IMG/VR virus record: IMGVR_UViG_2791355084_000002
Span: 1-64,000 of that record
DNA: 64,000 bases
Direction: 5' to 3' (one strand)
Source of the DNA: a virus
Lineage: Duplodnaviria; Caudoviricetes
The position numbers and the translations under genes were made by a program. The notes under the pieces were generated by a model, which worked only from the letters and a program-made list of their open reading frames with translations, did no database searches and was not told the origin of the DNA. Below are positions 1 through 64,000 of this stretch, one piece after another (within the stretch, counting starts at the first letter, position 1; every line of letters begins with the position of its first letter).

Positions 1-600
1 TTAATCGACAATTTTTGTTTGGGTGTTTAATTTATATGAGTGAATATAATTTACTGCGTACTTTACTAAAAAGATTCCTAAGACCCCACCCAAAACATTA
101 AATAACGAACAGAAAATATCCATATTACCAAAGTGGCCCTTAGTAAAACCAGACCGCCCAAGTAAAAGATGGGCGAAATGTATCACTAAACAACTTAAAA
201 CAACAATAGAAATTGCTTTTTTGTTACTTTTTAAATTGAAAAGGAGTAATAAAAAAATCCCAAATGGTACAAATAAAATAAAATTATAAAATAAAGCTGA
301 ATAACTAAAAATAGAAATATGAAAGTGCATCGTATCAAATATTCCAAACCAGTCATTCGTTGAAATAAATCCTCTACCATTGTCTGCTGGATTTTGAGGG
401 AGCGTGAATCCACCAGTTTTAATTTGAATTAAACTTATTAAGTAAAAGATAAAGCTATATAGAATAATTCGTTTTTTATTACTTTTTATTTCTTTTCTAA
501 AATAGTCAAGAAATACATCAATAAAAATATATACTAGCAAAATTAGAAATCCGAAAGGAACAATATTGTAAAGAACGTATGTTGAATGCACAATTAACAT
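1..600 (-). CDS. VanZ-like family membrane protein (moron)
   Basis: Multi-TM protein with NFILFVPFG and FNVLGGVLG motifs typical of VanZ-like proteins. Confidence 0.65.
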   Translation of the reverse strand: MLIVHSTYVLYNIVPFGFLILLVYIFIDVFLDYFRKEIKSNKKRIILYSFIFYLISLIQIKTGGFTLPQNPADNGRGFISTNDWFGIFDTMHFHISIFSYSALFYNFILFVPFGIFLLLLFNLKSNKKAISIVVLSCLVIHFAHLLLGRSGFTKGHFGNMDIFCSLFNVLGGVLGIFLVKYAVNYIHSYKLNTQTKIVD

Positions 601-670
601 CTCCCACTATTTGCAACATTTAAAAGTCAATATTTATTTTACCAATTTTTACATTATAAAACAAATATAA

Positions 671-703
671 CTCGTCAACTAACCTGTTACGTTAATTGAA
701 GTA
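671..703 (-). repeat. Family-1 palindromic cassette-boundary site
   Basis: Minus strand reads tacttcaattaa-cgtaacagg-ttagttgacgag, the same architecture as the sites at 30.9-38.8 kb, co-oriented with the adjacent gene. Confidence 0.65.
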
Positions 704-894
704 TATAAAGCTACCAAAGCGTTGTTTAGGATATATAACCTTGCGAACGCATATAACTAATGATATTCGTGATACAACAATAGGGTGCATGTCAACGTAT
801 ATAGCGAACCAAGAGCAACGTTTAGCAGAGCAGGAAAGGGCGATTATAGAGCTTTCCTCGTTAATTGCAAAGGAATCAGAAGGAGGCGAACAAA

Positions 895-1062
895 ATGTTT
901 AATGAACAGAGTGGACTAGTAGCTATCTGGTATAACTATGTGCTAGCACGTCCACATAAACGTAATCAAGTACCAAATCTATCAAATTTGCGCCAAGTGG
1001 TGTATCACAAACTAGAACAAGAAAATGATAGTAAAATTTATGTATTTCAGTCAAAAGAATGA
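895..1062 (+). CDS. Small phage tail-end protein (CD1375/XkdX-like)
   Basis: aggagg RBS before ATG 895; VPNLSNLRQVV motif; position before the lysis genes. Confidence 0.45.
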   Translation: MFNEQSGLVAIWYNYVLARPHKRNQVPNLSNLRQVVYHKLEQENDSKIYVFQSKE

Positions 1063-1158
1063 AGTGAAATAATAATATTATACAATATAATAGACTTAAT
1101 TGTTATGTTGTTTTCAATCTTAAATAATCAAAAGATAGTTATTGGAGAGGAAGATTGG

Positions 1159-1881
1159 ATGAGTAAAGACTTTATTATTTTTGGAGCAAGTCAAGGGCTT
1201 GGCGACGCCTTTGTAAAGGGTCTACCCATAGAGGGAGATACAGTATGGATGGTGTCAAGAACACGACCAGAAAGTTTGGATATTAATGATGGTGTAAATC
1301 GCAAATGGCTTTCAATAGATTTATCAAGTCAACAACAAATCTCTTCTTTAAAGGAAACCTTAAAAGACATTGCAATAGATGTATTAATATATAATGTTGG
1401 CGTATGGGAAAAGCGTGGTTTCGAAGATGACTATACATTTGATAAGGATGAAATCGAAGATATTTCCAACTTAATCAATATAAATCTAACTTCTACTATT
1501 ACGTATATTCAAGCGCTTCTACCAAACTTAAGACAAGCTAAAAATGGAAAAGTCATTTTAATTGGTTCAACGGCTGGCTTAGAACATACAAATAGTTCAC
1601 AGGTTTCATTTGTTGCATCTAAATTCGGCTTACGAGGCATTACAAATGCTCTACGTGAACATTTGAGAGGAGATAAAATTCCTGTCACTTGTATTAATCC
1701 AGGGGAGCTAGCAGCAGAAGTACCTTATGAAGAAGGTGCAGAAAAGGCAATTGATTTATATGAAGGTACACGTATACCTGTACAAGATATTGTATCTATT
1801 GTGCAATGTGTGATTAATTTATCACCAGTTTCATGTGTTAAGGAAATTACTATCCCTTCAATAACAGACTTAAATGCTTGA
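1159..1881 (+). CDS. SDR family oxidoreductase (moron)
   Basis: GASQGLG nucleotide-binding motif, NVG, ASKFGLRG, INPG. Confidence 0.85.
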   Translation: MSKDFIIFGASQGLGDAFVKGLPIEGDTVWMVSRTRPESLDINDGVNRKWLSIDLSSQQQISSLKETLKDIAIDVLIYNVGVWEKRGFEDDYTFDKDEIEDISNLININLTSTITYIQALLPNLRQAKNGKVILIGSTAGLEHTNSSQVSFVASKFGLRGITNALREHLRGDKIPVTCINPGELAAEVPYEEGAEKAIDLYEGTRIPVQDIVSIVQCVINLSPVSCVKEITIPSITDLNA

Positions 1882-1922
1882 TCGTTTCAAAATAAGTAAA
1901 ATTACAAATTACAATAGATTTT

Positions 1923-1954
1923 AAGCCTTCTACAATCATCTGTGGAGGGCTTTT
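1923..1954 (+). terminator. Rho-independent terminator
   Basis: aagccttctaca...tgtggagggctttt hairpin with T tract. Confidence 0.65.
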
Positions 1955-1979
1955 ATTATGCAAAAAAGGAAGGTGTCCA

Positions 1980-2396
1980 ATGAAAACAGACACATTATAT
2001 ACATCACTCGTAGGCGGCTCCATGGCAGGGGTCGCCTATTTTGTTGGTGGCATTGACCATTTAATCAAAGCATTCGTTATTTTTATGGCGATTGATTATA
2101 TTTTAGGCGTTATGGTTGCGTTTGTTGTGAAAAACGTTGATAGCAGAAAAGCCTTAATAGGTCTGTTTAAAAAACTGGCGATGATTTTGATGGTGATTGC
2201 TGCAGTACAACTGGACTTGGCAACTGACAGTGGGAACTTTATGCGCAATGCCATGATTCTTTTTCTCATCGGGATGGAAGGAATCAGTATGATTGAGAAC
2301 CTTGGAAAGTTAGGGTTGAAAGTCCCGAAGTTTTTAACAAACGCTTTTAAGCAACTTCAAATCGACAATGATGATAAAAAGGATGATAAACAATGA
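1980..2396 (+). CDS. Phage holin (toxin secretion/phage lysis holin family)
   Basis: DYILG, EGISMIENLGKLGLKVP motifs; directly upstream of the endolysin. Confidence 0.9.
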   Translation: MKTDTLYTSLVGGSMAGVAYFVGGIDHLIKAFVIFMAIDYILGVMVAFVVKNVDSRKALIGLFKKLAMILMVIAAVQLDLATDSGNFMRNAMILFLIGMEGISMIENLGKLGLKVPKFLTNAFKQLQIDNDDKKDDKQ

Positions 2397-3088
2397 GTGT
2401 TACAACAACATGCCGAGATTTAGGTGAATTACTACCAGTGGCGCAGACAGCCTGTAGATTACTCTTTCAAGAGAGCTATAAAGCAGGTATTAATAATATC
2501 TTCGTTACTGAAACCTACCGGTCACAAGCACGCCAAAATTATTTATATCAGCAGGGGCGAACTCGATTATATGACTCCAAGGGTAAGCGCCTTTATCCAG
2601 TGACTTGGACGCTAAAGAGTAATCATACTTCACGTTTAGCATGGGACATTGCCGTGGCTCCCCCGAAACCCTTATATGATGTAGATACATTAACAAAAGT
2701 CGGGGCAATCGCTCGTAAGTTAGGTATTACGTGGGGCGGTGATTGGGCACGCAGAATATACCGTCCACATTTTGAAGTGAAACGCAATTGGAAGATGCCT
2801 AGAGGCTACAAATTAGAAGGACAAATAATCGTGCCAAGTAACAGTAAAATGAAAGTCCAATTAATTGTGAAAGACAAGAAGGAGGAAATCGGAATGACAA
2901 ATACAATTTGGAATCCTGGTTCACCAGCTATGAGAACCGAGACTGAAAACTTTATTGCGCAGGCAGTTAAGGACGGAATTATACAGGCTCCACACTTGAA
3001 GGATTTACAGAATGGAGTCATGACGACGGATCGTTTGATTGGATTGTATATTACGATTCAGCAACGTAGAAATAATAAAAATAGTTAG
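2393..3088 (+). CDS. M15-family L-Ala-D-Glu peptidase endolysin
   Basis: ETYRSQARQ..LY.QGR, SNH...LAWD, WGGDW, PHFE motifs. Confidence 0.9.
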   Translation: MSVTTTCRDLGELLPVAQTACRLLFQESYKAGINNIFVTETYRSQARQNYLYQQGRTRLYDSKGKRLYPVTWTLKSNHTSRLAWDIAVAPPKPLYDVDTLTKVGAIARKLGITWGGDWARRIYRPHFEVKRNWKMPRGYKLEGQIIVPSNSKMKVQLIVKDKKEEIGMTNTIWNPGSPAMRTETENFIAQAVKDGIIQAPHLKDLQNGVMTTDRLIGLYITIQQRRNNKNS

Positions 3089-3217
3089 ACATAGTACAAA
3101 TACTTGTCTTGTTGACTTCAATTATAGAAATTGCAAAACCTAGGTGTTCATATGTAAAAGGCTGCCAAATGAATTTCATTTGGCGCCTTACTGTTTTGAG
3201 CATTCAAAGAACCTATT

Positions 3218-3448
3218 TTACCATTTTAATTCTGGATATATTTCTGCGATTTTCATACCTTCAATTGTTCCTTTTTCAAGTAGTTCTTCATAGCCATTAA
3301 ATTCTTGAGAATACTGATCTTTAACTCTTGATAGATAAGATTTACCACGATTATGACTTATCCAATATTCCTCACCTTTATAATAAAAATTCAGTTCATC
3401 ATTCATTTCGAGAAGGCTTTTAAACTCTAAGTACTCTTTTTCTGTCAT
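3218..3448 (-). CDS. Small acidic protein, probable orphan toxin-immunity protein
   Basis: aaggag RBS; preceded by a toxin-like C-terminal remnant HDWTGTHRGDPY*. Confidence 0.5.
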   Translation of the reverse strand: MTEKEYLEFKSLLEMNDELNFYYKGEEYWISHNRGKSYLSRVKDQYSQEFNGYEELLEKGTIEGMKIAEIYPELKW

Positions 3449-3495
3449 GTAATTTACTCCTTTTTAATAAGGATCGCCTCTATGGGTACCAGTCC

Positions 3496-3558
3496 AGTCA
3501 TGACGATGGATGTTTGATTGGACTGTATATTACGATTCAACAAAGACGTAATAAATAA
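3496..3558 (+). pseudogene. Duplicated 3' end of an endolysin gene
   Basis: agtcatgacgatggatgtttgattggactgtatattacgattcaacaaagacgtaataaataa aligns with 3016-3088. Confidence 0.8.
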
Positions 3559-3608
3559 AATAGAAAGACCGCTCTACCACTTAATCATTGTGGAGGGCGG
3601 TCTCTTGA

Positions 3609-4934
3609 TTAATACTCTCTTACTTCAAATGAAGCAATCTTGTCGTGTACAACATATTCAGTTACTTTTTTATAAGGTGAGATAGTTTTTGTGAATTTGA
3701 AAGTTGAAGTACCTTGAGCACTTTCAAACCAATTCAAGTAACTATTTAAAACGGTATTAGTAACATCATATTCTTTTGTAATACCATTTACTAGTGTGAT
3801 ACTAAGGATAGCACTAGAAGATTCACTAATAGGTTTTTTAACAATCACAGTGCTAGTAGCTGCAATATCAGTGTTTTCTATTTTTGCAGTAATGATTGCA
3901 GTTCCTTCACGAATAGCTGTCACATTTCCATCCTGATCTACAATGGCAATTGATTCATCACTTGAAGACCATACCACATTTTTATTAATAGAGTTTTCTG
4001 GTAAGACAGTAGCAGTTAATTTATCCTTACTACCCTCAAGAAGTTCAAAATTATTTTTGTCTAATTTAATTGATTCAGATTCTGTACCACTTTGTTTCTT
4101 CACTGTAACGGTACAATTTGCAGAAAGATTTGTATTTTCTACTTGTGCTGTGACAGTAACTACTCCTTCTTTGAGGGCAGTGACATTTCCGTTTTGATCA
4201 ACAGTGGCAATACTTTCATCACTACTTGTCCAAATTACTTTTGTATTTGTTGCATTTTCAGCAGAAATTATTGCGTTAAGTTTATCATTAGTTCCTTCAA
4301 GTAGTTCTAAAGAATTTTTATCTAAAGTAATTGCTTCTATATCAGATGGAATTTCACCAGGAGCCAATAATTTCCCATCAACATCTATTGCATCAATTTC
4401 AAAAATTCTTAATTTATCAAGGCTCTTTATCTCAACAACATGCGTTCCAGGAGATAAATTGTTCTTTTCGTAAACCAATCTCTGTAATTGGTTTTTATTT
4501 AGTGCGCTAATGTTTGCAGAATATACATCAACTATATCACCATCTATACTTACTTCTAAACTTGTACTTCTTGAGTCAAAAATCGCGGCAATTATTCTAA
4601 ATTTAGTTCCATTCATTGTAAAAGTTACAGTATTGTTGACTCTATAAAATGCTGAAGAACCCTTGTAATAACTAATGTGATCTTGTATTAAAGGAGTATC
4701 AGGTCCTCCTACTATCTTTGCAGAATTTGTCGAATCGTATCTATTCCAACCAATTTCTGGTTTAACTAGTTGGCTACCTATTACTGCACTATTTTCAGAA
4801 GTATTATTTAAATTAGTTACTCCTACTTCATAATCAATCCCTTCTGCTGCAGATGCACTTTCAACACTAAAGCTAACAAGTAATAACAGCATTAATGCAG
4901 AATAAATAAAACCTTTTTTAAACATATTTACCAT
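3609..4934 (-). CDS. Secreted protein with two Ig-like (Big_2) domains
   Basis: Signal peptide; two WxSSDESIA.VDQ.G.VTA repeats. Confidence 0.85.
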   Translation of the reverse strand: MVNMFKKGFIYSALMLLLLVSFSVESASAAEGIDYEVGVTNLNNTSENSAVIGSQLVKPEIGWNRYDSTNSAKIVGGPDTPLIQDHISYYKGSSAFYRVNNTVTFTMNGTKFRIIAAIFDSRSTSLEVSIDGDIVDVYSANISALNKNQLQRLVYEKNNLSPGTHVVEIKSLDKLRIFEIDAIDVDGKLLAPGEIPSDIEAITLDKNSLELLEGTNDKLNAIISAENATNTKVIWTSSDESIATVDQNGNVTALKEGVVTVTAQVENTNLSANCTVTVKKQSGTESESIKLDKNNFELLEGSKDKLTATVLPENSINKNVVWSSSDESIAIVDQDGNVTAIREGTAIITAKIENTDIAATSTVIVKKPISESSSAILSITLVNGITKEYDVTNTVLNSYLNWFESAQGTSTFKFTKTISPYKKVTEYVVHDKIASFEVREY

Positions 4935-5062
4935 TATGTATCCTCCTTAAAGTTGTATAGGTCATTTCTTGAATAAACCTCCAAAGATAACATTAACTAC
5001 TTATGGGCATTTTTGCTATAATAAAAATCGATTAATTTTGATAACAAAAAAGCCACTCGATT

Positions 5063-5115
5063 TGTACTGCACCCCAAAAGTTAGATCAAAAATCTAACTT
5101 TTAGATTTCACTACA
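5063..5115. repeat. 53-bp TG...CA palindromic mini-element resembling IS3-family ends, inside a terminator-like hairpin
   Basis: tgtactgcaccccaaaagttaga...tctaacttttagatttcactaca, flanked by agccactcga / tgagtgact. Confidence 0.55.
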
Positions 5116-5133
5116 TTTGAGTGACTAAATTTT

Positions 5134-5652
5134 TTATTTCATTTTTTCGAGAGCTTTATTCATTTGTTTTTCATTTGATTTTACAGCTTCACTATCTACT
5201 GCATCAACACTACGATATGTATATTTCATATTTTGGAAATAATCAAAAGCGAAATCCTTTAGAGCACCTTCGCTATTTTTCTCAACAAAATAAGATTTAA
5301 AAATGTTAGTCAACATTCGCTCATGGTTTTCGATTTCACTTAAATAATTACCTGATTTATAATCATTAACTATGTACGTTGAAAATTCCTTCACTTCTGC
5401 TTCAGTAGGATTATACTCCATTAAAAATTTTTCAAGTGCATAAAACTTATCAGCCGGACTATCAGAATTTGTAGCCAATTTTGTTATTTCATCCTGCCAT
5501 TTTGCCGTCTCTGCTGTTACAGATTCTTTTGCAGGTTCAGCTTGTTCACTAGCTGGAGCTTCTTCTTTAGGTGCAGCTTCGTTTTCATCACCACATGCAG
5601 CAAGTAAAAATGCCGATAAGGCTCCAACATAAAATAATTTTTTCATTTTCAA
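5134..5652 (-). CDS. Lipoprotein of unknown function
   Basis: Lipobox LAAC after a hydrophobic N-terminus. Confidence 0.8.
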   Translation of the reverse strand: MKMKKLFYVGALSAFLLAACGDENEAAPKEEAPASEQAEPAKESVTAETAKWQDEITKLATNSDSPADKFYALEKFLMEYNPTEAEVKEFSTYIVNDYKSGNYLSEIENHERMLTNIFKSYFVEKNSEGALKDFAFDYFQNMKYTYRSVDAVDSEAVKSNEKQMNKALEKMK

Positions 5653-5765
5653 ACTTCCTCCTTTAATACCTTATCTATTTTAAGAAATTAGATGGTAAAA
5701 GTATATAAAAAAGAAAAATAACCAATATTAGTTATTTATTAATTCCGTTCCACTAAACTTTCTTT

Positions 5766-5996
5766 TATGTTCTAATTTGAATAAATATAAATTTTGAAGT
5801 ATGTATATTACTAGGGTGTGTCATTTTTTTACACCTAAAAAAAGCAACCAAAGCAACAAAAAAGCAACCAAAAATCTGAATGCAGGTGAATATCGGTGAA
5901 ATCGAAACATTATACAAGTGTGAAAAACCTTGCTATAATGGGCTTTGTGATTACATATGAAAGAGGGTAAAAGCATGAACGCTTACGACGAATGTA
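5766..5996 (+). repeat. 231-bp direct repeat, copy 1 (att junction A/B)
   Basis: By eye identical to 56527-56757 except gaac/gaat; contains aagcaac arm-type repeats that recur at 6065-6085 next to the integrase. Confidence 0.9.
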
Positions 5997-6124
5997 AGGG
6001 GTTAGGTTTCGGGAGAACCTTGATATATCAACGTTTATAGAGGATAAATGAAGCTGATTTTGCAAAAAAGCAACCAAACAGCAACATTTATCCTTTTATT
6101 GTTGTGAAACAGATTTATTGGGGT

Positions 6125-7273
6125 TTAATCATTCAATAGGGCGGTGAATTTAGCATGCATTTTTTTAGACGCATTTTCGCGCATGCCACCTGTTACATGA
6201 AGGTAAATTTTTGTCGTCGTATCGGAGTTTTTATGACCTACACGATTCATAATGTAATTCAAGTCCACTTCAGCTTCTGCCAAAAGACTAATGTGCGTAT
6301 GACGTAAAATATATGTGCGGAATGGCTTATCAATATTCGTTCTTGAAGCAATTCGTTTAACAGCTCTATTAAGCATTTTAACGGTAGTAGGGAAGCCATC
6401 TTGCTCACCAAATACATACCCATGATCTTGCCATTTGCTCAGTTTACGGAAAGCGATAAGTTCTTGAATTTTCTCGACTACAATATCATCAATGTCAATA
6501 ATTCTAACACTTCCAATTGTTTTGGGGGGCGTTAATTCAAAGTCCTTTTTTCGATCACCTTTCGCATAATTAGTCTTGTTAATGCGAATTGTTTTATTGT
6601 TCAGGTCCACATCCTCAAGTTTGAGGGCAAGTGCTTCACTAGGACGCATGCCCGTAAATGCGATTGTGTAAATGATTGTGCGATAAGCGATATTAGGATA
6701 TTGATCTGTTTCTCTTAAAAACTCCTTTAATTCTTCAGCTTCTAAAAATAACTGGCTTACATCTTGGCCACTCACTTGTTCCAACGTCATTTTCTTTTTT
6801 GGAATGAATGCACCATCTACTGGATTAATCTCAATAAGACCAACTTCTTTTGCATAGTTGAACATCATCTTAGCAGCGTTTTGAATGCCTCTAAGAGTAA
6901 AATAGGCGCAGCCTTTTTCAAATAAGTCATTAATGACATTTTGATAGCGAACAGTTGTAATATTAATTAATTTGTAATCCGCTAAGTAACGATTGAGGAC
7001 AGATAAACAGTACTCTCTATATTTAACAGTGGTTTCTTTATTTCCTTTCAGACGATAGAGAGTAAGCCATTGGTTATAGAATTTTGCAAAACGTATTTCT
7101 GGATCAATCGTAAATTGATGTTTTAATGCAGCAACACCTTGCTTTACTTTTTCCTCAGCTTCCTTTTTGGTTTTACCACGTCTAGTAACTTGCCTACGTT
7201 TGCCTGTAATAGGGTGACGAGGTCCTTCTCCAATACATCGCCAAGTATGTTTGTCGATTCTCTCACAAAACAT
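6125..7273 (-). CDS. int: Tyrosine integrase
   Basis: TGMRPSE, YILRHT, RVGH, KIYLH catalytic motifs; adjacent to att. Confidence 0.95.
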   Translation of the reverse strand: MFCERIDKHTWRCIGEGPRHPITGKRRQVTRRGKTKKEAEEKVKQGVAALKHQFTIDPEIRFAKFYNQWLTLYRLKGNKETTVKYREYCLSVLNRYLADYKLINITTVRYQNVINDLFEKGCAYFTLRGIQNAAKMMFNYAKEVGLIEINPVDGAFIPKKKMTLEQVSGQDVSQLFLEAEELKEFLRETDQYPNIAYRTIIYTIAFTGMRPSEALALKLEDVDLNNKTIRINKTNYAKGDRKKDFELTPPKTIGSVRIIDIDDIVVEKIQELIAFRKLSKWQDHGYVFGEQDGFPTTVKMLNRAVKRIASRTNIDKPFRTYILRHTHISLLAEAEVDLNYIMNRVGHKNSDTTTKIYLHVTGGMRENASKKMHAKFTALLND

Positions 7274-7332
7274 AAAATCACCTCTAAATGGAAAGTACGG
7301 ATACTTTTATCTTCCCATAGCAAGCAGTAATT

Positions 7333-7833
7333 TCAACATTTCCTGCTGTTCCAATATGGAACATAGAAACGTTTGTTTAAGTATTGTGTTAAACGCTTCA
7401 AAGCAAATTCATATTCAACATTAAATAACTCCTGAAGTTTGACCACGGTTTGAGGCAAATAATCATATAGCTGTATTTCATCCAACATAAAGGTAGGCAT
7501 ACAGGCATGATACATAAAATTATTCGCTTTATATTCTTGGTATTCACGGAAGAGGGGATACATATAGAACTGATCCCCGGTATGTAGTAACACATGTGCA
7601 AGCTCATGACAAAACTCCTGCCATTGTTGTTGTTTGTTAAGCGATTCGTTTAAGAATATGTATGGCTTATCTTTTGAAAATAACGCTTGGCTTGGTTCAG
7701 ACCAATAAAATACTCTTAAGCCTAATCGTTGAGACACTTCTGTAAAATTTAATAATGAGGGGAGAATGATTCCTAATCTTGTATAAAATTGCTGAATAAA
7801 GTCTTCAAGATGCGTATAATAGGGCATTAACAA
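7333..7833 (-). CDS. ImmA/IrrE family metallopeptidase (anti-repressor)
   Basis: HELAHVLLH, EYQEYKANNF motifs. Confidence 0.9.
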   Translation of the reverse strand: MLMPYYTHLEDFIQQFYTRLGIILPSLLNFTEVSQRLGLRVFYWSEPSQALFSKDKPYIFLNESLNKQQQWQEFCHELAHVLLHTGDQFYMYPLFREYQEYKANNFMYHACMPTFMLDEIQLYDYLPQTVVKLQELFNVEYEFALKRLTQYLNKRFYVPYWNSRKC

Positions 7834-7853
7834 TCAACTCCTTAATATAAAGG

Positions 7854-7865
7854 GGACATATGTTC
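7854..7865 (-). promoter_or_regulatory. LexA (SOS) box-like site upstream of immA
   Basis: gaacatatgtcc, one mismatch to GAAC-N4-GTTC. Confidence 0.45.
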
Positions 7866-7919
7866 TTTTTTGCAGTGAAATAAATCCCTACTTATTACAT
7901 ATAGTAGGGATCGTTGAAA

Positions 7920-8294
7920 TTAGTCAATATAACAAAAAGATTGTGGAGGCTTTAAACCTTTTTTTAGATCACTTAATGTTAGTGGGTAATCATATTCAAT
8001 TACATCTTTGAACTTAATAGCATAACCTGACTCTTTATCATGAAAGTAGGATTTGAAAAAATCATACTTAATACCAGATTTATCTTTAGTCTCATCCCAA
8101 AGTGCGTCAATATCTAAATTAAGTATTTCTTCAATTTTAATTTCCCCAACTACTTTTCCAATTGGCATTGTACAATAAACAACAATAGTCTCAATTGTAT
8201 TATCTTTAAAGATAGTTCTTCTGTATTCGAATTTTTTTTCACCTGAAAAAATCTTTTCAACAAATTCAGGTTTAATTGACAATAATACTTTCAT
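7920..8294 (-). CDS. ASCH domain protein
   Basis: LLSIKPEF.EKI.SGEK.FEYRR and PPQSF.Y signatures. Confidence 0.85.
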   Translation of the reverse strand: MKVLLSIKPEFVEKIFSGEKKFEYRRTIFKDNTIETIVVYCTMPIGKVVGEIKIEEILNLDIDALWDETKDKSGIKYDFFKSYFHDKESGYAIKFKDVIEYDYPLTLSDLKKGLKPPQSFCYID

Positions 8295-9345
8295 TAACCT
8301 CACCTAGTTCTAATATTTTACCGAATTGATGTTCGGTTAAATGTATTATACCCCAGTATGTTCCCCTGTCAATCAAAGCTTCATTAATAAGTTTTTGTCG
8401 TATAGGTCTTTTTGGTAATGCATAGCAATATAACATTTTAATTATTATCATTGACCTACGTGTATTGAAATATTCAGCTCTAATTTCATCATCTGTAAAA
8501 ATACTTGTTTTACTACAATAGTCAATTACTTCTTCCACGTTAGCAAAATCTTCACGGGTCTTAACTTCTACTGCAACACATAAACTAGTAGCTACTGCCG
8601 AATATTCAGCTGATTTATTTTTTTCTGCAGTTCGGTATATTACTATGTTATCACCCGGCCTAATGTTTAAAACATTATCCATTCTACAGATGTACACTTT
8701 TTCTATACTATTAGAATAGGAAACATCTTCTATAACTTGAGCGGGGTTTTCTGTATTTAAAATAGAATCTGGGAATAATCGTGTATGAAACTCTGGCCAA
8801 ATACTTAATAAATGTGATTTTACATCGCGTTTAATTAAAGGGTAATTACAACGTAAAGTTAATGAAGAATCATAATTATCTTGAGAAATAGATTTTACCA
8901 TAACATCTTCTACACCATTTTGGGTTGTCTTGGTAGCGGTTTTTACAAAACCATATGCTTGTAATAGCTTTATAAGGTGTTCATGTTTAGGAAAAACAGT
9001 GACATAAAGTTCGTTGGTATTATTTAAAACAGCATAATCTATAGCTTTTTTAATAAATCGATCTCCAAATCGAGTACCTCGTGAATCTATTTTTAATGTA
9101 CCAATCTTAATTCGTTTTTTAGATGGTAAAGGGGGAGCGAATGAAGAGTGATCTTCTTCTTCAACTTTAAGATATAAAAATGCATGGATACCACCATCAT
9201 ATTCAAATAGAAATGCACGCTCATTTCCTTTCCGTATAAACCAGTCTTCAAATTCAGTGTAGTCAGCTTTTAAAGAGTCAAAGAATGGATCATCTAAATT
9301 TATATCTTTAAATAAACGTGAAGTAAAAAAGTCAGTTCGGCTCAT
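8272..9345 (-). CDS. GNAT acetyltransferase fused to an EVE/PUA-like domain
   Basis: KIGTLKI..RGTRFG (acetyl-CoA loop), YVTVF, YGF; C-terminal IRPGDNIVIYR. Confidence 0.7.
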   Translation of the reverse strand: MSRTDFFTSRLFKDINLDDPFFDSLKADYTEFEDWFIRKGNERAFLFEYDGGIHAFLYLKVEEEDHSSFAPPLPSKKRIKIGTLKIDSRGTRFGDRFIKKAIDYAVLNNTNELYVTVFPKHEHLIKLLQAYGFVKTATKTTQNGVEDVMVKSISQDNYDSSLTLRCNYPLIKRDVKSHLLSIWPEFHTRLFPDSILNTENPAQVIEDVSYSNSIEKVYICRMDNVLNIRPGDNIVIYRTAEKNKSAEYSAVATSLCVAVEVKTREDFANVEEVIDYCSKTSIFTDDEIRAEYFNTRRSMIIIKMLYCYALPKRPIRQKLINEALIDRGTYWGIIHLTEHQFGKILELGEVNESIIVN

Positions 9346-9874
9346 TTGGATCTCTCCTTTTAATATAGGTTTCTGCAGCAATTGAATTTTCAAGAATGAT
9401 TAAAGGAATTTGTAGGGTATTACAAACTAAAATAGCATGTTCCTTTTCACATTTTTGTAGTTCGGAAATTTTTTCAGTTGATAATAGTTCTTTGCCATCG
9501 CGTGTGGATATTCGGTTATAAATAACATTTGGATGCTCTAATAGTAAAAAAACTTTTGTAATATTTAAATTTTTAAAGGTTGTTAAAGGTATTTTTTCGA
9601 TTGTTTCGTTATCTTTTAATAAAGTAAAATGTCCATCTAAAATAAAAAGTTTTTCTCTAACATTTTGTTTGATTGAATTTACTAGTACCTCTTGATTGCT
9701 ATTCACATCTGATACTTTTTTATCTACAAAGAATAATTTTTTGTCAAAAGTTTTAATTAAGTGACTTGCAGAATAATGAGGGAGATTTATACTATCTTTT
9801 AATCTATTAGAAAAATAAGATTTACCTACACCATGAACACCACTAACAAAAATACACTGTTTAATAGAAATCAC
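9332..9874 (-). CDS. P-loop nucleotide-kinase-like ATPase (AAA_17/AAA_18-like)
   Basis: GVHGVGKS Walker A, LDGH, R..R lid motif. Confidence 0.8.
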   Translation of the reverse strand: MISIKQCIFVSGVHGVGKSYFSNRLKDSINLPHYSASHLIKTFDKKLFFVDKKVSDVNSNQEVLVNSIKQNVREKLFILDGHFTLLKDNETIEKIPLTTFKNLNITKVFLLLEHPNVIYNRISTRDGKELLSTEKISELQKCEKEHAILVCNTLQIPLIILENSIAAETYIKRRDPNEPN

Positions 9875-10073
9875 CTCCTCTCAATCTAGGTATCTTTATA
9901 AAGTAGTACTTTACATGTAAGACAGTAAATAATATAAAACATAAATGAATAATACTACCAATAATGGTGCGTTTAAAGGACATGTATATGCCATGTCCTT
10001 CTAATACAAATAATTATTCTACTATTTGAAGATTAAAATAAAAATCGTTTATTTGACTTTCTCCAAATAACGA

Positions 10074-10115
10074 TTACAATCTCCACTATCCTTCAAAATC
10101 TCTCACATCTTACGG
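10074..10115 (-). pseudogene. Remnant of the 3' end of a repressor gene
   Basis: ctatccttcaaaatctctcacatcttacg nearly matches the 3' ends of 11597-12058 and 12166-12537 (RKM*EILKDSG). Confidence 0.6.
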
Positions 10116-10363
10116 TGCTCCTGTATAAATCCCTGGTCAATTTTTGTAGAGTAAGGTCATTGACGAAGACTTGCTATGTAGTTACTTTTTTACTTATAGA
10201 GTTAGTAAGTATTAGCATGTGAGAACTAGGTAGAGCGTCTGACTTAAAATAATTAGCTAATTTTCAAGTATTAAATTATCAAGTTCATTAGTTATATTAA
10301 TAATTTAACTTGCCTTGTCTAGCTATTTTTAAGTCAGCCACTATTATATATTTGATACCTAAA

Positions 10364-11461
10364 CTAATTTGTCACTTCTACATAATCCTGAACAGTATTA
10401 AGGATTTGTTCACTGTAATTCAGTAAATCAATCGGGTGTACAAAGTCAAGAACAGTGCGTTCTTTGTCGGTAGCTGCGTCGTTTAGGACGATAAAGTTTC
10501 TGTTTTTTTCGAAAAATACGCGCATAATCCATCTTCGGATATTGTTATCAATAATAATATTGAAATAACTTCGATTATCTCGGTAGAATACACGTTCAGG
10601 TGCTATTGTATCTTTAAGAATTACCTTTACAATCGAATAGGATTCAAGTTCTTCAGGTGTTGTTACAATACCATCGTCTTTTACCGGTTCTTCTTTTGTT
10701 TCTTCATTGTTTGGATCCGGAAGGGTTACACGTACTTTACTATCTCCAGTTGATTTAAGGGCAGCGTTTAATTTATCGTTTACCTTTTCGTTTACAATTT
10801 GTTTTAATCCTTTTGAAATAATCGGTGTGAATTTTTCTAACGCATTTTTTGTTTTTAAACCATCATAAATTTGATGTACAAGGAATTTTACGAATTCTTC
10901 ATCGGGAGTATCGAATTGAACGGATAAATAGCTTTTTAAGGCGTTTAAGTATTTAAGGTCAGAAGCGGTACTTGAAATATTTTCAAGATCAAACGTTTCT
11001 TTTCGGAATTTTGCGATTTCTTGGATGTGAATATCTCGTAGCTCTAAAATGTTAAATGTAAAGAAAGGTGTTGTATCCATCTTATTTGGCTCTTCTAAAT
11101 CAGTAAAAAATTTGTATACGATACCGTTTGTAAGAATGCCAAATTTAGCGGAAGTAGTACCGAAATAACGGAATAATTGAGAGTCATGTTTTGTAAGGTT
11201 TTCGGCAATGCTCTTACACTCAATTAAAATCATAGGGGCGCCATCACTTAATATCGCGTAATCAACTTTTTCACCTTTTTTAATACCAACGTCGGCTGTA
11301 AACTCTGGGCTGAACTCTAATGGGTTGAAGATGTCGTAGCCTAAAATTTGAAAGAACGGCATCACTATGGCTGTTTTTGTAGCTTCCTCTGTCGATATTG
11401 AATCTTTTAAACTGTCAATACGTTTAGCTAAATTTTTTAATTGTTCTACAAACTGTTCCAT
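10364..11461 (-). CDS. HsdR N-terminal-like PD-(D/E)XK nuclease domain protein
   Basis: EEATK, PEF, VDYAI, IECK, LTNG motifs; no helicase motifs. Confidence 0.8.
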   Translation of the reverse strand: MEQFVEQLKNLAKRIDSLKDSISTEEATKTAIVMPFFQILGYDIFNPLEFSPEFTADVGIKKGEKVDYAILSDGAPMILIECKSIAENLTKHDSQLFRYFGTTSAKFGILTNGIVYKFFTDLEEPNKMDTTPFFTFNILELRDIHIQEIAKFRKETFDLENISSTASDLKYLNALKSYLSVQFDTPDEEFVKFLVHQIYDGLKTKNALEKFTPIISKGLKQIVNEKVNDKLNAALKSTGDSKVRVTLPDPNNEETKEEPVKDDGIVTTPEELESYSIVKVILKDTIAPERVFYRDNRSYFNIIIDNNIRRWIMRVFFEKNRNFIVLNDAATDKERTVLDFVHPIDLLNYSEQILNTVQDYVEVTN

Positions 11462-11596
11462 ATGTATCCCTCCAATTATGTAGTTACATTTGACTTGCGT
11501 AAATATAACTAGGTAAATGATAAAAAAATATTAATTGCCCAATATAGTATATATTTTACAAATAGGGGTTGTTTTAAAGGACATGCAAGCATGTCC

Positions 11597-12058
11597 TTAT
11601 TTGATTTCACCGCTATCCTTCAAAATCTCCCACATTTTACGAAGCCTTTGTAAATCTTCCTCACGATTCTTAGGTAAATCCTTATACCATTTTTGTAAAG
11701 ATGGGTCGTTGGCGAAGGCTTGAAAAGAAGCTTCGTCTTTTTCTTGTGGTGTGAGTGCTATTTTATCTGTACGACCTAGTAGGTAGTCAGTACTGACTTC
11801 AAAATAATCGGCTAACTTAGAAAGCGTTGAATTGTCAGGTTCACCTAAATTATTTTCATATTTTGCATAGCCTTGTCTAGTGATGCCTAGTAAGTCAGCC
11901 ATTTCCTGTTGGGTCTTACGTTGCTGGGTTCGTAGAGCTTTTAATCTAATTGAGAGCATTTTACTAATTGTACCTTTAGTGGTTTGAACTTGTATCGCAA
12001 GTTGTTCTTGTGTAAATTTTTTTGCCTTTTTGGCTATCTTCAAGCTGTGGTCTAACAT
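11597..12058 (-). CDS. XRE-family repressor paralogue (truncated HTH fused to a complete HTH)
   Basis: TQEQLA..GTISK then TQQEMAD..YAKYEN..STDYLLGR; RBS aggagtga. Confidence 0.8.
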   Translation of the reverse strand: MLDHSLKIAKKAKKFTQEQLAIQVQTTKGTISKMLSIRLKALRTQQRKTQQEMADLLGITRQGYAKYENNLGEPDNSTLSKLADYFEVSTDYLLGRTDKIALTPQEKDEASFQAFANDPSLQKWYKDLPKNREEDLQRLRKMWEILKDSGEIK

Positions 12059-12165
12059 TCGATCACTCCTTTGACATATGTAATAAACTAGAGAAGTAAA
12101 AAATATTCCTTCTAAAAATATTTTACATACAGAAGTGTCATAACGAATATACAATTGGTGTTACT

Positions 12166-12537
12166 TTACTTTATCTCACCATTATCCTTCAAAATCTCCC
12201 ACATTTTACGTAATCTCTGTAAATCCTCTTCGCGATTCTTAGGTAAATCCTTGTACCATTTTTGTAATGAAGGATCGTTAGCGAATGCTTGGAATTCAGC
12301 TTCGTCATTTATGGATTGAGTATGAGGGTTTTTAACGTCACTTTCACATAAAATATATGCGACACTAACGCCATATTTTTCAGCTAATTTTTGTAGGCTA
12401 CTTATTGAAATTTCATTGCGACCTTGTTCGTAATAACCATAGGCACTCTCAGAAATATTCAAGAATTTAGCAATATCAGCTTGTGTTAATTTGAATTCTT
12501 TTCTTAATTCCTTAAGTCTTTGTGGGACATTAGGCAT
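12166..12537 (-). CDS. CI/ImmR-like XRE repressor
   Basis: HTH_3 motif; divergent from the cro-like gene. Confidence 0.9.
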   Translation of the reverse strand: MPNVPQRLKELRKEFKLTQADIAKFLNISESAYGYYEQGRNEISISSLQKLAEKYGVSVAYILCESDVKNPHTQSINDEAEFQAFANDPSLQKWYKDLPKNREEDLQRLRKMWEILKDNGEIK

Positions 12538-12572
12538 GGTTACACCTCTTTCGCATATGTAAGTACATTATA

Positions 12573-12681
12573 CAACTAATAGTTGGGTAATTAGGTAAAT
12601 AAAAAACAAATACAACAAAAAATCCGATTTATTGTTGACTCACAACATTTTGTTGTGTAAAATAAAAACAACAAAATGTTG
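12573..12681. promoter_or_regulatory. Lysis/lysogeny switch 1: CAAC-N5-GTTG operators and a rightward promoter
   Basis: Operators at 12573, 12643, 12669 (a fourth at 12921); ttgact(12635)-17 bp-taaaat(12658). Confidence 0.75.
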
Positions 12682-12694
12682 GGGAGGTGATGAT

Positions 12695-12940
12695 TTGAGC
12701 CATTCTACTTGTCGACATAGGTTAGTAGGTCTTCGTAAAGAAAAAGGTTGGTTACAAAAAGATGTTGTTGCGAATTTGCTAAAAGAATACAACATATCAA
12801 TCACTGAAAGTTACTATGGAATGATCGAGCGAGGAGTTAGAACACCCTCGTTAAAAGTTGCTTTAGCGATTGCAGCATTATTTAATGTTGAACCAATTGA
12901 TATTTTTTTAAATGTTAAAACAACATTTTGTTGTATTTAG
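12695..12940 (+). CDS. Cro-like HTH regulator
   Basis: HTH (YYGMIERGVRTPS); ggaggtga RBS before TTG. Confidence 0.85.
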   Translation: MSHSTCRHRLVGLRKEKGWLQKDVVANLLKEYNISITESYYGMIERGVRTPSLKVALAIAALFNVEPIDIFLNVKTTFCCI

Positions 12941-13067
12941 GTGAGTGAGAAAACAACTTAACGTGGAACTTATCAAGATTGGTAAGTGATTTCATTGAAT
13001 GGAATTAATCATATTCAATCTACTACTAGCTTGCAGATTGGAAGACTTCAAAAATAGGAGGTTATTT

Positions 13068-13799
13068 ATGAATCCATTACAAGTAATCGTACATGACAAT
13101 CAGCGTGTGTTAACAACAAATCAATTGGCTGAGAGTTATGAAACGGATGTAAAAGTCATTTCGAATAATTTCACTCGGAACAAAGATCGGTATATAACTG
13201 GCAAACACTTTATTCATCTTTCGGGTGAGGACTTAAAACAATTTAAAGCCATTCATCAAAATGATGAAAGCCTTAAATTTGCTTCTTCGTTATACCTTTG
13301 GACAGAAAAAGGCGCATGGTTACACGCAAAATCTCTTAACACCGATAGAGCGTGGGATGCCTATGAAAAACTAGTGGACGAGTACTACAACATGAAAGAA
13401 AAGATTGTGCCGTTATCAAAAGACCAAGCGCTTGTCACAGTTCTTCGTACTACTGCAGATTTGGTTGAAGATACGCAGGAGATTAAAAAAGAACAACACG
13501 AAATCCGTAAAGAACTGTTACTTATCAATGAAAAGGTTGAAGAGCAAATTACCTTAACATCGGGTGAACAGCGTGCTGTACAAAAGGCTGTAGCGACAAA
13601 AATCTATGAGTGTGAACAAGACACAACACTTCGGCCAAAACTCTTTCGTGAATTATATCGTGAAATTAAAGACCGGTTTGCTGTAGCCAGTTATAAGGAT
13701 ATTCGTCGTCAGGATTTACAACTAGCGCTACGATATATCAATTCTTGGATTCCTCGAAAAGTTTCATTGGAAGAGGCTGCCGGGCAAAGCAGCCTATAG
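13068..13799 (+). CDS. Phage antirepressor (ORF6N + ORF6C domains)
   Basis: VLTT.QLAE.Y, LWTEKGA..HAKSL.TD; C-terminal SYKDI..ALRYI.SW. Confidence 0.85.
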   Translation: MNPLQVIVHDNQRVLTTNQLAESYETDVKVISNNFTRNKDRYITGKHFIHLSGEDLKQFKAIHQNDESLKFASSLYLWTEKGAWLHAKSLNTDRAWDAYEKLVDEYYNMKEKIVPLSKDQALVTVLRTTADLVEDTQEIKKEQHEIRKELLLINEKVEEQITLTSGEQRAVQKAVATKIYECEQDTTLRPKLFRELYREIKDRFAVASYKDIRRQDLQLALRYINSWIPRKVSLEEAAGQSSL

Positions 13800-13814
13800 A
13801 TTGGAGGGCTGGTA

Positions 13815-14159
13815 ATGTTTAGCGAGGATTTTAAGGAGAAAATGATGCTTGAGTTTCGCACGATGATTCGTGAGGAGATGGAAGCAACTTTACAGGGGAC
13901 ATATGTACAAATTCAACAGTTGCCACCGTTTTTAACGAAAGAAGAGTTAAAAAAATTGCTTCGAATTGCGGATACAAAGGCTTCAGCGTTGCTTGCAAGA
14001 GCAGATTTTCCGGTATTGCGAGAAGCGGGTGTTTTAGTACCCTCTCACTTATTTATTCAATGGGTAGAAGCCAACACACAGTGGATTGATTTAAATACAG
14101 GGTTAGCCCCTAATTCACTAAAAGCATTAAGACCAATTAAGCCCTACGTACTTACTTAA
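13815..14159 (+). CDS. Excisionase-like DNA-binding protein
   Basis: LPPFLTKEEL...DFP...VP...FIQW pattern. Confidence 0.55.
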   Translation: MFSEDFKEKMMLEFRTMIREEMEATLQGTYVQIQQLPPFLTKEELKKLLRIADTKASALLARADFPVLREAGVLVPSHLFIQWVEANTQWIDLNTGLAPNSLKALRPIKPYVLT

Positions 14160-14262
14160 GTGATTGGGCATACAACCTCTTGACACTATTTTACCTCAAC
14201 TATCAACAACAATTGGTTCTGCTTTTGCTATCCCTTGTTCCGCCTTGGAACATTGAGAGGAG

Positions 14263-14541
14263 GTGAGACCAATGTCATATGGAGCAATTTTAAAAGCGCT
14301 ACGAGTAAAAGCCAATCTCACACAACAAGAACTAGCAGACAAACTACATCGCAGCCGTTCGTGTATTTCTAAGTTTGAAAAAGAAACTAAAACCATTGAT
14401 ATGCCTACATTTATGCAATGGATACAAATTACGGATGGACAAGTTGCAGCGGCTGCCATGATGTTTGGAATGGATACTTTATCAATCATTAATCAATTAT
14501 TACCGTTTATCGGAGGAGGTTTTATATGGTGGATGTCATGA
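14263..14541 (+). CDS. XRE HTH protein
   Basis: LTQQELADKL.RSRS.ISKFE. Confidence 0.8.
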   Translation: MRPMSYGAILKALRVKANLTQQELADKLHRSRSCISKFEKETKTIDMPTFMQWIQITDGQVAAAAMMFGMDTLSIINQLLPFIGGGFIWWMS

Positions 14542-14753
14542 CAATAATCAAGCATCGAAAGGCGATATACGGAGCAATAGGAGCAATTGAATCCAATTTA
14601 ATAATGGAAGATTACGACTTAGCTATTGAAAGAGCCTATGACATTATCAGAAGTCTGAAAGCTTTAAAAGCCCATCAAAAAATAGATTTAGCAGAAGTAG
14701 ATAGAGTGATAGATCACATCCAGCAGTGGGAGGTACAAGATGTTCAAGTTTAA
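14526..14753 (+). CDS. Hypothetical phage early protein
   Basis: ORF in the early operon with a ggagg RBS. Confidence 0.55.
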   Translation: MVDVMTIIKHRKAIYGAIGAIESNLIMEDYDLAIERAYDIIRSLKALKAHQKIDLAEVDRVIDHIQQWEVQDVQV

Positions 14754-15141
14754 ACGATGGAGTAAATTGTCGTTACAACAACGTCTAGTGTCGGTCGGCA
14801 ATTGGTGGTGCCGATGGTGAAGTGGTTAGTGGATTACTTTTACATGCCAGACGATGGCCGTGACCACCGCCACAAAGTGTTCTGTGTGAAGTGTGGTCTA
14901 ATCATCATCGCCATTGGTGTACCAGTAGTTATTGCTTGTTGGCAATAAAAAAGCTGCTTAATCGCGGGAACGATTAAACAGCAGTGCGGTTTTGTCTACA
15001 CATAGTATACCACAATAATCGACGTTTGCGAGTCGCAACTCGCTCTCGTCAAGCAGTTTGTAAAAAGGGTTGGTTAGCCGGCTCCTCAATTGATTTTACA
15101 AGCTGCTTGATGGGAAAGTCCATCAGAAAGAAGGTGAGGAC

Positions 15142-15366
15142 ATGAATCTTCAAGTTGAGAATCCAATGGTATTAGGAACACTCGAAACAGTTAATCGAGT
15201 ATCGACAAATCACTTGGTTGAGAAAGAATTTCGGGATTTTTATGGCAGTTTAATAGTAAGCAATGACGATTACATGGAGTTTCAGAACGGTGATATTGTT
15301 CACATGGATAACATTCACACGTACTTAGAAGAGCACTTTAAAGCTTCATTTTGCACAAAAAAATAA
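15142..15366 (+). CDS. YqaI-like phage protein
   Basis: VENPMV and D.YG..I motifs; upstream of the YqaJ-like gene. Confidence 0.55.
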   Translation: MNLQVENPMVLGTLETVNRVSTNHLVEKEFRDFYGSLIVSNDDYMEFQNGDIVHMDNIHTYLEEHFKASFCTKK

Positions 15367-15435
15367 ACCACTACTCGCAATAGTGGCTTAGAAAAAACAT
15401 TAATTATCGTTATTTTAACACAGGAGGTTAAAAGA

Positions 15436-16365
15436 ATGGAAGCAGTATCTACTTTAAAGATGGATCGTATTGAATGGCTCCAACTACGTAAAAGCGGTAT
15501 CGGTGGTTCAGATGCATCAGCAATTCTTGGATTTAATCGCTGGAAGTCAGCGTTTCAGTTATTCATCGAAAAGACATCTGAAATGGTTGAAGAAATCGAC
15601 AATGAATTTGTTTACTGGGGCAATGTGCTAGAAGATATTGTTGCACAAGAATTTGCAAGACGAACACGTAAAAAAGTACAGCGTGTGAATCGTATGCTAC
15701 GACATCCTGATTATCAATTTATGATAGCTAACTTAGATCGCCGAATCGTTGGAGAGAGAGCAATCCTTGAATGTAAAACAACATCTACGTACAACAAAGA
15801 TGCCTGGGAAGGTGACGAAGTACCAGCAGCATATATTTGTCAGTTGCAACATTATCTAGCGGTCACTGGATTTGAAAAGGCATATATTGCGGTTTTGATT
15901 GGTGGGAACAATTTTGTGTGGAAAGAAGTTGCCCGTGATGATGAATTTATTGAGTTAATGATCGAGCGAGAAAAAGACTTTTGGCATAACCATGTCCTTG
16001 CTAACGTACCTCCGGCGATTGATGGTAGTTCATCTGCTAGTGAGTTTTTAGCCAAAATGTTCCCTCAGGATGATGGTTCAGCCATTATGTTGGACGAGCA
16101 GATGAACACATTAATTGAGGCGATTGAATCATTAAAAAGTGAAGAAAAACAACTTGAAAACCAACGTAAAGAATATGAAAATCAACTAAAAATAAAGCTT
16201 GGTGAGGCCGTGGAAGGATATTCGAATCGATTTAAAGTGACTTATAAAACAATTACAACTAATCGAATTGATAGCAAGCGATTAAAGGAAGAACAACCGG
16301 AGCTATATAAGAAATATTGCAATGAATCATTATTTCGCCGTTTGTCGATTAAGGAGGCGAATTAA
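15436..16365 (+). CDS. YqaJ-like (lambda Exo-type) exonuclease
   Basis: R..GIGGSD, ANLD, LECKT, QLQHYL. Confidence 0.92.
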   Translation: MEAVSTLKMDRIEWLQLRKSGIGGSDASAILGFNRWKSAFQLFIEKTSEMVEEIDNEFVYWGNVLEDIVAQEFARRTRKKVQRVNRMLRHPDYQFMIANLDRRIVGERAILECKTTSTYNKDAWEGDEVPAAYICQLQHYLAVTGFEKAYIAVLIGGNNFVWKEVARDDEFIELMIEREKDFWHNHVLANVPPAIDGSSSASEFLAKMFPQDDGSAIMLDEQMNTLIEAIESLKSEEKQLENQRKEYENQLKIKLGEAVEGYSNRFKVTYKTITTNRIDSKRLKEEQPELYKKYCNESLFRRLSIKEAN

Positions 16366-16367
16366 AC

Positions 16368-17174
16368 ATGGCAACTACAAATGACTTAAAAGCGCAAATA
16401 CAAGGTCAAGTACAACAAGGTCTTACACCAGAACAATCATTAAACAAATTGTTAAAGCGTATGGGTCCTCAAATTCAACGAGCATTACCTAAACACATGG
16501 ATGCTGATCGTATTGCACGAATTGCCTTAACAGCAGTTCGTGCTACACCAAAACTATTAGAATGTGACCAAATGAGTTTTCTAGCAGCACTTATGCAATC
16601 TGCTCAACTAGGAGTGGAGCTAAATACAGGGCTAGGACAAGCTTATTTAATCCCATATGGCAAACAAGTACAGTTCCAGTTAGGTTATAAAGGTTTAATT
16701 GATTTAGCTGTTCGTAGTGGTCAATATAAAGCCATTTATGCGCATGAAGTGTATAAGGAAGATGAATTTTCGTTTGCATACGGATTACACAAAGATCTTG
16801 TACATGTACCTTCGACAAATCCAGAAGGCGAACCAATCGGTTACTACGCTGTGTACCATTTAAAAAATGGTGGATACGACTTTGTTTACTGGACAAGAGA
16901 ACGTATTGATAAACATGCTCAACAGTTTTCGCAAGCCGTTCAAAAAGGTTCGACAAGCCCTTGGAAAACTAACTATGACGCAATGGCTAAAAAAACTGTA
17001 CTAAAAGAAGTATTAAAATATTCTCCTAAATCAATCGAGTTGCAGAAGGTAGTAGAGGCTGATGAAACGATTAAGAACGAGGTATCGGAGGATATGAGTG
17101 ATGTTATTGATGTCACAGATTATTCAATCATTGAAGCAGAACCAGTTCAAGAGGAAAAGATAATTGAACAGTGA
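16368..17174 (+). CDS. recT: RecT-family single-strand annealing protein
   Basis: AYLIPY..QFQLGYKG.IDLA.RSG; MAKKTV. Confidence 0.92.
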   Translation: MATTNDLKAQIQGQVQQGLTPEQSLNKLLKRMGPQIQRALPKHMDADRIARIALTAVRATPKLLECDQMSFLAALMQSAQLGVELNTGLGQAYLIPYGKQVQFQLGYKGLIDLAVRSGQYKAIYAHEVYKEDEFSFAYGLHKDLVHVPSTNPEGEPIGYYAVYHLKNGGYDFVYWTRERIDKHAQQFSQAVQKGSTSPWKTNYDAMAKKTVLKEVLKYSPKSIELQKVVEADETIKNEVSEDMSDVIDVTDYSIIEAEPVQEEKIIEQ

Positions 17175-17383
17175 CGTACCACACAAAGTCCTTCTGCCTG
17201 CTTGGATCTTTCAACAGGCAAAGGATAACGATCAAATCAAACGTTTGGTGTTGCAATACATGATTAGATATCCAAACTATCGAATTATCAAAATCAAGGG
17301 TAGTTTTGCGGTGTGTGAAAGATTAGAGGGGTTCTTATAAAAACGATATGTAAAGGTGACATTTAGAGTTAGGAATTAAAGTA

Positions 17384-17788
17384 TTAAATTCCTTTGTTGT
17401 TACGAAGTTCTACTATTGTTCCTTCAGGTGCTTTTATTTTGCATAAGCTACCATTCTCAACATGGTAAATTATTTCATTATTCTTCATTAAGAATTCAGT
17501 GTCTAATTCATGAAGGCGAGATACTTCTGATTTTAAATCTTCTACCCATAAACAAAAGTGAACTAGACCCAGGGAATTTGTGTTTACGTCACATAGTATT
17601 TCATTTTGTTTTCCAGTTTGCAGTTCAATATAAAAATCGCCCAATTGAATCCATGTATTAAAATTGCGTCCGTGAAAATCAGGTGATTCTTGTACTACTT
17701 TAAAACCCAGTATGTCTGTATAGAATTTTAACGATTCGGTGTATGTATTGGTTTGGATGCATAAATGATGCACGAAACTTTTATTCAT
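17384..17788 (-). CDS. VOC/glyoxalase family protein (moron)
   Basis: HH.CI...FY...LGF, H.CL.V.D, PEG..VEL. Confidence 0.85.
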   Translation of the reverse strand: MNKSFVHHLCIQTNTYTESLKFYTDILGFKVVQESPDFHGRNFNTWIQLGDFYIELQTGKQNEILCDVNTNSLGLVHFCLWVEDLKSEVSRLHELDTEFLMKNNEIIYHVENGSLCKIKAPEGTIVELRNNKGI

Positions 17789-17914
17789 AAATTACCTCTT
17801 TTCAGTGGATAAATGATGTTCAAATAAATAGTTCATTACAATATTATATCAATTTGGTTTAAGGAATAAATAAAAACCTTTAAAAAAGGTCGAGTTAAGG
17901 AGAGGCGAGGGCAA

Positions 17915-18787
17915 ATGGGGATTATCCGAGTAGCTAAAAACAACAACTATGTAGTGATGAATCGTACAGCATTAAATGACAACCGTCTATCTTGGAAAGC
18001 TAAAGGCATTATGGCTTATATGCTTTCAATGCCAGATGATTGGGTGTTTTATATGGACGAATTAATTACGCATGCTACAGATGGCAAAGATTCGTTCAAA
18101 AGTGGACTAAAAGAGCTTAAAGATAACGGCTATGTAGAGCGTAAACCAGTTAGAGATGAAAAAACGAAAAGGATCGTTGCTTGGGAGACGATTGTCCATG
18201 AAGCGCCTATCCAACAAGAGGAGAAACCATCAGTAGAAATCCCACCAGTGGAAAAGCCATTAGAGGAAAACCCACAAGTGGAAAAACCACTAGTGGAAAA
18301 TCCGCCCCTACTAAGTATTGATAATAACCAAGTATTGAATAAACTAAATACTGATATTAACCAAGTACTGAAAGAAAGAAAAGAGAGAGAAGAGAAAAAA
18401 GAAAATCGGTCGGTCAATCCTTTCTTAGAAATTAAAAATTGCTTTGATTCAAAAATCAGAATCAGCAACTTTACGGATCATAGAAAAATGGACAGATTGC
18501 TTGAGCTGTATCCAGATCACTTACTCATTATCGAAGCAATGAAATTAACGGCAGACCTTGGCAAGCTAAGTATTGAGTATGTGGAGGGAATATTACGAAA
18601 CTGGGCCATTGAAAAAGGGATTCATTCTTATGCCGACTGGGTATCGAAGGAGGCTAAAGTAAATGGAATGGATAAAAGACACAATAAAATCAAACAGATT
18701 CCAAGAAATTCTACAATTCATGCAAGAACAGGCATCGAAGCCTTCTATGAGCAGCTCGAACGAGACAAACGAGCATGGGGAGGATAA
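17915..18787 (+). CDS. Phage replication initiator (N-terminal HTH, DnaD-like C-terminus)
   Basis: D.RLSWKAKG, LKEL...GY; YVEGILRNW. Confidence 0.85.
   Translation: MGIIRVAKNNNYVVMNRTALNDNRLSWKAKGIMAYMLSMPDDWVFYMDELITHATDGKDSFKSGLKELKDNGYVERKPVRDEKTKRIVAWETIVHEAPIQQEEKPSVEIPPVEKPLEENPQVEKPLVENPPLLSIDNNQVLNKLNTDINQVLKERKEREEKKENRSVNPFLEIKNCFDSKIRISNFTDHRKMDRLLELYPDHLLIIEAMKLTADLGKLSIEYVEGILRNWAIEKGIHSYADWVSKEAKVNGMDKRHNKIKQIPRNSTIHARTGIEAFYEQLERDKRAWGG
18227..18301 (+). repeat. Five tandem 15-bp iteron-like repeats (probable phage origin)
   Basis: ccatcagtagaaatc/ccaccagtggaaaag/ccattagaggaaaac/ccacaagtggaaaaa/ccactagtggaaaat inside the initiator gene. Confidence 0.65.
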
Positions 18788-19556
18788 GTGTCCAAAGTGT
18801 AAAGGAACAGAATTCGTTTTCTCCCATTACGAGACCATGGGCAGTCAAAAATACGAGATTCATAAACCTTGTGATTGTCGAGAGGTGAACAGGTGGAAAC
18901 GAAGATTTAAGAACGCGTTGATTCCAGAAGAATTTGTACATGCAAATTTTGAAAACTATGTTTGTGATACCGATATGCAACAGCGCATGTTTTCGATGGT
19001 TAAAGCCTACTTAGACGCTTTTCCTGTTACTCGTGATGAACTGAAAACGCAAGGAGCTCAAAACATTGGCTTTATTGCGACTATCGGAGAGCAACGGATT
19101 CGTGCATTACCACCTAACGAGCGTTTAGAGCTGAAAAATAGACATAATAACTTTGGTATTGGAAAGACACACTTGCAAATCGCATTATCTAAACAGCTAA
19201 TCAAAAAAGGCTTTAATGTGCTCGTTGTATCCGATGTTGCCTTTATGGATGAAATGATGGCAGCGAAGCGGATGAATGATAATAGTGAAACGTATTACGC
19301 GCTATTAAACAACGTGTTATCAGCAGATGTACTCGTTTGGGATGATGTAGGAAAAGCAAAGTGGACAGAAGCTCGCGAAGGTTTGTATTACTACATTATC
19401 GACGAGCGTTACAAACGGAAATTACCAATCATTTTTAATAGCAATGAGGATAGAGCAACTATTGCGGAGCGTATTGGGTATGCAAGTGCTAGTAGATTAC
19501 TAGATAAAAATGGTGACGTATTAGAGACGGAAGGCACTGACTGGCGATTGAAATAA
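18663..19556 (+). CDS. DnaC/IstB-like helicase loader
   Basis: CPKC..C.C zinc knuckle, GIGKT, LVWDD, DERY. Confidence 0.85.
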   Translation: MEWIKDTIKSNRFQEILQFMQEQASKPSMSSSNETNEHGEDKCPKCKGTEFVFSHYETMGSQKYEIHKPCDCREVNRWKRRFKNALIPEEFVHANFENYVCDTDMQQRMFSMVKAYLDAFPVTRDELKTQGAQNIGFIATIGEQRIRALPPNERLELKNRHNNFGIGKTHLQIALSKQLIKKGFNVLVVSDVAFMDEMMAAKRMNDNSETYYALLNNVLSADVLVWDDVGKAKWTEAREGLYYYIIDERYKRKLPIIFNSNEDRATIAERIGYASASRLLDKNGDVLETEGTDWRLK

Positions 19557-19592
19557 AGGGGGCGCATAGCCCCTTGATTGGAGGTTGACGGT

Positions 19593-19784
19593 ATGAATCA
19601 TGATTTAAAACAGATTTTAGCCAAGGTTCGTGAGGCGAGATGTGAGTGGGAACTAAAAAACCTCGTGAATGATCTAGAGGAATTCAACAAACAAAATTAC
19701 AAAGCGGCTGCTATCGATATCGCTCTAGAAACAGGTGATCGCAAGGCTTTTAATAAATTGGTGGTGTGTGATACAGATGACTAA
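19593..19784 (+). CDS. IDEAL-domain small protein
   Basis: IDIALETGDRKAF. Confidence 0.6.
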   Translation: MNHDLKQILAKVREARCEWELKNLVNDLEEFNKQNYKAAAIDIALETGDRKAFNKLVVCDTDD

Positions 19785-20001
19785 AAATTTCACATGGTAC
19801 GCACCAAATGCAGAACTGCTGAAATGCCCTGTGCCTGGCTGTCATCACATTGGGACCATCATTACGAAAAAGCATTGTTGGCTAGAGCATGGTATGACGA
19901 GAGAAGAGGTTGGTAAAAAGTACGGGAAGCCTAAACGTATTTTGACATATAGCGAGAATCAAATTAAAGCGAGGGACGAGGAATGGGTGAACAATACTTA
20001 A
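19777..20001 (+). CDS. Small zinc-finger-like phage protein
   Basis: CPVPGC...HC..EH. Confidence 0.55.
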   Translation: MTKNFTWYAPNAELLKCPVPGCHHIGTIITKKHCWLEHGMTREEVGKKYGKPKRILTYSENQIKARDEEWVNNT

Positions 20002-20171
20002 TCAATCAGTTGGTGTTACACATAGGCCTCTACAAAAAATATCAGTACAAAGAAAACGAGATAGGGTTTTATCAGAACCTTGAAGCTTTACGGTTACTGA
20101 AAGGGTTGAGCACACAGGACGAAGCTTTGGATTATGCTATTGCATCTACTGAGGGAGTGAAGGCTTCATGA
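19983..20171 (+). CDS. Hypothetical phage protein
   Basis: Overlapping ORF in the early operon. Confidence 0.55.
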   Translation: MGEQYLINQLVLHIGLYKKYQYKENEIGFYQNLEALRLLKGLSTQDEALDYAIASTEGVKAS

Positions 20172-20419
20172 GACTGGTTAATGGTATTCAAAATGACATT
20201 CATAGAACTTATAAGCAAGTAAGGCAGTTAGAGAAGAACTGATTTAAGTTGTTTTATTAACAGACCTGAATAATTTGAAGGATATCATATGAGAAACTGC
20301 GGGGAGTGCCATCGTATTTGATAGAAAATGTACAGTAAATGAAAATTTCGGCATTTTGTAACTGTTTAATAGATTTTAAGTCTAATCTATTAAACAAATA
20401 GTGAGAGGTCTGGGATCTA

Positions 20420-20821
20420 ATGAAAAAAATGTTTATAATATTCGTTTTGTTGTTTCTTGTCGGTTGTAATAATGAAGAGAAGAAAACTTTTGAGTTTGCA
20501 GGTGAAATTCAAAAAATAATTGTGATTGGACAAGGTACAAATGCTAAGTTAGATAAACAAGAAGTTGAAAATGCTGCTGAAATAAAACTTTTTGAAGATG
20601 CAATGCAAGATGCCACTATATTATCACAACCTCATACAGATGAAGGTCCTTTATATAAGCTTGAAGTGATATACGATGATAACTCGAAAGAAATCATTGA
20701 TTTATGGTATTACGCGAGTGCAAATACAGGAAGCTTTTATATGAATGAGAGGTATTCTTTGAATGAAGAAGCCGTTCCAGCATTAATTGAACTTTTGGAG
20801 TCTTATAAAGAAGAAAAATAA
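20420..20821 (+). CDS. Lipoprotein (moron)
   Basis: Lipobox LVGC. Confidence 0.8.
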   Translation: MKKMFIIFVLLFLVGCNNEEKKTFEFAGEIQKIIVIGQGTNAKLDKQEVENAAEIKLFEDAMQDATILSQPHTDEGPLYKLEVIYDDNSKEIIDLWYYASANTGSFYMNERYSLNEEAVPALIELLESYKEEK

Positions 20822-21024
20822 TTTACTGAACATTTTGAGGAAAGAAATTAAAAAAGGGTCACTGAGCTGTGACCCTAAAAATGAGAGAGGTAGTGACTGT
20901 CAACTAGCACCACAACCAAATAAGTGCGTGCGATACACTTCACAATAATTTGTGTAGATTAAGGGTAAATATACAACTTAAATCTGTGCAGCACATTATG
21001 AAAATGTTCAGTGAAAATTTTGAG

Positions 21025-21459
21025 TTAATTAGTAAATTTAGATAACTTTTCAACTTCTTCAGGAGTAATGTGTTTAGCCTTATATGAAATGACAGCCTTA
21101 TTTGAAATCACTTTATACTTTTCTGAAGGTAATCCAGGTGGTATACGAAAAGTGATGTTAATTAGTTTATATGGTGGATTGTGTGCACCTTCAAACGAAA
21201 TCACCCTTAAACTAACATCATAATAGTCATATTGTCTATTTCTTTCAATCTTTTCAATCCTTTCAAATTCGAATAATTGATTATCACCGTATGAGGACAT
21301 TGTTTCAAGAATTGGTATACCTAATTCGCGTAAAAAGGCTAACTCTATCACGCTAGGGGGTTGATCTTGAGGGAAATATTCTATATCTGATTTAGCAAAA
21401 GCAGAATTTATGAGCAGAAGACTCATTAAAAGCAACGAAACGATTATTATTTTTTTCAT
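21025..21459 (-). CDS. Secreted DUF3888-like protein (moron)
   Basis: Signal peptide; FEGAHNPPY motif. Confidence 0.7.
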   Translation of the reverse strand: MKKIIIVSLLLMSLLLINSAFAKSDIEYFPQDQPPSVIELAFLRELGIPILETMSSYGDNQLFEFERIEKIERNRQYDYYDVSLRVISFEGAHNPPYKLINITFRIPPGLPSEKYKVISNKAVISYKAKHITPEEVEKLSKFTN

Positions 21460-21623
21460 AAACTTAAATCCTTTCTGCAATTATTCTTGTTATTTGCAGA
21501 TATAAGAAATTTTATGTATATGAATTTGAACAAATATCAAATTAATTTTCACTGCACAATATGAGGAATAAACGAAAATAGAGCGATTATATAATCGCTT
21601 TAGAATCCAGTTATGTAGTATAA

Positions 21624-21740
21624 TCACTTATTTCTTTCAAGTTCTTTGATTCGTTTTTCTAATTTTTTGATTTTCATGTCATTAAGTAAACCAAAGATTA
21701 AAGCGATCATTGCAAAGGTAGAAGCAACGAATAAACTCAT
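21624..21740 (-). CDS. 38-aa single-TM peptide
   Basis: MSLFVASTFAMIALIFGLLNDMKIKKLEKRIKELERNK; G-rich RBS; below the ORF-track cutoff. Confidence 0.55.
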   Translation of the reverse strand: MSLFVASTFAMIALIFGLLNDMKIKKLEKRIKELERNK

Positions 21741-21878
21741 TCCGCAACCCCCTAATATTTGTTAATTAAATTATACAATAGGTTGCTCAATGTAACAAAT
21801 TACATTGTTAATATGAATTACTGAACATTTTGAGGAAATTATTTATTAAAAAAAGATGGGAGTTCCCATCTAATTACG

Positions 21879-22055
21879 TCACTTATCTAACTTGTTAGAA
21901 ATTTCCTTCAAAATCTTATTGCGTTCCTTATGTATGCTTAAGAATTTAATCACAAACCAAATTACTAATAATAAAGGAACTAGTGTAATTAGTAGTGGTA
22001 TCCAATCTATTATAACGAAGCCTTTGTCTTTTATAGTCATCATCGAATCATTCAT
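21879..22055 (-). CDS. 58-aa single-TM peptide
   Basis: ...DWIPLLITLVPLLLVIWFVIKFL...ERNKILKEISNKLDK; aaggaggg RBS. Confidence 0.6.
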   Translation of the reverse strand: MNDSMMTIKDKGFVIIDWIPLLITLVPLLLVIWFVIKFLSIHKERNKILKEISNKLDK

Positions 22056-22199
22056 TAAGGTATAACCCTCCTTTTAGGATTATTATACCATAATAGTAAA
22101 TAAAAAAGCCGCAGCGTTTGCAGACGCTACAGCTCGAATTGGATTGCTAGTTAAGCCTTCTCGTAAGCATTATACCACAGCTTAAGGGGGGCTAACCTG

Positions 22200-22613
22200 A
22201 TGGGCAAACAAGGGCAAATTAAAGTAACGAAAGAGGATTTACTGCAGTGGATTAAGAATTATCATTGGATGGTGAATACGGTAAAAGAACTTCGGAACGG
22301 TATGACTGTCGGGGCAAAGACAGCACAGTATGGAATTGAAGCAACTTTACCAAAGGCAGCTGGAGGCGTAAGTGATCCAATAATTTCGGAGGTTGTTAGA
22401 CATTTGAAACATATTAAGCGCATCAAAGAGTACGAGCATAAGATTACGGCAGTGCAAGAACGTATAGACAAGGTGCATACACCTCGTGAAATTGAAGTGC
22501 TGTTTTGGTTACTAGAAGGCAGTTCAATGCGCTGGATAGGTCAACATATGGGATTATCGGCTACGAGTATTGGACGCATTAAGGAAAATATAGTAAATCA
22601 GATGATGGAATGA
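22200..22613 (+). CDS. Late-gene transcriptional activator (ArpU/RinA-like, C-terminal HTH)
   Basis: AQYGIEA.LPK; C-terminal sigma-4-like HTH; end of the early operon. Confidence 0.7.
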   Translation: MGKQGQIKVTKEDLLQWIKNYHWMVNTVKELRNGMTVGAKTAQYGIEATLPKAAGGVSDPIISEVVRHLKHIKRIKEYEHKITAVQERIDKVHTPREIEVLFWLLEGSSMRWIGQHMGLSATSIGRIKENIVNQMME

Positions 22614-22700
22614 TGTTAGGTCCTTAGCTCAGGTGAAAATAAAAATAGTTAGCGAAAGAAAAGGGTACATTCTAGTTATCAGAATGTACCTTCCCTCTTT

Positions 22701-24167
22701 TTATTTCGGTATCTCCATTTCGATTCTTCCTAAAGGAATACCAAACGCAGTAGTTCGAACTCCTAATCGAATGAACCAACCTTCTGGTAATGGATCTATT
22801 CCGTATTTATCATATATAGATATTGGTTTTATCCCGATTTCTTTATCCCTAGAGTCTTCAAGGAAAGTTACAGAATTGGCTAGATCAGATTTCCAAAGGT
22901 ATAAGTCACCTTTACTACCAGTATCAATCCAATCTTGGATTATAGGTAATATTTCATCTGAATTAGATCTTATAATATTAACCTGGTCTTTTAGTACATT
23001 ATCTATCTCTAAATGCGGGAACATTGTATGTATAACATCTAAAGCATCTTCTAGTGATTTATCATTAAGATAATCGAAGCTAATTTCAAAACTATCATAA
23101 CTATTTTTAGGGAAAGAACTTAAAGAAATTTTCATACTATACCCTAAAAAATCTCCAATTATAGTAGAAGAGGTTGTATCGTCTGATAACATTACACTAG
23201 ACGAATACAATGTACTAAATACGGGATTATAATTAGGTCCGTAACCCCTTTTTAACAAGGAAGTCAGAATGTCATTAGCATAAAAATCTCTAAATAGTTG
23301 TGATCTATCCCAATACTCAGTAAATTGTTTAGAAAAGTTTTTTCTATATTCGTCTCTACTTAAAGAAACTTTATCAGCTGATGAATCTAACCATTTCATA
23401 TACTCCTTATTTTTTATGACATTAATAGCCTCAACACCTGTCATAACAACCGTCGGAGCCTCATCTGTGTAAAACTCATTCTCCGGAGTTTCCTGTTCTT
23501 GTTGCATTTCAAATTTCTGTAAAGCACGATAAAGGAACGATGCGAATTGTTGACGTGTTACATTATCATATGGAGAGAAAGTAGTAGGTGTCGTCCCTGT
23601 CGTAATTTCCAATTCATATAATACTGTTGCATAATTCTCGAACCATTGATCTGTAGTATCACGGAAAGGACTTTTTCCTACCTTAGTTACATCTAGCCCT
23701 AATGCTTCAATTAAGATTTTTGCCATTTGTCCACGAGAAATACTATTTCCGCCCGAGAAATTTCCTTGTGAACCATCAATTACTCCTGCTTCATAGGCTG
23801 ATACAATATCCTCATAATACTTATTAGACTTGTCTACATCCTTAAAGCCACTGTAAGAGCGTATTTTTTCTAATTTAAATGTTCGATTTAACCATGCAAC
23901 CGCTTGTTCACGAGTAATTGCTTGGGTTGGTTTAAATGTCCCATCCGTTAATTCTATAACACCTTGTGATGCCAATGTTAAGATGGCTGTTGAGTGTGTA
24001 TTTTTTGAATAAACATCTGAGAATGACGCATCTACTTGAGTAGTAGAAGATACTTTTGGCGTTACAGTGAAAGTATAGTTATACACAGCTTTAACTGGTT
24101 CAATTATTACGAATAATGCTATGAACACTATAGATATTACAGTAATTATTAATCTTCCCTTGTTCAT
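22701..24167 (-). CDS. S-layer homology (SLH) domain protein (moron)
   Basis: Three SLH repeats (F.DV...ITREQ, SRGQ, VTRQQ). Confidence 0.88.
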   Translation of the reverse strand: MNKGRLIITVISIVFIALFVIIEPVKAVYNYTFTVTPKVSSTTQVDASFSDVYSKNTHSTAILTLASQGVIELTDGTFKPTQAITREQAVAWLNRTFKLEKIRSYSGFKDVDKSNKYYEDIVSAYEAGVIDGSQGNFSGGNSISRGQMAKILIEALGLDVTKVGKSPFRDTTDQWFENYATVLYELEITTGTTPTTFSPYDNVTRQQFASFLYRALQKFEMQQEQETPENEFYTDEAPTVVMTGVEAINVIKNKEYMKWLDSSADKVSLSRDEYRKNFSKQFTEYWDRSQLFRDFYANDILTSLLKRGYGPNYNPVFSTLYSSSVMLSDDTTSSTIIGDFLGYSMKISLSSFPKNSYDSFEISFDYLNDKSLEDALDVIHTMFPHLEIDNVLKDQVNIIRSNSDEILPIIQDWIDTGSKGDLYLWKSDLANSVTFLEDSRDKEIGIKPISIYDKYGIDPLPEGWFIRLGVRTTAFGIPLGRIEMEIPK

Positions 24168-24390
24168 TTTGAGCCTCCTAAATAATGAAATCTATTAAAT
24201 ATTCTATATTAATTCGTTTGTCAAGTATATATAAAACGAGTAATTATAAGGACTATATGGTTATTTTATGAATTATTAATACGAAAAAAAGACTATTTTT
24301 GTCTATTTTTATATGATTCACATAAACGCCCTTTACAAACTAAATATAATGATTTTCTATTAAGAGCATAATGAATAATACAAAACTACA

Positions 24391-24456
24391 TGTTACAAAT
24401 GTGATAAACGTTACATATGTTACACATTAGGTATTTAAAAATTTATTTTGTATACT
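24391..24456 (+). promoter_or_regulatory. Candidate late promoter with four 9-bp activator-binding repeats
   Basis: tgttacaaa/tgtgataaa/cgttacata/tgttacaca followed by a tatact -10. Confidence 0.55.
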
Positions 24457-24818
24457 AAAGGGAAGGTCAGACAGGAATATTTTATCCCTTGGTATTTATA
24501 TAATCATAAATATTAGGGAGAGACAGACCGACAACCGACCCGCGCCTCATAAACTTGTTCGGGGCAAGACATACGTGGCTGGCCCATATTTTTTAAGAGA
24601 TTAGGTATCTTAATGAATATAAAAGGCTAAAAATCGGAAAAGGAGTGGTTTTTATGTTAACTTCGTCCACTTTCCATAATTCAGTCAAACTTACTAAACG
24701 TGCACGGAAATGTACTAAATCAATTCGATTGCAATAATAACGTGGAGTAGCACTACCACGGTTGCTAGAAGTGAGCTAACTCGACATTTTTACGACAATA
24801 GAATAATAGACGAATGCA

Positions 24819-24850
24819 AGACCCCTTGAGCGGATTCGAGGGGTTTTTAT
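24819..24850 (+). terminator. Terminator at the end of the late leader
   Basis: accccttga...tcgaggggt followed by a T tract. Confidence 0.65.
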
Positions 24851-24916
24851 TATGTCATGCCATGATGACATTCACTACCATTTTTATTAGTATTAGAGTG
24901 AAGGGAAGTGAGATGG

Positions 24917-25090
24917 ATGACTAAAATTAAAGTTATTGATAGTCGAAAAAAAGATGATTTCGAAAACAAAGTTAACGAATATTTAAAAGAACTTCAAAAT
25001 CATGAAATTATTGATATTAAGTATTCCGCTAGTGTTGTGAATAGTCTGGGTTTGCCTCTAATTTATTCTGCAATGATAATCTACAAATGA
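24917..25090 (+). CDS. Cse60/DUF2758-like small protein
   Basis: IKVI....DFENKVN.YL....IIDIKYS...YSAMIIY. Confidence 0.6.
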   Translation: MTKIKVIDSRKKDDFENKVNEYLKELQNHEIIDIKYSASVVNSLGLPLIYSAMIIYK

Positions 25091-25272
25091 TGAATCTCTA
25101 TAAGTCGCACTCGTTTTGAGTTGTGGCTTTTTATTTTGCCCTGAAAAGTGAGTATCGAGAAATTTCCCCCTTTACTGCTAGGGCAACAGTACTTACTTTT
25201 GAGAGTGGAATTTGTAGAAAATTGTTCCAATTTATAGTCTTTTGTCTTATGCTTTAGGTAGGAGGAGATAGA

Positions 25273-26262
25273 ATGACAATTGAAAATAACCCAGTTCAAG
25301 ATGAAAAAGAAAAGAGTATTCCTATATGGGTCTTCATACTTGCAGGAATTGCAATTTTATTTGTTGTCCCATCGGCGTTTGCTGGACTAATGTCAAGTGA
25401 TTTTTTTAGTTTTGCACCAGGAGGTACAGATGGTTGGCTAAGTTATTGGGGAGCATATTTAGGTGGTATTATTGGGATGATTGCTGTAGTTGCAACAACT
25501 CAATACATTGTAAGTAATCAGAATAAACAACAAAAGGAGCAAATGGAGGAGCAGAGAAAACAGCACTTAGAGCTTCTGGAAAGCCAAAATGCGCATCATA
25601 AAGAGCAATTAGAGGAACAAAGAAAAGCAATTATAAATTCAGCTGAATTACAGGACAAAAAAGAGAGAGAAAGGTTCATTTTACAGGTTGAAATAAAACA
25701 AATTGAGGAATTTTCATTATTATTAGCTGAGTTATATGATTATTTTCTAAAATACAAATTAAATGCATTTAAAGTTATTGATTTCTTATTCAAATCAACA
25801 AAAGCTTATTATGTTTTTTTAGAAGATAAAGAAAACAAAGATAATAAAAAAACGACAGTTTTATTGAATTCTTATAGCGAATTGGCAGATTTATTGAATA
25901 ATGCATTAACAAGAAATAGTGAAATAATAATGGGTATTAATAATATACTAAATAAATTTTCTGTTTTTTATAACTTCGAACAAAATGATATTAATGAATT
26001 GAAAAAGATTTTACAAAAAAATTCTGAATCAGTTTACAATAAAATACGCGAGAAAGTAGATTTCAAAAACCAGATATTAAATAGTAATGAAAGTTTTCAA
26101 GCAAAGAAGAAAAAAGTATTATGTTTCTTAGAAGAAGAAAAATTGATAATAGAAGAAAATGATATGAAATTAGATGAAATAATTGACCAAATTACCAAAG
26201 TAAGTGAAGGTTTCAAAACACTAAAATATAATTCTATAAATAAATACAAAATTGCAGATTAA
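25273..26262 (+). CDS. Membrane-anchored coiled-coil protein (moron)
   Basis: Two TMs with WLSYWGAYLGG, then a long AT-rich helical region. Confidence 0.7.
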   Translation: MTIENNPVQDEKEKSIPIWVFILAGIAILFVVPSAFAGLMSSDFFSFAPGGTDGWLSYWGAYLGGIIGMIAVVATTQYIVSNQNKQQKEQMEEQRKQHLELLESQNAHHKEQLEEQRKAIINSAELQDKKERERFILQVEIKQIEEFSLLLAELYDYFLKYKLNAFKVIDFLFKSTKAYYVFLEDKENKDNKKTTVLLNSYSELADLLNNALTRNSEIIMGINNILNKFSVFYNFEQNDINELKKILQKNSESVYNKIREKVDFKNQILNSNESFQAKKKKVLCFLEEEKLIIEENDMKLDEIIDQITKVSEGFKTLKYNSINKYKIAD

Positions 26263-26347
26263 TAAAACAACACTTTTTTATTTTCAAAGCTATTAATACC
26301 AATTATATAGTAACTAAACAAATGACGGAGGTGGTGGTGTATGAGAT

Positions 26348-27142
26348 ATGGCTAATTGGGATGAAATTAAACAAGAGTGGGAAACCGCGAAGATTACGCT
26401 TGCTGATCTAGCTGAAAAGCATGGGATAAAGCTTGGTACATTAAAGAGCCGTAAGAGTCGTGAGAAATGGTCGAGGGATGCAACTGAAAAGGATGCAACC
26501 AAAACAGCTAAGGTTGCAACTATTTCTAGTGAGGATGCAACCGACAACGAGATAGAGACTGAAAGTAGAAACCGCGGTGCGCCAATAGGAAACAACAATG
26601 CAAAAGGGAATAAAGGCAATGCAAACGCTTCGCCTCCGAAACGAAACACAAATGCACTAAAGCATGGCTTCTTTCAAAAGTTCCTACCAGAAGAAACTCT
26701 AGAAATTATGAAAGCAATGAATGAACGTTCTCCAGCCGATTTAATATGGGATCAAATACAAATCCAGTATGCTGCTATTATTAGAGCTCAACGTATTATG
26801 CATGTCGAATCAAAAGACGAAATCATAAAAGAGCTCAAGCGAGAGAAGGTGCAAGGTGGTAAAAATACTGCTCACGAAACTGAATACAACTTCCAATTTG
26901 CATGGGAACGACAGGCGCAACTACTCACTGCTCAATCGAGAGCAATCGGGGAGTTGCGTTCTTCGATTCGTTAGTTCGTGGAGATGGCGGATCAGGATGA
27001 TGAACGCAAATTGAAGCTAGAACAGATGAAGTTGAATATTGAAAAGACGAAACTGGAGATCGACAAAATCCAGTCTGGAGATACAACAACACAGGAAAGT
27101 GAAATTGCTAAGATGTTGCGTAAGATAGCAGGTGATGAATAA
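26348..27142 (+). pseudogene. terS: Terminase small subunit with an internal TAG (26972-26974)
   Basis: NWDEIK..W, GAP.GN.NA, NALKHG; the frame stays open after TAG to TAA 27140-27142, which overlaps the terL ATG. Confidence 0.8.
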
Positions 27143-28343
27143 TGGTAGAGCTCACACCCAAACAAAAAGAGGTTATGGACTGTTTTATTCATGAGAAACC
27201 GAAAATATTGGCTGCTAGTGGCGCAAAGAGGGCGGGTAAGACTTTTATTCTTATACTGCTTTTTTTAATGCACATTGCAAAGTTTGAAAACAAAGGGCTC
27301 TCTTTTATTATTGGTGGATCCACACAAGCAAGTATTCGAAGGAATGTTCTTGATGATATGGAGGCTATTTTAGGCAAAGAATTAAAGTTAGATAAAACAA
27401 ATGCCGTCCGGGTTTTTGGTAATAAAGTGTACTGCTTCGATGGTACAAATGCAGATGCTTGGAAAAAGGCTCGTGGTTTTACTGCAGCTGGAGCATTTTT
27501 GAATGAAGGTACGGCATTGCATGACATGTTTGTCAAAGAGGTCATTTCACGATGCTCGTATCCTGGAGCTCAAATGATACAAACCCAGAAAATCCTGCAC
27601 ACCCGGTTAAGACAGACATTATAGACAATGATGGTCAATTACTGGATAGCGGAAGGTTAAACATCAGAGTTTTTCATTTTACTTTGTTTGACAATATCTT
27701 TCTTGATCCTGAATACGTTGAGTCCATTATTGCTTCTACACCTTCAGGCATGTTTACCGATCGCGACATTTATGGTTTATGGGTAGCAGCCGAAGGGATT
27801 GTATACAAAGACTTTAATGAAGATCGTCATTATATTTCCAGTGAACAGTTTAATAAACTCAACATCGTTAAATACTTTGCTGCTGTAGACTGGGGATACA
27901 ATCACTTTGGGGCGATGGGTGTATTTGCAGAAGATGAAAAAAGGAACGTTTATTTTTGTGAAGAACATGCTAAACAATATGAAGAAATTGACTACTGGGT
28001 GGCAGTTGCGAAGGATATTAGCAAACGCTATGGTAATATTAATTTTTATTGTGATTCGGCTCGACCTGAGCATGTAAAACGTTTTAGACGTGAAGGCTTA
28101 AGAGCATTCAATGCGAAAAAGAATGTAATATCTGGGATTGAAGAAGTCGCCAAAATGTTTAAAATAGGGCGGCTTTTTATTGTTGAAGATAAAGTAAAAA
28201 GGTTCAAAGATGAAATATATCAATATGTATGGAATGGCACAACTGGTGAACCAATTAGATTATGGAATGACGTACTAGACATGATTCGTTATGGTATCTA
28301 CACACATTATCAAAAAGCAATTCTCAAAGGGAAAAACCGATAA
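27142..28343 (+). pseudogene. terL: PBSX-type terminase large subunit, frameshifted near 27575
   Basis: GAKRAGKT ATPase half and DTNP...DWG...DSA nuclease half lie in different frames. Confidence 0.85.
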
Positions 28344-28355
28344 GGAGGTGTCAGC

Positions 28356-29768
28356 ATGAATGAATATATCCAATACATCGATGGGAATGGTATTTCGCCT
28401 TTGTTACTTGATAAGTTAATAAAAGAAACACAAGCAGAACGAAATAAACGATTACTCAACTACAACCGCTATAAAGCTGAAGCAGTGCCCATTTTAACAC
28501 GTAAACCTGCAGACTACGCCCTAGGCAATGCACATGTACAACGAGTGGATGATAAAGTGAACAACACGCTAAATAATCCACTTGATGCTGAAATTGTAGA
28601 CACGAAAGTAGGCTATATGTTCGGTAATCCAATTTCATATGTGGTAGATAAACAAGCTCAAAGCCTTAAATCATTAACAGAGGCCATTGAGCTTTTTAAT
28701 TTGCGAAATTCGATTGATGACTTGGATAGTGAATCTGGGAAGAAAACGGCTATTTGTGGCTATTCTGCTAGGTTACTTTACATTGACACTGAAGGAAATG
28801 AACGTGCGATGGTTATTGATCCATGGGAGACAATCATCCTTTCAGAAACTGGAGAAGTAAGTGAACCTAAATATGGATTTCGCTATTTTAAAAGCGCAGA
28901 ACTGAATGCTGAAGGGGAAAAAGTAGAAATTGAGCAGCTGGTATTTTACGATGCTACAACTGAAAAACTCTACACTCGTGCAGATAAAGATTCATCTTTT
29001 GTACTGAAAGATGAGCGCAAACATTTATTCGACTACTGTCCTTTATTTGGGATTTCAAATAATGAGGAACTGCAGGGCGATGCGGATAAAGTGTATAACT
29101 TGATTGATGCATACGATCGCACTTTATCAGATGCTTCTAACGAAATCGAACAGTGGCGTTTAGCGTATTTAGTACTTAAAGGCATGGGAATGGATGAGGA
29201 AGATGCACAGAAGGTTGCACGCACTGGTATTTTTGAGTTGATGGGTGAAGATGACGACATTAAATATTTAACCAAAGAAGTCAATGACCAAATGATTGAG
29301 AATCATCTAAATCGTTTAGAGGAAAATATCATGCGATTAGCTAAAAGTGTGAACTTCAGCGATGAAGCGTTTGCCGGTAATACAAGTGGCGTGGCTATGA
29401 AGTTTAAACTGATGGCACTTGAGAACAAATGCAAAACAATGGAGCGTAAGTTTACTACTGCTCTACGCTATCAATTCAAAGTGTTGTGCAGCGCATGGGC
29501 AAAGAAGGGGATCTGCGCGAAAGATGATTACTTGAAACTTTGGTTCGAGTACAAACGAAACGTTCCTATGGATTTATTATCTGAGGCACAAGCATCACAA
29601 GCATTAAAAGGGCTAGTGTCAGAGCGAACACGACTTTCTAAGATGTCGATTGTGGATGATGTGGACTATGAGCTAAAAGAGATAGAGAAGGACACTAAGG
29701 TGTATGGCAAAGACTTAGAGGACTTAGAGGACTTGGATGACGATCCTGAAGAAGTGGATAAACTATGA
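28356..29768 (+). CDS. SPP1 gp6-like portal protein
   Basis: IVDTKVGYMFGNPI, NNEE, SGVAMKFKL. Confidence 0.92.
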   Translation: MNEYIQYIDGNGISPLLLDKLIKETQAERNKRLLNYNRYKAEAVPILTRKPADYALGNAHVQRVDDKVNNTLNNPLDAEIVDTKVGYMFGNPISYVVDKQAQSLKSLTEAIELFNLRNSIDDLDSESGKKTAICGYSARLLYIDTEGNERAMVIDPWETIILSETGEVSEPKYGFRYFKSAELNAEGEKVEIEQLVFYDATTEKLYTRADKDSSFVLKDERKHLFDYCPLFGISNNEELQGDADKVYNLIDAYDRTLSDASNEIEQWRLAYLVLKGMGMDEEDAQKVARTGIFELMGEDDDIKYLTKEVNDQMIENHLNRLEENIMRLAKSVNFSDEAFAGNTSGVAMKFKLMALENKCKTMERKFTTALRYQFKVLCSAWAKKGICAKDDYLKLWFEYKRNVPMDLLSEAQASQALKGLVSERTRLSKMSIVDDVDYELKEIEKDTKVYGKDLEDLEDLDDDPEEVDKL

Positions 29769-30776
29769 ATCAGCAAGAGATTAATAAAATCCTAGATGAA
29801 CTGGAGAAGAAGGCTGAAAAAGACATTAAAGTGGTCTTTAATAAGCGTTTAAAATCCATCCTCGACCAAATGCTGCAGATGCATCGTAAGTTTGGTAAGA
29901 ACGGTGAAGCCACTTGGACTGACGTCAATAAATACAATCGCTTCAATCAAGAAATGAAGCTAATAGCTCAAGAGCTCAATGCGGATTATAAAGCAATTAT
30001 TAAGCTAATAAGAGCGTCAGAGGAACGACTATACATTGAGAGATACTTTAATGATGGCTTACCTGTTAGAACAAGCTACAGGCGAAGAAATGGGCTTTGT
30101 ACTGCCTTCAGTTGAAACAGCTCTAACTAATCCAGTTGAGTTTTTAACACTTCCGAAGGTATTTGAAGCCCACAGGAACGACATAATCAGACGGTTAAAC
30201 ATCGAGATAGCGCAAAGCCTACAAGCTGGCGAAAGCTACACGGAAATGGCTTATCGTATAGAACAAGCAATGGGCTGGACCAAGAAGAAAGCCATCCTTG
30301 TGGCTCGAACTGAAGGTGGTAGAGTACGGTCACAAGCCGATTTAGCTGTAGAAGAGCAGGCTAGTAAAACCGTTCGGCTAACAAAGGTGTGGATGTCGTC
30401 ACTTGATACCAGGGTTCGTAAGTCTCATCGCAAGTTAGACGGGCAAAAGGCTGATAAAGAAGGCTATTACCACTATGGTAAGTGGAAGTCAAAAGCGCCA
30501 AGGTTATGGGGCATTGCATCCATGGATATACAGTGTCGGTGTCATTCGATTTACTTGGTGAATGGAAAACTACCCGAATATAGACGAGGCAAAGACTACA
30601 TGGATGATACGTACCAAAAGAAATTAGCAGCTCGTATAGATGCTTACATGGAGGATTTAGGGCTAACATATAGACAGGCGTTTAACAAAGCTTATAAAGA
30701 AGTAAATCCACCAAGTGTAACAGTACCATTCATGAGCTTTGAGGATTGGAGAAAGCAGTTTAGTGGTGAAGGGTGA
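29765..30776 (+). pseudogene. Minor head (SPP1 gp7/MuF-like) protein, +1 frameshift near 30048
   Basis: An extra t in tactttaatgatg splits ERY/LMMAYL; ARTE, D.RVR.SH, QCRC motifs in the second frame. Confidence 0.8.
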
Positions 30777-31082
30777 GTGAAGCTAAATATATTTTCTAAA
30801 TAAAGCTTGATAAAAATCACCTCGTTGTTTTTTCTTAGAGGTGATTTTGTTTTTGGGTATTTATGTTAATATTGAATTGATTTTCAATGTTATTTATCTT
30901 TTGTTCCATAATCGGGCAATATTGCTGAATAAAGGTGATTAGTCCTTATAATAGTGGTTAGTAGTGATGGGGCGGATAAAAGGTTGTATTAAAGAACCAT
31001 AGACCTTACCACACATCGAAATATAGCATGTTTATAGGGAAATAGATAAGATTATTTTTTATAATAAGGAGGAAATTTAATT

Positions 31083-31595
31083 ATGGATTTATTGCACCCT
31101 ATATTCGGAGAGTTAGAGTTAAATGAATTTGAAGAATACGAAGCAATTAGACTTATAAAGTTTTCAGGATTAGAAAAAGAAGTGAAAATAACTTTTGACG
31201 ATGAAATCAACGAGAAACATTGTCAAGCATATCAATATTTTATAGAAAATTTAGATAGAATAACTCCGGAAATAATACAGTCTATGATTGAATATCAGAA
31301 TGAATGTCATGATTACACTGACTATACAGCGAGTTTCAAATATTTTGAAAATACCAATGATGTCTTAGGTACCGAGCTTTTTGAAATTGTTCTTCAAACC
31401 GTACTTCATGGAGTAGTTACGGATTCAAACCTCTATCATAAAGTAATGAAAGAAGAACTAAATGGCACGGAAGAAGAAAGATACGTAGTGCTATTGTTTG
31501 AAGCAAAATGGGTAAATGATGATTATCACATCTTAAGTGTTGCTTTAGCGAATGAAAAAGTGATTTATGTGACAGATGAAAATATTACAATTTAA
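31083..31595 (+). CDS. Acidic hypothetical protein, immunity-protein-like
   Basis: HPIFGEL start, very acidic, strong RBS, between repeat sites. Confidence 0.6.
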   Translation: MDLLHPIFGELELNEFEEYEAIRLIKFSGLEKEVKITFDDEINEKHCQAYQYFIENLDRITPEIIQSMIEYQNECHDYTDYTASFKYFENTNDVLGTELFEIVLQTVLHGVVTDSNLYHKVMKEELNGTEEERYVVLLFEAKWVNDDYHILSVALANEKVIYVTDENITI

Positions 31596-32337
31596 TTTGG
31601 TGATTATGAGCATAATACGAAGTTTATAATTACCAGCTTATCATAAAAACTATATGTAAATGTTTTGACTCATCTTATAAATTTACATTAATACAGAAAT
31701 AAAAAGAGTAATAGGATAAGTCTATCGTTGGAATAGGGATATTATCAGCACATCTGATAAGGAGATTTACATATAAAAAGGGTCGCAAATTGCAATCAGC
31801 ACGGCGAACCGTATCAAAGTTAAATATCAAGGCAATGTGGTAATAAGGTTTTATATTCGTCATTTAGTAATCTGGCGCGATTCTGTAATAAGTATCGGCG
31901 CTAGCAGGAGTTTTAATTCAATAAATGTTATTTAATATAAAGCCCTTCATATTGAGTTACTTTTTAATTTACCTAAAAAAGTAGGATTAGATATCACAAG
32001 GAACGCGCATTTATTATTGCTAGTTTGGATATTGAGTTGGAGAAAGAAGCGGAGTCTGTGAAGAAGTAATCGCGGAAATTTACTTAAACTAGTGGCGCAG
32101 GTTAGTTAAATCGTTTTGTTTAAAGGTTATTCAACAATCGGGCCATTTAATTGAATAACGCTTTTAAATTAAAAATAGGGTTTTATGTTAATCTTGATGT
32201 GAATTTGTGAAATAGTGTACATAAGTTAACGAGGCAGGTTAGTTCAATAAGAAATTTCAAAGAAATAGATGAATTAATACTAAAATACGGTAAAATAATT
32301 AGATGAATAGTCTGTTTTTTACATAGGGGGATTTTAT

Positions 32338-33294
32338 TTGAAAAATTATAAAAAAACGGTTATCGTATTTCTTCTAATAATTACGTTGCTAACACTTACT
32401 TCCTGTACACAAGCTGAAGAATCGAAAGCAAAGCAAGATATTGAAAGTATCGTTTTATCATTCGAACACCCACAAACAGGTCAAAAATTTAAAATAGTCA
32501 ATGCCTATAAACTTTATCAAAACTATGCAGATAAAGTTGAAATTAATCCAGAACAATCACAATTGGAAATTTATAATGAAGAGGTAATTAAACCAATATA
32601 TAGTGTTTGTTTTGAGAATGGTGAATATCCTAATATGGCAGATGAAGTTCTAAATGTAGCTCCTGACCTTTTAACAGAAAATCAAATATTAAGTGAAAAA
32701 ATTGATAGGGAAGAAACTGAAAATATTATTAAAGAAGCTCTTTTAAAATCTTCTGACCTTCTTCCATCTGGAAAAGAAACAACTGCATGTGTTTTTCCTG
32801 CCACAAATACAAATATACTAATGACTACAGTGGGGGCAGGAAAAATAATAGTACTTTACAACAAATATTATAACGAAGATGTTTTAAGGTCTAGCATGGC
32901 TCACGAATATCATCATAGTGTTTGGACAGAGAAGTACTTACGTAATGCTCCACCTTTTACTGTTTTGGATCATCTAATATTTGAAGGAAAGGCATTTATG
33001 TTTGAAAAGTTAGTTTATCCTGATATTGATATTGATTTTGCTCCAATTTATTCAACATTCAACAATTATTATTGGTCAAAAATTGTATTAGATCTTGAAA
33101 AGTATGACTTTAATCGGGCTTACGAAATTATTCTGGGAGGTAATGGCCTTCCTAATCGTTATGGTTACAGTGAAGGCTATAAAATGGTAAAATCCTATCT
33201 TGATTTGCACCCAAACGTAACCCCAGAGGAATGGACTGCCCTAAGTGCAAAAGAAATTTTTGAAAAAGGAAATTATCTTGAAAACTATAAATAA
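32338..33294 (+). CDS. DUF2268-like Zn-dependent peptidase lipoprotein
   Basis: Lipobox LTSC; HEYHH, IFEGKA, GYSEGY. Confidence 0.8.
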   Translation: MKNYKKTVIVFLLIITLLTLTSCTQAEESKAKQDIESIVLSFEHPQTGQKFKIVNAYKLYQNYADKVEINPEQSQLEIYNEEVIKPIYSVCFENGEYPNMADEVLNVAPDLLTENQILSEKIDREETENIIKEALLKSSDLLPSGKETTACVFPATNTNILMTTVGAGKIIVLYNKYYNEDVLRSSMAHEYHHSVWTEKYLRNAPPFTVLDHLIFEGKAFMFEKLVYPDIDIDFAPIYSTFNNYYWSKIVLDLEKYDFNRAYEIILGGNGLPNRYGYSEGYKMVKSYLDLHPNVTPEEWTALSAKEIFEKGNYLENYK

Positions 33295-33684
33295 CAAATC
33301 TATGAACTTATAGACATATATACTAGGGGTAAATATATGTTAATGATTAGTTATAAATCATTGAGTTGCGTATGCAGCTCTTTTTTTCTTATTGAACTGA
33401 GGGTGCTTTAGTTCAATAACGATCTTCAACAAAAGGGCGCGATTGTGTAATAAGGATCAGCGCACGGTTTCATTAAAGAGCCAGAGTGCGAAATAAGGGA
33501 TATAACCAGATTTATACGAATTCACAACGGTAAACAAAGAAATATCCCCAAACGACGCTTTGGAAAGGTTATACTTCAACTAACGGCACAGGATAGTTGA
33601 GTTAGCAAATATAGCTGCTAGTTGTTGGAGTAGTAATTATATAGCATTGTTCAAATAATGATGCCAGGAAATGAGGAATAACCG

Positions 33685-34209
33685 ATGTCAAAAACGGTAC
33701 TTGATAAAGCTAAGAGGATTGTAGCAGGAATCGAAGTTTATCCAGGATTAGCTAAAGATTGGAGTAAAGATAATTATGACAATTATTATCTTTACTTTTC
33801 AAATCCAGATCCTGAAATACGAAAATATTCGTTACTTGTTTTTTTTGTGGGTCTTAGTAATTGGCAATTGGGGTCAGCTTTTATCTTTAGACCAATCAAA
33901 GAACTTAAAAAAGACGAAGATTTCGATGGAAATAAAGTGTATCGTTTTGAGGATTATGTTCGATCATTTCTCGACAATAGAGAAAACATTAAACAAGAGT
34001 TCCCATATTTATATGATAATTTGGTTTGGTATTTACTTAGGTTAGATAATCAAAAACATTTTGAGTATATATTTAGATCCGTTGATAAGAAACTATTCAT
34101 TGAACTTAGACAAGTGTTAATTAAATCGGGTATTGATGCTAACATATTACCCAACAATTTAAATAACATATTAAGAGAAGTAGGAATTACTCCATATTTT
34201 GTAGATTAA
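33685..34209 (+). CDS. Hypothetical protein (cassette gene)
   Basis: 174-aa ORF with gagga RBS between repeat sites. Confidence 0.65.
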   Translation: MSKTVLDKAKRIVAGIEVYPGLAKDWSKDNYDNYYLYFSNPDPEIRKYSLLVFFVGLSNWQLGSAFIFRPIKELKKDEDFDGNKVYRFEDYVRSFLDNRENIKQEFPYLYDNLVWYLLRLDNQKHFEYIFRSVDKKLFIELRQVLIKSGIDANILPNNLNNILREVGITPYFVD

Positions 34210-34422
34210 ACATAATTTTTAAACGAACGGCATTCCTTATTGATCAAACATGCGCTTTAGTGCAACAAGGATTTATAAAGTATTCATAACTAAACCTAAT
34301 AACGTTCCCAAATTAAAGTTTGAACTTACACCAAAAAGTTACGAATGTTTTAATAGGTGTGTCAAAAAATAATAATAGTCTACGTCTTGAAAAATTTACT
34401 AAATAGAAAGGGAAGATGTATT

Positions 34423-34728
34423 ATGATTGTTAAAGTCGGATTTGAATATGAAGATGACATAGAGTACATGATTTGTCTTGCAAAAGTAGGGAGAAATATT
34501 AACCGATTACAAGAGGAATTTTGGGATTGGCTATTTGATAGAAAGAACCAACATCCTTATTGGGAAATACATTATCAAGATGAAGAAGGAAATCCTGTTT
34601 ATGGAGTGAGTTACCGTACAGATGCTTTTGTATATTGGTTGAACAAGGTGAAATTTAATAAAGGCAAGAATGTCGCGAGATTAATAGAAGTTCCAAAGAC
34701 ACCACCTAAAAAAACAATTAGGTTTTAA
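34423..34728 (+). CDS. Hypothetical protein, immunity-like (cassette gene)
   Basis: W-rich (FWDWL, HPYW, FVYWLN); flanked by ~50-bp direct repeats. Confidence 0.6.
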   Translation: MIVKVGFEYEDDIEYMICLAKVGRNINRLQEEFWDWLFDRKNQHPYWEIHYQDEEGNPVYGVSYRTDAFVYWLNKVKFNKGKNVARLIEVPKTPPKKTIRF

Positions 34729-34895
34729 AGGTAATAAATTATTCAATTTTATTCAAAATAACGTTCCCAAAGGAAAGCTTAGACGTACACCAAAAAGTCA
34801 CAAATGTTGTTAAATCAACGTTTGTGACTTTTCTTATGCGCATTATTTATTAAGCTTTTTATGCAAAGTGCAGTTTGACTGGTTAAGTATTATTA

Positions 34896-35267
34896 TTACG
34901 TTTCATGTTTTAAAATTTCCCAAATATCACGTAATCTCTGAACTGCCTCTTCTTTCGAATAAGGAAGTTCTTTGTAAAACTTCTGTAGTTCTGGATTGTA
35001 AGCAAAGGCTTGAAAGTCTGCATCTTCTTCTTGAGGAGCAAGCTTTTGTTTTTCTGTACGACCAAGAAGGTAATCTATTGAAACATCAAAAAGCTTAGCG
35101 ATATTACTTAAAGTGTCAATAGGAGGCATTTTTGTGCCATTTTCATAAGCTGTATAAGTAGTTCTTGCAACACCTATTTCTTTAGCAACAAATGATTGGG
35201 TATATTCAGGCTTTGATTTCTTTATATTTTCACGAACCTTTTTTAAACGTTGTGCAAGAATATCCAT
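34896..35267 (-). CDS. Second-switch XRE repressor
   Basis: HTH plus the FQAF..P.LQ..YK.LP...EE..QRLR..WEILK tail. Confidence 0.88.
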   Translation of the reverse strand: MDILAQRLKKVRENIKKSKPEYTQSFVAKEIGVARTTYTAYENGTKMPPIDTLSNIAKLFDVSIDYLLGRTEKQKLAPQEEDADFQAFAYNPELQKFYKELPYSKEEAVQRLRDIWEILKHET

Positions 35268-35314
35268 TTATACGCACATCCTTAAATATTATTTGGCTAC
35301 TTATGATTGTATAT

Positions 35315-35440
35315 GTTACCTAAAGGAACTTCTATATTTAATTATTTATTGTTCCTTAAAGAAACTTTAATATTCAAAAAGTATTGAAATGTTCCTTATA
35401 GGAACTTATAATTAAATTAATTAATGTTCCTAAAAGGAAC
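35315..35440. promoter_or_regulatory. Switch 2: four GTTCC-N5-GGAAC-type operators and a promoter
   Basis: Operators at 35315, 35351, 35391, 35426; ttgaaa(35384)-17 bp-tataat(35407). Confidence 0.8.
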
Positions 35441-35459
35441 TTTTGAAAGGGGAGAGGTT

Positions 35460-35669
35460 ATGAGAAGATGGCTGAAACAGATCCGAATAGCTCAAGGAAT
35501 AAAACAGGAGGAAATAGCTGATTCTGTGGACATTTCACGTGGGTATTATGCAAACATTGAACGGGGTGAAAAAACACCATCAGTAAAAGTGGCGAGAAAA
35601 ATAGCAGCTTATCTAAAATTTGATTGGACAAAATTCTTTGTACAAGAAAAGGAGGAAGTAAATCTATGA
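35460..35669 (+). CDS. Cro-like HTH regulator (switch 2)
   Basis: QEEIA...ISRGYYANIERG.KTPS. Confidence 0.85.
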   Translation: MRRWLKQIRIAQGIKQEEIADSVDISRGYYANIERGEKTPSVKVARKIAAYLKFDWTKFFVQEKEEVNL

Positions 35670-36448
35670 ATCTTACTTTAGCAACACAAAATCAATTTAA
35701 TTCAGTTATTTGTGATTTTTACCAAAATGAAAACAATGAAGTATTTATGACAATTAACCAGATAGCTCAGGCGCTTGAATATGCAAGTAAAAAGGGCGTT
35801 GAAAATTTAGTAGCTAACAATGAGTACCTTAGAGATGAAGAATTCTCGACTATTGCAAAGGTATCTACAGGTACCCACGGAAAAGGGGGTACCCAAGAAA
35901 CCCGTATTTTTACTGAGGATGGTATATATGAAGTAACAATGTTATCTAAACAACCTAAAGCAAAAGTATTTAGAGCTTTTGTTCGAAAGACACTTAAATC
36001 TTTACGTAAAGGTGAAATGATTTTAGTTCAACCCCAAAAGGTAGATACTAAACTTGAGGTACAACGTATGCGAGCTGAGGCAATGTTGAATAACAGCCGT
36101 ACACGCCAAGCTAAATTAATTCTGGACATGCAGAAAAATAAAATCTTATCTCCCGTAGCTGTTGAGTTGTTACAAGTAAATGCTTTAGAGGTTTTAAGTG
36201 ACCAAACAATTGATTACCGTCCAGAAGTAAAAAAGACATATACGGCTAGTGATATTGGTTCAGAATTAGGAATTTCACCGCAAAAGGTTGGTAGTATTGC
36301 AAATAAACATAACCTTAAAACCGATGAATACGGTTATTTTGCTTTGGACAAGTCACCATATAGTAATAAACAAGTAGAGTCTTTCCGTTATTACGAAAAA
36401 GGTCGTCAGAAGATACATGAAATTGTCCAGGGGAAGTTGGTTAACTAA
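35666..36448 (+). CDS. BRO-N family antirepressor
   Basis: MT..QI..ALEY, FTEDGIYEV.MLS.QPKA..F. Confidence 0.82.
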   Translation: MNLTLATQNQFNSVICDFYQNENNEVFMTINQIAQALEYASKKGVENLVANNEYLRDEEFSTIAKVSTGTHGKGGTQETRIFTEDGIYEVTMLSKQPKAKVFRAFVRKTLKSLRKGEMILVQPQKVDTKLEVQRMRAEAMLNNSRTRQAKLILDMQKNKILSPVAVELLQVNALEVLSDQTIDYRPEVKKTYTASDIGSELGISPQKVGSIANKHNLKTDEYGYFALDKSPYSNKQVESFRYYEKGRQKIHEIVQGKLVN

Positions 36449-36570
36449 ATGGGGTACAAAAAAAGAAAAGCCATGCTTTAAGCGGCAACTTAAAACATGA
36501 CATAAATCTGAGTGACATCCACCCATATCATAAATCTATTATAACCGAATATCGTTATATTTAGAAGTGG

Positions 36571-36882
36571 ATGTTACTCCCAGGAGGGAGAACTGTGCAA
36601 ATACCAAGTGAAAGTTGTTTACAAGCCATGATCCATTATTCAGAGTTTTATAATCTTTCACCACCACTATCGAATGATTTTGGCGATTGGTGCAAGAGTG
36701 TGGTGAATGAAATGGGTGACAGAGAAATACATCTACTTTATTTAGCGGTGAATGCTGCATTAAATAAAGGACTTGGTTGTCAAAAGTTAATGAATATAAT
36801 GTTTCACGAACTCCAAAGACGTAAATCGGAAATAGAGTTTTACGTGACTTATGCAAACGCATTATCACAAATCAAGACCTAA
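36571..36882 (+). CDS. Hypothetical protein
   Basis: ORF downstream of the antirepressor; aggaggg before an internal GTG. Confidence 0.5.
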   Translation: MLLPGGRTVQIPSESCLQAMIHYSEFYNLSPPLSNDFGDWCKSVVNEMGDREIHLLYLAVNAALNKGLGCQKLMNIMFHELQRRKSEIEFYVTYANALSQIKT

Positions 36883-37153
36883 ATTGTAAAAGTCATAAAA
36901 TAAAAGGGTGATATTTAACACCTTTTTATTTCTTGTTCAATAATCATGCCTTAGGAGATAATATCTTCATTTTTACATTTCTTTCACAGGATTATAGATT
37001 TTATGGAACAATTGGTATAATTTATTAGTAGGAATTTAAAAGGGAAGATAAAATGGGTAAAAGAGTCCATCTCTTTGTTAGGGAAGGAGGTACTTTAAGG
37101 TTTCAATATTAGTTAGATGGAATGAAATAAATCATATAAAAATTTTGGGATGA

Positions 37154-38686
37154 GTGATTTTATTAATGGCATTTATATATCGATATGAATTGAAAAATAA
37201 AAATTTTAGACAAAAAATAAATTTAAAGCTGCACGAAGAAAACATAGTTAATGCAATAAATCAAACATTTGGTAATAATGTATATTCTTTTAAGGTTTAT
37301 TCTGATTACTTTGAGTTTAGATTGCGACACAGTATAGCAACTAACCTCGAATTACAAAAATTAGGTAAAAACATAGTCAATTCTGATGCGGAGTTAAGTA
37401 GCTATAAGAAGGTTTATAAAAAGAATTCACAGTTATTTAGAAGAAAAAGAAGTTCATATTATGCATTTTTAGAGGATATAGAATATGAGGATCAAATATA
37501 TTATTTAAAATTTGATTTGGTAGACCAAGAAGATAGTGACAGAATCCAAAATGAATTTGAGGAGAACCAAACTACGAAAGGAGATTTGTTAGGAACACTA
37601 AATACATTTAGCATGATTGTGGAAATAAAAGAGCTGGACTTGATGGGGAATAAATTAAAAAGAATTTTAAATATTATTAATGAAGAAGCTTCAAATAGAT
37701 GGTATTTACTAAATGGTAAGCATGTTAAAAGTGGGAACTCTTTAATTTTTCTAGATTATACTGGTAGTCAAGAAATTGTATCAAACTTTATGCTATCTTC
37801 AATAGAAGACTTAGTAGAAACAGCTCAATTAGAAAGATTTTATAGCTTAGAAGGTATACAACACGAAGAAAAAACAGATTTTAAAGAAAACTATGATGAT
37901 TTCTTTATTGCGGTTTACAATGTTGGGCAAGGATTATGTTCAGCAATCTGTAATTATAATTCACAACCAATTGTATACTTTGATTTTGGTGGTGGAGAGC
38001 GAAGAGATGCAGTAACCTATCCGCCAAATGGAATAGAATATTGCTTTAGTCTTAAACCTAAAATAATATTATCACATTGGCACAGAGATCATTGGATTGG
38101 CGTCCATTACTGTAAGGATGCTTTAAAAACAGAGTGGATAGTTCCAAATCAGAAAAAGGGACCTCAAGTTACTAAACTATGTGCGGATATATCAAAATAC
38201 GGTAAGTTGACCGAGTTAAGCTCAGGAACTTTCAAAACGCCTTTTGGTAGCTTATTTATTTGTAATGGGGATAATAGACACTACCATAATAACGGGATAG
38301 GTTTGTTAGTTGAAAATAAAAGTAATGAGAGATTTCTTTTGCCAGGGGATAATAGATATCAATTCATACCTGATCAATTCTTATCTAATTTAAATGGACT
38401 CGTGGCTTCACACCATGGAGGAAATTACTTCAAGAATAATTGTGGTAAAAATAAGATTCCGCTGAATGTTAAAGAAGGTAAAATTGTGTACAGTTACGGA
38501 AAACATGCAAAGTTCACCCCGAAATTTAATTCCCATAGTCACCCTTCTTATACTGGTGATTATATTAAATATAAGTGGGTAAAATCTTTGGAACTACATA
38601 CACCGGATGGTCACCGTGCAATTGGGGTTAATAATACAATAAATAAATGTAACTGTGGGTGTGATTTAGAAATTAAATATCCATAG
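37154..38686 (+). CDS. Unknown N-terminal region plus a ComEC/Rec2-like metallo-beta-lactamase hydrolase domain
   Basis: NVGQG, DFGG, SHWHRDH, LPGD, SHHGG, HSHP. Confidence 0.75.
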   Translation: MILLMAFIYRYELKNKNFRQKINLKLHEENIVNAINQTFGNNVYSFKVYSDYFEFRLRHSIATNLELQKLGKNIVNSDAELSSYKKVYKKNSQLFRRKRSSYYAFLEDIEYEDQIYYLKFDLVDQEDSDRIQNEFEENQTTKGDLLGTLNTFSMIVEIKELDLMGNKLKRILNIINEEASNRWYLLNGKHVKSGNSLIFLDYTGSQEIVSNFMLSSIEDLVETAQLERFYSLEGIQHEEKTDFKENYDDFFIAVYNVGQGLCSAICNYNSQPIVYFDFGGGERRDAVTYPPNGIEYCFSLKPKIILSHWHRDHWIGVHYCKDALKTEWIVPNQKKGPQVTKLCADISKYGKLTELSSGTFKTPFGSLFICNGDNRHYHNNGIGLLVENKSNERFLLPGDNRYQFIPDQFLSNLNGLVASHHGGNYFKNNCGKNKIPLNVKEGKIVYSYGKHAKFTPKFNSHSHPSYTGDYIKYKWVKSLELHTPDGHRAIGVNNTINKCNCGCDLEIKYP

Positions 38687-38979
38687 TTGTGATAGAATAT
38701 ATCAATATTTATTTTCTTTTTGTAAATAAATGTTATTATTTTTTATTCAATGTTCGGATGCGATTATTGAATAAGCATCACTGTTCTTCTAAAGCTAACG
38801 GGGACTTCAGTTCAATAAAGTTCATCTAATTTTAAAAAACTTTCATAAAGTTAAAAAGCCATTCTTTTAGAGTGGCTTTTTATTTTGTCTTTCCTCTCGC
38901 AGACGCTATAAAGAACGGGAAAAAATATTATCGAACAGTTTAGGGATTCCATCGGATAACTAAATTGGGCAAGGAGGAC

Positions 38980-39645
38980 ATGATGAAGAACAATCCATTT
39001 TATTTAAAAACCTTTTTACCTTTAGCTATTCAAATGTTTTCTGATGGTGGGGAAGGAAATCCTTCAGGGGATCATCCACCACAAGGAGATGGCGGAAACG
39101 GACAAGGGGCTACATTGACACTTGAATCGGTTCAATCATTTTTAAACGACAATGATGAGGGTAAGAAATGGTTGCAGTCATTTGCTGATACACGTGTAAC
39201 GGAAGCGATTAAAACGTATGAAACGAAAACTCTCCCAAAGAAACTAGAAGAGGAAATTACAAAGCGTTACCCACCGGAAACGGAGGAAGCGAAACAGTTA
39301 CGTGAGTTAAAGGCACAATTTGAGCAATCGCAAAAAGAAGCTGCACGTGAAAAGTTAATTAATCAGGCGTTATCTATTGCAACTGAAAAGCGTTTACCAA
39401 GTAAGTTAGTAGCGTTCTTTGTCGGTGAAGATGCTGAAAAGACAACAGCTAATTTAGGTGTACTTGAAGCGGAATTTAACGCAGCTGTTCAGGCAGAAGT
39501 GGATAAACGCTTTAAAGATGGTGGAACGCCACCACCACAAAAAGGAGGGGGCTCAACAACATTGACGAAAGAAGCTGTACTGAAAATGACAACGGATGAA
39601 ATCAATGCGAATTGGGATGAAATCGTGAAAAACAATTTACTATAA
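38980..39645 (+). CDS. Capsid scaffold protein (DUF4355-like)
   Basis: LAIQMFSD N-terminal motif, D.RV..A, position before the capsid gene. Confidence 0.85.
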   Translation: MMKNNPFYLKTFLPLAIQMFSDGGEGNPSGDHPPQGDGGNGQGATLTLESVQSFLNDNDEGKKWLQSFADTRVTEAIKTYETKTLPKKLEEEITKRYPPETEEAKQLRELKAQFEQSQKEAAREKLINQALSIATEKRLPSKLVAFFVGEDAEKTTANLGVLEAEFNAAVQAEVDKRFKDGGTPPPQKGGGSTTLTKEAVLKMTTDEINANWDEIVKNNLL

Positions 39646-39674
39646 TCGATTAGCAGTAAGGAGGAAATATCGTT

Positions 39675-40541
39675 ATGACGATTAAAAACTTTATTCCAAC
39701 AATTTGGTCAGCTCGACTTTTGCACAATTTACAAAAATCATTAGTATTCGGACAAGCTAGTGTCATCAACCGTGATTATGAAGGTGAAATCAAGGCTTAC
39801 GGTGACACAGTAAAAATCAATGGTATTGGTGCGGTATCCGTAGGTGATTATACGCGAAACAAAGATATGAAGGATCCAGAGGAACTGACAGATCACACAC
39901 GTAATTTAGTGATTGACCAATCGAAGTTTTTCAACTTCCAAATTGATGATTTAGATAAAATTCAACAAAATCCTAAATTAATGGATCATGCAATGCGTGA
40001 AGCGGCTTATGCCTTATCGAATGTCGCGGATCAATTTATTGCCTCTCATTATGTACATGCTGCTAACACTATTGGTACGGACAAGGATCCGATTCAGGTA
40101 ACGAAAGCCAATGCCTATGAGTACCTTGTGGACCTTTCAACGAAATTGGATGAAGCCAATATTCCGACACAAGGTCGTTTTGCTGTTTTGCCACCTTGGT
40201 ATGAAGGGCTATTATTAAAAGATGATCGCTTTGTTGGTTCTGGTGCTTTGCCAGCAGACGAACGTTTGGTTAATGGTGTTGTAGGTCGAGCTGCAGGTTT
40301 CTTACTTATGAAATCTAATAATGCACCATTTGTTGATACAGGTTTTGAAGGCGTCGTCGCAAACTCAAAAATTATCGCCGGACATAATATGGCCTGGACG
40401 TATGCTGAACAAGCTGCAAAAGTAGAGGGCTATCGAATGGAGAAACGTTTTGCAGATGCTGTAAAAGGACTTCATCTATACGGTTGTAAAGTGGTGCGCC
40501 CAGAAGCTTTAGCAGTACTTTCAGCTAGACGACCAGCGTAA
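39675..40541 (+). CDS. Major capsid protein
   Basis: FIP.IWSA.LL, NRDYEGEI..GDTVKI, GLHLYG.KVVRPE. Confidence 0.9.
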   Translation: MTIKNFIPTIWSARLLHNLQKSLVFGQASVINRDYEGEIKAYGDTVKINGIGAVSVGDYTRNKDMKDPEELTDHTRNLVIDQSKFFNFQIDDLDKIQQNPKLMDHAMREAAYALSNVADQFIASHYVHAANTIGTDKDPIQVTKANAYEYLVDLSTKLDEANIPTQGRFAVLPPWYEGLLLKDDRFVGSGALPADERLVNGVVGRAAGFLLMKSNNAPFVDTGFEGVVANSKIIAGHNMAWTYAEQAAKVEGYRMEKRFADAVKGLHLYGCKVVRPEALAVLSARRPA

Positions 40542-40555
40542 GGAGGGGGTTAAAA

Positions 40556-40708
40556 ATGTTCGTAAAAAACTTAAATACGGGTATCACATGGGCGGTCACT
40601 GAAGAACACGGTGCTCGCCTTTTGCGTACAGAGGAATTTGAGGAAGTACAATTAGAGAAGCCTAAACGTACCATTTCTAAAAAACCAGAAGCAGAAACTG
40701 AAAAGTAG
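40556..40708 (+). CDS. Small head-associated protein
   Basis: aggagg RBS; 50 aa; between capsid and connector genes. Confidence 0.6.
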   Translation: MFVKNLNTGITWAVTEEHGARLLRTEEFEEVQLEKPKRTISKKPEAETEK

Positions 40709-40717
40709 GTGGTCAAT

Positions 40718-41044
40718 ATGTGGCAACCAACTCAAGAAGAAATCGAACAGCTAAAACAGTTAAATGGTGATACAGGAGCTAAGCATGATGCGTTTTATTG
40801 TGCAATGGCTCCTATTTTATTTGAAGTAGCAATTGACCATTGTAACGGTGCGTGGTGTCCTGAAACGATGCCTCAAGGTGTGCAACTATTTATCGCTAAG
40901 GCTATACAATTCAATATGCAAACAACAGGGTTAAAAGGACGTGTTATGGGGACAGTCTCCTATTCTTATGACACAGAGTTTCCAAAAGCCATTTGGACCT
41001 ATTTACGGCCATATAAGAAGGTGAAGTTTCATGCATTACGATGA
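40718..41044 (+). CDS. Head-tail connector (SPP1 gp15-like)
   Basis: GV.LFIAKA, MGTVSYSY, L.PY; synteny. Confidence 0.8.
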   Translation: MWQPTQEEIEQLKQLNGDTGAKHDAFYCAMAPILFEVAIDHCNGAWCPETMPQGVQLFIAKAIQFNMQTTGLKGRVMGTVSYSYDTEFPKAIWTYLRPYKKVKFHALR

Positions 41045-41354
41045 ATTTCCTCATACAGTCGAAGTCGTTGAGAAGCAACGTATTTCTGATGGTGCAGGGG
41101 GATATAAAACGAAGTGGATGCCAGTGGATACAATCGAAGCGTTTGTTGATACACCAACAAGCAAAGAGCATTATTATGCTCAACAGCTAGGTAATCCATT
41201 GCAATGTTACATGTATTACCCCTACAGAACTGATTTAACGTCTAGTATGCGATTACGCTTTGAAGGGGAGATATACGAGTTTGCAGGACGTCCTGAAGAT
41301 CAAGGTGGCCAACATGAAATGATGCGTGTGGCTTTAAAGCTGGTGATGTCATAA
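41031..41354 (+). CDS. Head closure protein (gp16-like)
   Basis: DGAGG...W, P.DQGG; synteny. Confidence 0.8.
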   Translation: MHYDEFPHTVEVVEKQRISDGAGGYKTKWMPVDTIEAFVDTPTSKEHYYAQQLGNPLQCYMYYPYRTDLTSSMRLRFEGEIYEFAGRPEDQGGQHEMMRVALKLVMS

Positions 41355-41779
41355 TGGCTCGAATTACTTTCAGTGGATGGAAATTGTTAAGAGCCGCGCA
41401 ACGTTTTGAAGAAGGGATTTTAGATAAAGTATCCGACATTGTGTACGAGACTGCAAGGCTTATACAAACTGAGGCTAAAGCACTCGCGCCAGTTGATGAT
41501 GGCAGCTTGCGTGACTCTATCGAAATGAAGATGCTAGGGAAGTATAACGCTGTTGTCACTGTAGGGAGCCATTACGCTATTTGGGTGGAATTTGGTACTG
41601 GCGTACATGCAGAGGGGCCAGGAGGAAGTAGAGCCAAAAAGATTCCTTGGACTTATTACAGTGAAAAGTTAGGACACTGGGTAACTAGTAGCGGTAATAA
41701 AGCTCAACCATTCTGGGGCCCTGCAGTTGATGCTGGACAAGCGTATTTTAAAACAGAAATGAGGCGTTTAGGCTTATGA
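41354..41779 (+). CDS. HK97 gp10-like tail completion protein
   Basis: APVD.G.LR.SI, YA..VEFGTG, AQPF..PA. Confidence 0.88.
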   Translation: MARITFSGWKLLRAAQRFEEGILDKVSDIVYETARLIQTEAKALAPVDDGSLRDSIEMKMLGKYNAVVTVGSHYAIWVEFGTGVHAEGPGGSRAKKIPWTYYSEKLGHWVTSSGNKAQPFWGPAVDAGQAYFKTEMRRLGL

Positions 41780-42219
41780 CCAATTATTATGCGCTACCTT
41801 ATTTTGAGTTGCAACAAGCTATCTATCAAAAGTTGATTGCTTGTGAAGCGCTGACAAATATTACTCGAAAAAGTGAAGAGGATTTAGGTGCGTACGATAC
41901 TGTCGATGAAAATACACCTTATCCATACGTAACGATTGCAGAGCCTTATTCATCACCATTTGACACGAAAACGAGCAATATTGAAACGATTTCTTTTACG
42001 ATTCATGCTTGGTGGATGGATAACGATGAGTACAGCGGTAAACGGAAAGTGTATGAGATGCTATCAGCTTCTCAACAAGCGCTGATGGCTCAAAATTACA
42101 AACTTCCAAAAGCTAAAGTGCTAAGTGTTAAAAGGCGTGACTCACGTGTTTTTGATGACAATAGCCCTGGAGTAAAGCATGGCGTCTTAGTCGTGCAATA
42201 TAAAGTGCAGAATATTTAA
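41776..42219 (+). CDS. Tail terminator (DUF3168-like)
   Basis: LQQAIY..L, PYPYVTI, HGV. Confidence 0.8.
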   Translation: MTNYYALPYFELQQAIYQKLIACEALTNITRKSEEDLGAYDTVDENTPYPYVTIAEPYSSPFDTKTSNIETISFTIHAWWMDNDEYSGKRKVYEMLSASQQALMAQNYKLPKAKVLSVKRRDSRVFDDNSPGVKHGVLVVQYKVQNI

Positions 42220-42261
42220 CAGTCCTTTATGGGGCTGTTTTTCGTTTAGGAGGGGAAATAC

Positions 42262-43041
42262 ATGCAAAACGGTAAGGATACAGTTTTAATTGTCCAGCTT
42301 GCTACAAATGCATTAGGTGAGGATGGTTACCTCATCGGGCATCTAACTGAAAATAGCCACTCTATCGAAAATGAACTAGTTGATGAACAGACGAAATTTG
42401 GACGGATTCTAGCATACGGCCAATCGAGTGAATCCTTTGAAGTTACGATGTTTGGTGACAAAACAGATCCAGGACAAAAGGCAATTTTAGATGCCATTCG
42501 CAATAAGGTGCAGCTAAAAGTTTGGCAAGTTGATTTAAATACAGTCAAAAATGATAGTAATGAAGATGTACATGATGCCATTTTTGCTTACACATTAGTT
42601 GAATCAGTAGAGATATCGAATCCAGGTGACAACTTCCAAGAAATCTCCTGCACGTTACAGGTCATCGGAGAATCCAAACCAGGACAATTGCCGAAGCTAC
42701 CTGATTCCGTTATAGCATTTGCAAGGAGTGCATTTGAAAAGCCGGGAGAGAAAACAGGTGAGTTCGGTAAAGCGAAAGAAAAAGCAGTACCTGTAACGAG
42801 TGTGACAGTGACACCTACAACAGCATCCATCGCTGTGAATGCTACCAAACAATTAAGCGTTGTTGTAACTCCTGAGGATGCATCAAACCAACATGTAACA
42901 TTTGAATCGAGTGATACTACGGTTGCGAAAGTATCGCCTACAGGTCTTGTAACGGGACTTTCAGCAGGAACATCTACCATCACAGTCACTACGGTAAGTG
43001 GAGGTAAAACAGCTACCGCAGCAATAACGGTTACAGCTTAA
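42262..43041 (+). CDS. Major tail protein (TP901-1-like) with a C-terminal Ig-like domain
   Basis: NGKD N-terminus; Big_2-type C-terminus. Confidence 0.88.
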   Translation: MQNGKDTVLIVQLATNALGEDGYLIGHLTENSHSIENELVDEQTKFGRILAYGQSSESFEVTMFGDKTDPGQKAILDAIRNKVQLKVWQVDLNTVKNDSNEDVHDAIFAYTLVESVEISNPGDNFQEISCTLQVIGESKPGQLPKLPDSVIAFARSAFEKPGEKTGEFGKAKEKAVPVTSVTVTPTTASIAVNATKQLSVVVTPEDASNQHVTFESSDTTVAKVSPTGLVTGLSAGTSTITVTTVSGGKTATAAITVTA

Positions 43042-43103
43042 GGAATAGGGAGCAATGTGCGCTCTTTACTTTTTGACTCGTTTTAATAGGAGGGTTAAAT
43101 CAT

Positions 43104-43574
43104 ATGGCAACATTAACAATTGGCAAGAATCAATATGAAGCAAAATTCGGATTCGCTTTTAAAAACTTAGCAGATAAAAACTACAATCAAAAGGATAAGG
43201 AAGGCAATGAGGTAGGCGGGTTTAGTGCTATCTATACAGGGCTATTGCAATTTGATTTAGATGCCTTAAAAGCGTTTTGGGATTGTGGATTAGCGCATTT
43301 AAAGAACCGACCATCAATGGCTCAAATAGAGGCGGCGTTAGAAGCAAGAATTGAAGAAGATGGAGACACAACCATGCTATTTAAAGAAGCATTTCGTGAG
43401 ATTAATGACTCGGGTTTTTTCAAAAAAGATGCGAAGACGTTTTGGAAGAACTTAGAGCTATTCAAAACGATGGGCAAAAACGAGGAAGAGCAAGCGGAGA
43501 ATGCCAAGGGCGTTCAGATCATGCTAGACGCGAAAGCGGAGCTATTGGAAGAGGAAACAGAGTTGACGAACTAG
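43104..43574 (+). CDS. Tail assembly chaperone (G)
   Basis: Between MTP and TMP; SGFF slippery region. Confidence 0.85.
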   Translation: MATLTIGKNQYEAKFGFAFKNLADKNYNQKDKEGNEVGGFSAIYTGLLQFDLDALKAFWDCGLAHLKNRPSMAQIEAALEARIEEDGDTTMLFKEAFREINDSGFFKKDAKTFWKNLELFKTMGKNEEEQAENAKGVQIMLDAKAELLEEETELTN

Positions 43575-43918
43575 AATGGCTCGAAGTCCTATCAAACGCT
43601 GCAGAATACTTAGGTGTCCATGATGTCGATTTAATAATGTCATGGACACCAAACGAGTACAAAGCGCTTCTAATTGGCGCACAAATGAAAATGGTGAGTG
43701 ATTATGAAAATTTAGCGATTCAAGCCATGTATATTCGCAAGGCTGAAAATGAGAAACGTTTAAGGTTAACGGACTTATTTGATGCTGAAAAAGCTAGAAA
43801 AAGAATCCTAGCAGGTGATAAAGACTGGAAGCAAACTAAGAAAATAGACACGTCACTTTACAAGAAAGCACAGGCTGATATGAAGGCATGGGCTGATAAA
43901 TTAAACACGAAAGGGTAA
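43412..43918 (+). CDS. Tail chaperone -1 frameshift extension (GT)
   Basis: G GGT TTT / T TTT TTC at 43412-43421; the -1 frame opens at 43406 and runs to 43918 (WTPNEY motif). Confidence 0.7.
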   Translation, partial: GFFQKRCEDVLEELRAIQNDGQKRGRASGECQGRSDHARRESGAIGRGNRVDELEWLEVLSNAAEYLGVHDVDLIMSWTPNEYKALLIGAQMKMVSDYENLAIQAMYIRKAENEKRLRLTDLFDAEKARKRILAGDKDWKQTKKIDTSLYKKAQADMKAWADKLNTKG

Positions 43919-43923
43919 AGCAG

Positions 43924-46900
43924 ATGAACGAGAATTTTACTGCACGAATTGGTGCGCGTATTACGCAGTTTATGGCACAGATGCGCCAAGTCCAAAACAC
44001 AATACGCACGACGGCAAATGATGTGCATGTAGACATTGGAGCGGATATTAGTCAGTTCCGTCGTCGCATGGCTGAAATTCGAGCGCGCATTGCAGCTTTA
44101 ATTCGTGAACGAGTCGTTATTAAAATTGAAGCTCGGATAGAAGCATTTCAAAATAAGATCAATCGAATTGCAACAAATATTCGAGCCTTTGGTGAGTTAA
44201 TACAACATACGTTAAAGGGCTCACTGATGGCCGTCTTTCCTGCGATATCCCCTATATTAGGGAATATCTCGGGTGCTATTGCGAACTTAGGTCCGATGAT
44301 TGGTACTGTCGCTGGATCTACATTTGCATTAGCCGGTGCCTTTGCAGCAGCTGGTACCGCAGCGGTAGGATTTGGCGCAGTAGCAATCCCGACAATCAAA
44401 ACGTTATTTGATGAAACCGGTCCACCATTCACTGCATTACAAAAGAAAGCGTGGAATGCATTTGAAAGTGTAAAGAAAACATATCGGTCACTCGTAAAAG
44501 AGACAGAAACGCCAGTCCTGCAAGCTTTTACAAGCGCCATGCAAGCAACAGATTCCATACTGAATAAGTTACGGCCCCTATTTATCTCAAGTGCTCAAGC
44601 GGTGGCAAATTTAATGGCTCAACTCAATACGGCTATCGATACGCCACCTATACAAAAGTTTTTAACGTATCTAAATACTAGTGGTGCCTCACTGTTGGAG
44701 ACGTTTGGTCGCTCATTTGGAAATGTATTTAAAGGGTTGCTATCGATGCTGACGGCTTTTGCACCATTAAGTTTCAGTACAGCAAAAGGCTTCGAAGCAA
44801 TGACAGCACGTTTTGCAGAGTGGGCAAATGGATTAAGTGGTAGTGCAAAATTCCAAGCATTTATGGACTACGTAAATACTAATATGCCTAAGATTCGCGC
44901 TATCTTCCGTGATGCAATAGCAGGCGTTGTGTATTTCTTTAGTGCATTTGCAGGCTCTTCATCTAGTATGATGGACGGGCTTGTATCGATGATGGCTCGA
45001 TTTAAAGAGTGGTCAGCCACACTTAGTCAAAATCAAGGTTTCCAACAATTTATTGATTATGTCCATCAATCAGCGCCTAGTGTTATGAACCTAATTGGGA
45101 ACTTAACGACTTTCCTAGTGAACTTAGGTATTGGCATGGCGCCTCTTGGTGCAACTATTATCGAGCTAGCCAATAAGTTTTTAACTTTTGCTAATAGCTT
45201 GATGGAAAACAATCGATCCATAGGTGTTATCATTGCGGGACTTATTTCGTTTGGTGGTGTTTTGCTTGCCATCGTACCAAATATAATTGCATTCAAAGAG
45301 TTATTCGCAGGGTTCGGCTCTTCCATGTTTGGTGGTATTGGGAAAGCGCTGAAATCCGTAACCGGGTTATTTACAAACTTTAGTGGAACAATGGCATCAT
45401 TGGGTGCTAAAGTGATGACTTTCGCTACAAACTTTGGGAAAGCATTTGGACTAATTACGAATCCAGTAGGTTTAGTTGTCATAGCAATCGTCGGTTTCAT
45501 CGCCATCTTAGTACGTCTATATCAAACGAACGAAAAGTTCCGAACTCAGGTTCAAACTGTTTGGGAAGCAATTAAAACCGGAATTTCCGTAGCAGTAACT
45601 GCTGTTAAAGATTTGGTGATGTCCGTCTGGTCACAGATTACAGCATTCTGGACGGAAAACCAAGCAAGTATTAAGGCGACTGCTTTGGTTGTATGGAATG
45701 TAATCGAAAATGTTGTGACGTCTGTGATGTCAGTCATAGGGACAATCATGCAAAAGATATGGCCAGTCGTAAAAGCGCTCATTGTCTCTACATGGGAAGC
45801 GATTAAAAATGTGATCCAAGGTGCCATTAAGGTTATTTTGGGTATCGTCAAAACATTCAGCGCACTATTTAGAGGTGACTGGCAAGGTGTCTGGGATGGA
45901 ATAAAACAAATCCTTAGCGGTGCGTTACAAGCAGTCTGGGGTGCAATTAATCTTTACTTTGTAGGGAAATTACTTGGACCGTTAAAAGCATTTGGCTCAA
46001 CAGCAAAAACGCTTTTACAGGGCGTTTGGACAACAATTAAAGGTATTTTCACCAATACTTTAAATGCGATAAAAAGTACGGTTTCAACCATCTTTAACGG
46101 ACTGAAAAATACAATTAAAACGATTTGGAATGGTATTAAATCGTTTTTCAATACTGTTCTCAATGGCATTAAATCTATTTTTACGAGTGTTTGGCGAAGT
46201 ATCGCTTCATTCCTAGATAATTTTTTCACAAGTCTAATCGGCACAATTCAATCTGTTTGGAATGGTATTAAGAGCTTCATCTCAAGTGTCTTAAAAGCTA
46301 TTGCAAACATTATTAAAAGTATTTGGAACGGTATTAAAACAACCATTAATACAATTCTAAATGGTATAAAAAGGACTATTGAAACCATTTGGAATGGGTT
46401 TAAAACAACCGTATCAACGGCGATGAAAAACGTTAAATCGGCTGTTGTGAATGGATGGAATGCGGCAAAGTCTTTCTTACAAAATATTAGTCTAGTGAAA
46501 ATTGGTGAATTTATCGTAGCTGGTTTGGTGAAAGGGATTAGTAATTGGTTTGGTAAAGTAAAAGCCAAAGTTATGGAACTTGCCCAACTGTTACCAACTT
46601 GGTTACGAAATAAATTAGGTATTCACTCCCCATCCCGTGTCATGATGTCAGTCGGTAAATGGATTCCATCCGGGCTTGCCAAAGGGATTAGTGGCAATAC
46701 GAAAGTTGTAACGAAAGCTGCAGCAGTTTTGGCTGCAAATGCAGTTCCCGATATTAGTTCAAGTCTATCAACTACCAAAGCGGAAATGAAGCTTGCAGCG
46801 TCACAATTAGCCGAAGCTGCTAGAGCAGATTTGCGTATCTTAACGGATGGGCTATCGATGAAAAGTGCCATCAGCAGTGCTCAAAAAACAAGTATTACAA

Positions 46901-47022
46901 GCGAATCTGTACTTGATTTATCGGTGTTAGAAAAAGTTATTCAGCTCCTTCGAGTTATCGCTGATAAAGACCTGTCACTTGAACTTGATGGTCATGTTTT
47001 AACGAATTATGTTGATGAGTGA
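43924..47022 (+). CDS. Tape measure protein (possibly shortened by 15 codons)
   Basis: Long Ala/Gly-rich helical protein, W-periodic repeats, IHSPSRV; frame stays open after TGA to TAA 47067. Confidence 0.92.
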   Translation: MNENFTARIGARITQFMAQMRQVQNTIRTTANDVHVDIGADISQFRRRMAEIRARIAALIRERVVIKIEARIEAFQNKINRIATNIRAFGELIQHTLKGSLMAVFPAISPILGNISGAIANLGPMIGTVAGSTFALAGAFAAAGTAAVGFGAVAIPTIKTLFDETGPPFTALQKKAWNAFESVKKTYRSLVKETETPVLQAFTSAMQATDSILNKLRPLFISSAQAVANLMAQLNTAIDTPPIQKFLTYLNTSGASLLETFGRSFGNVFKGLLSMLTAFAPLSFSTAKGFEAMTARFAEWANGLSGSAKFQAFMDYVNTNMPKIRAIFRDAIAGVVYFFSAFAGSSSSMMDGLVSMMARFKEWSATLSQNQGFQQFIDYVHQSAPSVMNLIGNLTTFLVNLGIGMAPLGATIIELANKFLTFANSLMENNRSIGVIIAGLISFGGVLLAIVPNIIAFKELFAGFGSSMFGGIGKALKSVTGLFTNFSGTMASLGAKVMTFATNFGKAFGLITNPVGLVVIAIVGFIAILVRLYQTNEKFRTQVQTVWEAIKTGISVAVTAVKDLVMSVWSQITAFWTENQASIKATALVVWNVIENVVTSVMSVIGTIMQKIWPVVKALIVSTWEAIKNVIQGAIKVILGIVKTFSALFRGDWQGVWDGIKQILSGALQAVWGAINLYFVGKLLGPLKAFGSTAKTLLQGVWTTIKGIFTNTLNAIKSTVSTIFNGLKNTIKTIWNGIKSFFNTVLNGIKSIFTSVWRSIASFLDNFFTSLIGTIQSVWNGIKSFISSVLKAIANIIKSIWNGIKTTINTILNGIKRTIETIWNGFKTTVSTAMKNVKSAVVNGWNAAKSFLQNISLVKIGEFIVAGLVKGISNWFGKVKAKVMELAQLLPTWLRNKLGIHSPSRVMMSVGKWIPSGLAKGISGNTKVVTKAAAVLAANAVPDISSSLSTTKAEMKLAASQLAEAARADLRILTDGLSMKSAISSAQKTSITSESVLDLSVLEKVIQLLRVIADKDLSLELDGHVLTNYVDE

Positions 47023-47070
47023 ACGGCAAGAAAAGTCGACCTAAAACGTTCTATGAGAGGAGTGTAAAGG

Positions 47071-47979
47071 ATGGATGCGAAGTTAGTAAAAGTGAATGGA
47101 GAAGAAATTGTTTTGTCTCATGAGCGTTTTGTGACACAAGACATAATCGTTTCTCCTATCGAGATTAAGCGTGATATAGCGGATGTCGAAAGACGAGCAG
47201 GAGCAATCAACGAATTAGTTAAATATGGCACTCGTACAATACAACTTCAACTGATGTTTATCGCAAAAGACCATTCAGACTTTGAAACACTTGAAAATAG
47301 AGCGTTTGATCTGTTCACAGATTTAGAGCCGTATTATTTATATAAAGCTATACCAACAAAGCAATCCACTATGTACGAATTCGAGCTACCAGGTAAGCAA
47401 TGGGGTAGAGAGCTCGATTTTATTCCTAGTGAGGTTGCTTTTTTATATGGGAAACGATACTTCGTTATCAATAGCAATATGTCTGAGGTTGCACAAGATG
47501 GGCTCACAGGTCGATTCACGGTTGAATTAGAAACTTATCAACTTCCTTACGCAGAAAGTGCTGCAACATTAAAAGATTTAAAGCTGTGGGACGCTAATAA
47601 GTGGGAATGGAATCAAGGGTTGACGTGGGACGAGGATTTACAGTACAAGTTTACGGCCAATAATTTCACAGTGAAAAACTTAGGCAATGTCAAAATTGAT
47701 CCGCGTGAAAGTGAATTGAAAATAACGATTAAGGCAACAGCATCGAGCTATTTAGAATTTAAGAATAATACCACTAGCGAAGTGTTTAGGTTTAATGGCG
47801 CTTTAACAGGTACAGATACATTAGTTTTGAATGGCATTCACACTTATAAAAACGGTGCGAATGCCATTTTGAATACAAATAAAAAGCCATTAACGCTTGT
47901 GCCGGGAAACAATGTTTTTTCAGTGTCCGGTGGAACTGTGCAATCAATCGAATTTGATTTTAGATTCTTATACAAATAG
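47071..47979 (+). CDS. Distal tail protein (Dit)
   Basis: Follows TMP; PYAES, N.G...IDP, L.PG.N, F.F.Y. Confidence 0.85.
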   Translation: MDAKLVKVNGEEIVLSHERFVTQDIIVSPIEIKRDIADVERRAGAINELVKYGTRTIQLQLMFIAKDHSDFETLENRAFDLFTDLEPYYLYKAIPTKQSTMYEFELPGKQWGRELDFIPSEVAFLYGKRYFVINSNMSEVAQDGLTGRFTVELETYQLPYAESAATLKDLKLWDANKWEWNQGLTWDEDLQYKFTANNFTVKNLGNVKIDPRESELKITIKATASSYLEFKNNTTSEVFRFNGALTGTDTLVLNGIHTYKNGANAILNTNKKPLTLVPGNNVFSVSGGTVQSIEFDFRFLYK

Positions 47980-47995
47980 AAGGGATGTGCTTTAA

Positions 47996-49105
47996 TTGAC
48001 TTTAGAATTGCATAACACAGAAAATCCCATTAGTAATGCAGAACGAATGAAGCTCAATGAGAACTGGCAACGAATTATATCGGGGTATAGTTATTTGCAA
48101 CAACAAATCAAAATGTTGTCTGGCAGTACAGAAGTTGATGAATTGTTACAGCGATTAAATCAAGCTGTAGATAATGCGAATACTACAGTGCAACAATCTA
48201 TAGAGACGAATAACACAACATTGCAAGAAGCACTTAGTACTATCTCGCAAAAATTAGTACAGGTTAATAAGGCAATTACAGAAGCCAATTCTGCTCGCCC
48301 TGAAGTCAATACTGCTAAACAAGGTGCTTTAGCGGCATCAGAGCAAGTTCAAACAGCCCTCGCTTCATTGGAATTAATGGTTAAGAATATGGGTTCTAGG
48401 GGCAATTGGAATAATACGACGCAATATTATAAAAATAATTTGGTTCTCTTTAATGGTTCATCCTTTATCGCCTTACAGGATAACTTAGGAAAGACGCCTC
48501 CGAGTGATATTCAATCGAATGTGTATTGGTCAATGCTTGCTAAACAAGGACCTGCAGGGAAATCAGCATACGAACTAGCTGTTGAAAATGGATTTAAGGG
48601 AACGATGAAAGAATGGATTGAATCTTTAAAAGGTCTCCGAGGTCCAAAGGGTCCACAAGGTCCACAAGGAGAAACACAGCATGCAGTAAATTTCAATCAA
48701 GAGATTCAGACATTGCAGACAACAGTAAATCAGTTGAATGAAAAAAAGGCAAACAAAAAGCTATCAGACAGCATCCAATGTACACTTCAGGCTGGATGGA
48801 GTCATCAACGAAAGGCCCCTTTAATCTATTACAAAGACGATTTTGGCATCGTGCATGTACAAGGGGAAATCATTAATTCCGGAAGCCAATCTCATAATGT
48901 ATGTACAGTATTGCCAGTTGGATTTAGACCACGTAGTGATGTGGATAGACGGCAGGAAGTAGTTGCCATAGGGTACAAGTTTAATCATAGAGCGGTGAAT
49001 GTTCCACCAATAGTAACGACAATTAGCATAGAACGCTCCGGTTTTATCCATTGTGATACCCAATTTGACAAGATCGCAATGGCATTTTCATTTAGGACAG
49101 ATTAG
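47996..49105 (+). CDS. Tail fibre / receptor-binding protein
   Basis: Coiled coil, GKSAYE.AV..GF.G...EW..SL, short collagen-like G-X-Y run, LP.GFRP. Confidence 0.75.
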   Translation: MTLELHNTENPISNAERMKLNENWQRIISGYSYLQQQIKMLSGSTEVDELLQRLNQAVDNANTTVQQSIETNNTTLQEALSTISQKLVQVNKAITEANSARPEVNTAKQGALAASEQVQTALASLELMVKNMGSRGNWNNTTQYYKNNLVLFNGSSFIALQDNLGKTPPSDIQSNVYWSMLAKQGPAGKSAYELAVENGFKGTMKEWIESLKGLRGPKGPQGPQGETQHAVNFNQEIQTLQTTVNQLNEKKANKKLSDSIQCTLQAGWSHQRKAPLIYYKDDFGIVHVQGEIINSGSQSHNVCTVLPVGFRPRSDVDRRQEVVAIGYKFNHRAVNVPPIVTTISIERSGFIHCDTQFDKIAMAFSFRTD

Positions 49106-49118
49106 GGAGGAATTCCTT

Positions 49119-49433
49119 GTGCGTAAGCAAGTTTATCAAGTGGATAGCGACGGGTTTATTGAGGAAGTATTTTTAGGCGAATTGGACGAGGAAGGTAATC
49201 TGATTGATCCAGTTGGTGATTACGTCACAACAAATTTACCACAACCTTTACCGTTCTATCGACCAAAATGGAATGGGGTTCAATGGGTTGAAGGTGGAAC
49301 GGAAGAAGAGCTGGCTAAGCATAAAGAACAACAGTTACTGAAGAATTTAAAGCCGTCAGTGGAAGAAATAATGGATGCTGATTTAGAAGTAAAGATTCTT
49401 ACCATGTTATTAGAAATGGAGGTAATCGAGTAA
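49119..49433 (+). CDS. Tail fibre-associated protein
   Basis: P.W.G..WVEG motif; gggagg RBS before GTG. Confidence 0.6.
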   Translation: MRKQVYQVDSDGFIEEVFLGELDEEGNLIDPVGDYVTTNLPQPLPFYRPKWNGVQWVEGGTEEELAKHKEQQLLKNLKPSVEEIMDADLEVKILTMLLEMEVIE

Positions 49434-49603
49434 TGGAGAAACATTTAGAAGGATTAACTCTGGTGCAAAAACGATTGGTGAAAGCTTATGCTACAAGCAT
49501 TATGGGAGAGGTTCGTACGGTTAAAGATGTGAAACCAGAAGAGTTGCGGAGATACGTAGAGTTAGAAATTGCGGAACGGGAAATTGCTCATCTTGCTAAA
49601 TAA
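49433..49603 (+). CDS. Small phage protein (XkdX/CD1375-like)
   Basis: 56-aa ORF coupled by TAATG; LVKAYA...RTV.DV.P..LR. Confidence 0.55.
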   Translation: MEKHLEGLTLVQKRLVKAYATSIMGEVRTVKDVKPEELRRYVELEIAEREIAHLAK

Positions 49604-49726
49604 TTGTTGGTTTGTAATAAAGATCGATAGTTAATAAAAAAAGATTAGTAGTTTAAAAAAGTTGCATCGTTTATGCCTTTGGATGGTATAATTTTACGTA
49701 TATTTATTTTAGAAGGAAGTGAATTC

Positions 49727-49810
49727 ATGAGTGATTTAGAAAAAATCAAACTTGTGAAGCCACCATTTCCCAAGCTACGATGTTTTTCTTTCGAACCTAT
49801 AATTATCTAG
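49727..49810 (+). CDS. Putative 27-aa leader peptide of the MFS gene
   Basis: RBS gaagga; MSDLEKIKLVKPPFPKLRCFSFEPIII; its TAG overlaps the MFS RBS. Confidence 0.4.
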   Translation: MSDLEKIKLVKPPFPKLRCFSFEPIII

Positions 49811-49822
49811 GAGTGTACTATT

Positions 49823-51004
49823 TTGAAGAAAAACATCGGAAACAAAACACCTAGCTTATTATTACTGATTGTACTAGTAGGCTTCCCACAGATTAGTGAA
49901 ACTATTTTTAGCCCATCATTACCATCTATCGCAGCAGTATTTGAAACTTCTATGAGTGATGCACAGCTTACGATGAGTGTGTATTTTATCGCTTTTGCCT
50001 TCGGAGTATTTTTCTTTGGGCGTTTATCCGATAAAATCGGTCGTCGCAAGGCAATGCTATATGGGCTATTCTTATATTTTTTTGGTAACGTACTTTGTTT
50101 AGTAGCAAATGAAATGGCGGTTTTATTAGTCGCACGGTTTATTCAAGCTTTTGGTGCAAGTGTTGGCTCTGTCGTGACACAAACGATTTTACGAGAAAGT
50201 TTTTCTGGTGTTGAGCGTCATAAATTGTTTGCTCAAATTACAGCTGCCCTTGCCTTCACACCTGCCCTTGGTCCATTAATCGGTGGTTTTACTGATTATT
50301 ATTTTGGCTTTAAGGTCGTATTTTTTGTGTTAGTTGCTATGAGTATTATTGTATTTTGCTACGCGTATATACGCTTACCTGAAACAGTGCTAACAACAAT
50401 CCAAATGAAGCCTATACTACCAATAGTAAAGCGCATGTTTACAAATGCGCGTCTATGGCGCTACGGCGTATTAATTGGCGGTATTAACGGTGTATTATTT
50501 AGCTATTATACCGAAGCACCATTTATTTTTACGCAATACTTTAAACTAACAAGTGCTGTGTATGGTTTTTTAGGTATTATCGTTGCTCTCGCTTCTATTG
50601 CGGGTGCGATGCTATCTAAACGACTTGTTAGCCATACAAAACCTGAGAAGATTATCGTACAAGGGTTAGTCATTATGCTCATCGGTACATTGCTCGCTAC
50701 ATCGGTGCAATTTTTACCAAATGCATTACAAATGCCAACCATGATTGTTAGTGTGTTCATTATTTTATTTGGTACAGGTACCGCTTTACCAATCTGTTTA
50801 AGCATAGCGCTCATTGACTTTCAAGACGTCATTGGTTCTGCCAGTGCGATATTTAGCTTAGGGTATTATTTACTCGTTAGCGCTACAATCTATGGTATGA
50901 GCATTTTCCATAATGGAACAGTCCTTGCAATGCCCCTATATTTTTTAGCACTAGGGATTGTTATGCTCTTAATAAGCTTACCATTACTTTATAAAAAGAT
51001 GTGA
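49823..51004 (+). CDS. Bcr/CflA-like MFS drug efflux transporter (moron)
   Basis: GRLSDKIGRR MFS motif A, PSLP.I, ARFIQAFG, ~12 TMs. Confidence 0.9.
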   Translation: MKKNIGNKTPSLLLLIVLVGFPQISETIFSPSLPSIAAVFETSMSDAQLTMSVYFIAFAFGVFFFGRLSDKIGRRKAMLYGLFLYFFGNVLCLVANEMAVLLVARFIQAFGASVGSVVTQTILRESFSGVERHKLFAQITAALAFTPALGPLIGGFTDYYFGFKVVFFVLVAMSIIVFCYAYIRLPETVLTTIQMKPILPIVKRMFTNARLWRYGVLIGGINGVLFSYYTEAPFIFTQYFKLTSAVYGFLGIIVALASIAGAMLSKRLVSHTKPEKIIVQGLVIMLIGTLLATSVQFLPNALQMPTMIVSVFIILFGTGTALPICLSIALIDFQDVIGSASAIFSLGYYLLVSATIYGMSIFHNGTVLAMPLYFLALGIVMLLISLPLLYKKM

Positions 51005-51199
51005 AGTGTTAAATTCTTGCTCTACGTAATAGAGCTACTATCGTATTTAAAAGTTGAATTGAAAATAGACGTCATTTCGAATGTGAAAGCTACAATAATC
51101 GTTTCATAATGTTGTTTATAAAAGTATCCTCTTTTGAGGGTGCTTTTTCTTTTGCTTGAAAGTAAGCATATGAAATACATTTTCAGTTGGTGATAAAGA

Positions 51200-52939
51200 A
51201 TGCTAGTCGTTAAAAACTTTGCTGGAAATCAGACAGAGCCTTTTTTCACAACATCTGCACCAGTATTCGAACAAGATACTCTAGGCAATTTAACGCTTGA
51301 ATTCACAATCAATAAATCAAATAACGAAGATGGATTTAACCTTCTTCAAGAAGAGTCAATTGTCACAGCAGCTAATTATGATTTTCGAGTAAAACAATTA
51401 ATTGATAATAAGCCAGAACGCAAAACCATCCTTGCCATCTCGACATTCTTTGACTTAGCGTATCAATTTAAAGATAAAACTTTTGGTGGCACTCATAGCA
51501 GTCAAGAGTTTATAACCTACTTGCTTTCTGGTACAGGTTGGAGCGCAACTATTGATTTCACGGAAACTGCTACAATTTATAAATTTGGTTCAAAAAACAT
51601 CATCCAGTGTGTTAATCAAATCTGTGATGCCTTCAATTGTGAATTTGAGATATTACCAAATAACCGAGTTCACTTTAGTAAATCACTTGGTCCGGATAAT
51701 GGAGCACAGTATCGCTATGGTCATAACATTAAAGCACTTAGCCGAAAGATTGATACAACCCATCTACGAACAAAAATTACAGCAACAGGTAAAAATGGTT
51801 TGACTGTAACCTACACCTCACCAAATCACACAATATGGGGTATTCGTATTGCTAATCCAATTAGTGACGAGCGATTTACAAATGCAGATAACCTATTGAA
51901 AAAGGCTAAGGATGCACTTATTGACTATCCAGAAGTATCGTTTGAGCTGGATACAATCGAATTATTAGATAAACAGTTAGGTGAAAAGGTATGGCTGATT
52001 TACGAGCCGATTGAGGGCCTGAAGCTACAGACTCGAATACTTAAACGTTTTTGTATTGTAGATGAGGTTATAGACGAGTTAAAGACTATGGCTGTCACAC
52101 TAGGCAACTCCTTACCTCGCACAATGTCAGATAATGAGGTTGATACGGAAGAGCTTATCGAAGATACAAAAGAAGAACTAAGTGAAGTTATCGAGGAAAA
52201 TAAAAAGGAATATAAGTCTGCCATCACACAAACTGATAGCCGTATTACCCTTGAGGTAGAAAAGTTAAATAAATCAATTGCTACTATTGATTTGAAAGCC
52301 GACCAGATTAGTCTATCAGTGAGTAATCGAATTGCAAATGAAGTGGCTGCTATTAATGTTCGTGCTAATCAAATACAGTCAACGGTAAGTGCTCAAAGCG
52401 TTTCAATTGGCAACTTAAATAACCGTATAGGTAGCGCTGAAAGTAGTATTACACAGCAATCTTGGCAAATCAGTCAAAAGGTAAGTACAACGGATTACAA
52501 TGGCAATACCATTGCATCTTTAATTAATCAAACATCCACCACAATTAGTATTCAAGCATCAAAAATTAATCTTGTAGGCGCAGTTAGGGTTCTTTCAGAC
52601 ATTAGTGGGAATTTAGGTTCGATTACTTCGGGTAACATTCATATTAAAGAAGATATTCACATGGGACGCAGACTCTACTTTAGTGATATGACATCTGTAG
52701 GAGGCGCAAATGGGACGATTCAATTAAGTGCTTGGAATGACATTATATATAGCGGATCACGTCACTCTTTTAATGGAACGGTTGATTTTAGTGGAGCAAG
52801 AGTAGTAGGCCTTGGCGGTGGAGGAAATTATGTAAGTACTAACACGCTTGGTCTAGAAATTACACAAAGTACAAATAATGCAAGAACAATTGTTTTTAAA
52901 CGATATGGTCGGGATTTAGGTACGATTACATTAAGATAA
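51200..52939 (+). CDS. Tal / prophage tail endopeptidase-family baseplate protein
   Basis: GTGW, YRYG.NI, D.RFT...L N-terminal fold; coiled coil; I.ASKINL.G. Confidence 0.8.
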   Translation: MLVVKNFAGNQTEPFFTTSAPVFEQDTLGNLTLEFTINKSNNEDGFNLLQEESIVTAANYDFRVKQLIDNKPERKTILAISTFFDLAYQFKDKTFGGTHSSQEFITYLLSGTGWSATIDFTETATIYKFGSKNIIQCVNQICDAFNCEFEILPNNRVHFSKSLGPDNGAQYRYGHNIKALSRKIDTTHLRTKITATGKNGLTVTYTSPNHTIWGIRIANPISDERFTNADNLLKKAKDALIDYPEVSFELDTIELLDKQLGEKVWLIYEPIEGLKLQTRILKRFCIVDEVIDELKTMAVTLGNSLPRTMSDNEVDTEELIEDTKEELSEVIEENKKEYKSAITQTDSRITLEVEKLNKSIATIDLKADQISLSVSNRIANEVAAINVRANQIQSTVSAQSVSIGNLNNRIGSAESSITQQSWQISQKVSTTDYNGNTIASLINQTSTTISIQASKINLVGAVRVLSDISGNLGSITSGNIHIKEDIHMGRRLYFSDMTSVGGANGTIQLSAWNDIIYSGSRHSFNGTVDFSGARVVGLGGGGNYVSTNTLGLEITQSTNNARTIVFKRYGRDLGTITLR

Positions 52940-52954
52940 GGAGAAATATTAGCT

Positions 52955-53311
52955 ATGGAACAGAATTATTTTCTAATTTCAAATGAAGGAACAGCGTTCG
53001 CATTAGAGGGGAAAATAGACTTAGGACAGATTCAAAAGATTTTAAATACACCACAAAATGTTGCTGTACGATTAGGACGTAAAGTGGTCAATAAGTTTAT
53101 GATTCATGCTGTGGCAAAAAATGAATGTTCCGACATGGAGAATTATAATTTAGATATCACAGTCGGACAAAGTAAGCTTCGTACGAATGCGGGTGATTTA
53201 GAAAAGGTATTAGATGCACTAGAATCTGATATTAATAAAATGGAGTATGTCTTGATAAATGACGCAATGTTGATTTTTAAGCATGCTTTTCAGGTTGCTG
53301 AGGCAGAATAA
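52955..53311 (+). CDS. Hypothetical phage protein
   Basis: aaggag RBS; co-oriented after Tal. Confidence 0.6.
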   Translation: MEQNYFLISNEGTAFALEGKIDLGQIQKILNTPQNVAVRLGRKVVNKFMIHAVAKNECSDMENYNLDITVGQSKLRTNAGDLEKVLDALESDINKMEYVLINDAMLIFKHAFQVAEAE

Positions 53312-53387
53312 ATAATCAAAAAGTATTACTGACTAACCTGACTAATTATTAAATAATATCTATATATGTTATTAGGAGGATTAGTTA

Positions 53388-53945
53388 GTGAAGTCTATAA
53401 ATACAAAAGTACATCAAACAATTATGGATGTTTGGCGTTATGATATTAAAAGTGATTATAATCATCATTTTTTACTTAAAGAAGATACACTAAAAAATGC
53501 AATGTATTATCATATTCGAAATCGACTAGGTGATACATTCATAAAAGACAACAACTTAGCAATTTTTACTGAATATTATATCGATACGAATCAAAAAATC
53601 GATTTAGTAGTAGTGAAAATAGATGTAGATAAAGCAAAAAATGATTATTTAGGTGATTGTATAGAGGAAATAATAGCAATTGTAGAAATGAAGTATAAAG
53701 GACGGAATGTTTCAGAAAAACATTTTATCAATGATGTTGAAAAAGTATTAGTATTCACTAATCAGTTTAAATCAGAGGCAACGAAGTTCTTTCTAGCGTT
53801 TATTAGGGAAAAATATTTTATTGCTGATGAAGTTACTAATTTTTTATCATTTTATAAAGGTTATCCAGGTGGTAGAATAGTAGAACTTTTATCGTATGGA
53901 TCTGTTGAGGAAGATGATATGGTTTGGAAAGTATTTGAATCTTGA
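53388..53945 (+). CDS. PD-(D/E)XK nuclease-like moron
   Basis: E..L, TEY, KIDLVVV, VEMK, D..K pattern; AT-rich. Confidence 0.55.
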   Translation: MKSINTKVHQTIMDVWRYDIKSDYNHHFLLKEDTLKNAMYYHIRNRLGDTFIKDNNLAIFTEYYIDTNQKIDLVVVKIDVDKAKNDYLGDCIEEIIAIVEMKYKGRNVSEKHFINDVEKVLVFTNQFKSEATKFFLAFIREKYFIADEVTNFLSFYKGYPGGRIVELLSYGSVEEDDMVWKVFES

Positions 53946-54104
53946 TGAAGATCAAAGCCGTATCTTAAATAATTTTTTAGATTGATTTATTCTTATATAA
54001 TGCGCTGAAAAACAATCGAGTTATGCAACAGTATCAAGTTACTGTTATGTATCTCAAAGTTTTTCAGCGCTTTTATGTTAATAAATAAGGGTGGTGGTAT
54101 TGGT

Positions 54105-54404
54105 ATGGATGTAGTTGCAGTAAATGAAATTGCTACAAGCCAAGCAGTTTGGGCAATAGCATGTTTAATTATTGCATATGGGGCATTTCGGTATTTAATT
54201 AGTAAAAACGATAAGTTGATGAACAGAGCTGAAGAACGTGAAAACAAATTAATGGATCACTTAGAACGGTCTAATGAATCGCAAGAAAGAACCGCAATTG
54301 CACTTGAAGGAATAAATCGGTCGTTGAATGTTTTGGAAGGTCGTGTCGATCGTATCGAAAAACACACACTCAAAAATAAAAACGCAGAAAGGGAAGATGA
54401 ATAA
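54105..54404 (+). CDS. BhlA/UviB-like holin-associated protein
   Basis: SQAVWA, single TM, EEREN.L coiled coil. Confidence 0.75.
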   Translation: MDVVAVNEIATSQAVWAIACLIIAYGAFRYLISKNDKLMNRAEERENKLMDHLERSNESQERTAIALEGINRSLNVLEGRVDRIEKHTLKNKNAEREDE

Positions 54405-54667
54405 TGGATCTAACGAACATTTTTACACTTGCAGCGATAATGGTTGCTTTCGTTTTAGCCGTTTCAGAGGTACTAAAAAAGACATTCAAAATAAATACAC
54501 AATACATGCCAATCACTTCTGTTGTGATTGGTATTTTTGTTGGTCTAGTTTGTTGGCCGTTATCAGAGTATCCAGTGTACGTCATGATAATTGCTGGTTT
54601 TGTTGCAGGATTAACAGCCTCTGGAACATTTGATTTGTTAAAAGCATCCAAAAAGGTTGGTGGATAG
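54404..54667 (+). CDS. Holin (3 TM)
   Basis: SE..K, Y.P..SV.IG, AGL.ASG.FD. Confidence 0.85.
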   Translation: MDLTNIFTLAAIMVAFVLAVSEVLKKTFKINTQYMPITSVVIGIFVGLVCWPLSEYPVYVMIIAGFVAGLTASGTFDLLKASKKVGG

Positions 54668-54668
54668 T

Positions 54669-55340
54669 ATGACTAGTGTCACAACAACATGTCGAGATTT
54701 AGGTGAATTACTACCAGTAGCGCAAACGGCTTGCAGATTGCTCTTTCAACAGTGCTACAAAGCAGGTATTCAAAATATCTTCGTTACAGAAACCTACCGT
54801 TCGCAGGCAAGGCAAAATTATCTATATGCACAAGGTCGAACAAGACCAGGGAAAATTGTAACTTGGACACTGAAGAGTAATCACACTTCACGTTTAGCAT
54901 GGGACATTGCCGTGGCTCCCCCGAAACCCTTATATGATGTAGATACATTAACAAAAGTTGGAGCAATAGCTCGTAAGTTAGGTATTACGTGGGGCGGTGA
55001 TTGGGCACGCAGAATTGACCGTCCACATTTTGAAGTGAAACGAAATTGGAAGATGCCTAAAGGCTACAAGTTAGAAGGACAAGTAATCGTACCAAGTAAC
55101 AGTAAAATGAAAGTCCAATTAATTGTGCAAGATAAGAAGGAGGAGATTACGGTGGCTAATACAATTTGGAATCCTGGTTCACCAGCAATGAGAACTGAAA
55201 CGGAAAACTTTATTGCACAGGCGGTGAAGGAGGGGATTATTAATGCTTCACACTTGAAAGATTTACAAAGTGGCTTAATGACAACTGATCGTTTAGTTGG
55301 GTTGTATATTACTATTCAGCAGAGACGTAACAGAAAGTAA
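54669..55340 (+). CDS. M15-family L-Ala-D-Glu peptidase endolysin
   Basis: Close paralogue of 2393-3088 with an intact DRPHFE motif. Confidence 0.92.
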   Translation: MTSVTTTCRDLGELLPVAQTACRLLFQQCYKAGIQNIFVTETYRSQARQNYLYAQGRTRPGKIVTWTLKSNHTSRLAWDIAVAPPKPLYDVDTLTKVGAIARKLGITWGGDWARRIDRPHFEVKRNWKMPKGYKLEGQVIVPSNSKMKVQLIVQDKKEEITVANTIWNPGSPAMRTETENFIAQAVKEGIINASHLKDLQSGLMTTDRLVGLYITIQQRRNRK

Positions 55341-55347
55341 TAAATTT

Positions 55348-55378
55348 AAGCCCTGCTCAAAAATGAGTGGGGTTTTTT
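55348..55378 (+). terminator. Terminator after the endolysin
   Basis: aagccctgctca...tgagtggggtttttt. Confidence 0.65.
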
Positions 55379-55560
55379 GATATCTTATTTTGGTTGAACG
55401 AACGTAATAGCTCCACAATAAATGGTGCAAGGTGAACCAGCGTTAAATAATTGGTTGGAATAATAAATGGAAATTTTTAACCAACTGGAGTTGGGATAAG
55501 GTATTATTAAAGTAGAGAGATAAATGGATATTTAAATCGATTAACAGAAGGAGTTTGAGC

Positions 55561-56088
55561 ATGATAAAACAAGCTGAATTACTATGGGAGCGTATAATTG
55601 AAAGAGGCTCAAATCAAGTTATTAATTTTAAAGAAGCACTAAATCTTCAACCAAGTGCAACAGTTGAAGAGTTCCAACTAATTGAAAGCACTATAGGCGT
55701 GCATCTCCCAGAAGAAATGAAAAGTTTTTATAGTGTTTATAATGGACAAGTTTGGGATTTAGGAGTAGAGCCTTTTGTTAGAAATTTAACACTCTCTCCA
55801 ATTTCGGAAATTATTAAAAACTGGGAGTTTCTACAGGAAGAATTTGATCCTGATGACATAATGCCAGATATTAATTATGGTGCTGAGGTTAAACCATTTC
55901 TCTGGAATAAAAAGTGGATTCCAATTGCTGAAAATGGAGGAGGAGATTATCTTTGTCTTGACACCGATCCAACTGAGGCTGGAATATTTGGACAAGTGCT
56001 ATATTTTTACCATGATTATGGCAATCGTTTAATTGAAGCAAAAAAATTATATGAATTTATAGAAGTTTGTTTGAATGAAGAAAGTTAA
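55561..56088 (+). CDS. SMI1/KNR4 (SUKH) immunity protein
   Basis: LPEE...FY...NGQ, W.PIA..GGGDY.C.D.DP...G..GQV. Confidence 0.88.
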   Translation: MIKQAELLWERIIERGSNQVINFKEALNLQPSATVEEFQLIESTIGVHLPEEMKSFYSVYNGQVWDLGVEPFVRNLTLSPISEIIKNWEFLQEEFDPDDIMPDINYGAEVKPFLWNKKWIPIAENGGGDYLCLDTDPTEAGIFGQVLYFYHDYGNRLIEAKKLYEFIEVCLNEES

Positions 56089-56526
56089 GTGACAGCAAGT
56101 ATTAAACAAATACGACCACTTCAATATAGGCTGTCTTTATCAAATAAGTTCTAATAGATAAGTTAATAAAGACAATTACACTTTTTAATGAAGTTCACAA
56201 ATATTACACAAGATATAAGAGAAACCTTAATAATACAAGGTTTCAAAGCATAAATTAATTTCCTCCTGGGACGTCTATTGTAAATCGCAGAATAATTTTA
56301 AGTACTCATACCATTGAAATCACAAACAGAGGAATTGCTTAGGGCGATTAAAAAATCACTCATTCCAAAAATCATGAATGATTTTTATATTTCGCAGCTG
56401 CTCAGTATTATATAATTTTATATTTTTTTGTACCCCAGTGTACCTGAAAAGTGGAGGTATAGGGTGAAACAGATATCACTATTTTTTACTAAATCAAATA
56501 TTAAAAATAAACGTCTACACTTCTAA

Positions 56527-56757
56527 TATGTTCTAATTTGAATAAATATAAATTTTGAAGTATGTATATTACTAGGGTGTGTCATTTTTTTACACCTAAA
56601 AAAAGCAACCAAAGCAACAAAAAAGCAACCAAAAATCTGAATGCAGGTGAATATCGGTGAAATCGAAACATTATACAAGTGTGAAAAACCTTGCTATAAT
56701 GGGCTTTGTGATTACATATGAAAGAGGGTAAAAGCATGAATGCTTACGACGAATGTA
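56527..56757 (+). repeat. 231-bp direct repeat, copy 2 (att junction B/C)
   Basis: Matches 5766-5996; followed, like copy 1, by cttgatatatcaacgttt. Confidence 0.9.
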
Positions 56758-56975
56758 TGCGTTCATGCTTTTACTATGTCTTGATATATCAACGTTTGTA
56801 GGGGTTTTTTGAGGTTGTTTTTTTGGAAAAAGTCACGAGAAATAAACATTTATTCTTTATTTTAGAAAATTGCTTTTAATCATTATATTTTTGGTAGAAT
56901 ATAACATAGTGTTATTCTTCTTAATTATTTTTAGTATACAATATTGAAACTAGAATATATATGGTGAGGTGAGTC

Positions 56976-58832
56976 ATGAAAATTAGAGACTTGGAAAAGT
57001 ATGCAGATAAAGAACCAGGTAAATTAATAGAAAATATAGAAAAATTATTATTAAGAAATAATTATGAACTTGCTTTAAATGAAATTAAAAAATCGGGAAT
57101 TTGTATTTCTACTTTTGGGACGGGGAAACCTAAAAATAAAAAACTCTATGAAAAATTATTAGAATTGCTTAAAAAAAATAGAGTTGATGAAAAGTTAATA
57201 AACAAATTTAATCAGGAAGTAGAAGAAATCAATTATCTATATAAACAGTTTAATAAAGAATCAATGCTACCTATTGAAGAAAGAATACCTGATGTATATC
57301 ATGTCTCTGCTTATTTAATAGCTTTAGAAAATTATTTAAGATACTTATCGAATAATTTAAGAAGTGAAGATACTGTAAATATATTTGAAAATACAATACA
57401 ATCTACCGGTGATATTTTAAAATATTTAATTTATTATAAAAAATTACCTATAAATTATTCGGAAAGAGTAAAAAAAGAATATATGGATGAAGCATTTAAA
57501 CATTTTGAGTCTGCGGCAAATCATCTAGTTCTTACTAAAATTTTAGAGTCTTGGACTTATTTTGATGTTGAAATATCCTCAAATTCTAGTATGAATTTTT
57601 CATTAAATATTATTGATGATTATTGCAGAGCAAAAAATATTACTCACTTGACATTTTTAGATAAGAGGATGTCAAAAATGCAATCGAAAATGCTTCACAG
57701 TATTTACAATAAAACTAAGTTTAACGAAAATGCTGTTCTAGCTCCTGATAACTTCTTTTCTTTTAATGAACTAATAGCTACAGAATTTTTATATGACTAC
57801 TTTAGTACTAAGAATTTAAACTATAAAATCAATGAAATTCCGTTAAAAATATACTTGAGAGCATATGCTGTAATCGAAAGTGCATGTATAGAATTTTTGA
57901 ATAAAAAGCGCAATTTATTTGAAATAAATTTAAATTCTTTTTGTTTAGTATTAAGTAAGTCTAAATGGAAAAAGAAGTTTCAAAATGGGGGAATACCAAT
58001 TAAATATTTGAACAAATTGATAAACTTTTTAACTTTTAATAATAAATCAAGTGATTTGTTTGATACTCCTTTTATTGAAATAGAAGATAAACTTCTGGTT
58101 ATTCCATCAATTGGTGTTGGTATAGATAGTGCAAGATCTACGCTTTTAAATGCTGCTACAAGAGAGTTTAATATATCTTTTAAAGGAGAAAGATTTGAGC
58201 AGAAAATATTATCCACTTTAAAAGATGTCGGTCTAAAATGTGAAAATATTAAAAAAATAGAAAAGATGGAGAAAGAGAATGAAATATACGAATGTGATGC
58301 TGTATTCATTCTAGATAAAACTTTATTTTTTGTTGAAATTAAAAATTGGCCAATCCCTACAACTTATAGAGAATATGCTTTGTATATTGACGAAATCAAT
58401 AAAACTCACTCTCAACTAATAAGAATTTCTAATTATTTTACTTCTGAACCCAATTTAAAAGAAATTATGAATAAATTTGAAGTAACTGAACCACTTACAG
58501 TAAAGAGAATTATTTTAACAAATGTACCTAATGGAGGTGCATGTAATTTTAAAGATACGATAGTAACAGATGACATTGAATTTATTGGTTATTTTAAAAG
58601 GAGACCACCAAATGAAGTTAATTTAAATAGGGGTTTAGTTACATTAAAACCACTTATTCGAGAATATTATAGTGGCCCTATTAACTCTGATCAATTTATT
58701 AAATTTTTAGAAGATAAACCATTCGTCAAGTTACAAGATACTAGAATTAACAAAAAAAAATACAATATTAATTTAGGTATAAACATAGAGTTAAACGAAT
58801 TTGAATTTAAAAATTTAGAAATTATTAATTAA
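56976..58832 (+). CDS. Large AT-rich protein with a C-terminal NERD/PD-(D/E)XK-like nuclease domain
   Basis: KG..FE, E.DAVF......FVEIK. Confidence 0.6.
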   Translation: MKIRDLEKYADKEPGKLIENIEKLLLRNNYELALNEIKKSGICISTFGTGKPKNKKLYEKLLELLKKNRVDEKLINKFNQEVEEINYLYKQFNKESMLPIEERIPDVYHVSAYLIALENYLRYLSNNLRSEDTVNIFENTIQSTGDILKYLIYYKKLPINYSERVKKEYMDEAFKHFESAANHLVLTKILESWTYFDVEISSNSSMNFSLNIIDDYCRAKNITHLTFLDKRMSKMQSKMLHSIYNKTKFNENAVLAPDNFFSFNELIATEFLYDYFSTKNLNYKINEIPLKIYLRAYAVIESACIEFLNKKRNLFEINLNSFCLVLSKSKWKKKFQNGGIPIKYLNKLINFLTFNNKSSDLFDTPFIEIEDKLLVIPSIGVGIDSARSTLLNAATREFNISFKGERFEQKILSTLKDVGLKCENIKKIEKMEKENEIYECDAVFILDKTLFFVEIKNWPIPTTYREYALYIDEINKTHSQLIRISNYFTSEPNLKEIMNKFEVTEPLTVKRIILTNVPNGGACNFKDTIVTDDIEFIGYFKRRPPNEVNLNRGLVTLKPLIREYYSGPINSDQFIKFLEDKPFVKLQDTRINKKKYNINLGINIELNEFEFKNLEIIN

Positions 58833-58875
58833 GAGAAAAGGAGAAGCTTTATTCTAATATAGAATCCCCTTTTCA

Positions 58876-60030
58876 TTAGATAATTTCACCTAACAACTCC
58901 GTAAACTTATCATGCATCTTCTCAGTAGCAGCCACACGCATCCCTGAAGTAACATGCAAATAAATCTTAGTAGTAGTATCAGAATTCTTATGCCCAACAC
59001 GATTCATAATAAAGTTTAAGTCCACACCAGCCTCTGCCAGTAGACTAATATGTGTATGGCGGAGGATGTAGGTGCGGAATTGTTTGTTGATGTCTGTGAG
59101 GGCGCCGATGCGTCGGACGGATTGGTTGAGCATTTTGACGGTAGGGGGGATGCCCTCCTTGTCACCGAATACAAAGTCGGACTTAGTCCACTCGCGATAC
59201 TCGCGCCATAGGTAAAGCTGCTTTAATTTCTCCACTACAATATCATCAATATCGACGGAGCGGACGCTGCCTGCTGTTTTTGGGGGAGTGAGCTCGAAGT
59301 CACCCCTTATACTTTTCTTCGCATACACCGTTTTATTAATGTGTATGACCTTCTTCTCCAAATCGACATCCTCATACTTTAACGCAACGGCTTCGCCTGG
59401 TCGCATACCTGTAAAAGCGATTGCGTAGATCAGTGTGCGATATATGATATTACGGTGTTTGTCCACGTAGCTTAAAAATTCCTTTAGTTCATCTGTTTCT
59501 AAATAAAGCTTCGCTGTATCCTCACTGCTTGCTTCCTCTAACGTCATTTTCTTCTTCGGCACAAAAGTAGCCTCAACAGGGTTCATCTCAATCAAACCAG
59601 ATTCCTTAGCATAGGCAAATAACATTTTGGCTGTATTATGAGTGCCACGCAGCGTATTATAGGCTGTTCCATTAGCAAATAAATGATTGAGCAAACCTTG
59701 TAATTCGATAGATGTGATTGTGGTTATTTTCCTTTTCGCCATGTATCGATTGAGTAGGGAGATACAGTAGGCACGATGCTCATTTGTCGTTTCCTTGTTG
59801 CCCTTCATACGGTAGAGCTTTAACCAATCTTGGCTAAATTCTTCAAACGTTATCTTCGCATCAAAGTAATATGCTTTGTTTAATTCGGCTATAACTTTTT
59901 CAACTCTTTCACGTGCTTCAGTCTTACTTTTACCACGACGTGTAATTTGACGGCGTTTGCCAGTGGCAGGATTACGTGGACCTTCACCAGTGCATCGCCA
60001 AGTTGTCTTATTAATTTGAACGAAATGCAT
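58876..60030 (-). CDS. int: Tyrosine integrase (paralogue of 6125-7273)
   Basis: TGMRPGE, YILRHTHISLLAEA, RVGHKNSDTTTKIYLH shared with integrase B. Confidence 0.95.
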   Translation of the reverse strand: MHFVQINKTTWRCTGEGPRNPATGKRRQITRRGKSKTEARERVEKVIAELNKAYYFDAKITFEEFSQDWLKLYRMKGNKETTNEHRAYCISLLNRYMAKRKITTITSIELQGLLNHLFANGTAYNTLRGTHNTAKMLFAYAKESGLIEMNPVEATFVPKKKMTLEEASSEDTAKLYLETDELKEFLSYVDKHRNIIYRTLIYAIAFTGMRPGEAVALKYEDVDLEKKVIHINKTVYAKKSIRGDFELTPPKTAGSVRSVDIDDIVVEKLKQLYLWREYREWTKSDFVFGDKEGIPPTVKMLNQSVRRIGALTDINKQFRTYILRHTHISLLAEAGVDLNFIMNRVGHKNSDTTTKIYLHVTSGMRVAATEKMHDKFTELLGEII

Positions 60031-60045
60031 TCGCTGTCACCACCT

Positions 60046-60402
60046 TTATGAAATTACTTCCCAAATTACTTTTAGTTTCTCGACATCTTTCTCATTACAG
60101 TGGGGAAGAGACTTGTACCATTGCTGTAATGAGGGATTGTGGGGAAACGGTTCTTTTAATGCTGGATTATAAGTAGGGTCATCGGACAAACCTGCAACCT
60201 CAATTAGGTTTATGTAATCATATTGATAGGCTGTGGCAATGCGTTGTAATGTTTCAGGTGTTGGTTTGATCGCATTGCCAGTACGACGATCCGTTCCTCT
60301 TTCAAGCATAGCCAAGTAAGAAAACGTAATATCCATACGTTTTGCTGCATCACGTAAAGATTCATCACCACGTAGTTCCTTTAATAACTCACCTAAACTC
60401 AA
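60046..60402 (-). CDS. XRE repressor of element C
   Basis: HTH plus the PSLQQWYKSLP...KL..IWE tail. Confidence 0.85.
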   Translation of the reverse strand: MSLGELLKELRGDESLRDAAKRMDITFSYLAMLERGTDRRTGNAIKPTPETLQRIATAYQYDYINLIEVAGLSDDPTYNPALKEPFPHNPSLQQWYKSLPHCNEKDVEKLKVIWEVIS

Positions 60403-60496
60403 AATCGTTCACCTTCCTTAATTTTGAATGCCTAATTGTGTGGGGATCTATCTTTTTATGAATATAATAAAGCTTTATCCCATAGGCTATTCCAAT

Positions 60497-60967
60497 TCAG
60501 AATATTTGCGTTTTTGTTATGTATTGTTCCAAGCGTTTTAAAGCAAAATGATATTCTACATTAAAAAGCTCTTGTAAATGGTGGACATTAAGTGCATTCG
60601 CTTCATTTTGCTTTAGTTCATCCAACATGAAAGTGGGAATACAAGCATGAAACATAAAATTATTTGCTTTATTCTCTTGGTACTCACGAAATTGAGCAGA
60701 CATATGTTCTTGGTGCCCACTGTGTAAAAGTACATGTGCTAATTCATGGCAAAAATCTTGCCAACGTTGCTGATTGGTCAGATTTTCGTTGATAAAGATG
60801 TATGCTTGATTTCCTAAAAAGAGGGCTTGACTATTATCTGGCCAGTAATACACTTTAATTCCAAGATGAATAGCAATCGTTTGAAATTTCAGTTGCTGGG
60901 GTTCAAAAATACCAATACGGAAGTAAAGTTTCTTTATAAAATCTTCAGTATATGTTGCATATTGCAT
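60497..60967 (-). CDS. ImmA/IrrE family metallopeptidase
   Basis: HELAHVLLH; paralogue of 7333-7833; SOS-like box gaacatacattc at 60987-60998. Confidence 0.9.
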   Translation of the reverse strand: MQYATYTEDFIKKLYFRIGIFEPQQLKFQTIAIHLGIKVYYWPDNSQALFLGNQAYIFINENLTNQQRWQDFCHELAHVLLHSGHQEHMSAQFREYQENKANNFMFHACIPTFMLDELKQNEANALNVHHLQELFNVEYHFALKRLEQYITKTQIF

Positions 60968-61156
60968 TCTATCACCTCTATAATAAGAATGTATGTTCCT
61001 ATTATATATTAGCAATAAGAAATATAGAATATTAGGATTAAAATAATGAATAAATCAATTCAAAAAGTAATGTATTAATTCTCTTTATTAATATAAAATA
61101 TCTTTAATGATAATTATTCCATTTTTGGTAATGGATTAATTTTTAGGAGGTATTTA

Positions 61157-62122
61157 ATGAATAGAGATGAAAGACATATGGTTAGAATTATGTTTCAACT
61201 ATTAATTTATAAGTCTGATGGTCAAGCATTTGAAGATTTATTCACTTCTATAATGAGGAAAGTAGATTCTGAGTTTGAAGCGATTAAACCATATGGAAGA
61301 ATTGGCGATATGAAAAATGATGGTTTTAATAGAACTACTGGGGAATACTATCAAGTCTTTGGTCCTGAAGATTCAGAAAAAAACAAGACAATTTATGACG
61401 CAGTACAAAAAGTAAGAAAAGATTTCGAAGGTTTGGTTAAGAATTGGAACCATATTTGCTCACTAAAAATATTTAATTATGTATTTAATGATAAATATAA
61501 AGGTGCAAATCCGTTAATAACTCAGGAATTAATAAAATTAGAAAATGAAAACAAAGGTATTTTATGCAAATTATTCCCTGCGAAAAAATTAGAGGATTAT
61601 TTTTGGAAACTCTCTGAATTTGAAATGACTGACATAGTAGGATATATTCCCTCAACTGAAATTGATTTGTTAGATTATGACATATTAAATGAGGTAATAC
61701 AGTTTATTATGAAACATCCTGCTGAATTTAATTTAGACACCCAATTTAAAGTTCCTGATTTTGAAGAGAAAATTATATTCAATAATTTAAGTAAGAGTAT
61801 TGAACATTACTTACATACTGGTAGTTATAGTGAAGGTGCATTAGACGAGTACTTTAATAATAATAGCGACTTTACAAGGAATGAATTGAAATTGAGGTTT
61901 AATGAGTTCTATCTAGAATCAAAGACAATAATTTCTGATCAAGAGGAAGACTACGCTGATAAAAGATTTATGTATATATTCGAAAAGGCGTGTCCGAGAA
62001 ATGAAAAGGCAGTTAGAGATTCTACTTTAGTTTTAATGTCCCATTATTTTGAGACATGTGATATTTTTGAAGAACCTGTGAAAGAAGGGAAAATAATTGA
62101 TATTGCCACAAAAACATATTAA
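61157..62122 (+). CDS. Lamassu/ABC-3C effector (restriction-endonuclease-like N-terminus + ABC-3C C-terminal domain; LmuA-like)
   Basis: FEDLF, GD.KNDG, YQV.GP; C-terminal YFETCDIFE. Confidence 0.75.
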   Translation: MNRDERHMVRIMFQLLIYKSDGQAFEDLFTSIMRKVDSEFEAIKPYGRIGDMKNDGFNRTTGEYYQVFGPEDSEKNKTIYDAVQKVRKDFEGLVKNWNHICSLKIFNYVFNDKYKGANPLITQELIKLENENKGILCKLFPAKKLEDYFWKLSEFEMTDIVGYIPSTEIDLLDYDILNEVIQFIMKHPAEFNLDTQFKVPDFEEKIIFNNLSKSIEHYLHTGSYSEGALDEYFNNNSDFTRNELKLRFNEFYLESKTIISDQEEDYADKRFMYIFEKACPRNEKAVRDSTLVLMSHYFETCDIFEEPVKEGKIIDIATKTY

Positions 62123-62342
62123 ACTCTCAGAATCCATTTTTGGTTTAGGGGGTTTTTTACTAAATTTACTTAATAGCCCAAAGGATATTGATAAATTATG
62201 GGCGGAATATGAAAATGGTGTAAAAAGAGGAAGTTTTAAAAAATTGCACACTTTTGATAATTTTATATTATCACTAGATTTTTTATTTATTATCGGTGCA
62301 ATTAATATAAGTCAGGAGGGTAAATTGAAAAAATGCGATTAG
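62097..62342 (+). CDS. ABC-3C middle component (LmuC-like)
   Basis: MILP.KH...ES..G.G...L; LD.LF.IG.I; between effector and ATPase. Confidence 0.75.
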   Translation: MILPQKHIKLSESIFGLGGFLLNLLNSPKDIDKLWAEYENGVKRGSFKKLHTFDNFILSLDFLFIIGAINISQEGKLKKCD

Positions 62343-64000
62343 TCAAATTATCTTCAAATATGAAAAGCTTCCATACAATAGAATTCAAAGAAGGTCTCAA
62401 TTTAATAGTTGGTAGTCAGGCTAACCCCTCAGAAAAAGATAATAGAAAAACCTATAACGGAGTAGGAAAATCTTTAATTATTTATCTAATTCATTTTTGT
62501 TTAGGGTCAAATAAAATAGATGCTTTTGAGAAATCATTACCCAATTGGACATTTGAATTAACTTTTGAAATTGAAAATGAAATTTATGTAACATCTAGGA
62601 ATACATCAAAGCAAAGTGAATTTTTTTTAAATGGTGTAAAAAAGACAATAACAAAATTTAGAGAAGAAATGCTTTCGAAAGTTTTCTATCTAGACGACGA
62701 CTCAATACAATTTTTAGGTTTTAATAGTCTCTTCCCAAGATTTATTAGAAGGGACAGAGAATGTTATACTCAATACGATAATTTTGTTAATAAAGAACAA
62801 GAATATTCTAAATTATTGAACAATTCTTATTTATTAGGGCTTGATACTTCTTTAATAATAAATAAAGCAACTACTAGAAAAGAACAAAATAATATAGAGA
62901 AACTATCTAAAAATATAATGAATGATGATATTTTAAAAGAATATTTCCAATCAAATGTTAATGATGCTGATATAGAAATTTTAGATTTAAAGGAGGAAAT
63001 TGAAAAACTAACGAAAAAAATTGACTCCTTTGAGGTGGCTGAAGATTTCCATGAAATTGAAGTAGAAGTTTCAGAATTGAGATTTTTAAAAAAAGAATTA
63101 GAAAATAAAAGAACACTTCTAAATAATAAAATGAAAAATATAGAAAAATCTATTGCTATGCCTGTAGATGAGTCGATAGATAAAGTCTTAGACTTTTATG
63201 AGAAGGCCAAAATAGAAATTCCAAATATTTTAGTAAAGCAAATAGAAGAAGCTGTATCATTTCATGAAAGTCTATTAGTGAACAGAAAAAATCGCTTATT
63301 CAAGGATTTGCAAAAATATAGGAAAGAGCTAATGGAGATAGAAAATGAAATTGGTAATGTAGGCAAGCATTTGGATACAAATCTAAGGTACTTAAAATCT
63401 CATGGAGCTTTAAATGAATATGATGCTCTTAGTAAAAAAATAAATGAATTATCAAGATCCTTACAAAAGTTAGAAGAATATCAAGGGTTAATGAAGCAAT
63501 ATAAGAAAAAAACAACTGACATAAAAGGTTCGTTGTCTGAACAAAATATTTTAACAAATGAATATTTAAATGGAATTGCTGACTTACAGGAGAAAATTAT
63601 TACAACTTTTAGAGATTTATCTAAAGAGTTTTACGATAAACCTGGAGGAATAAAAATTGAGAATAATGAAGGAGAAAATTTATTAAGATATAAAATTAGT
63701 GCAAAAATACAAGATGACTCTTCAGATGGTGTAAATGAAGTGAAAATTTTTTGTTACGATATGACAATGTTAATGTTACAACTAAATCATAATATGAAAT
63801 TTTTATTTCATGACAGTAGGCTATTTAGTAATATGGATCCGAGACAAAGATATACATTATTTAAACTAGTATATTCCATTGTAAATCAAAGGGATTTACA
63901 ATATATAGCTAGTATTAATGAAGATACAATCGATTCGTTTAAAGATCTTATGTTAGAAGGGGAATATAATTCAATAATTGAAGATAACATTATTTTAACT
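62333..64000 (+). CDS. SMC-like ABC ATPase (DUF2326/LmuB-like), 3'-truncated by the window; absent from the ORF track
   Basis: ATG 62333, MRLVKL...NGVGKS Walker A, long coiled coil, FLFHDS..F..MDPRQ. Confidence 0.85.
   Translation, partial: MRLVKLSSNMKSFHTIEFKEGLNLIVGSQANPSEKDNRKTYNGVGKSLIIYLIHFCLGSNKIDAFEKSLPNWTFELTFEIENEIYVTSRNTSKQSEFFLNGVKKTITKFREEMLSKVFYLDDDSIQFLGFNSLFPRFIRRDRECYTQYDNFVNKEQEYSKLLNNSYLLGLDTSLIINKATTRKEQNNIEKLSKNIMNDDILKEYFQSNVNDADIEILDLKEEIEKLTKKIDSFEVAEDFHEIEVEVSELRFLKKELENKRTLLNNKMKNIEKSIAMPVDESIDKVLDFYEKAKIEIPNILVKQIEEAVSFHESLLVNRKNRLFKDLQKYRKELMEIENEIGNVGKHLDTNLRYLKSHGALNEYDALSKKINELSRSLQKLEEYQGLMKQYKKKTTDIKGSLSEQNILTNEYLNGIADLQEKIITTFRDLSKEFYDKPGGIKIENNEGENLLRYKISAKIQDDSSDGVNEVKIFCYDMTMLMLQLNHNMKFLFHDSRLFSNMDPRQRYTLFKLVYSIVNQRDLQYIASINEDTIDSFKDLMLEGEYNSIIEDNIILT

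Follow-up and report, generated by a model that had tools for sequence, protein, structure and literature searches.

Short arm-core-arm sites mark the exact joints of gene swapping in an insert of 8 kb that separates the Mu-F-like minor head gene of a prophage from its scaffold gene, and they are part of a larger cassette system of Lysinibacillus and relatives that is integron-like, with other sites and another candidate enzyme. We put at roughly 55% the probability that these are double-stranded lox/FRT/dif-type recombination sites delimiting exchangeable modules, with a trans-supplied Xer-like tyrosine recombinase as the likeliest catalyst. The cassette system is apparently undescribed, and the literature search returned no description of it. 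The window analysed is a stretch of 64,000 nucleotides from a virus record of 100,495 bp, and its features are collected in Table 1.

Table 1. Sites, modules and bordering genes in the window (CM, covariance model)
Feature	Position	Strand	Evidence and remarks
Solitary site	671..703	-	CM 33.5 bits; ~70 bp upstream of - strand VanZ-like ORF (1-600)
Mu-F-like minor head gene	30036..30776	+	Pfam Phage_Mu_F, 3.9e-18; left border of hotspot
Site 1	30901..30932	+	CM 40.4 bits; arms mismatched; core CG at 30913-30914; folding z-score +0.23
Cassette 1 (DUF6985 gene 31083-31595)	30915..31873	+	Pfam DUF6985, 2e-08
Weak site	31860..31892	+	CM 16.3 bits; module joint in core
Weak site	~32081..32116	+	CM 17.5 bits; PWM scan 16.1 bits
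Site 2	32127..32158	+	CM 37.6 bits; core CG at 32139-32140; folding z-score -2.56
ORF-less module, cores of sites 2 to 3	32141..32231	+	Extended -10-like promoter motif
Site 3	32218..32250	+	CM 37.9 bits; arms mismatched; core CG at 32230-32231; folding z-score +0.60
Cassette 2 (DUF2268 Zn-peptidase lipoprotein gene 32338-33294)	32232..33401	+	Pfam DUF2268, 2.9e-26
Site 4	33389..33419	+	CM 41.4 bits; good hairpin, -6.2 kcal/mol, z-score -5.84
Site 5	33422..33453	+	CM 37.4 bits; arms mismatched; crossover between 33435 and 33436
ORF-less 150-bp module, cores of sites 5 to 6	33436..33585	+	Recurs in other genomes
Site 6	33572..33604	+	CM 36.9 bits; folding z-score -2.67
Cassette 3 (174-aa gene 33685-34209)	33586..34250	+	No known family
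Site 7	34237..34268	+	CM 38.1 bits; arms mismatched; CA instead of CG at 34249-34250
Multi-gene stretch without strong internal sites	34251..38756	+	Pfam and PHROG results
Site 8	38743..38774	+	CM 41.5 bits; good hairpin, -7.3 kcal/mol, z-score -4.31
Site 9	38787..38818	+	CM 39.7 bits; arms mismatched; folding 0 kcal/mol
Canonical terminator	38852..38882	+	Terminator scan; right border of hotspot in related prophages
Head scaffolding gene	38965..39645	+	phrog_172, 1.1e-36

The insert holds nine clear and two weak sites of 32-34 bp, every one on the + strand. All nine sites listed in a preliminary description of this DNA were recovered at the coordinates given there, the two weak ones bring the count to the 11 that it gave as a minimum, and the back-to-back sites that it reported with no ORF between them are found at 33389/33422, 38743/38787 and 32127/32218. 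It had also described an inverted copy together with its VanZ-like gene; site and ORF do both lie on the - strand, but the VanZ-like label is weak (26.6 bits against a cut-off of 30.1). The CM was trained on the 10 window sites, which made re-finding those 10 inevitable; beyond them, a search of the whole record (E ≤ 1) returned only reverse-strand readings and the weak site near 32076-32121, the weak site at 31855-31899 was returned in the window search only (E 0.96), and no match fell between site 7 (34232-34276) and site 8 (38738-38782) at E ≤ 10. Related sites elsewhere scored up to 52 bits, above the training sites' own scores. Four complete genomes contain 104, 126, 103 and 27 copies of an exact 12-letter left-arm-plus-core pattern but only 2, 1, 1 and 0 copies of its reversed control, and the site family is thus more than chance.

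Comparison with related prophages, metagenome contigs and host chromosomes places the homology breaks within the GC-rich cores, on or beside the CG that closes the left arm. Homology of the window to locus L010 ends at 30917, in site 1, and that to L009 ends at 30924, and in both it resumes at 33425-33436. L010 carries a single hybrid site, in which a left flank and arm of site-1 type are joined to the right arm and flank of site 5. Position 33436 is where homology to L009 and G157 starts and where the joints of contigs X1 and X3 land, 32145 being joined to 33436 in these contigs with 554 other letters between; X1 additionally joins 33429, plus 13 other letters, back to 31874 in the core of a weak site. 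Homology to three genomes (G132, G154 and G054) begins at 32137-32141, at site 2, cassette-2 homology in five others (G147, G145, G037, G159 and G158) at 32219-32234, and homology of the segment after site 7 at 34247-34258. Cassettes that recur separately in other genomes have their ends in sites 1, 2/3, 4/5 and 7. The preliminary description had proposed looking for breakpoints in the cores and for the same cassettes at other loci; related prophages and contigs do break there, and the recurring cassettes have the same bounding points.

Sharp core ends were seen in two many-copy module families, the 32141-32231 module (20 fetched loci in 17 genomes) and the recombinase module (11 loci). Column identity of the former rises to 0.8-1.0 at 32140 and falls to ~0.25 past 32251, with a further drop where the core and right arm of site 3 vary. 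An unselected pair analysis of 450 distinct sites yielded 285 pairs sharing one flank, and one crossover between the G of the CG and the next letter fits 264 of these 285, compared with 235 when the point is moved one place left and 229 when it is moved one place right. For clusters of sites (11 left-shared, 12 right-shared), the resolution is mostly no finer than the site itself, about -10 to +17, rather than one letter; the break precedes the site by 15-19 nt in two of the left-shared clusters and falls at +5, +6 and +28 in three of the right-shared ones. With differing arms, the joints can be narrowed to 1-2 letters of the core, the same ones each time. We infer that the joints were made by site-specific strand exchange.

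The interval between the Mu-F and scaffold genes varies from 284 bp to 8.2 kb across related prophages, and a hairpin like that at its right border, followed by the same downstream sequence, is conserved in most of 18 printed prophage gaps. The stretch 29856-31902 recurs in one genome (G070, locus L108) at 91% identity (96% over query letters 1-1013), ending at the weak site. The motif in the 32141-32231 module probably serves as a promoter; as a separate observation, upstream neighbours of this module often end in a GC-rich terminator. Cassette 2 has its own terminator (33363-33380, terminator scan) and is 91-93% identical in G132, G154 and G054, where its 1.5-kb fetched flanks gave no Mu-F or scaffold match; a cassette of ~550 bp stands in its place in X1, X3 and L009. 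The stretch 33401-33583 was found at 77-87% identity in six genomes (G151, G152, G153, G072, G370 and G039), and cassette 3, with a 174-aa product that matched nothing in Pfam or PHROG, at 99% in G157 and 90-94% in G075 and G129. The multi-gene stretch encodes a 123-aa ORF between direct repeats of ~55 bp, an HTH repressor-like gene read divergently (34896-35267, - strand), a further HTH gene, a Bro-N anti-repressor and two ORFs of 103 and 510 aa, and the blocks that it shares with L009, L010 and L043 are interrupted near 34739-34784 and 36913.

The sites had been called palindromic, which holds in part: single-strand folding beats shuffles in 4/10 window sites, and in 6/10 the two arms are mismatched. 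Rather than true palindromes, many sites are hybrids whose arms differ, a feature that fits exchange at the core. Predicted stabilities of the window sites as DNA are weak (0 to -7.3 kcal/mol; 6/10 no better than shuffles). A terminator had been named as an alternative nature of the sites; the terminator scan gave eight terminator-like matches, with no site among them and no site with a terminator tail, and found true terminators beside sites. Some type-A copies are followed by a T-run. No Rfam family matched the sites. Given the folding of only 4/10 sites, the lack of terminator tails in the scan and the Rfam result, a role as an RNA or ssDNA hairpin is disfavoured and a double-stranded lox/dif-type site favoured. 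In high-scoring sites, stem positions are paired in 82.1% of cases versus 74.5% in shuffles (0/500 shuffles as high), in an alignment that had been selected by a structure-aware model; such covariation could reflect a folded substrate.

Of 121 genomes sampled from the host's family, 73 carry the site family, with roughly a hundred or more copies per genome in dense gene-site-gene-site arrays, of which the G097 chromosome has at least 15. One array has 24 sites in 19.4 kb, 23 of them on one strand, and in two other 20-kb stretches 17/17 and 15/15 sites are co-oriented. Overall, the main strand of an array holds 96/105 sites versus 132/174 crude ORFs; in L159, 11/13 sites follow the array's strand although roughly half of the ORFs run opposite to it. 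With the leading strand assigned by placing dnaA at the coordinate origin, the exact type-B pattern lies on the leading-strand-sequence strand in 104/104 copies in G097 and 99 of 100 listed in G075, a bias exceeding that of crude ORFs. For 37 strongly oriented sites, both neighbours are on the same strand at 19, both neighbouring ORFs are opposite at 5, and one is opposite at 13. Core orientation, another check proposed earlier, is strongly non-random. Cargo includes GNAT, glyoxalase/bleomycin-resistance type, nucleotidyltransferase and beta-lactamase-family genes and many of no known function. The earlier picture of a system that loads genes into prophages stands insofar as the prophage is one recipient, but the system is mainly one of chromosomes and plasmids of the host's family.

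The candidate enzyme is a 279-aa Xer-like tyrosine recombinase encoded inside arrays on the strand opposite to the sites, and its gene has site cores at both ends. The protein clears the cut-off of the NF040815 XerA-type model (224 bits against 220), falls at 90 bits against the integron-integrase model (cut-off 265), and has XerC-like, XerD and XerA as its nearest solved structures. Taking a match at ≥54% identity as presence, 35 of 121 genomes have the recombinase, with sites in 33/35 of these versus 40/86 others (Fisher p 3e-7, ignoring shared ancestry); it occurs in 17/19 of the most site-rich genomes versus 18/102 others (p 2e-9, likewise ignoring shared ancestry), which bears out the co-occurrence of a tyrosine recombinase with dense arrays that had been suggested as a check. 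No match was found in two of the 19 (G046 and G093). Sites lie within 1.5 kb of the recombinase gene at each of the 11 full-length chromosomal loci, on the strand opposite to the gene where this is clear, and in 5/11 one site is ~65 bp upstream of the start codon. A Sporosarcina plasmid has the same layout, and three plasmid records hold a site-module match together with a recombinase homologue; on a B. mycoides plasmid, two sites near a 64%-identical recombinase are on the recombinase's own strand. Location alone is weak evidence, because any gene living inside arrays would adjoin sites and be bounded by cores. The association suggests that this recombinase acts on the sites and probably makes the joints. 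The window's record encodes no such recombinase, so it would act in trans, as had been proposed. Many recombinase copies are fragments, such as the 117-aa, stop-containing piece that is all G097 retains beside its 104 pattern copies, so most of the arrays may be fossils.

The mechanism that we propose would use sites of two 12-13 bp arms around an asymmetric GC-rich core of 7-9 bp, delimiting modules that may be single genes, small gene groups or ORF-less promoter or terminator pieces. The exchange point would be fixed at the core's left edge, just past the CG that ends the left arm, so every module would start with a right arm and end with a left arm, and each array site would be a hybrid of two neighbouring modules. 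The system belongs to the host lineage (Lysinibacillus, other genera of the family, and plasmids of some other Bacillaceae), where its arrays are numerous, co-oriented and located in the half of the chromosome nearer the terminus, and the Mu-F/scaffold moron hotspot of the prophage would have taken up a stretch of host array. The 279-aa recombinase, carried as a reverse-oriented module and supplied in trans by the host, would be the likeliest catalyst. Cores differ between sites that evidently recombined, which a classical tyrosine recombinase tolerates poorly; since partner cores differ, we speculate that only one strand pair is exchanged and that replication resolves the product. The cassette capture and shuffling put forward earlier is supported, all of its runnable checks having come out in favour.

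A passive dispersed repeat (REP- or PeSL-like), perhaps of insulators or promoter/terminator pieces, would need no dedicated site-specific enzyme: site similarity alone would make the copies a focus of homologous, short-homology or phage-recombinase-driven exchange. We regard this as unlikely, although promoter-early stem-loops (PeSLs) offer a precedent as composite promoter/stem-loop motifs that shuffle genes and give mini-circles (available portions of PMC2839356 and PMC4122927), and although the promoter-like motif between two sites in one module, the GC-rich terminator often ending the upstream neighbour of the 32141-32231 module, the many arrays without intact recombinase and the loosely placed cluster-level joints would suit it. 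The strong association with the Xer-like recombinase argues against it, as do the joints at the same 1-2 core letters where arms differ, the sites' lack of terminator character and the failure of most window copies to fold. Partner sites share only arms of 12-13 bp and 4-5 core letters, which is short for RecA-type exchange.

More doubtful still are folded ssDNA hairpins on the lagging-strand template, either cut in or near the loop by an HUH-type or other ssDNA enzyme, as at IS200/IS605 ends and in REP/RAYT, or, in a variant weighed jointly, recombined as folded substrates like integron attC or CTX-phage attP. Stem covariation and the strand polarity of the type-B pattern speak for them, and lagging-strand-template targeting is known for IS608 and ISDra2 (PMC6006769, in the part available). 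The same polarity could, however, come from selection of whole-array orientation through gene strand bias, the Y1 transposase (PF01797) was not found in 2/5 site-rich genomes searched (G097 and G075), and arms are unpairable in 6/10 window sites and many module-end sites. A stem of 12-13 bp, moreover, leaves no room for the two recombinase-binding boxes that attC contains. Quite improbable are RNA elements (3' terminators/stabilisers or 5' stabilising stem-loops) that travel with genes and take no part in DNA exchange: the intergenic position of the sites, their usual co-orientation with the neighbours (both at 19/37) and the T-run after some type-A copies speak for them, but none was called terminator-like beside the true terminators, stabilities are low, Rfam gave no match, neighbouring ORFs lie on the other strand at some sites (both at 5/37, one at 13/37), most sites in L159 keep the array's strand where about half of the ORFs do not, and the joints in cores would be left unexplained.

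The proposed site-specific exchange by the Xer-like recombinase has several relatives among known systems. loxP/Cre and FRT/Flp sites have two inverted arms of ~13 bp around an asymmetric spacer of ~8 bp that sets direction, the same arm-spacer-arm architecture, but they come as one or few sites with identical spacers, whereas here there are hundreds with variable cores. The pdif/dif modules of Acinetobacter plasmids (XerC/XerD), as far as the available accounts go, likewise place accessory-gene modules between short Xer-type arm-spacer-arm sites, occur in different contexts and imply a Xer-family enzyme. A pdif site has 28 bp (11-6-11), with orientations that alternate around the modules, whereas the present sites measure 12-13/7-9/12-13, are all direct and lie in dense chromosomal arrays of Bacillota; in place of the host XerC/XerD pair, the candidate enzyme is a single additional Xer-like paralogue. 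Integrons (IntI, attC, sedentary chromosomal integrons, CALINs) also have mostly single-gene, co-oriented cassettes of accessory cargo between short imperfect inverted-repeat sites, and a tyrosine recombinase gene directed away from its cassettes and immediately preceded by a site; like CALINs, many of the present arrays are without intact recombinase. They differ in their two-box attC sites of roughly 57-141 bp, against one arm pair here, in a joint in the right-hand GTT box rather than at the core's left edge, in the integrase (the candidate lies far below the model cut-off) and in having one platform rather than many arrays per chromosome, and the recombinase here forms one of the modules within arrays. 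In Firmicutes, integrons are extremely rare (PMC9024848, in the portion available). REP/BIME with RAYT (TnpA-REP) are similarly short extragenic imperfect palindromes with about a hundred or more copies per genome and lineage-specific variants, but here there is no consistent Y1 transposase, pairs are direct and not inverted, and the sites are confined to accessory arrays and delimit swapped genes. PeSLs of T4-type phages are short conserved intergenic motifs of a phage variable region, found at joints of gene insertion, deletion and replacement, and combine a strong promoter with an effective terminator and recombine by homology (PMC2839356 and PMC4122927, as partly available); the sites here, in contrast, are not terminators, mostly do not fold, are common to the host chromosome and break at a fixed position in the core.

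The arm-core-arm sites in the head-module insert are best read as exchange points of a dedicated site-specific cassette system, in which a Xer-like tyrosine recombinase would be the catalyst (probability about 0.55). The cassette-exchange reading of the preliminary description was supported as far as sequence comparison reaches, and was considerably widened. The nine sites first described were recovered at their positions (table below), every one on the + strand, and the total of eleven was reached with two weaker copies. The outlying copy at 671-703 does lie on the minus strand, upstream of a minus-strand ORF; the VanZ assignment of that ORF did not hold, its match falling below the curated cut-off. 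A covariance model (CM) built from ten window sites found no further site at E ≤ 1 in the whole 100,495-bp IMG/VR provirus record. No Rfam match at gathering score was obtained over the window, with only chance-level hits at E ≤ 5 over 30500-39200, and a tRNA/tmRNA search found none. The phage collection yielded nothing by megablast for 27500-42000 or by blastn for 32120-32260. Word counting of the 8-letter right-arm end was uninformative (15 matches vs 10.6 expected).

Coordinates of sites, genes and recurring stretches (window positions unless a handle is given; G, genomes compared, with G000 the window's record; L, fetched loci)
Feature	Position	Remark
Site 1 (start)	30901	
Site 2 (start)	32127	
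Site 3 (start)	32218	
Site 4 (start)	33389	
Site 5 (start)	33422	
Site 6 (start)	33572	
Site 7 (start)	34237	
Site 8 (start)	38743	
Site 9 (start)	38787	
Weaker copy	31860-31892	
Weaker copy	~32081-32116	
Mu-F-like minor head gene	30036-30776	
Canonical terminator of Mu-F gene	30813-30848	
Extended -10-like motif	30860-30880	shortly before site 1
Insert	30.9-38.8 kb	
Head scaffolding gene	38965-39645	
Recurring stretch	30890-31902	G070, 96%
Recurring stretch	32140-33456	G132, G154, G054, 91-93%
Recurring stretch	33436-34312	G157, 99%
Recurring stretch	34257-34760	G154, 87%
Right half of site 7 through first direct repeat	34254-34353	80-95% copies in many genomes
Direct repeat, ~55 bp	34298-34353	
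123-aa ORF	34357-34728	
Direct repeat, ~55 bp	34755-34810	
Regulatory block, mid head module	34896-36448	95-99% conserved in L009 and L010
Distant tyrosine recombinase match	6167-6388	
Distant tyrosine recombinase match	58933-59151	
Distant tyrosine recombinase match	G000:C1:75436-75939	
Four adjacent tyrosine recombinase genes	G075:C1:2606934-2611245	beside arrays
Four adjacent tyrosine recombinase genes	G097:C1:2451098-2457347	beside arrays
IS110-family transposase gene	L182:6513-7751	Cytobacillus solani plasmid
IS110-family transposase gene	L185:3992-5194	Sporosarcina psychrophila plasmid

The insert lies between the Mu-F-like and scaffolding genes. Its annotated cargo includes genes for a DUF6985 protein and a DUF2268 Zn-peptidase lipoprotein, three ORFs without known family and a divergent HTH pair with a Bro-N anti-repressor, in line with the unrelated accessory genes first reported, and also a 510-aa ORF whose metallo-beta-lactamase signal is faint (E 0.1). 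In related Lysinibacillus-type prophages, taken from viral contigs and named Lysinibacillus genomes, the Mu-F-to-scaffold gap measured 284 bp to 6.4 kb (loci with both genes) vs 8.2 kb in the window. These gaps held many, differing small genes, and their right ends almost always coincided with one conserved region that contains a terminator and the scaffold promoter; the interval is a moron hotspot. The sites were absent from most related prophages, being present upstream of the scaffold gene in L009, L010 and L043, downstream of a Mu-F match in L054, and elsewhere in the fetched stretch in L027, L029 and L055. By eye, the gaps of L024, L013 and L035 contain degenerate site copies between and after two cargo ORFs, and L034 differs from them by deletion of a stretch with one degenerate copy. 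Within the window, the ~55-bp direct repeats bracket the 123-aa ORF. The regulatory block that interrupts the head module comprises the Bro-N anti-repressor and two HTH genes, one cro-like and the other divergent and repressor-like; it may be a small regulatory module or what is left of another element. The extended -10-like motif following the Mu-F terminator is also present in relatives that have no sites.

Breakpoints between related prophages fell in the cores, as had been proposed. Against L009 (flanks 86-99% identical), homology stops at 30924 and restarts at 33436; against L010, it stops at 30917 and restarts at 33425, and L010 carries one site only, composed of the left flank and arm from upstream of site 1 and the right arm and flank of site 5. 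In metagenome contigs of two studies, 554 other letters stand between 32145 and 33436, an insert that is the cassette replacing the peptidase cassette in L009. One contig has a joint from 33429 back to 31874 and hence another module order. A search of 370 genomes recovered four window stretches separately at 87-99% identity, so that the same cassettes do occur at other loci, and no Mu-F or scaffold match was found in the 1.5-kb fetched flanks of the copies in G132, G154 and G054. Copies of the ORF-less module that separates the site-2 and site-3 cores are present in 20 fetched loci; their column identity rises from ~0.4-0.7 in the site-2 left arm to 0.8-1.0 at 32140, and drops again at the variable letters of the site-3 core and right arm. 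A module accordingly starts with core and right arm and ends with left arm and CG.

In an unselected pair analysis of 450 distinct sites, 186 pairs shared the left flank only and 99 the right flank only. A single crossover between the G of the core CG (the two letters closing the left arm) and the next letter fits 264 of these 285 pairs, vs 235 when it is moved one place left and 229 one place right. The pairs collapse to 11 left-shared and 12 right-shared clusters; in two left-shared clusters the break lies 15-19 nt ahead of the site, and in most clusters the conserved arms limit joint resolution to "within the site". This last point favours a passive exchange mediated by the repeats, which takes part of the probability left beside the enzyme-catalysed reading. 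Another part goes to a single-strand hairpin mechanism, with which stem covariation is consistent: in high-scoring sites the arms are complementary and their positions covary (82.1% of cells paired vs 74.5% when shuffled, 0 of 500 shuffles being as high), in an alignment of sites that a structure-aware model had selected. However, only 4 of 10 window sites fold better than shuffled sequence (best, -7.3 kcal/mol), and folding energies of the AT-rich site stems span 0 to -7.3 kcal/mol. At module ends in other genomes, moreover, a constant arm is often paired with varying partner arms. Mismatched hybrid sites are the expected product of core exchange between subtypes, which speaks against a hairpin, whether of RNA or ssDNA, being obligatory. 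An RNA role of the sites, which would claim a further part of the same remainder, is opposed by the terminator search: none of the 8 terminator-like hits was a site, and ordinary terminators were found beside sites instead. The AT-rich stems likewise differ from the GC-rich stem and T-run of an intrinsic terminator.

Outside the prophage, CM matches were found at at least 39-94 places per genome in four Lysinibacillus genomes (150 of ~3000 candidates scored) and in 73 of 121 sampled same-family genomes, with scores up to 52 bits, above every training site; the searches scored 41-150 of ~2000-3400 first-look candidates per genome, and counts are lower bounds. The exact left-arm-plus-core pattern of one subtype had 104, 126, 103 and 27 copies in four complete genomes, and its reversed control 2, 1, 1 and 0. 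In a 301-genome class sample, more than 4 matches were obtained in only three genomes (16-18 each), all with host-family handles, and the remainder had 0-4, the same as the control. The order-level CM search drew genomes already in the family set and added no range information. Pieces of 32120-32260 were found by BLAST in 58 plasmid records (Bacillus, Priestia, Cytobacillus, Peribacillus and others), and related sites therefore extend past the host family on plasmids. To judge from these sequences, the sites belong to the host lineage (Lysinibacillus and other genera of its family), and they are not peculiar to the prophage.

Chromosomal sites are intergenic and form dense arrays, one of them with 24 sites in 19.4 kb (23 on the same strand); two further 20-kb stretches had 17/17 and 15/15 sites on the same strand. 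Pooled over seven stretches, 96 of 105 sites lay on the array's main strand vs 132 of 174 crude ORFs, which upholds the non-random orientation initially reported. The genes in these arrays are of the usual accessory kind and encode GNAT acetyltransferases, glyoxalase/bleomycin-resistance-type proteins, alpha/beta hydrolases, a PF00144 beta-lactamase-family protein, a nucleotidyltransferase, a P-loop kinase, a glycosyltransferase, sigma/anti-sigma pairs and many proteins without Pfam match. Polymorphic-toxin immunity arrays were rejected as an explanation because the annotated chromosomal arrays carried such genes and no toxin genes. In G097 (dnaA at position 331), which has at least 15 arrays on its chromosome, in the terminus-proximal half, the forward pattern copies (54) are confined to 0.28-1.79 Mb and the reverse ones (50) to 2.11-3.35 Mb; the same rule of replication polarity holds in G075 for 99 of 100 copies among those listed. 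This near-absolute polarity could reflect a strand-specific mechanism or, equally, orientation-preserving insertion with selection for whole arrays that run with replication. The two variable core letters are genome-specific (GG predominates in G097 and CA or CG in G106, and G075 is mixed), which suggests homogenisation or recent spread within genomes.

The candidate enzyme is a 279-aa tyrosine recombinase encoded in G075 by two near-identical genes, which lie inside arrays on opposite replichores, both on the strand opposite to the sites. It passes the NCBIfam XerA-type model (224 bits, cut-off 220) and fails the XerC (202 vs 335) and XerD (207 vs 330) equivalog models; its closest solved relatives are an XerC-like protein, XerD and XerA, with IntI4 a weak PDB match (4.1e-14). 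Matches at ≥ 54% identity, full-length or fragments, occurred in 35 of the 121 sampled genomes. Sites were present in 33 of these 35 vs 40 of the 86 others (Fisher p 3e-7, relatedness ignored), and a match was found in 17 of the 19 most site-rich genomes vs 18 of 102 others (Fisher p 2e-9, relatedness ignored); a tyrosine recombinase thus co-occurs with dense arrays, as predicted. Nine other genomes hold full-length copies at 93-95% identity. Sites lie within 1.5 kb at each of the 11 full-length chromosomal loci examined, and 5 of these loci have one ~65 bp upstream of the start codon. The gene's conserved block has both ends in site cores, with neighbours unrelated from genome to genome, so the recombinase gene is itself a module. 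Plasmid homologues (62-95% identity) were found in Sporosarcina, Cytobacillus, Bacillus mycoides, Peribacillus and Niallia; their annotation goes no further than "tyrosine-type recombinase/integrase", and a Sporosarcina plasmid repeats the recombinase/site layout. Several observations speak against the candidate: broken copies are numerous, G097 has no more than a fragment, searches of site-rich G046 and G093 gave no match, and on the B. mycoides plasmid two nearby sites lie on the gene's own strand. The window's record holds only distant phage-type integrases (23-29% identity to the candidate), so any action of the candidate on prophage sites would be in trans. The three distant matches, of which two fall in ORFs 393 and 386 aa long, fit the earlier suggestion of more than one prophage in the record.

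Comparison with known systems agreed with the preliminary failure to match the sites to attC, dif/pdif or CRISPR repeats. An attC site has two box pairs (R''-L'' and L'-R') over ~57-141 bp, folded with extrahelical bases, whereas the present sites are 32-34 bp long with a single 12-13 bp arm per side. Integron crossover takes place in the conserved right-hand box, and a cassette keeps nearly the whole site at its 3' end; here the joint is in the core. The candidate also falls far below the integron-integrase cut-offs (TIGR02249, 90 bits vs 265; NF011946, 57 vs 435). Shared with integrons is the co-oriented array with a divergent recombinase gene, close to a site; unlike their single platform, arrays occur on both sides of the recombinase, and many per genome. 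The pdif sites are 28-bp XerC-spacer-XerD sites alternating in orientation around modules, whereas arm and core lengths differ here and sites within an array are all direct repeats. Recombination of pdif modules is by the host XerC/XerD pair; the candidate scores below both of the corresponding equivalog cut-offs. The pattern works like integrons or Acinetobacter pdif modules, yet its features place it in neither system. A lox or FRT site has two inverted ~13-bp arms around an asymmetric ~8-bp spacer within which exchange occurs; the present sites share this architecture, with joints at the left edge of the core. Spacing of 33 bp to 4.5 kb and divergent repeats set them apart from CRISPR arrays, in which identical repeats are regularly spaced by short spacers. 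The Y1 (IS200-like) transposase that accompanies REP/RAYT was not a consistent companion: PF01797 had no match in G097 and G075, two of five site-rich genomes, and the link was rejected on that ground. PeSLs, as presented in two reports, are the phage-side analogue and shuffle modules in a like manner, through homology (PMC2839356, PMC4122927). A PeSL couples a strong promoter to an effective terminator stem-loop; here an extended -10-like motif is present in one ORF-less module, and no site is terminator-like. As a class the sites do not appear to be promoter-terminator units, and they break at a fixed point.

Somewhat more tentatively, at a little under even odds, we propose that Lysinibacillus, related genera and some Bacillaceae plasmids share an integron-like, independently evolved cassette system. 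Hundreds of lox-like sites per genome would make up many replication-polar arrays; a small Xer-like recombinase, itself a mobile cassette, would exchange the sites at a fixed core position; and cassettes would pass among chromosome, plasmids and the moron hotspots of prophages. Integrons are the textbook example of cassette capture. One report describes them as extremely rare in Firmicutes, almost absent from them (PMC9024848). The shuffling of small accessory genes in that phylum has had no comparable explanation so far. If the proposal is true, an entire bacterial family would possess an analogous system assembled from different parts, linking chromosome, plasmids and phages and explaining the uptake of unrelated host genes at a precise spot in a phage structural operon. 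It would also offer a simple new recombinase/site pair, with the arrays as an inventory of cassettes, many of which have no known function. Literature searches, supplements aside, found no description of this repeat, of such arrays in Bacillota or of the candidate's role.

Two other kinds of gene lie near the sites. Trios and quartets of tyrosine recombinase genes in G075 and G097 are 30-34% identical to the candidate (33% for the G075 cluster genes) and look like separate elements; the four-gene clusters resemble recombinase-in-trio elements. IS110/IS1111 elements target REP and attC sites, and the IS110-family elements found close to sites or modules on two plasmids may, by analogy, target the present sites.
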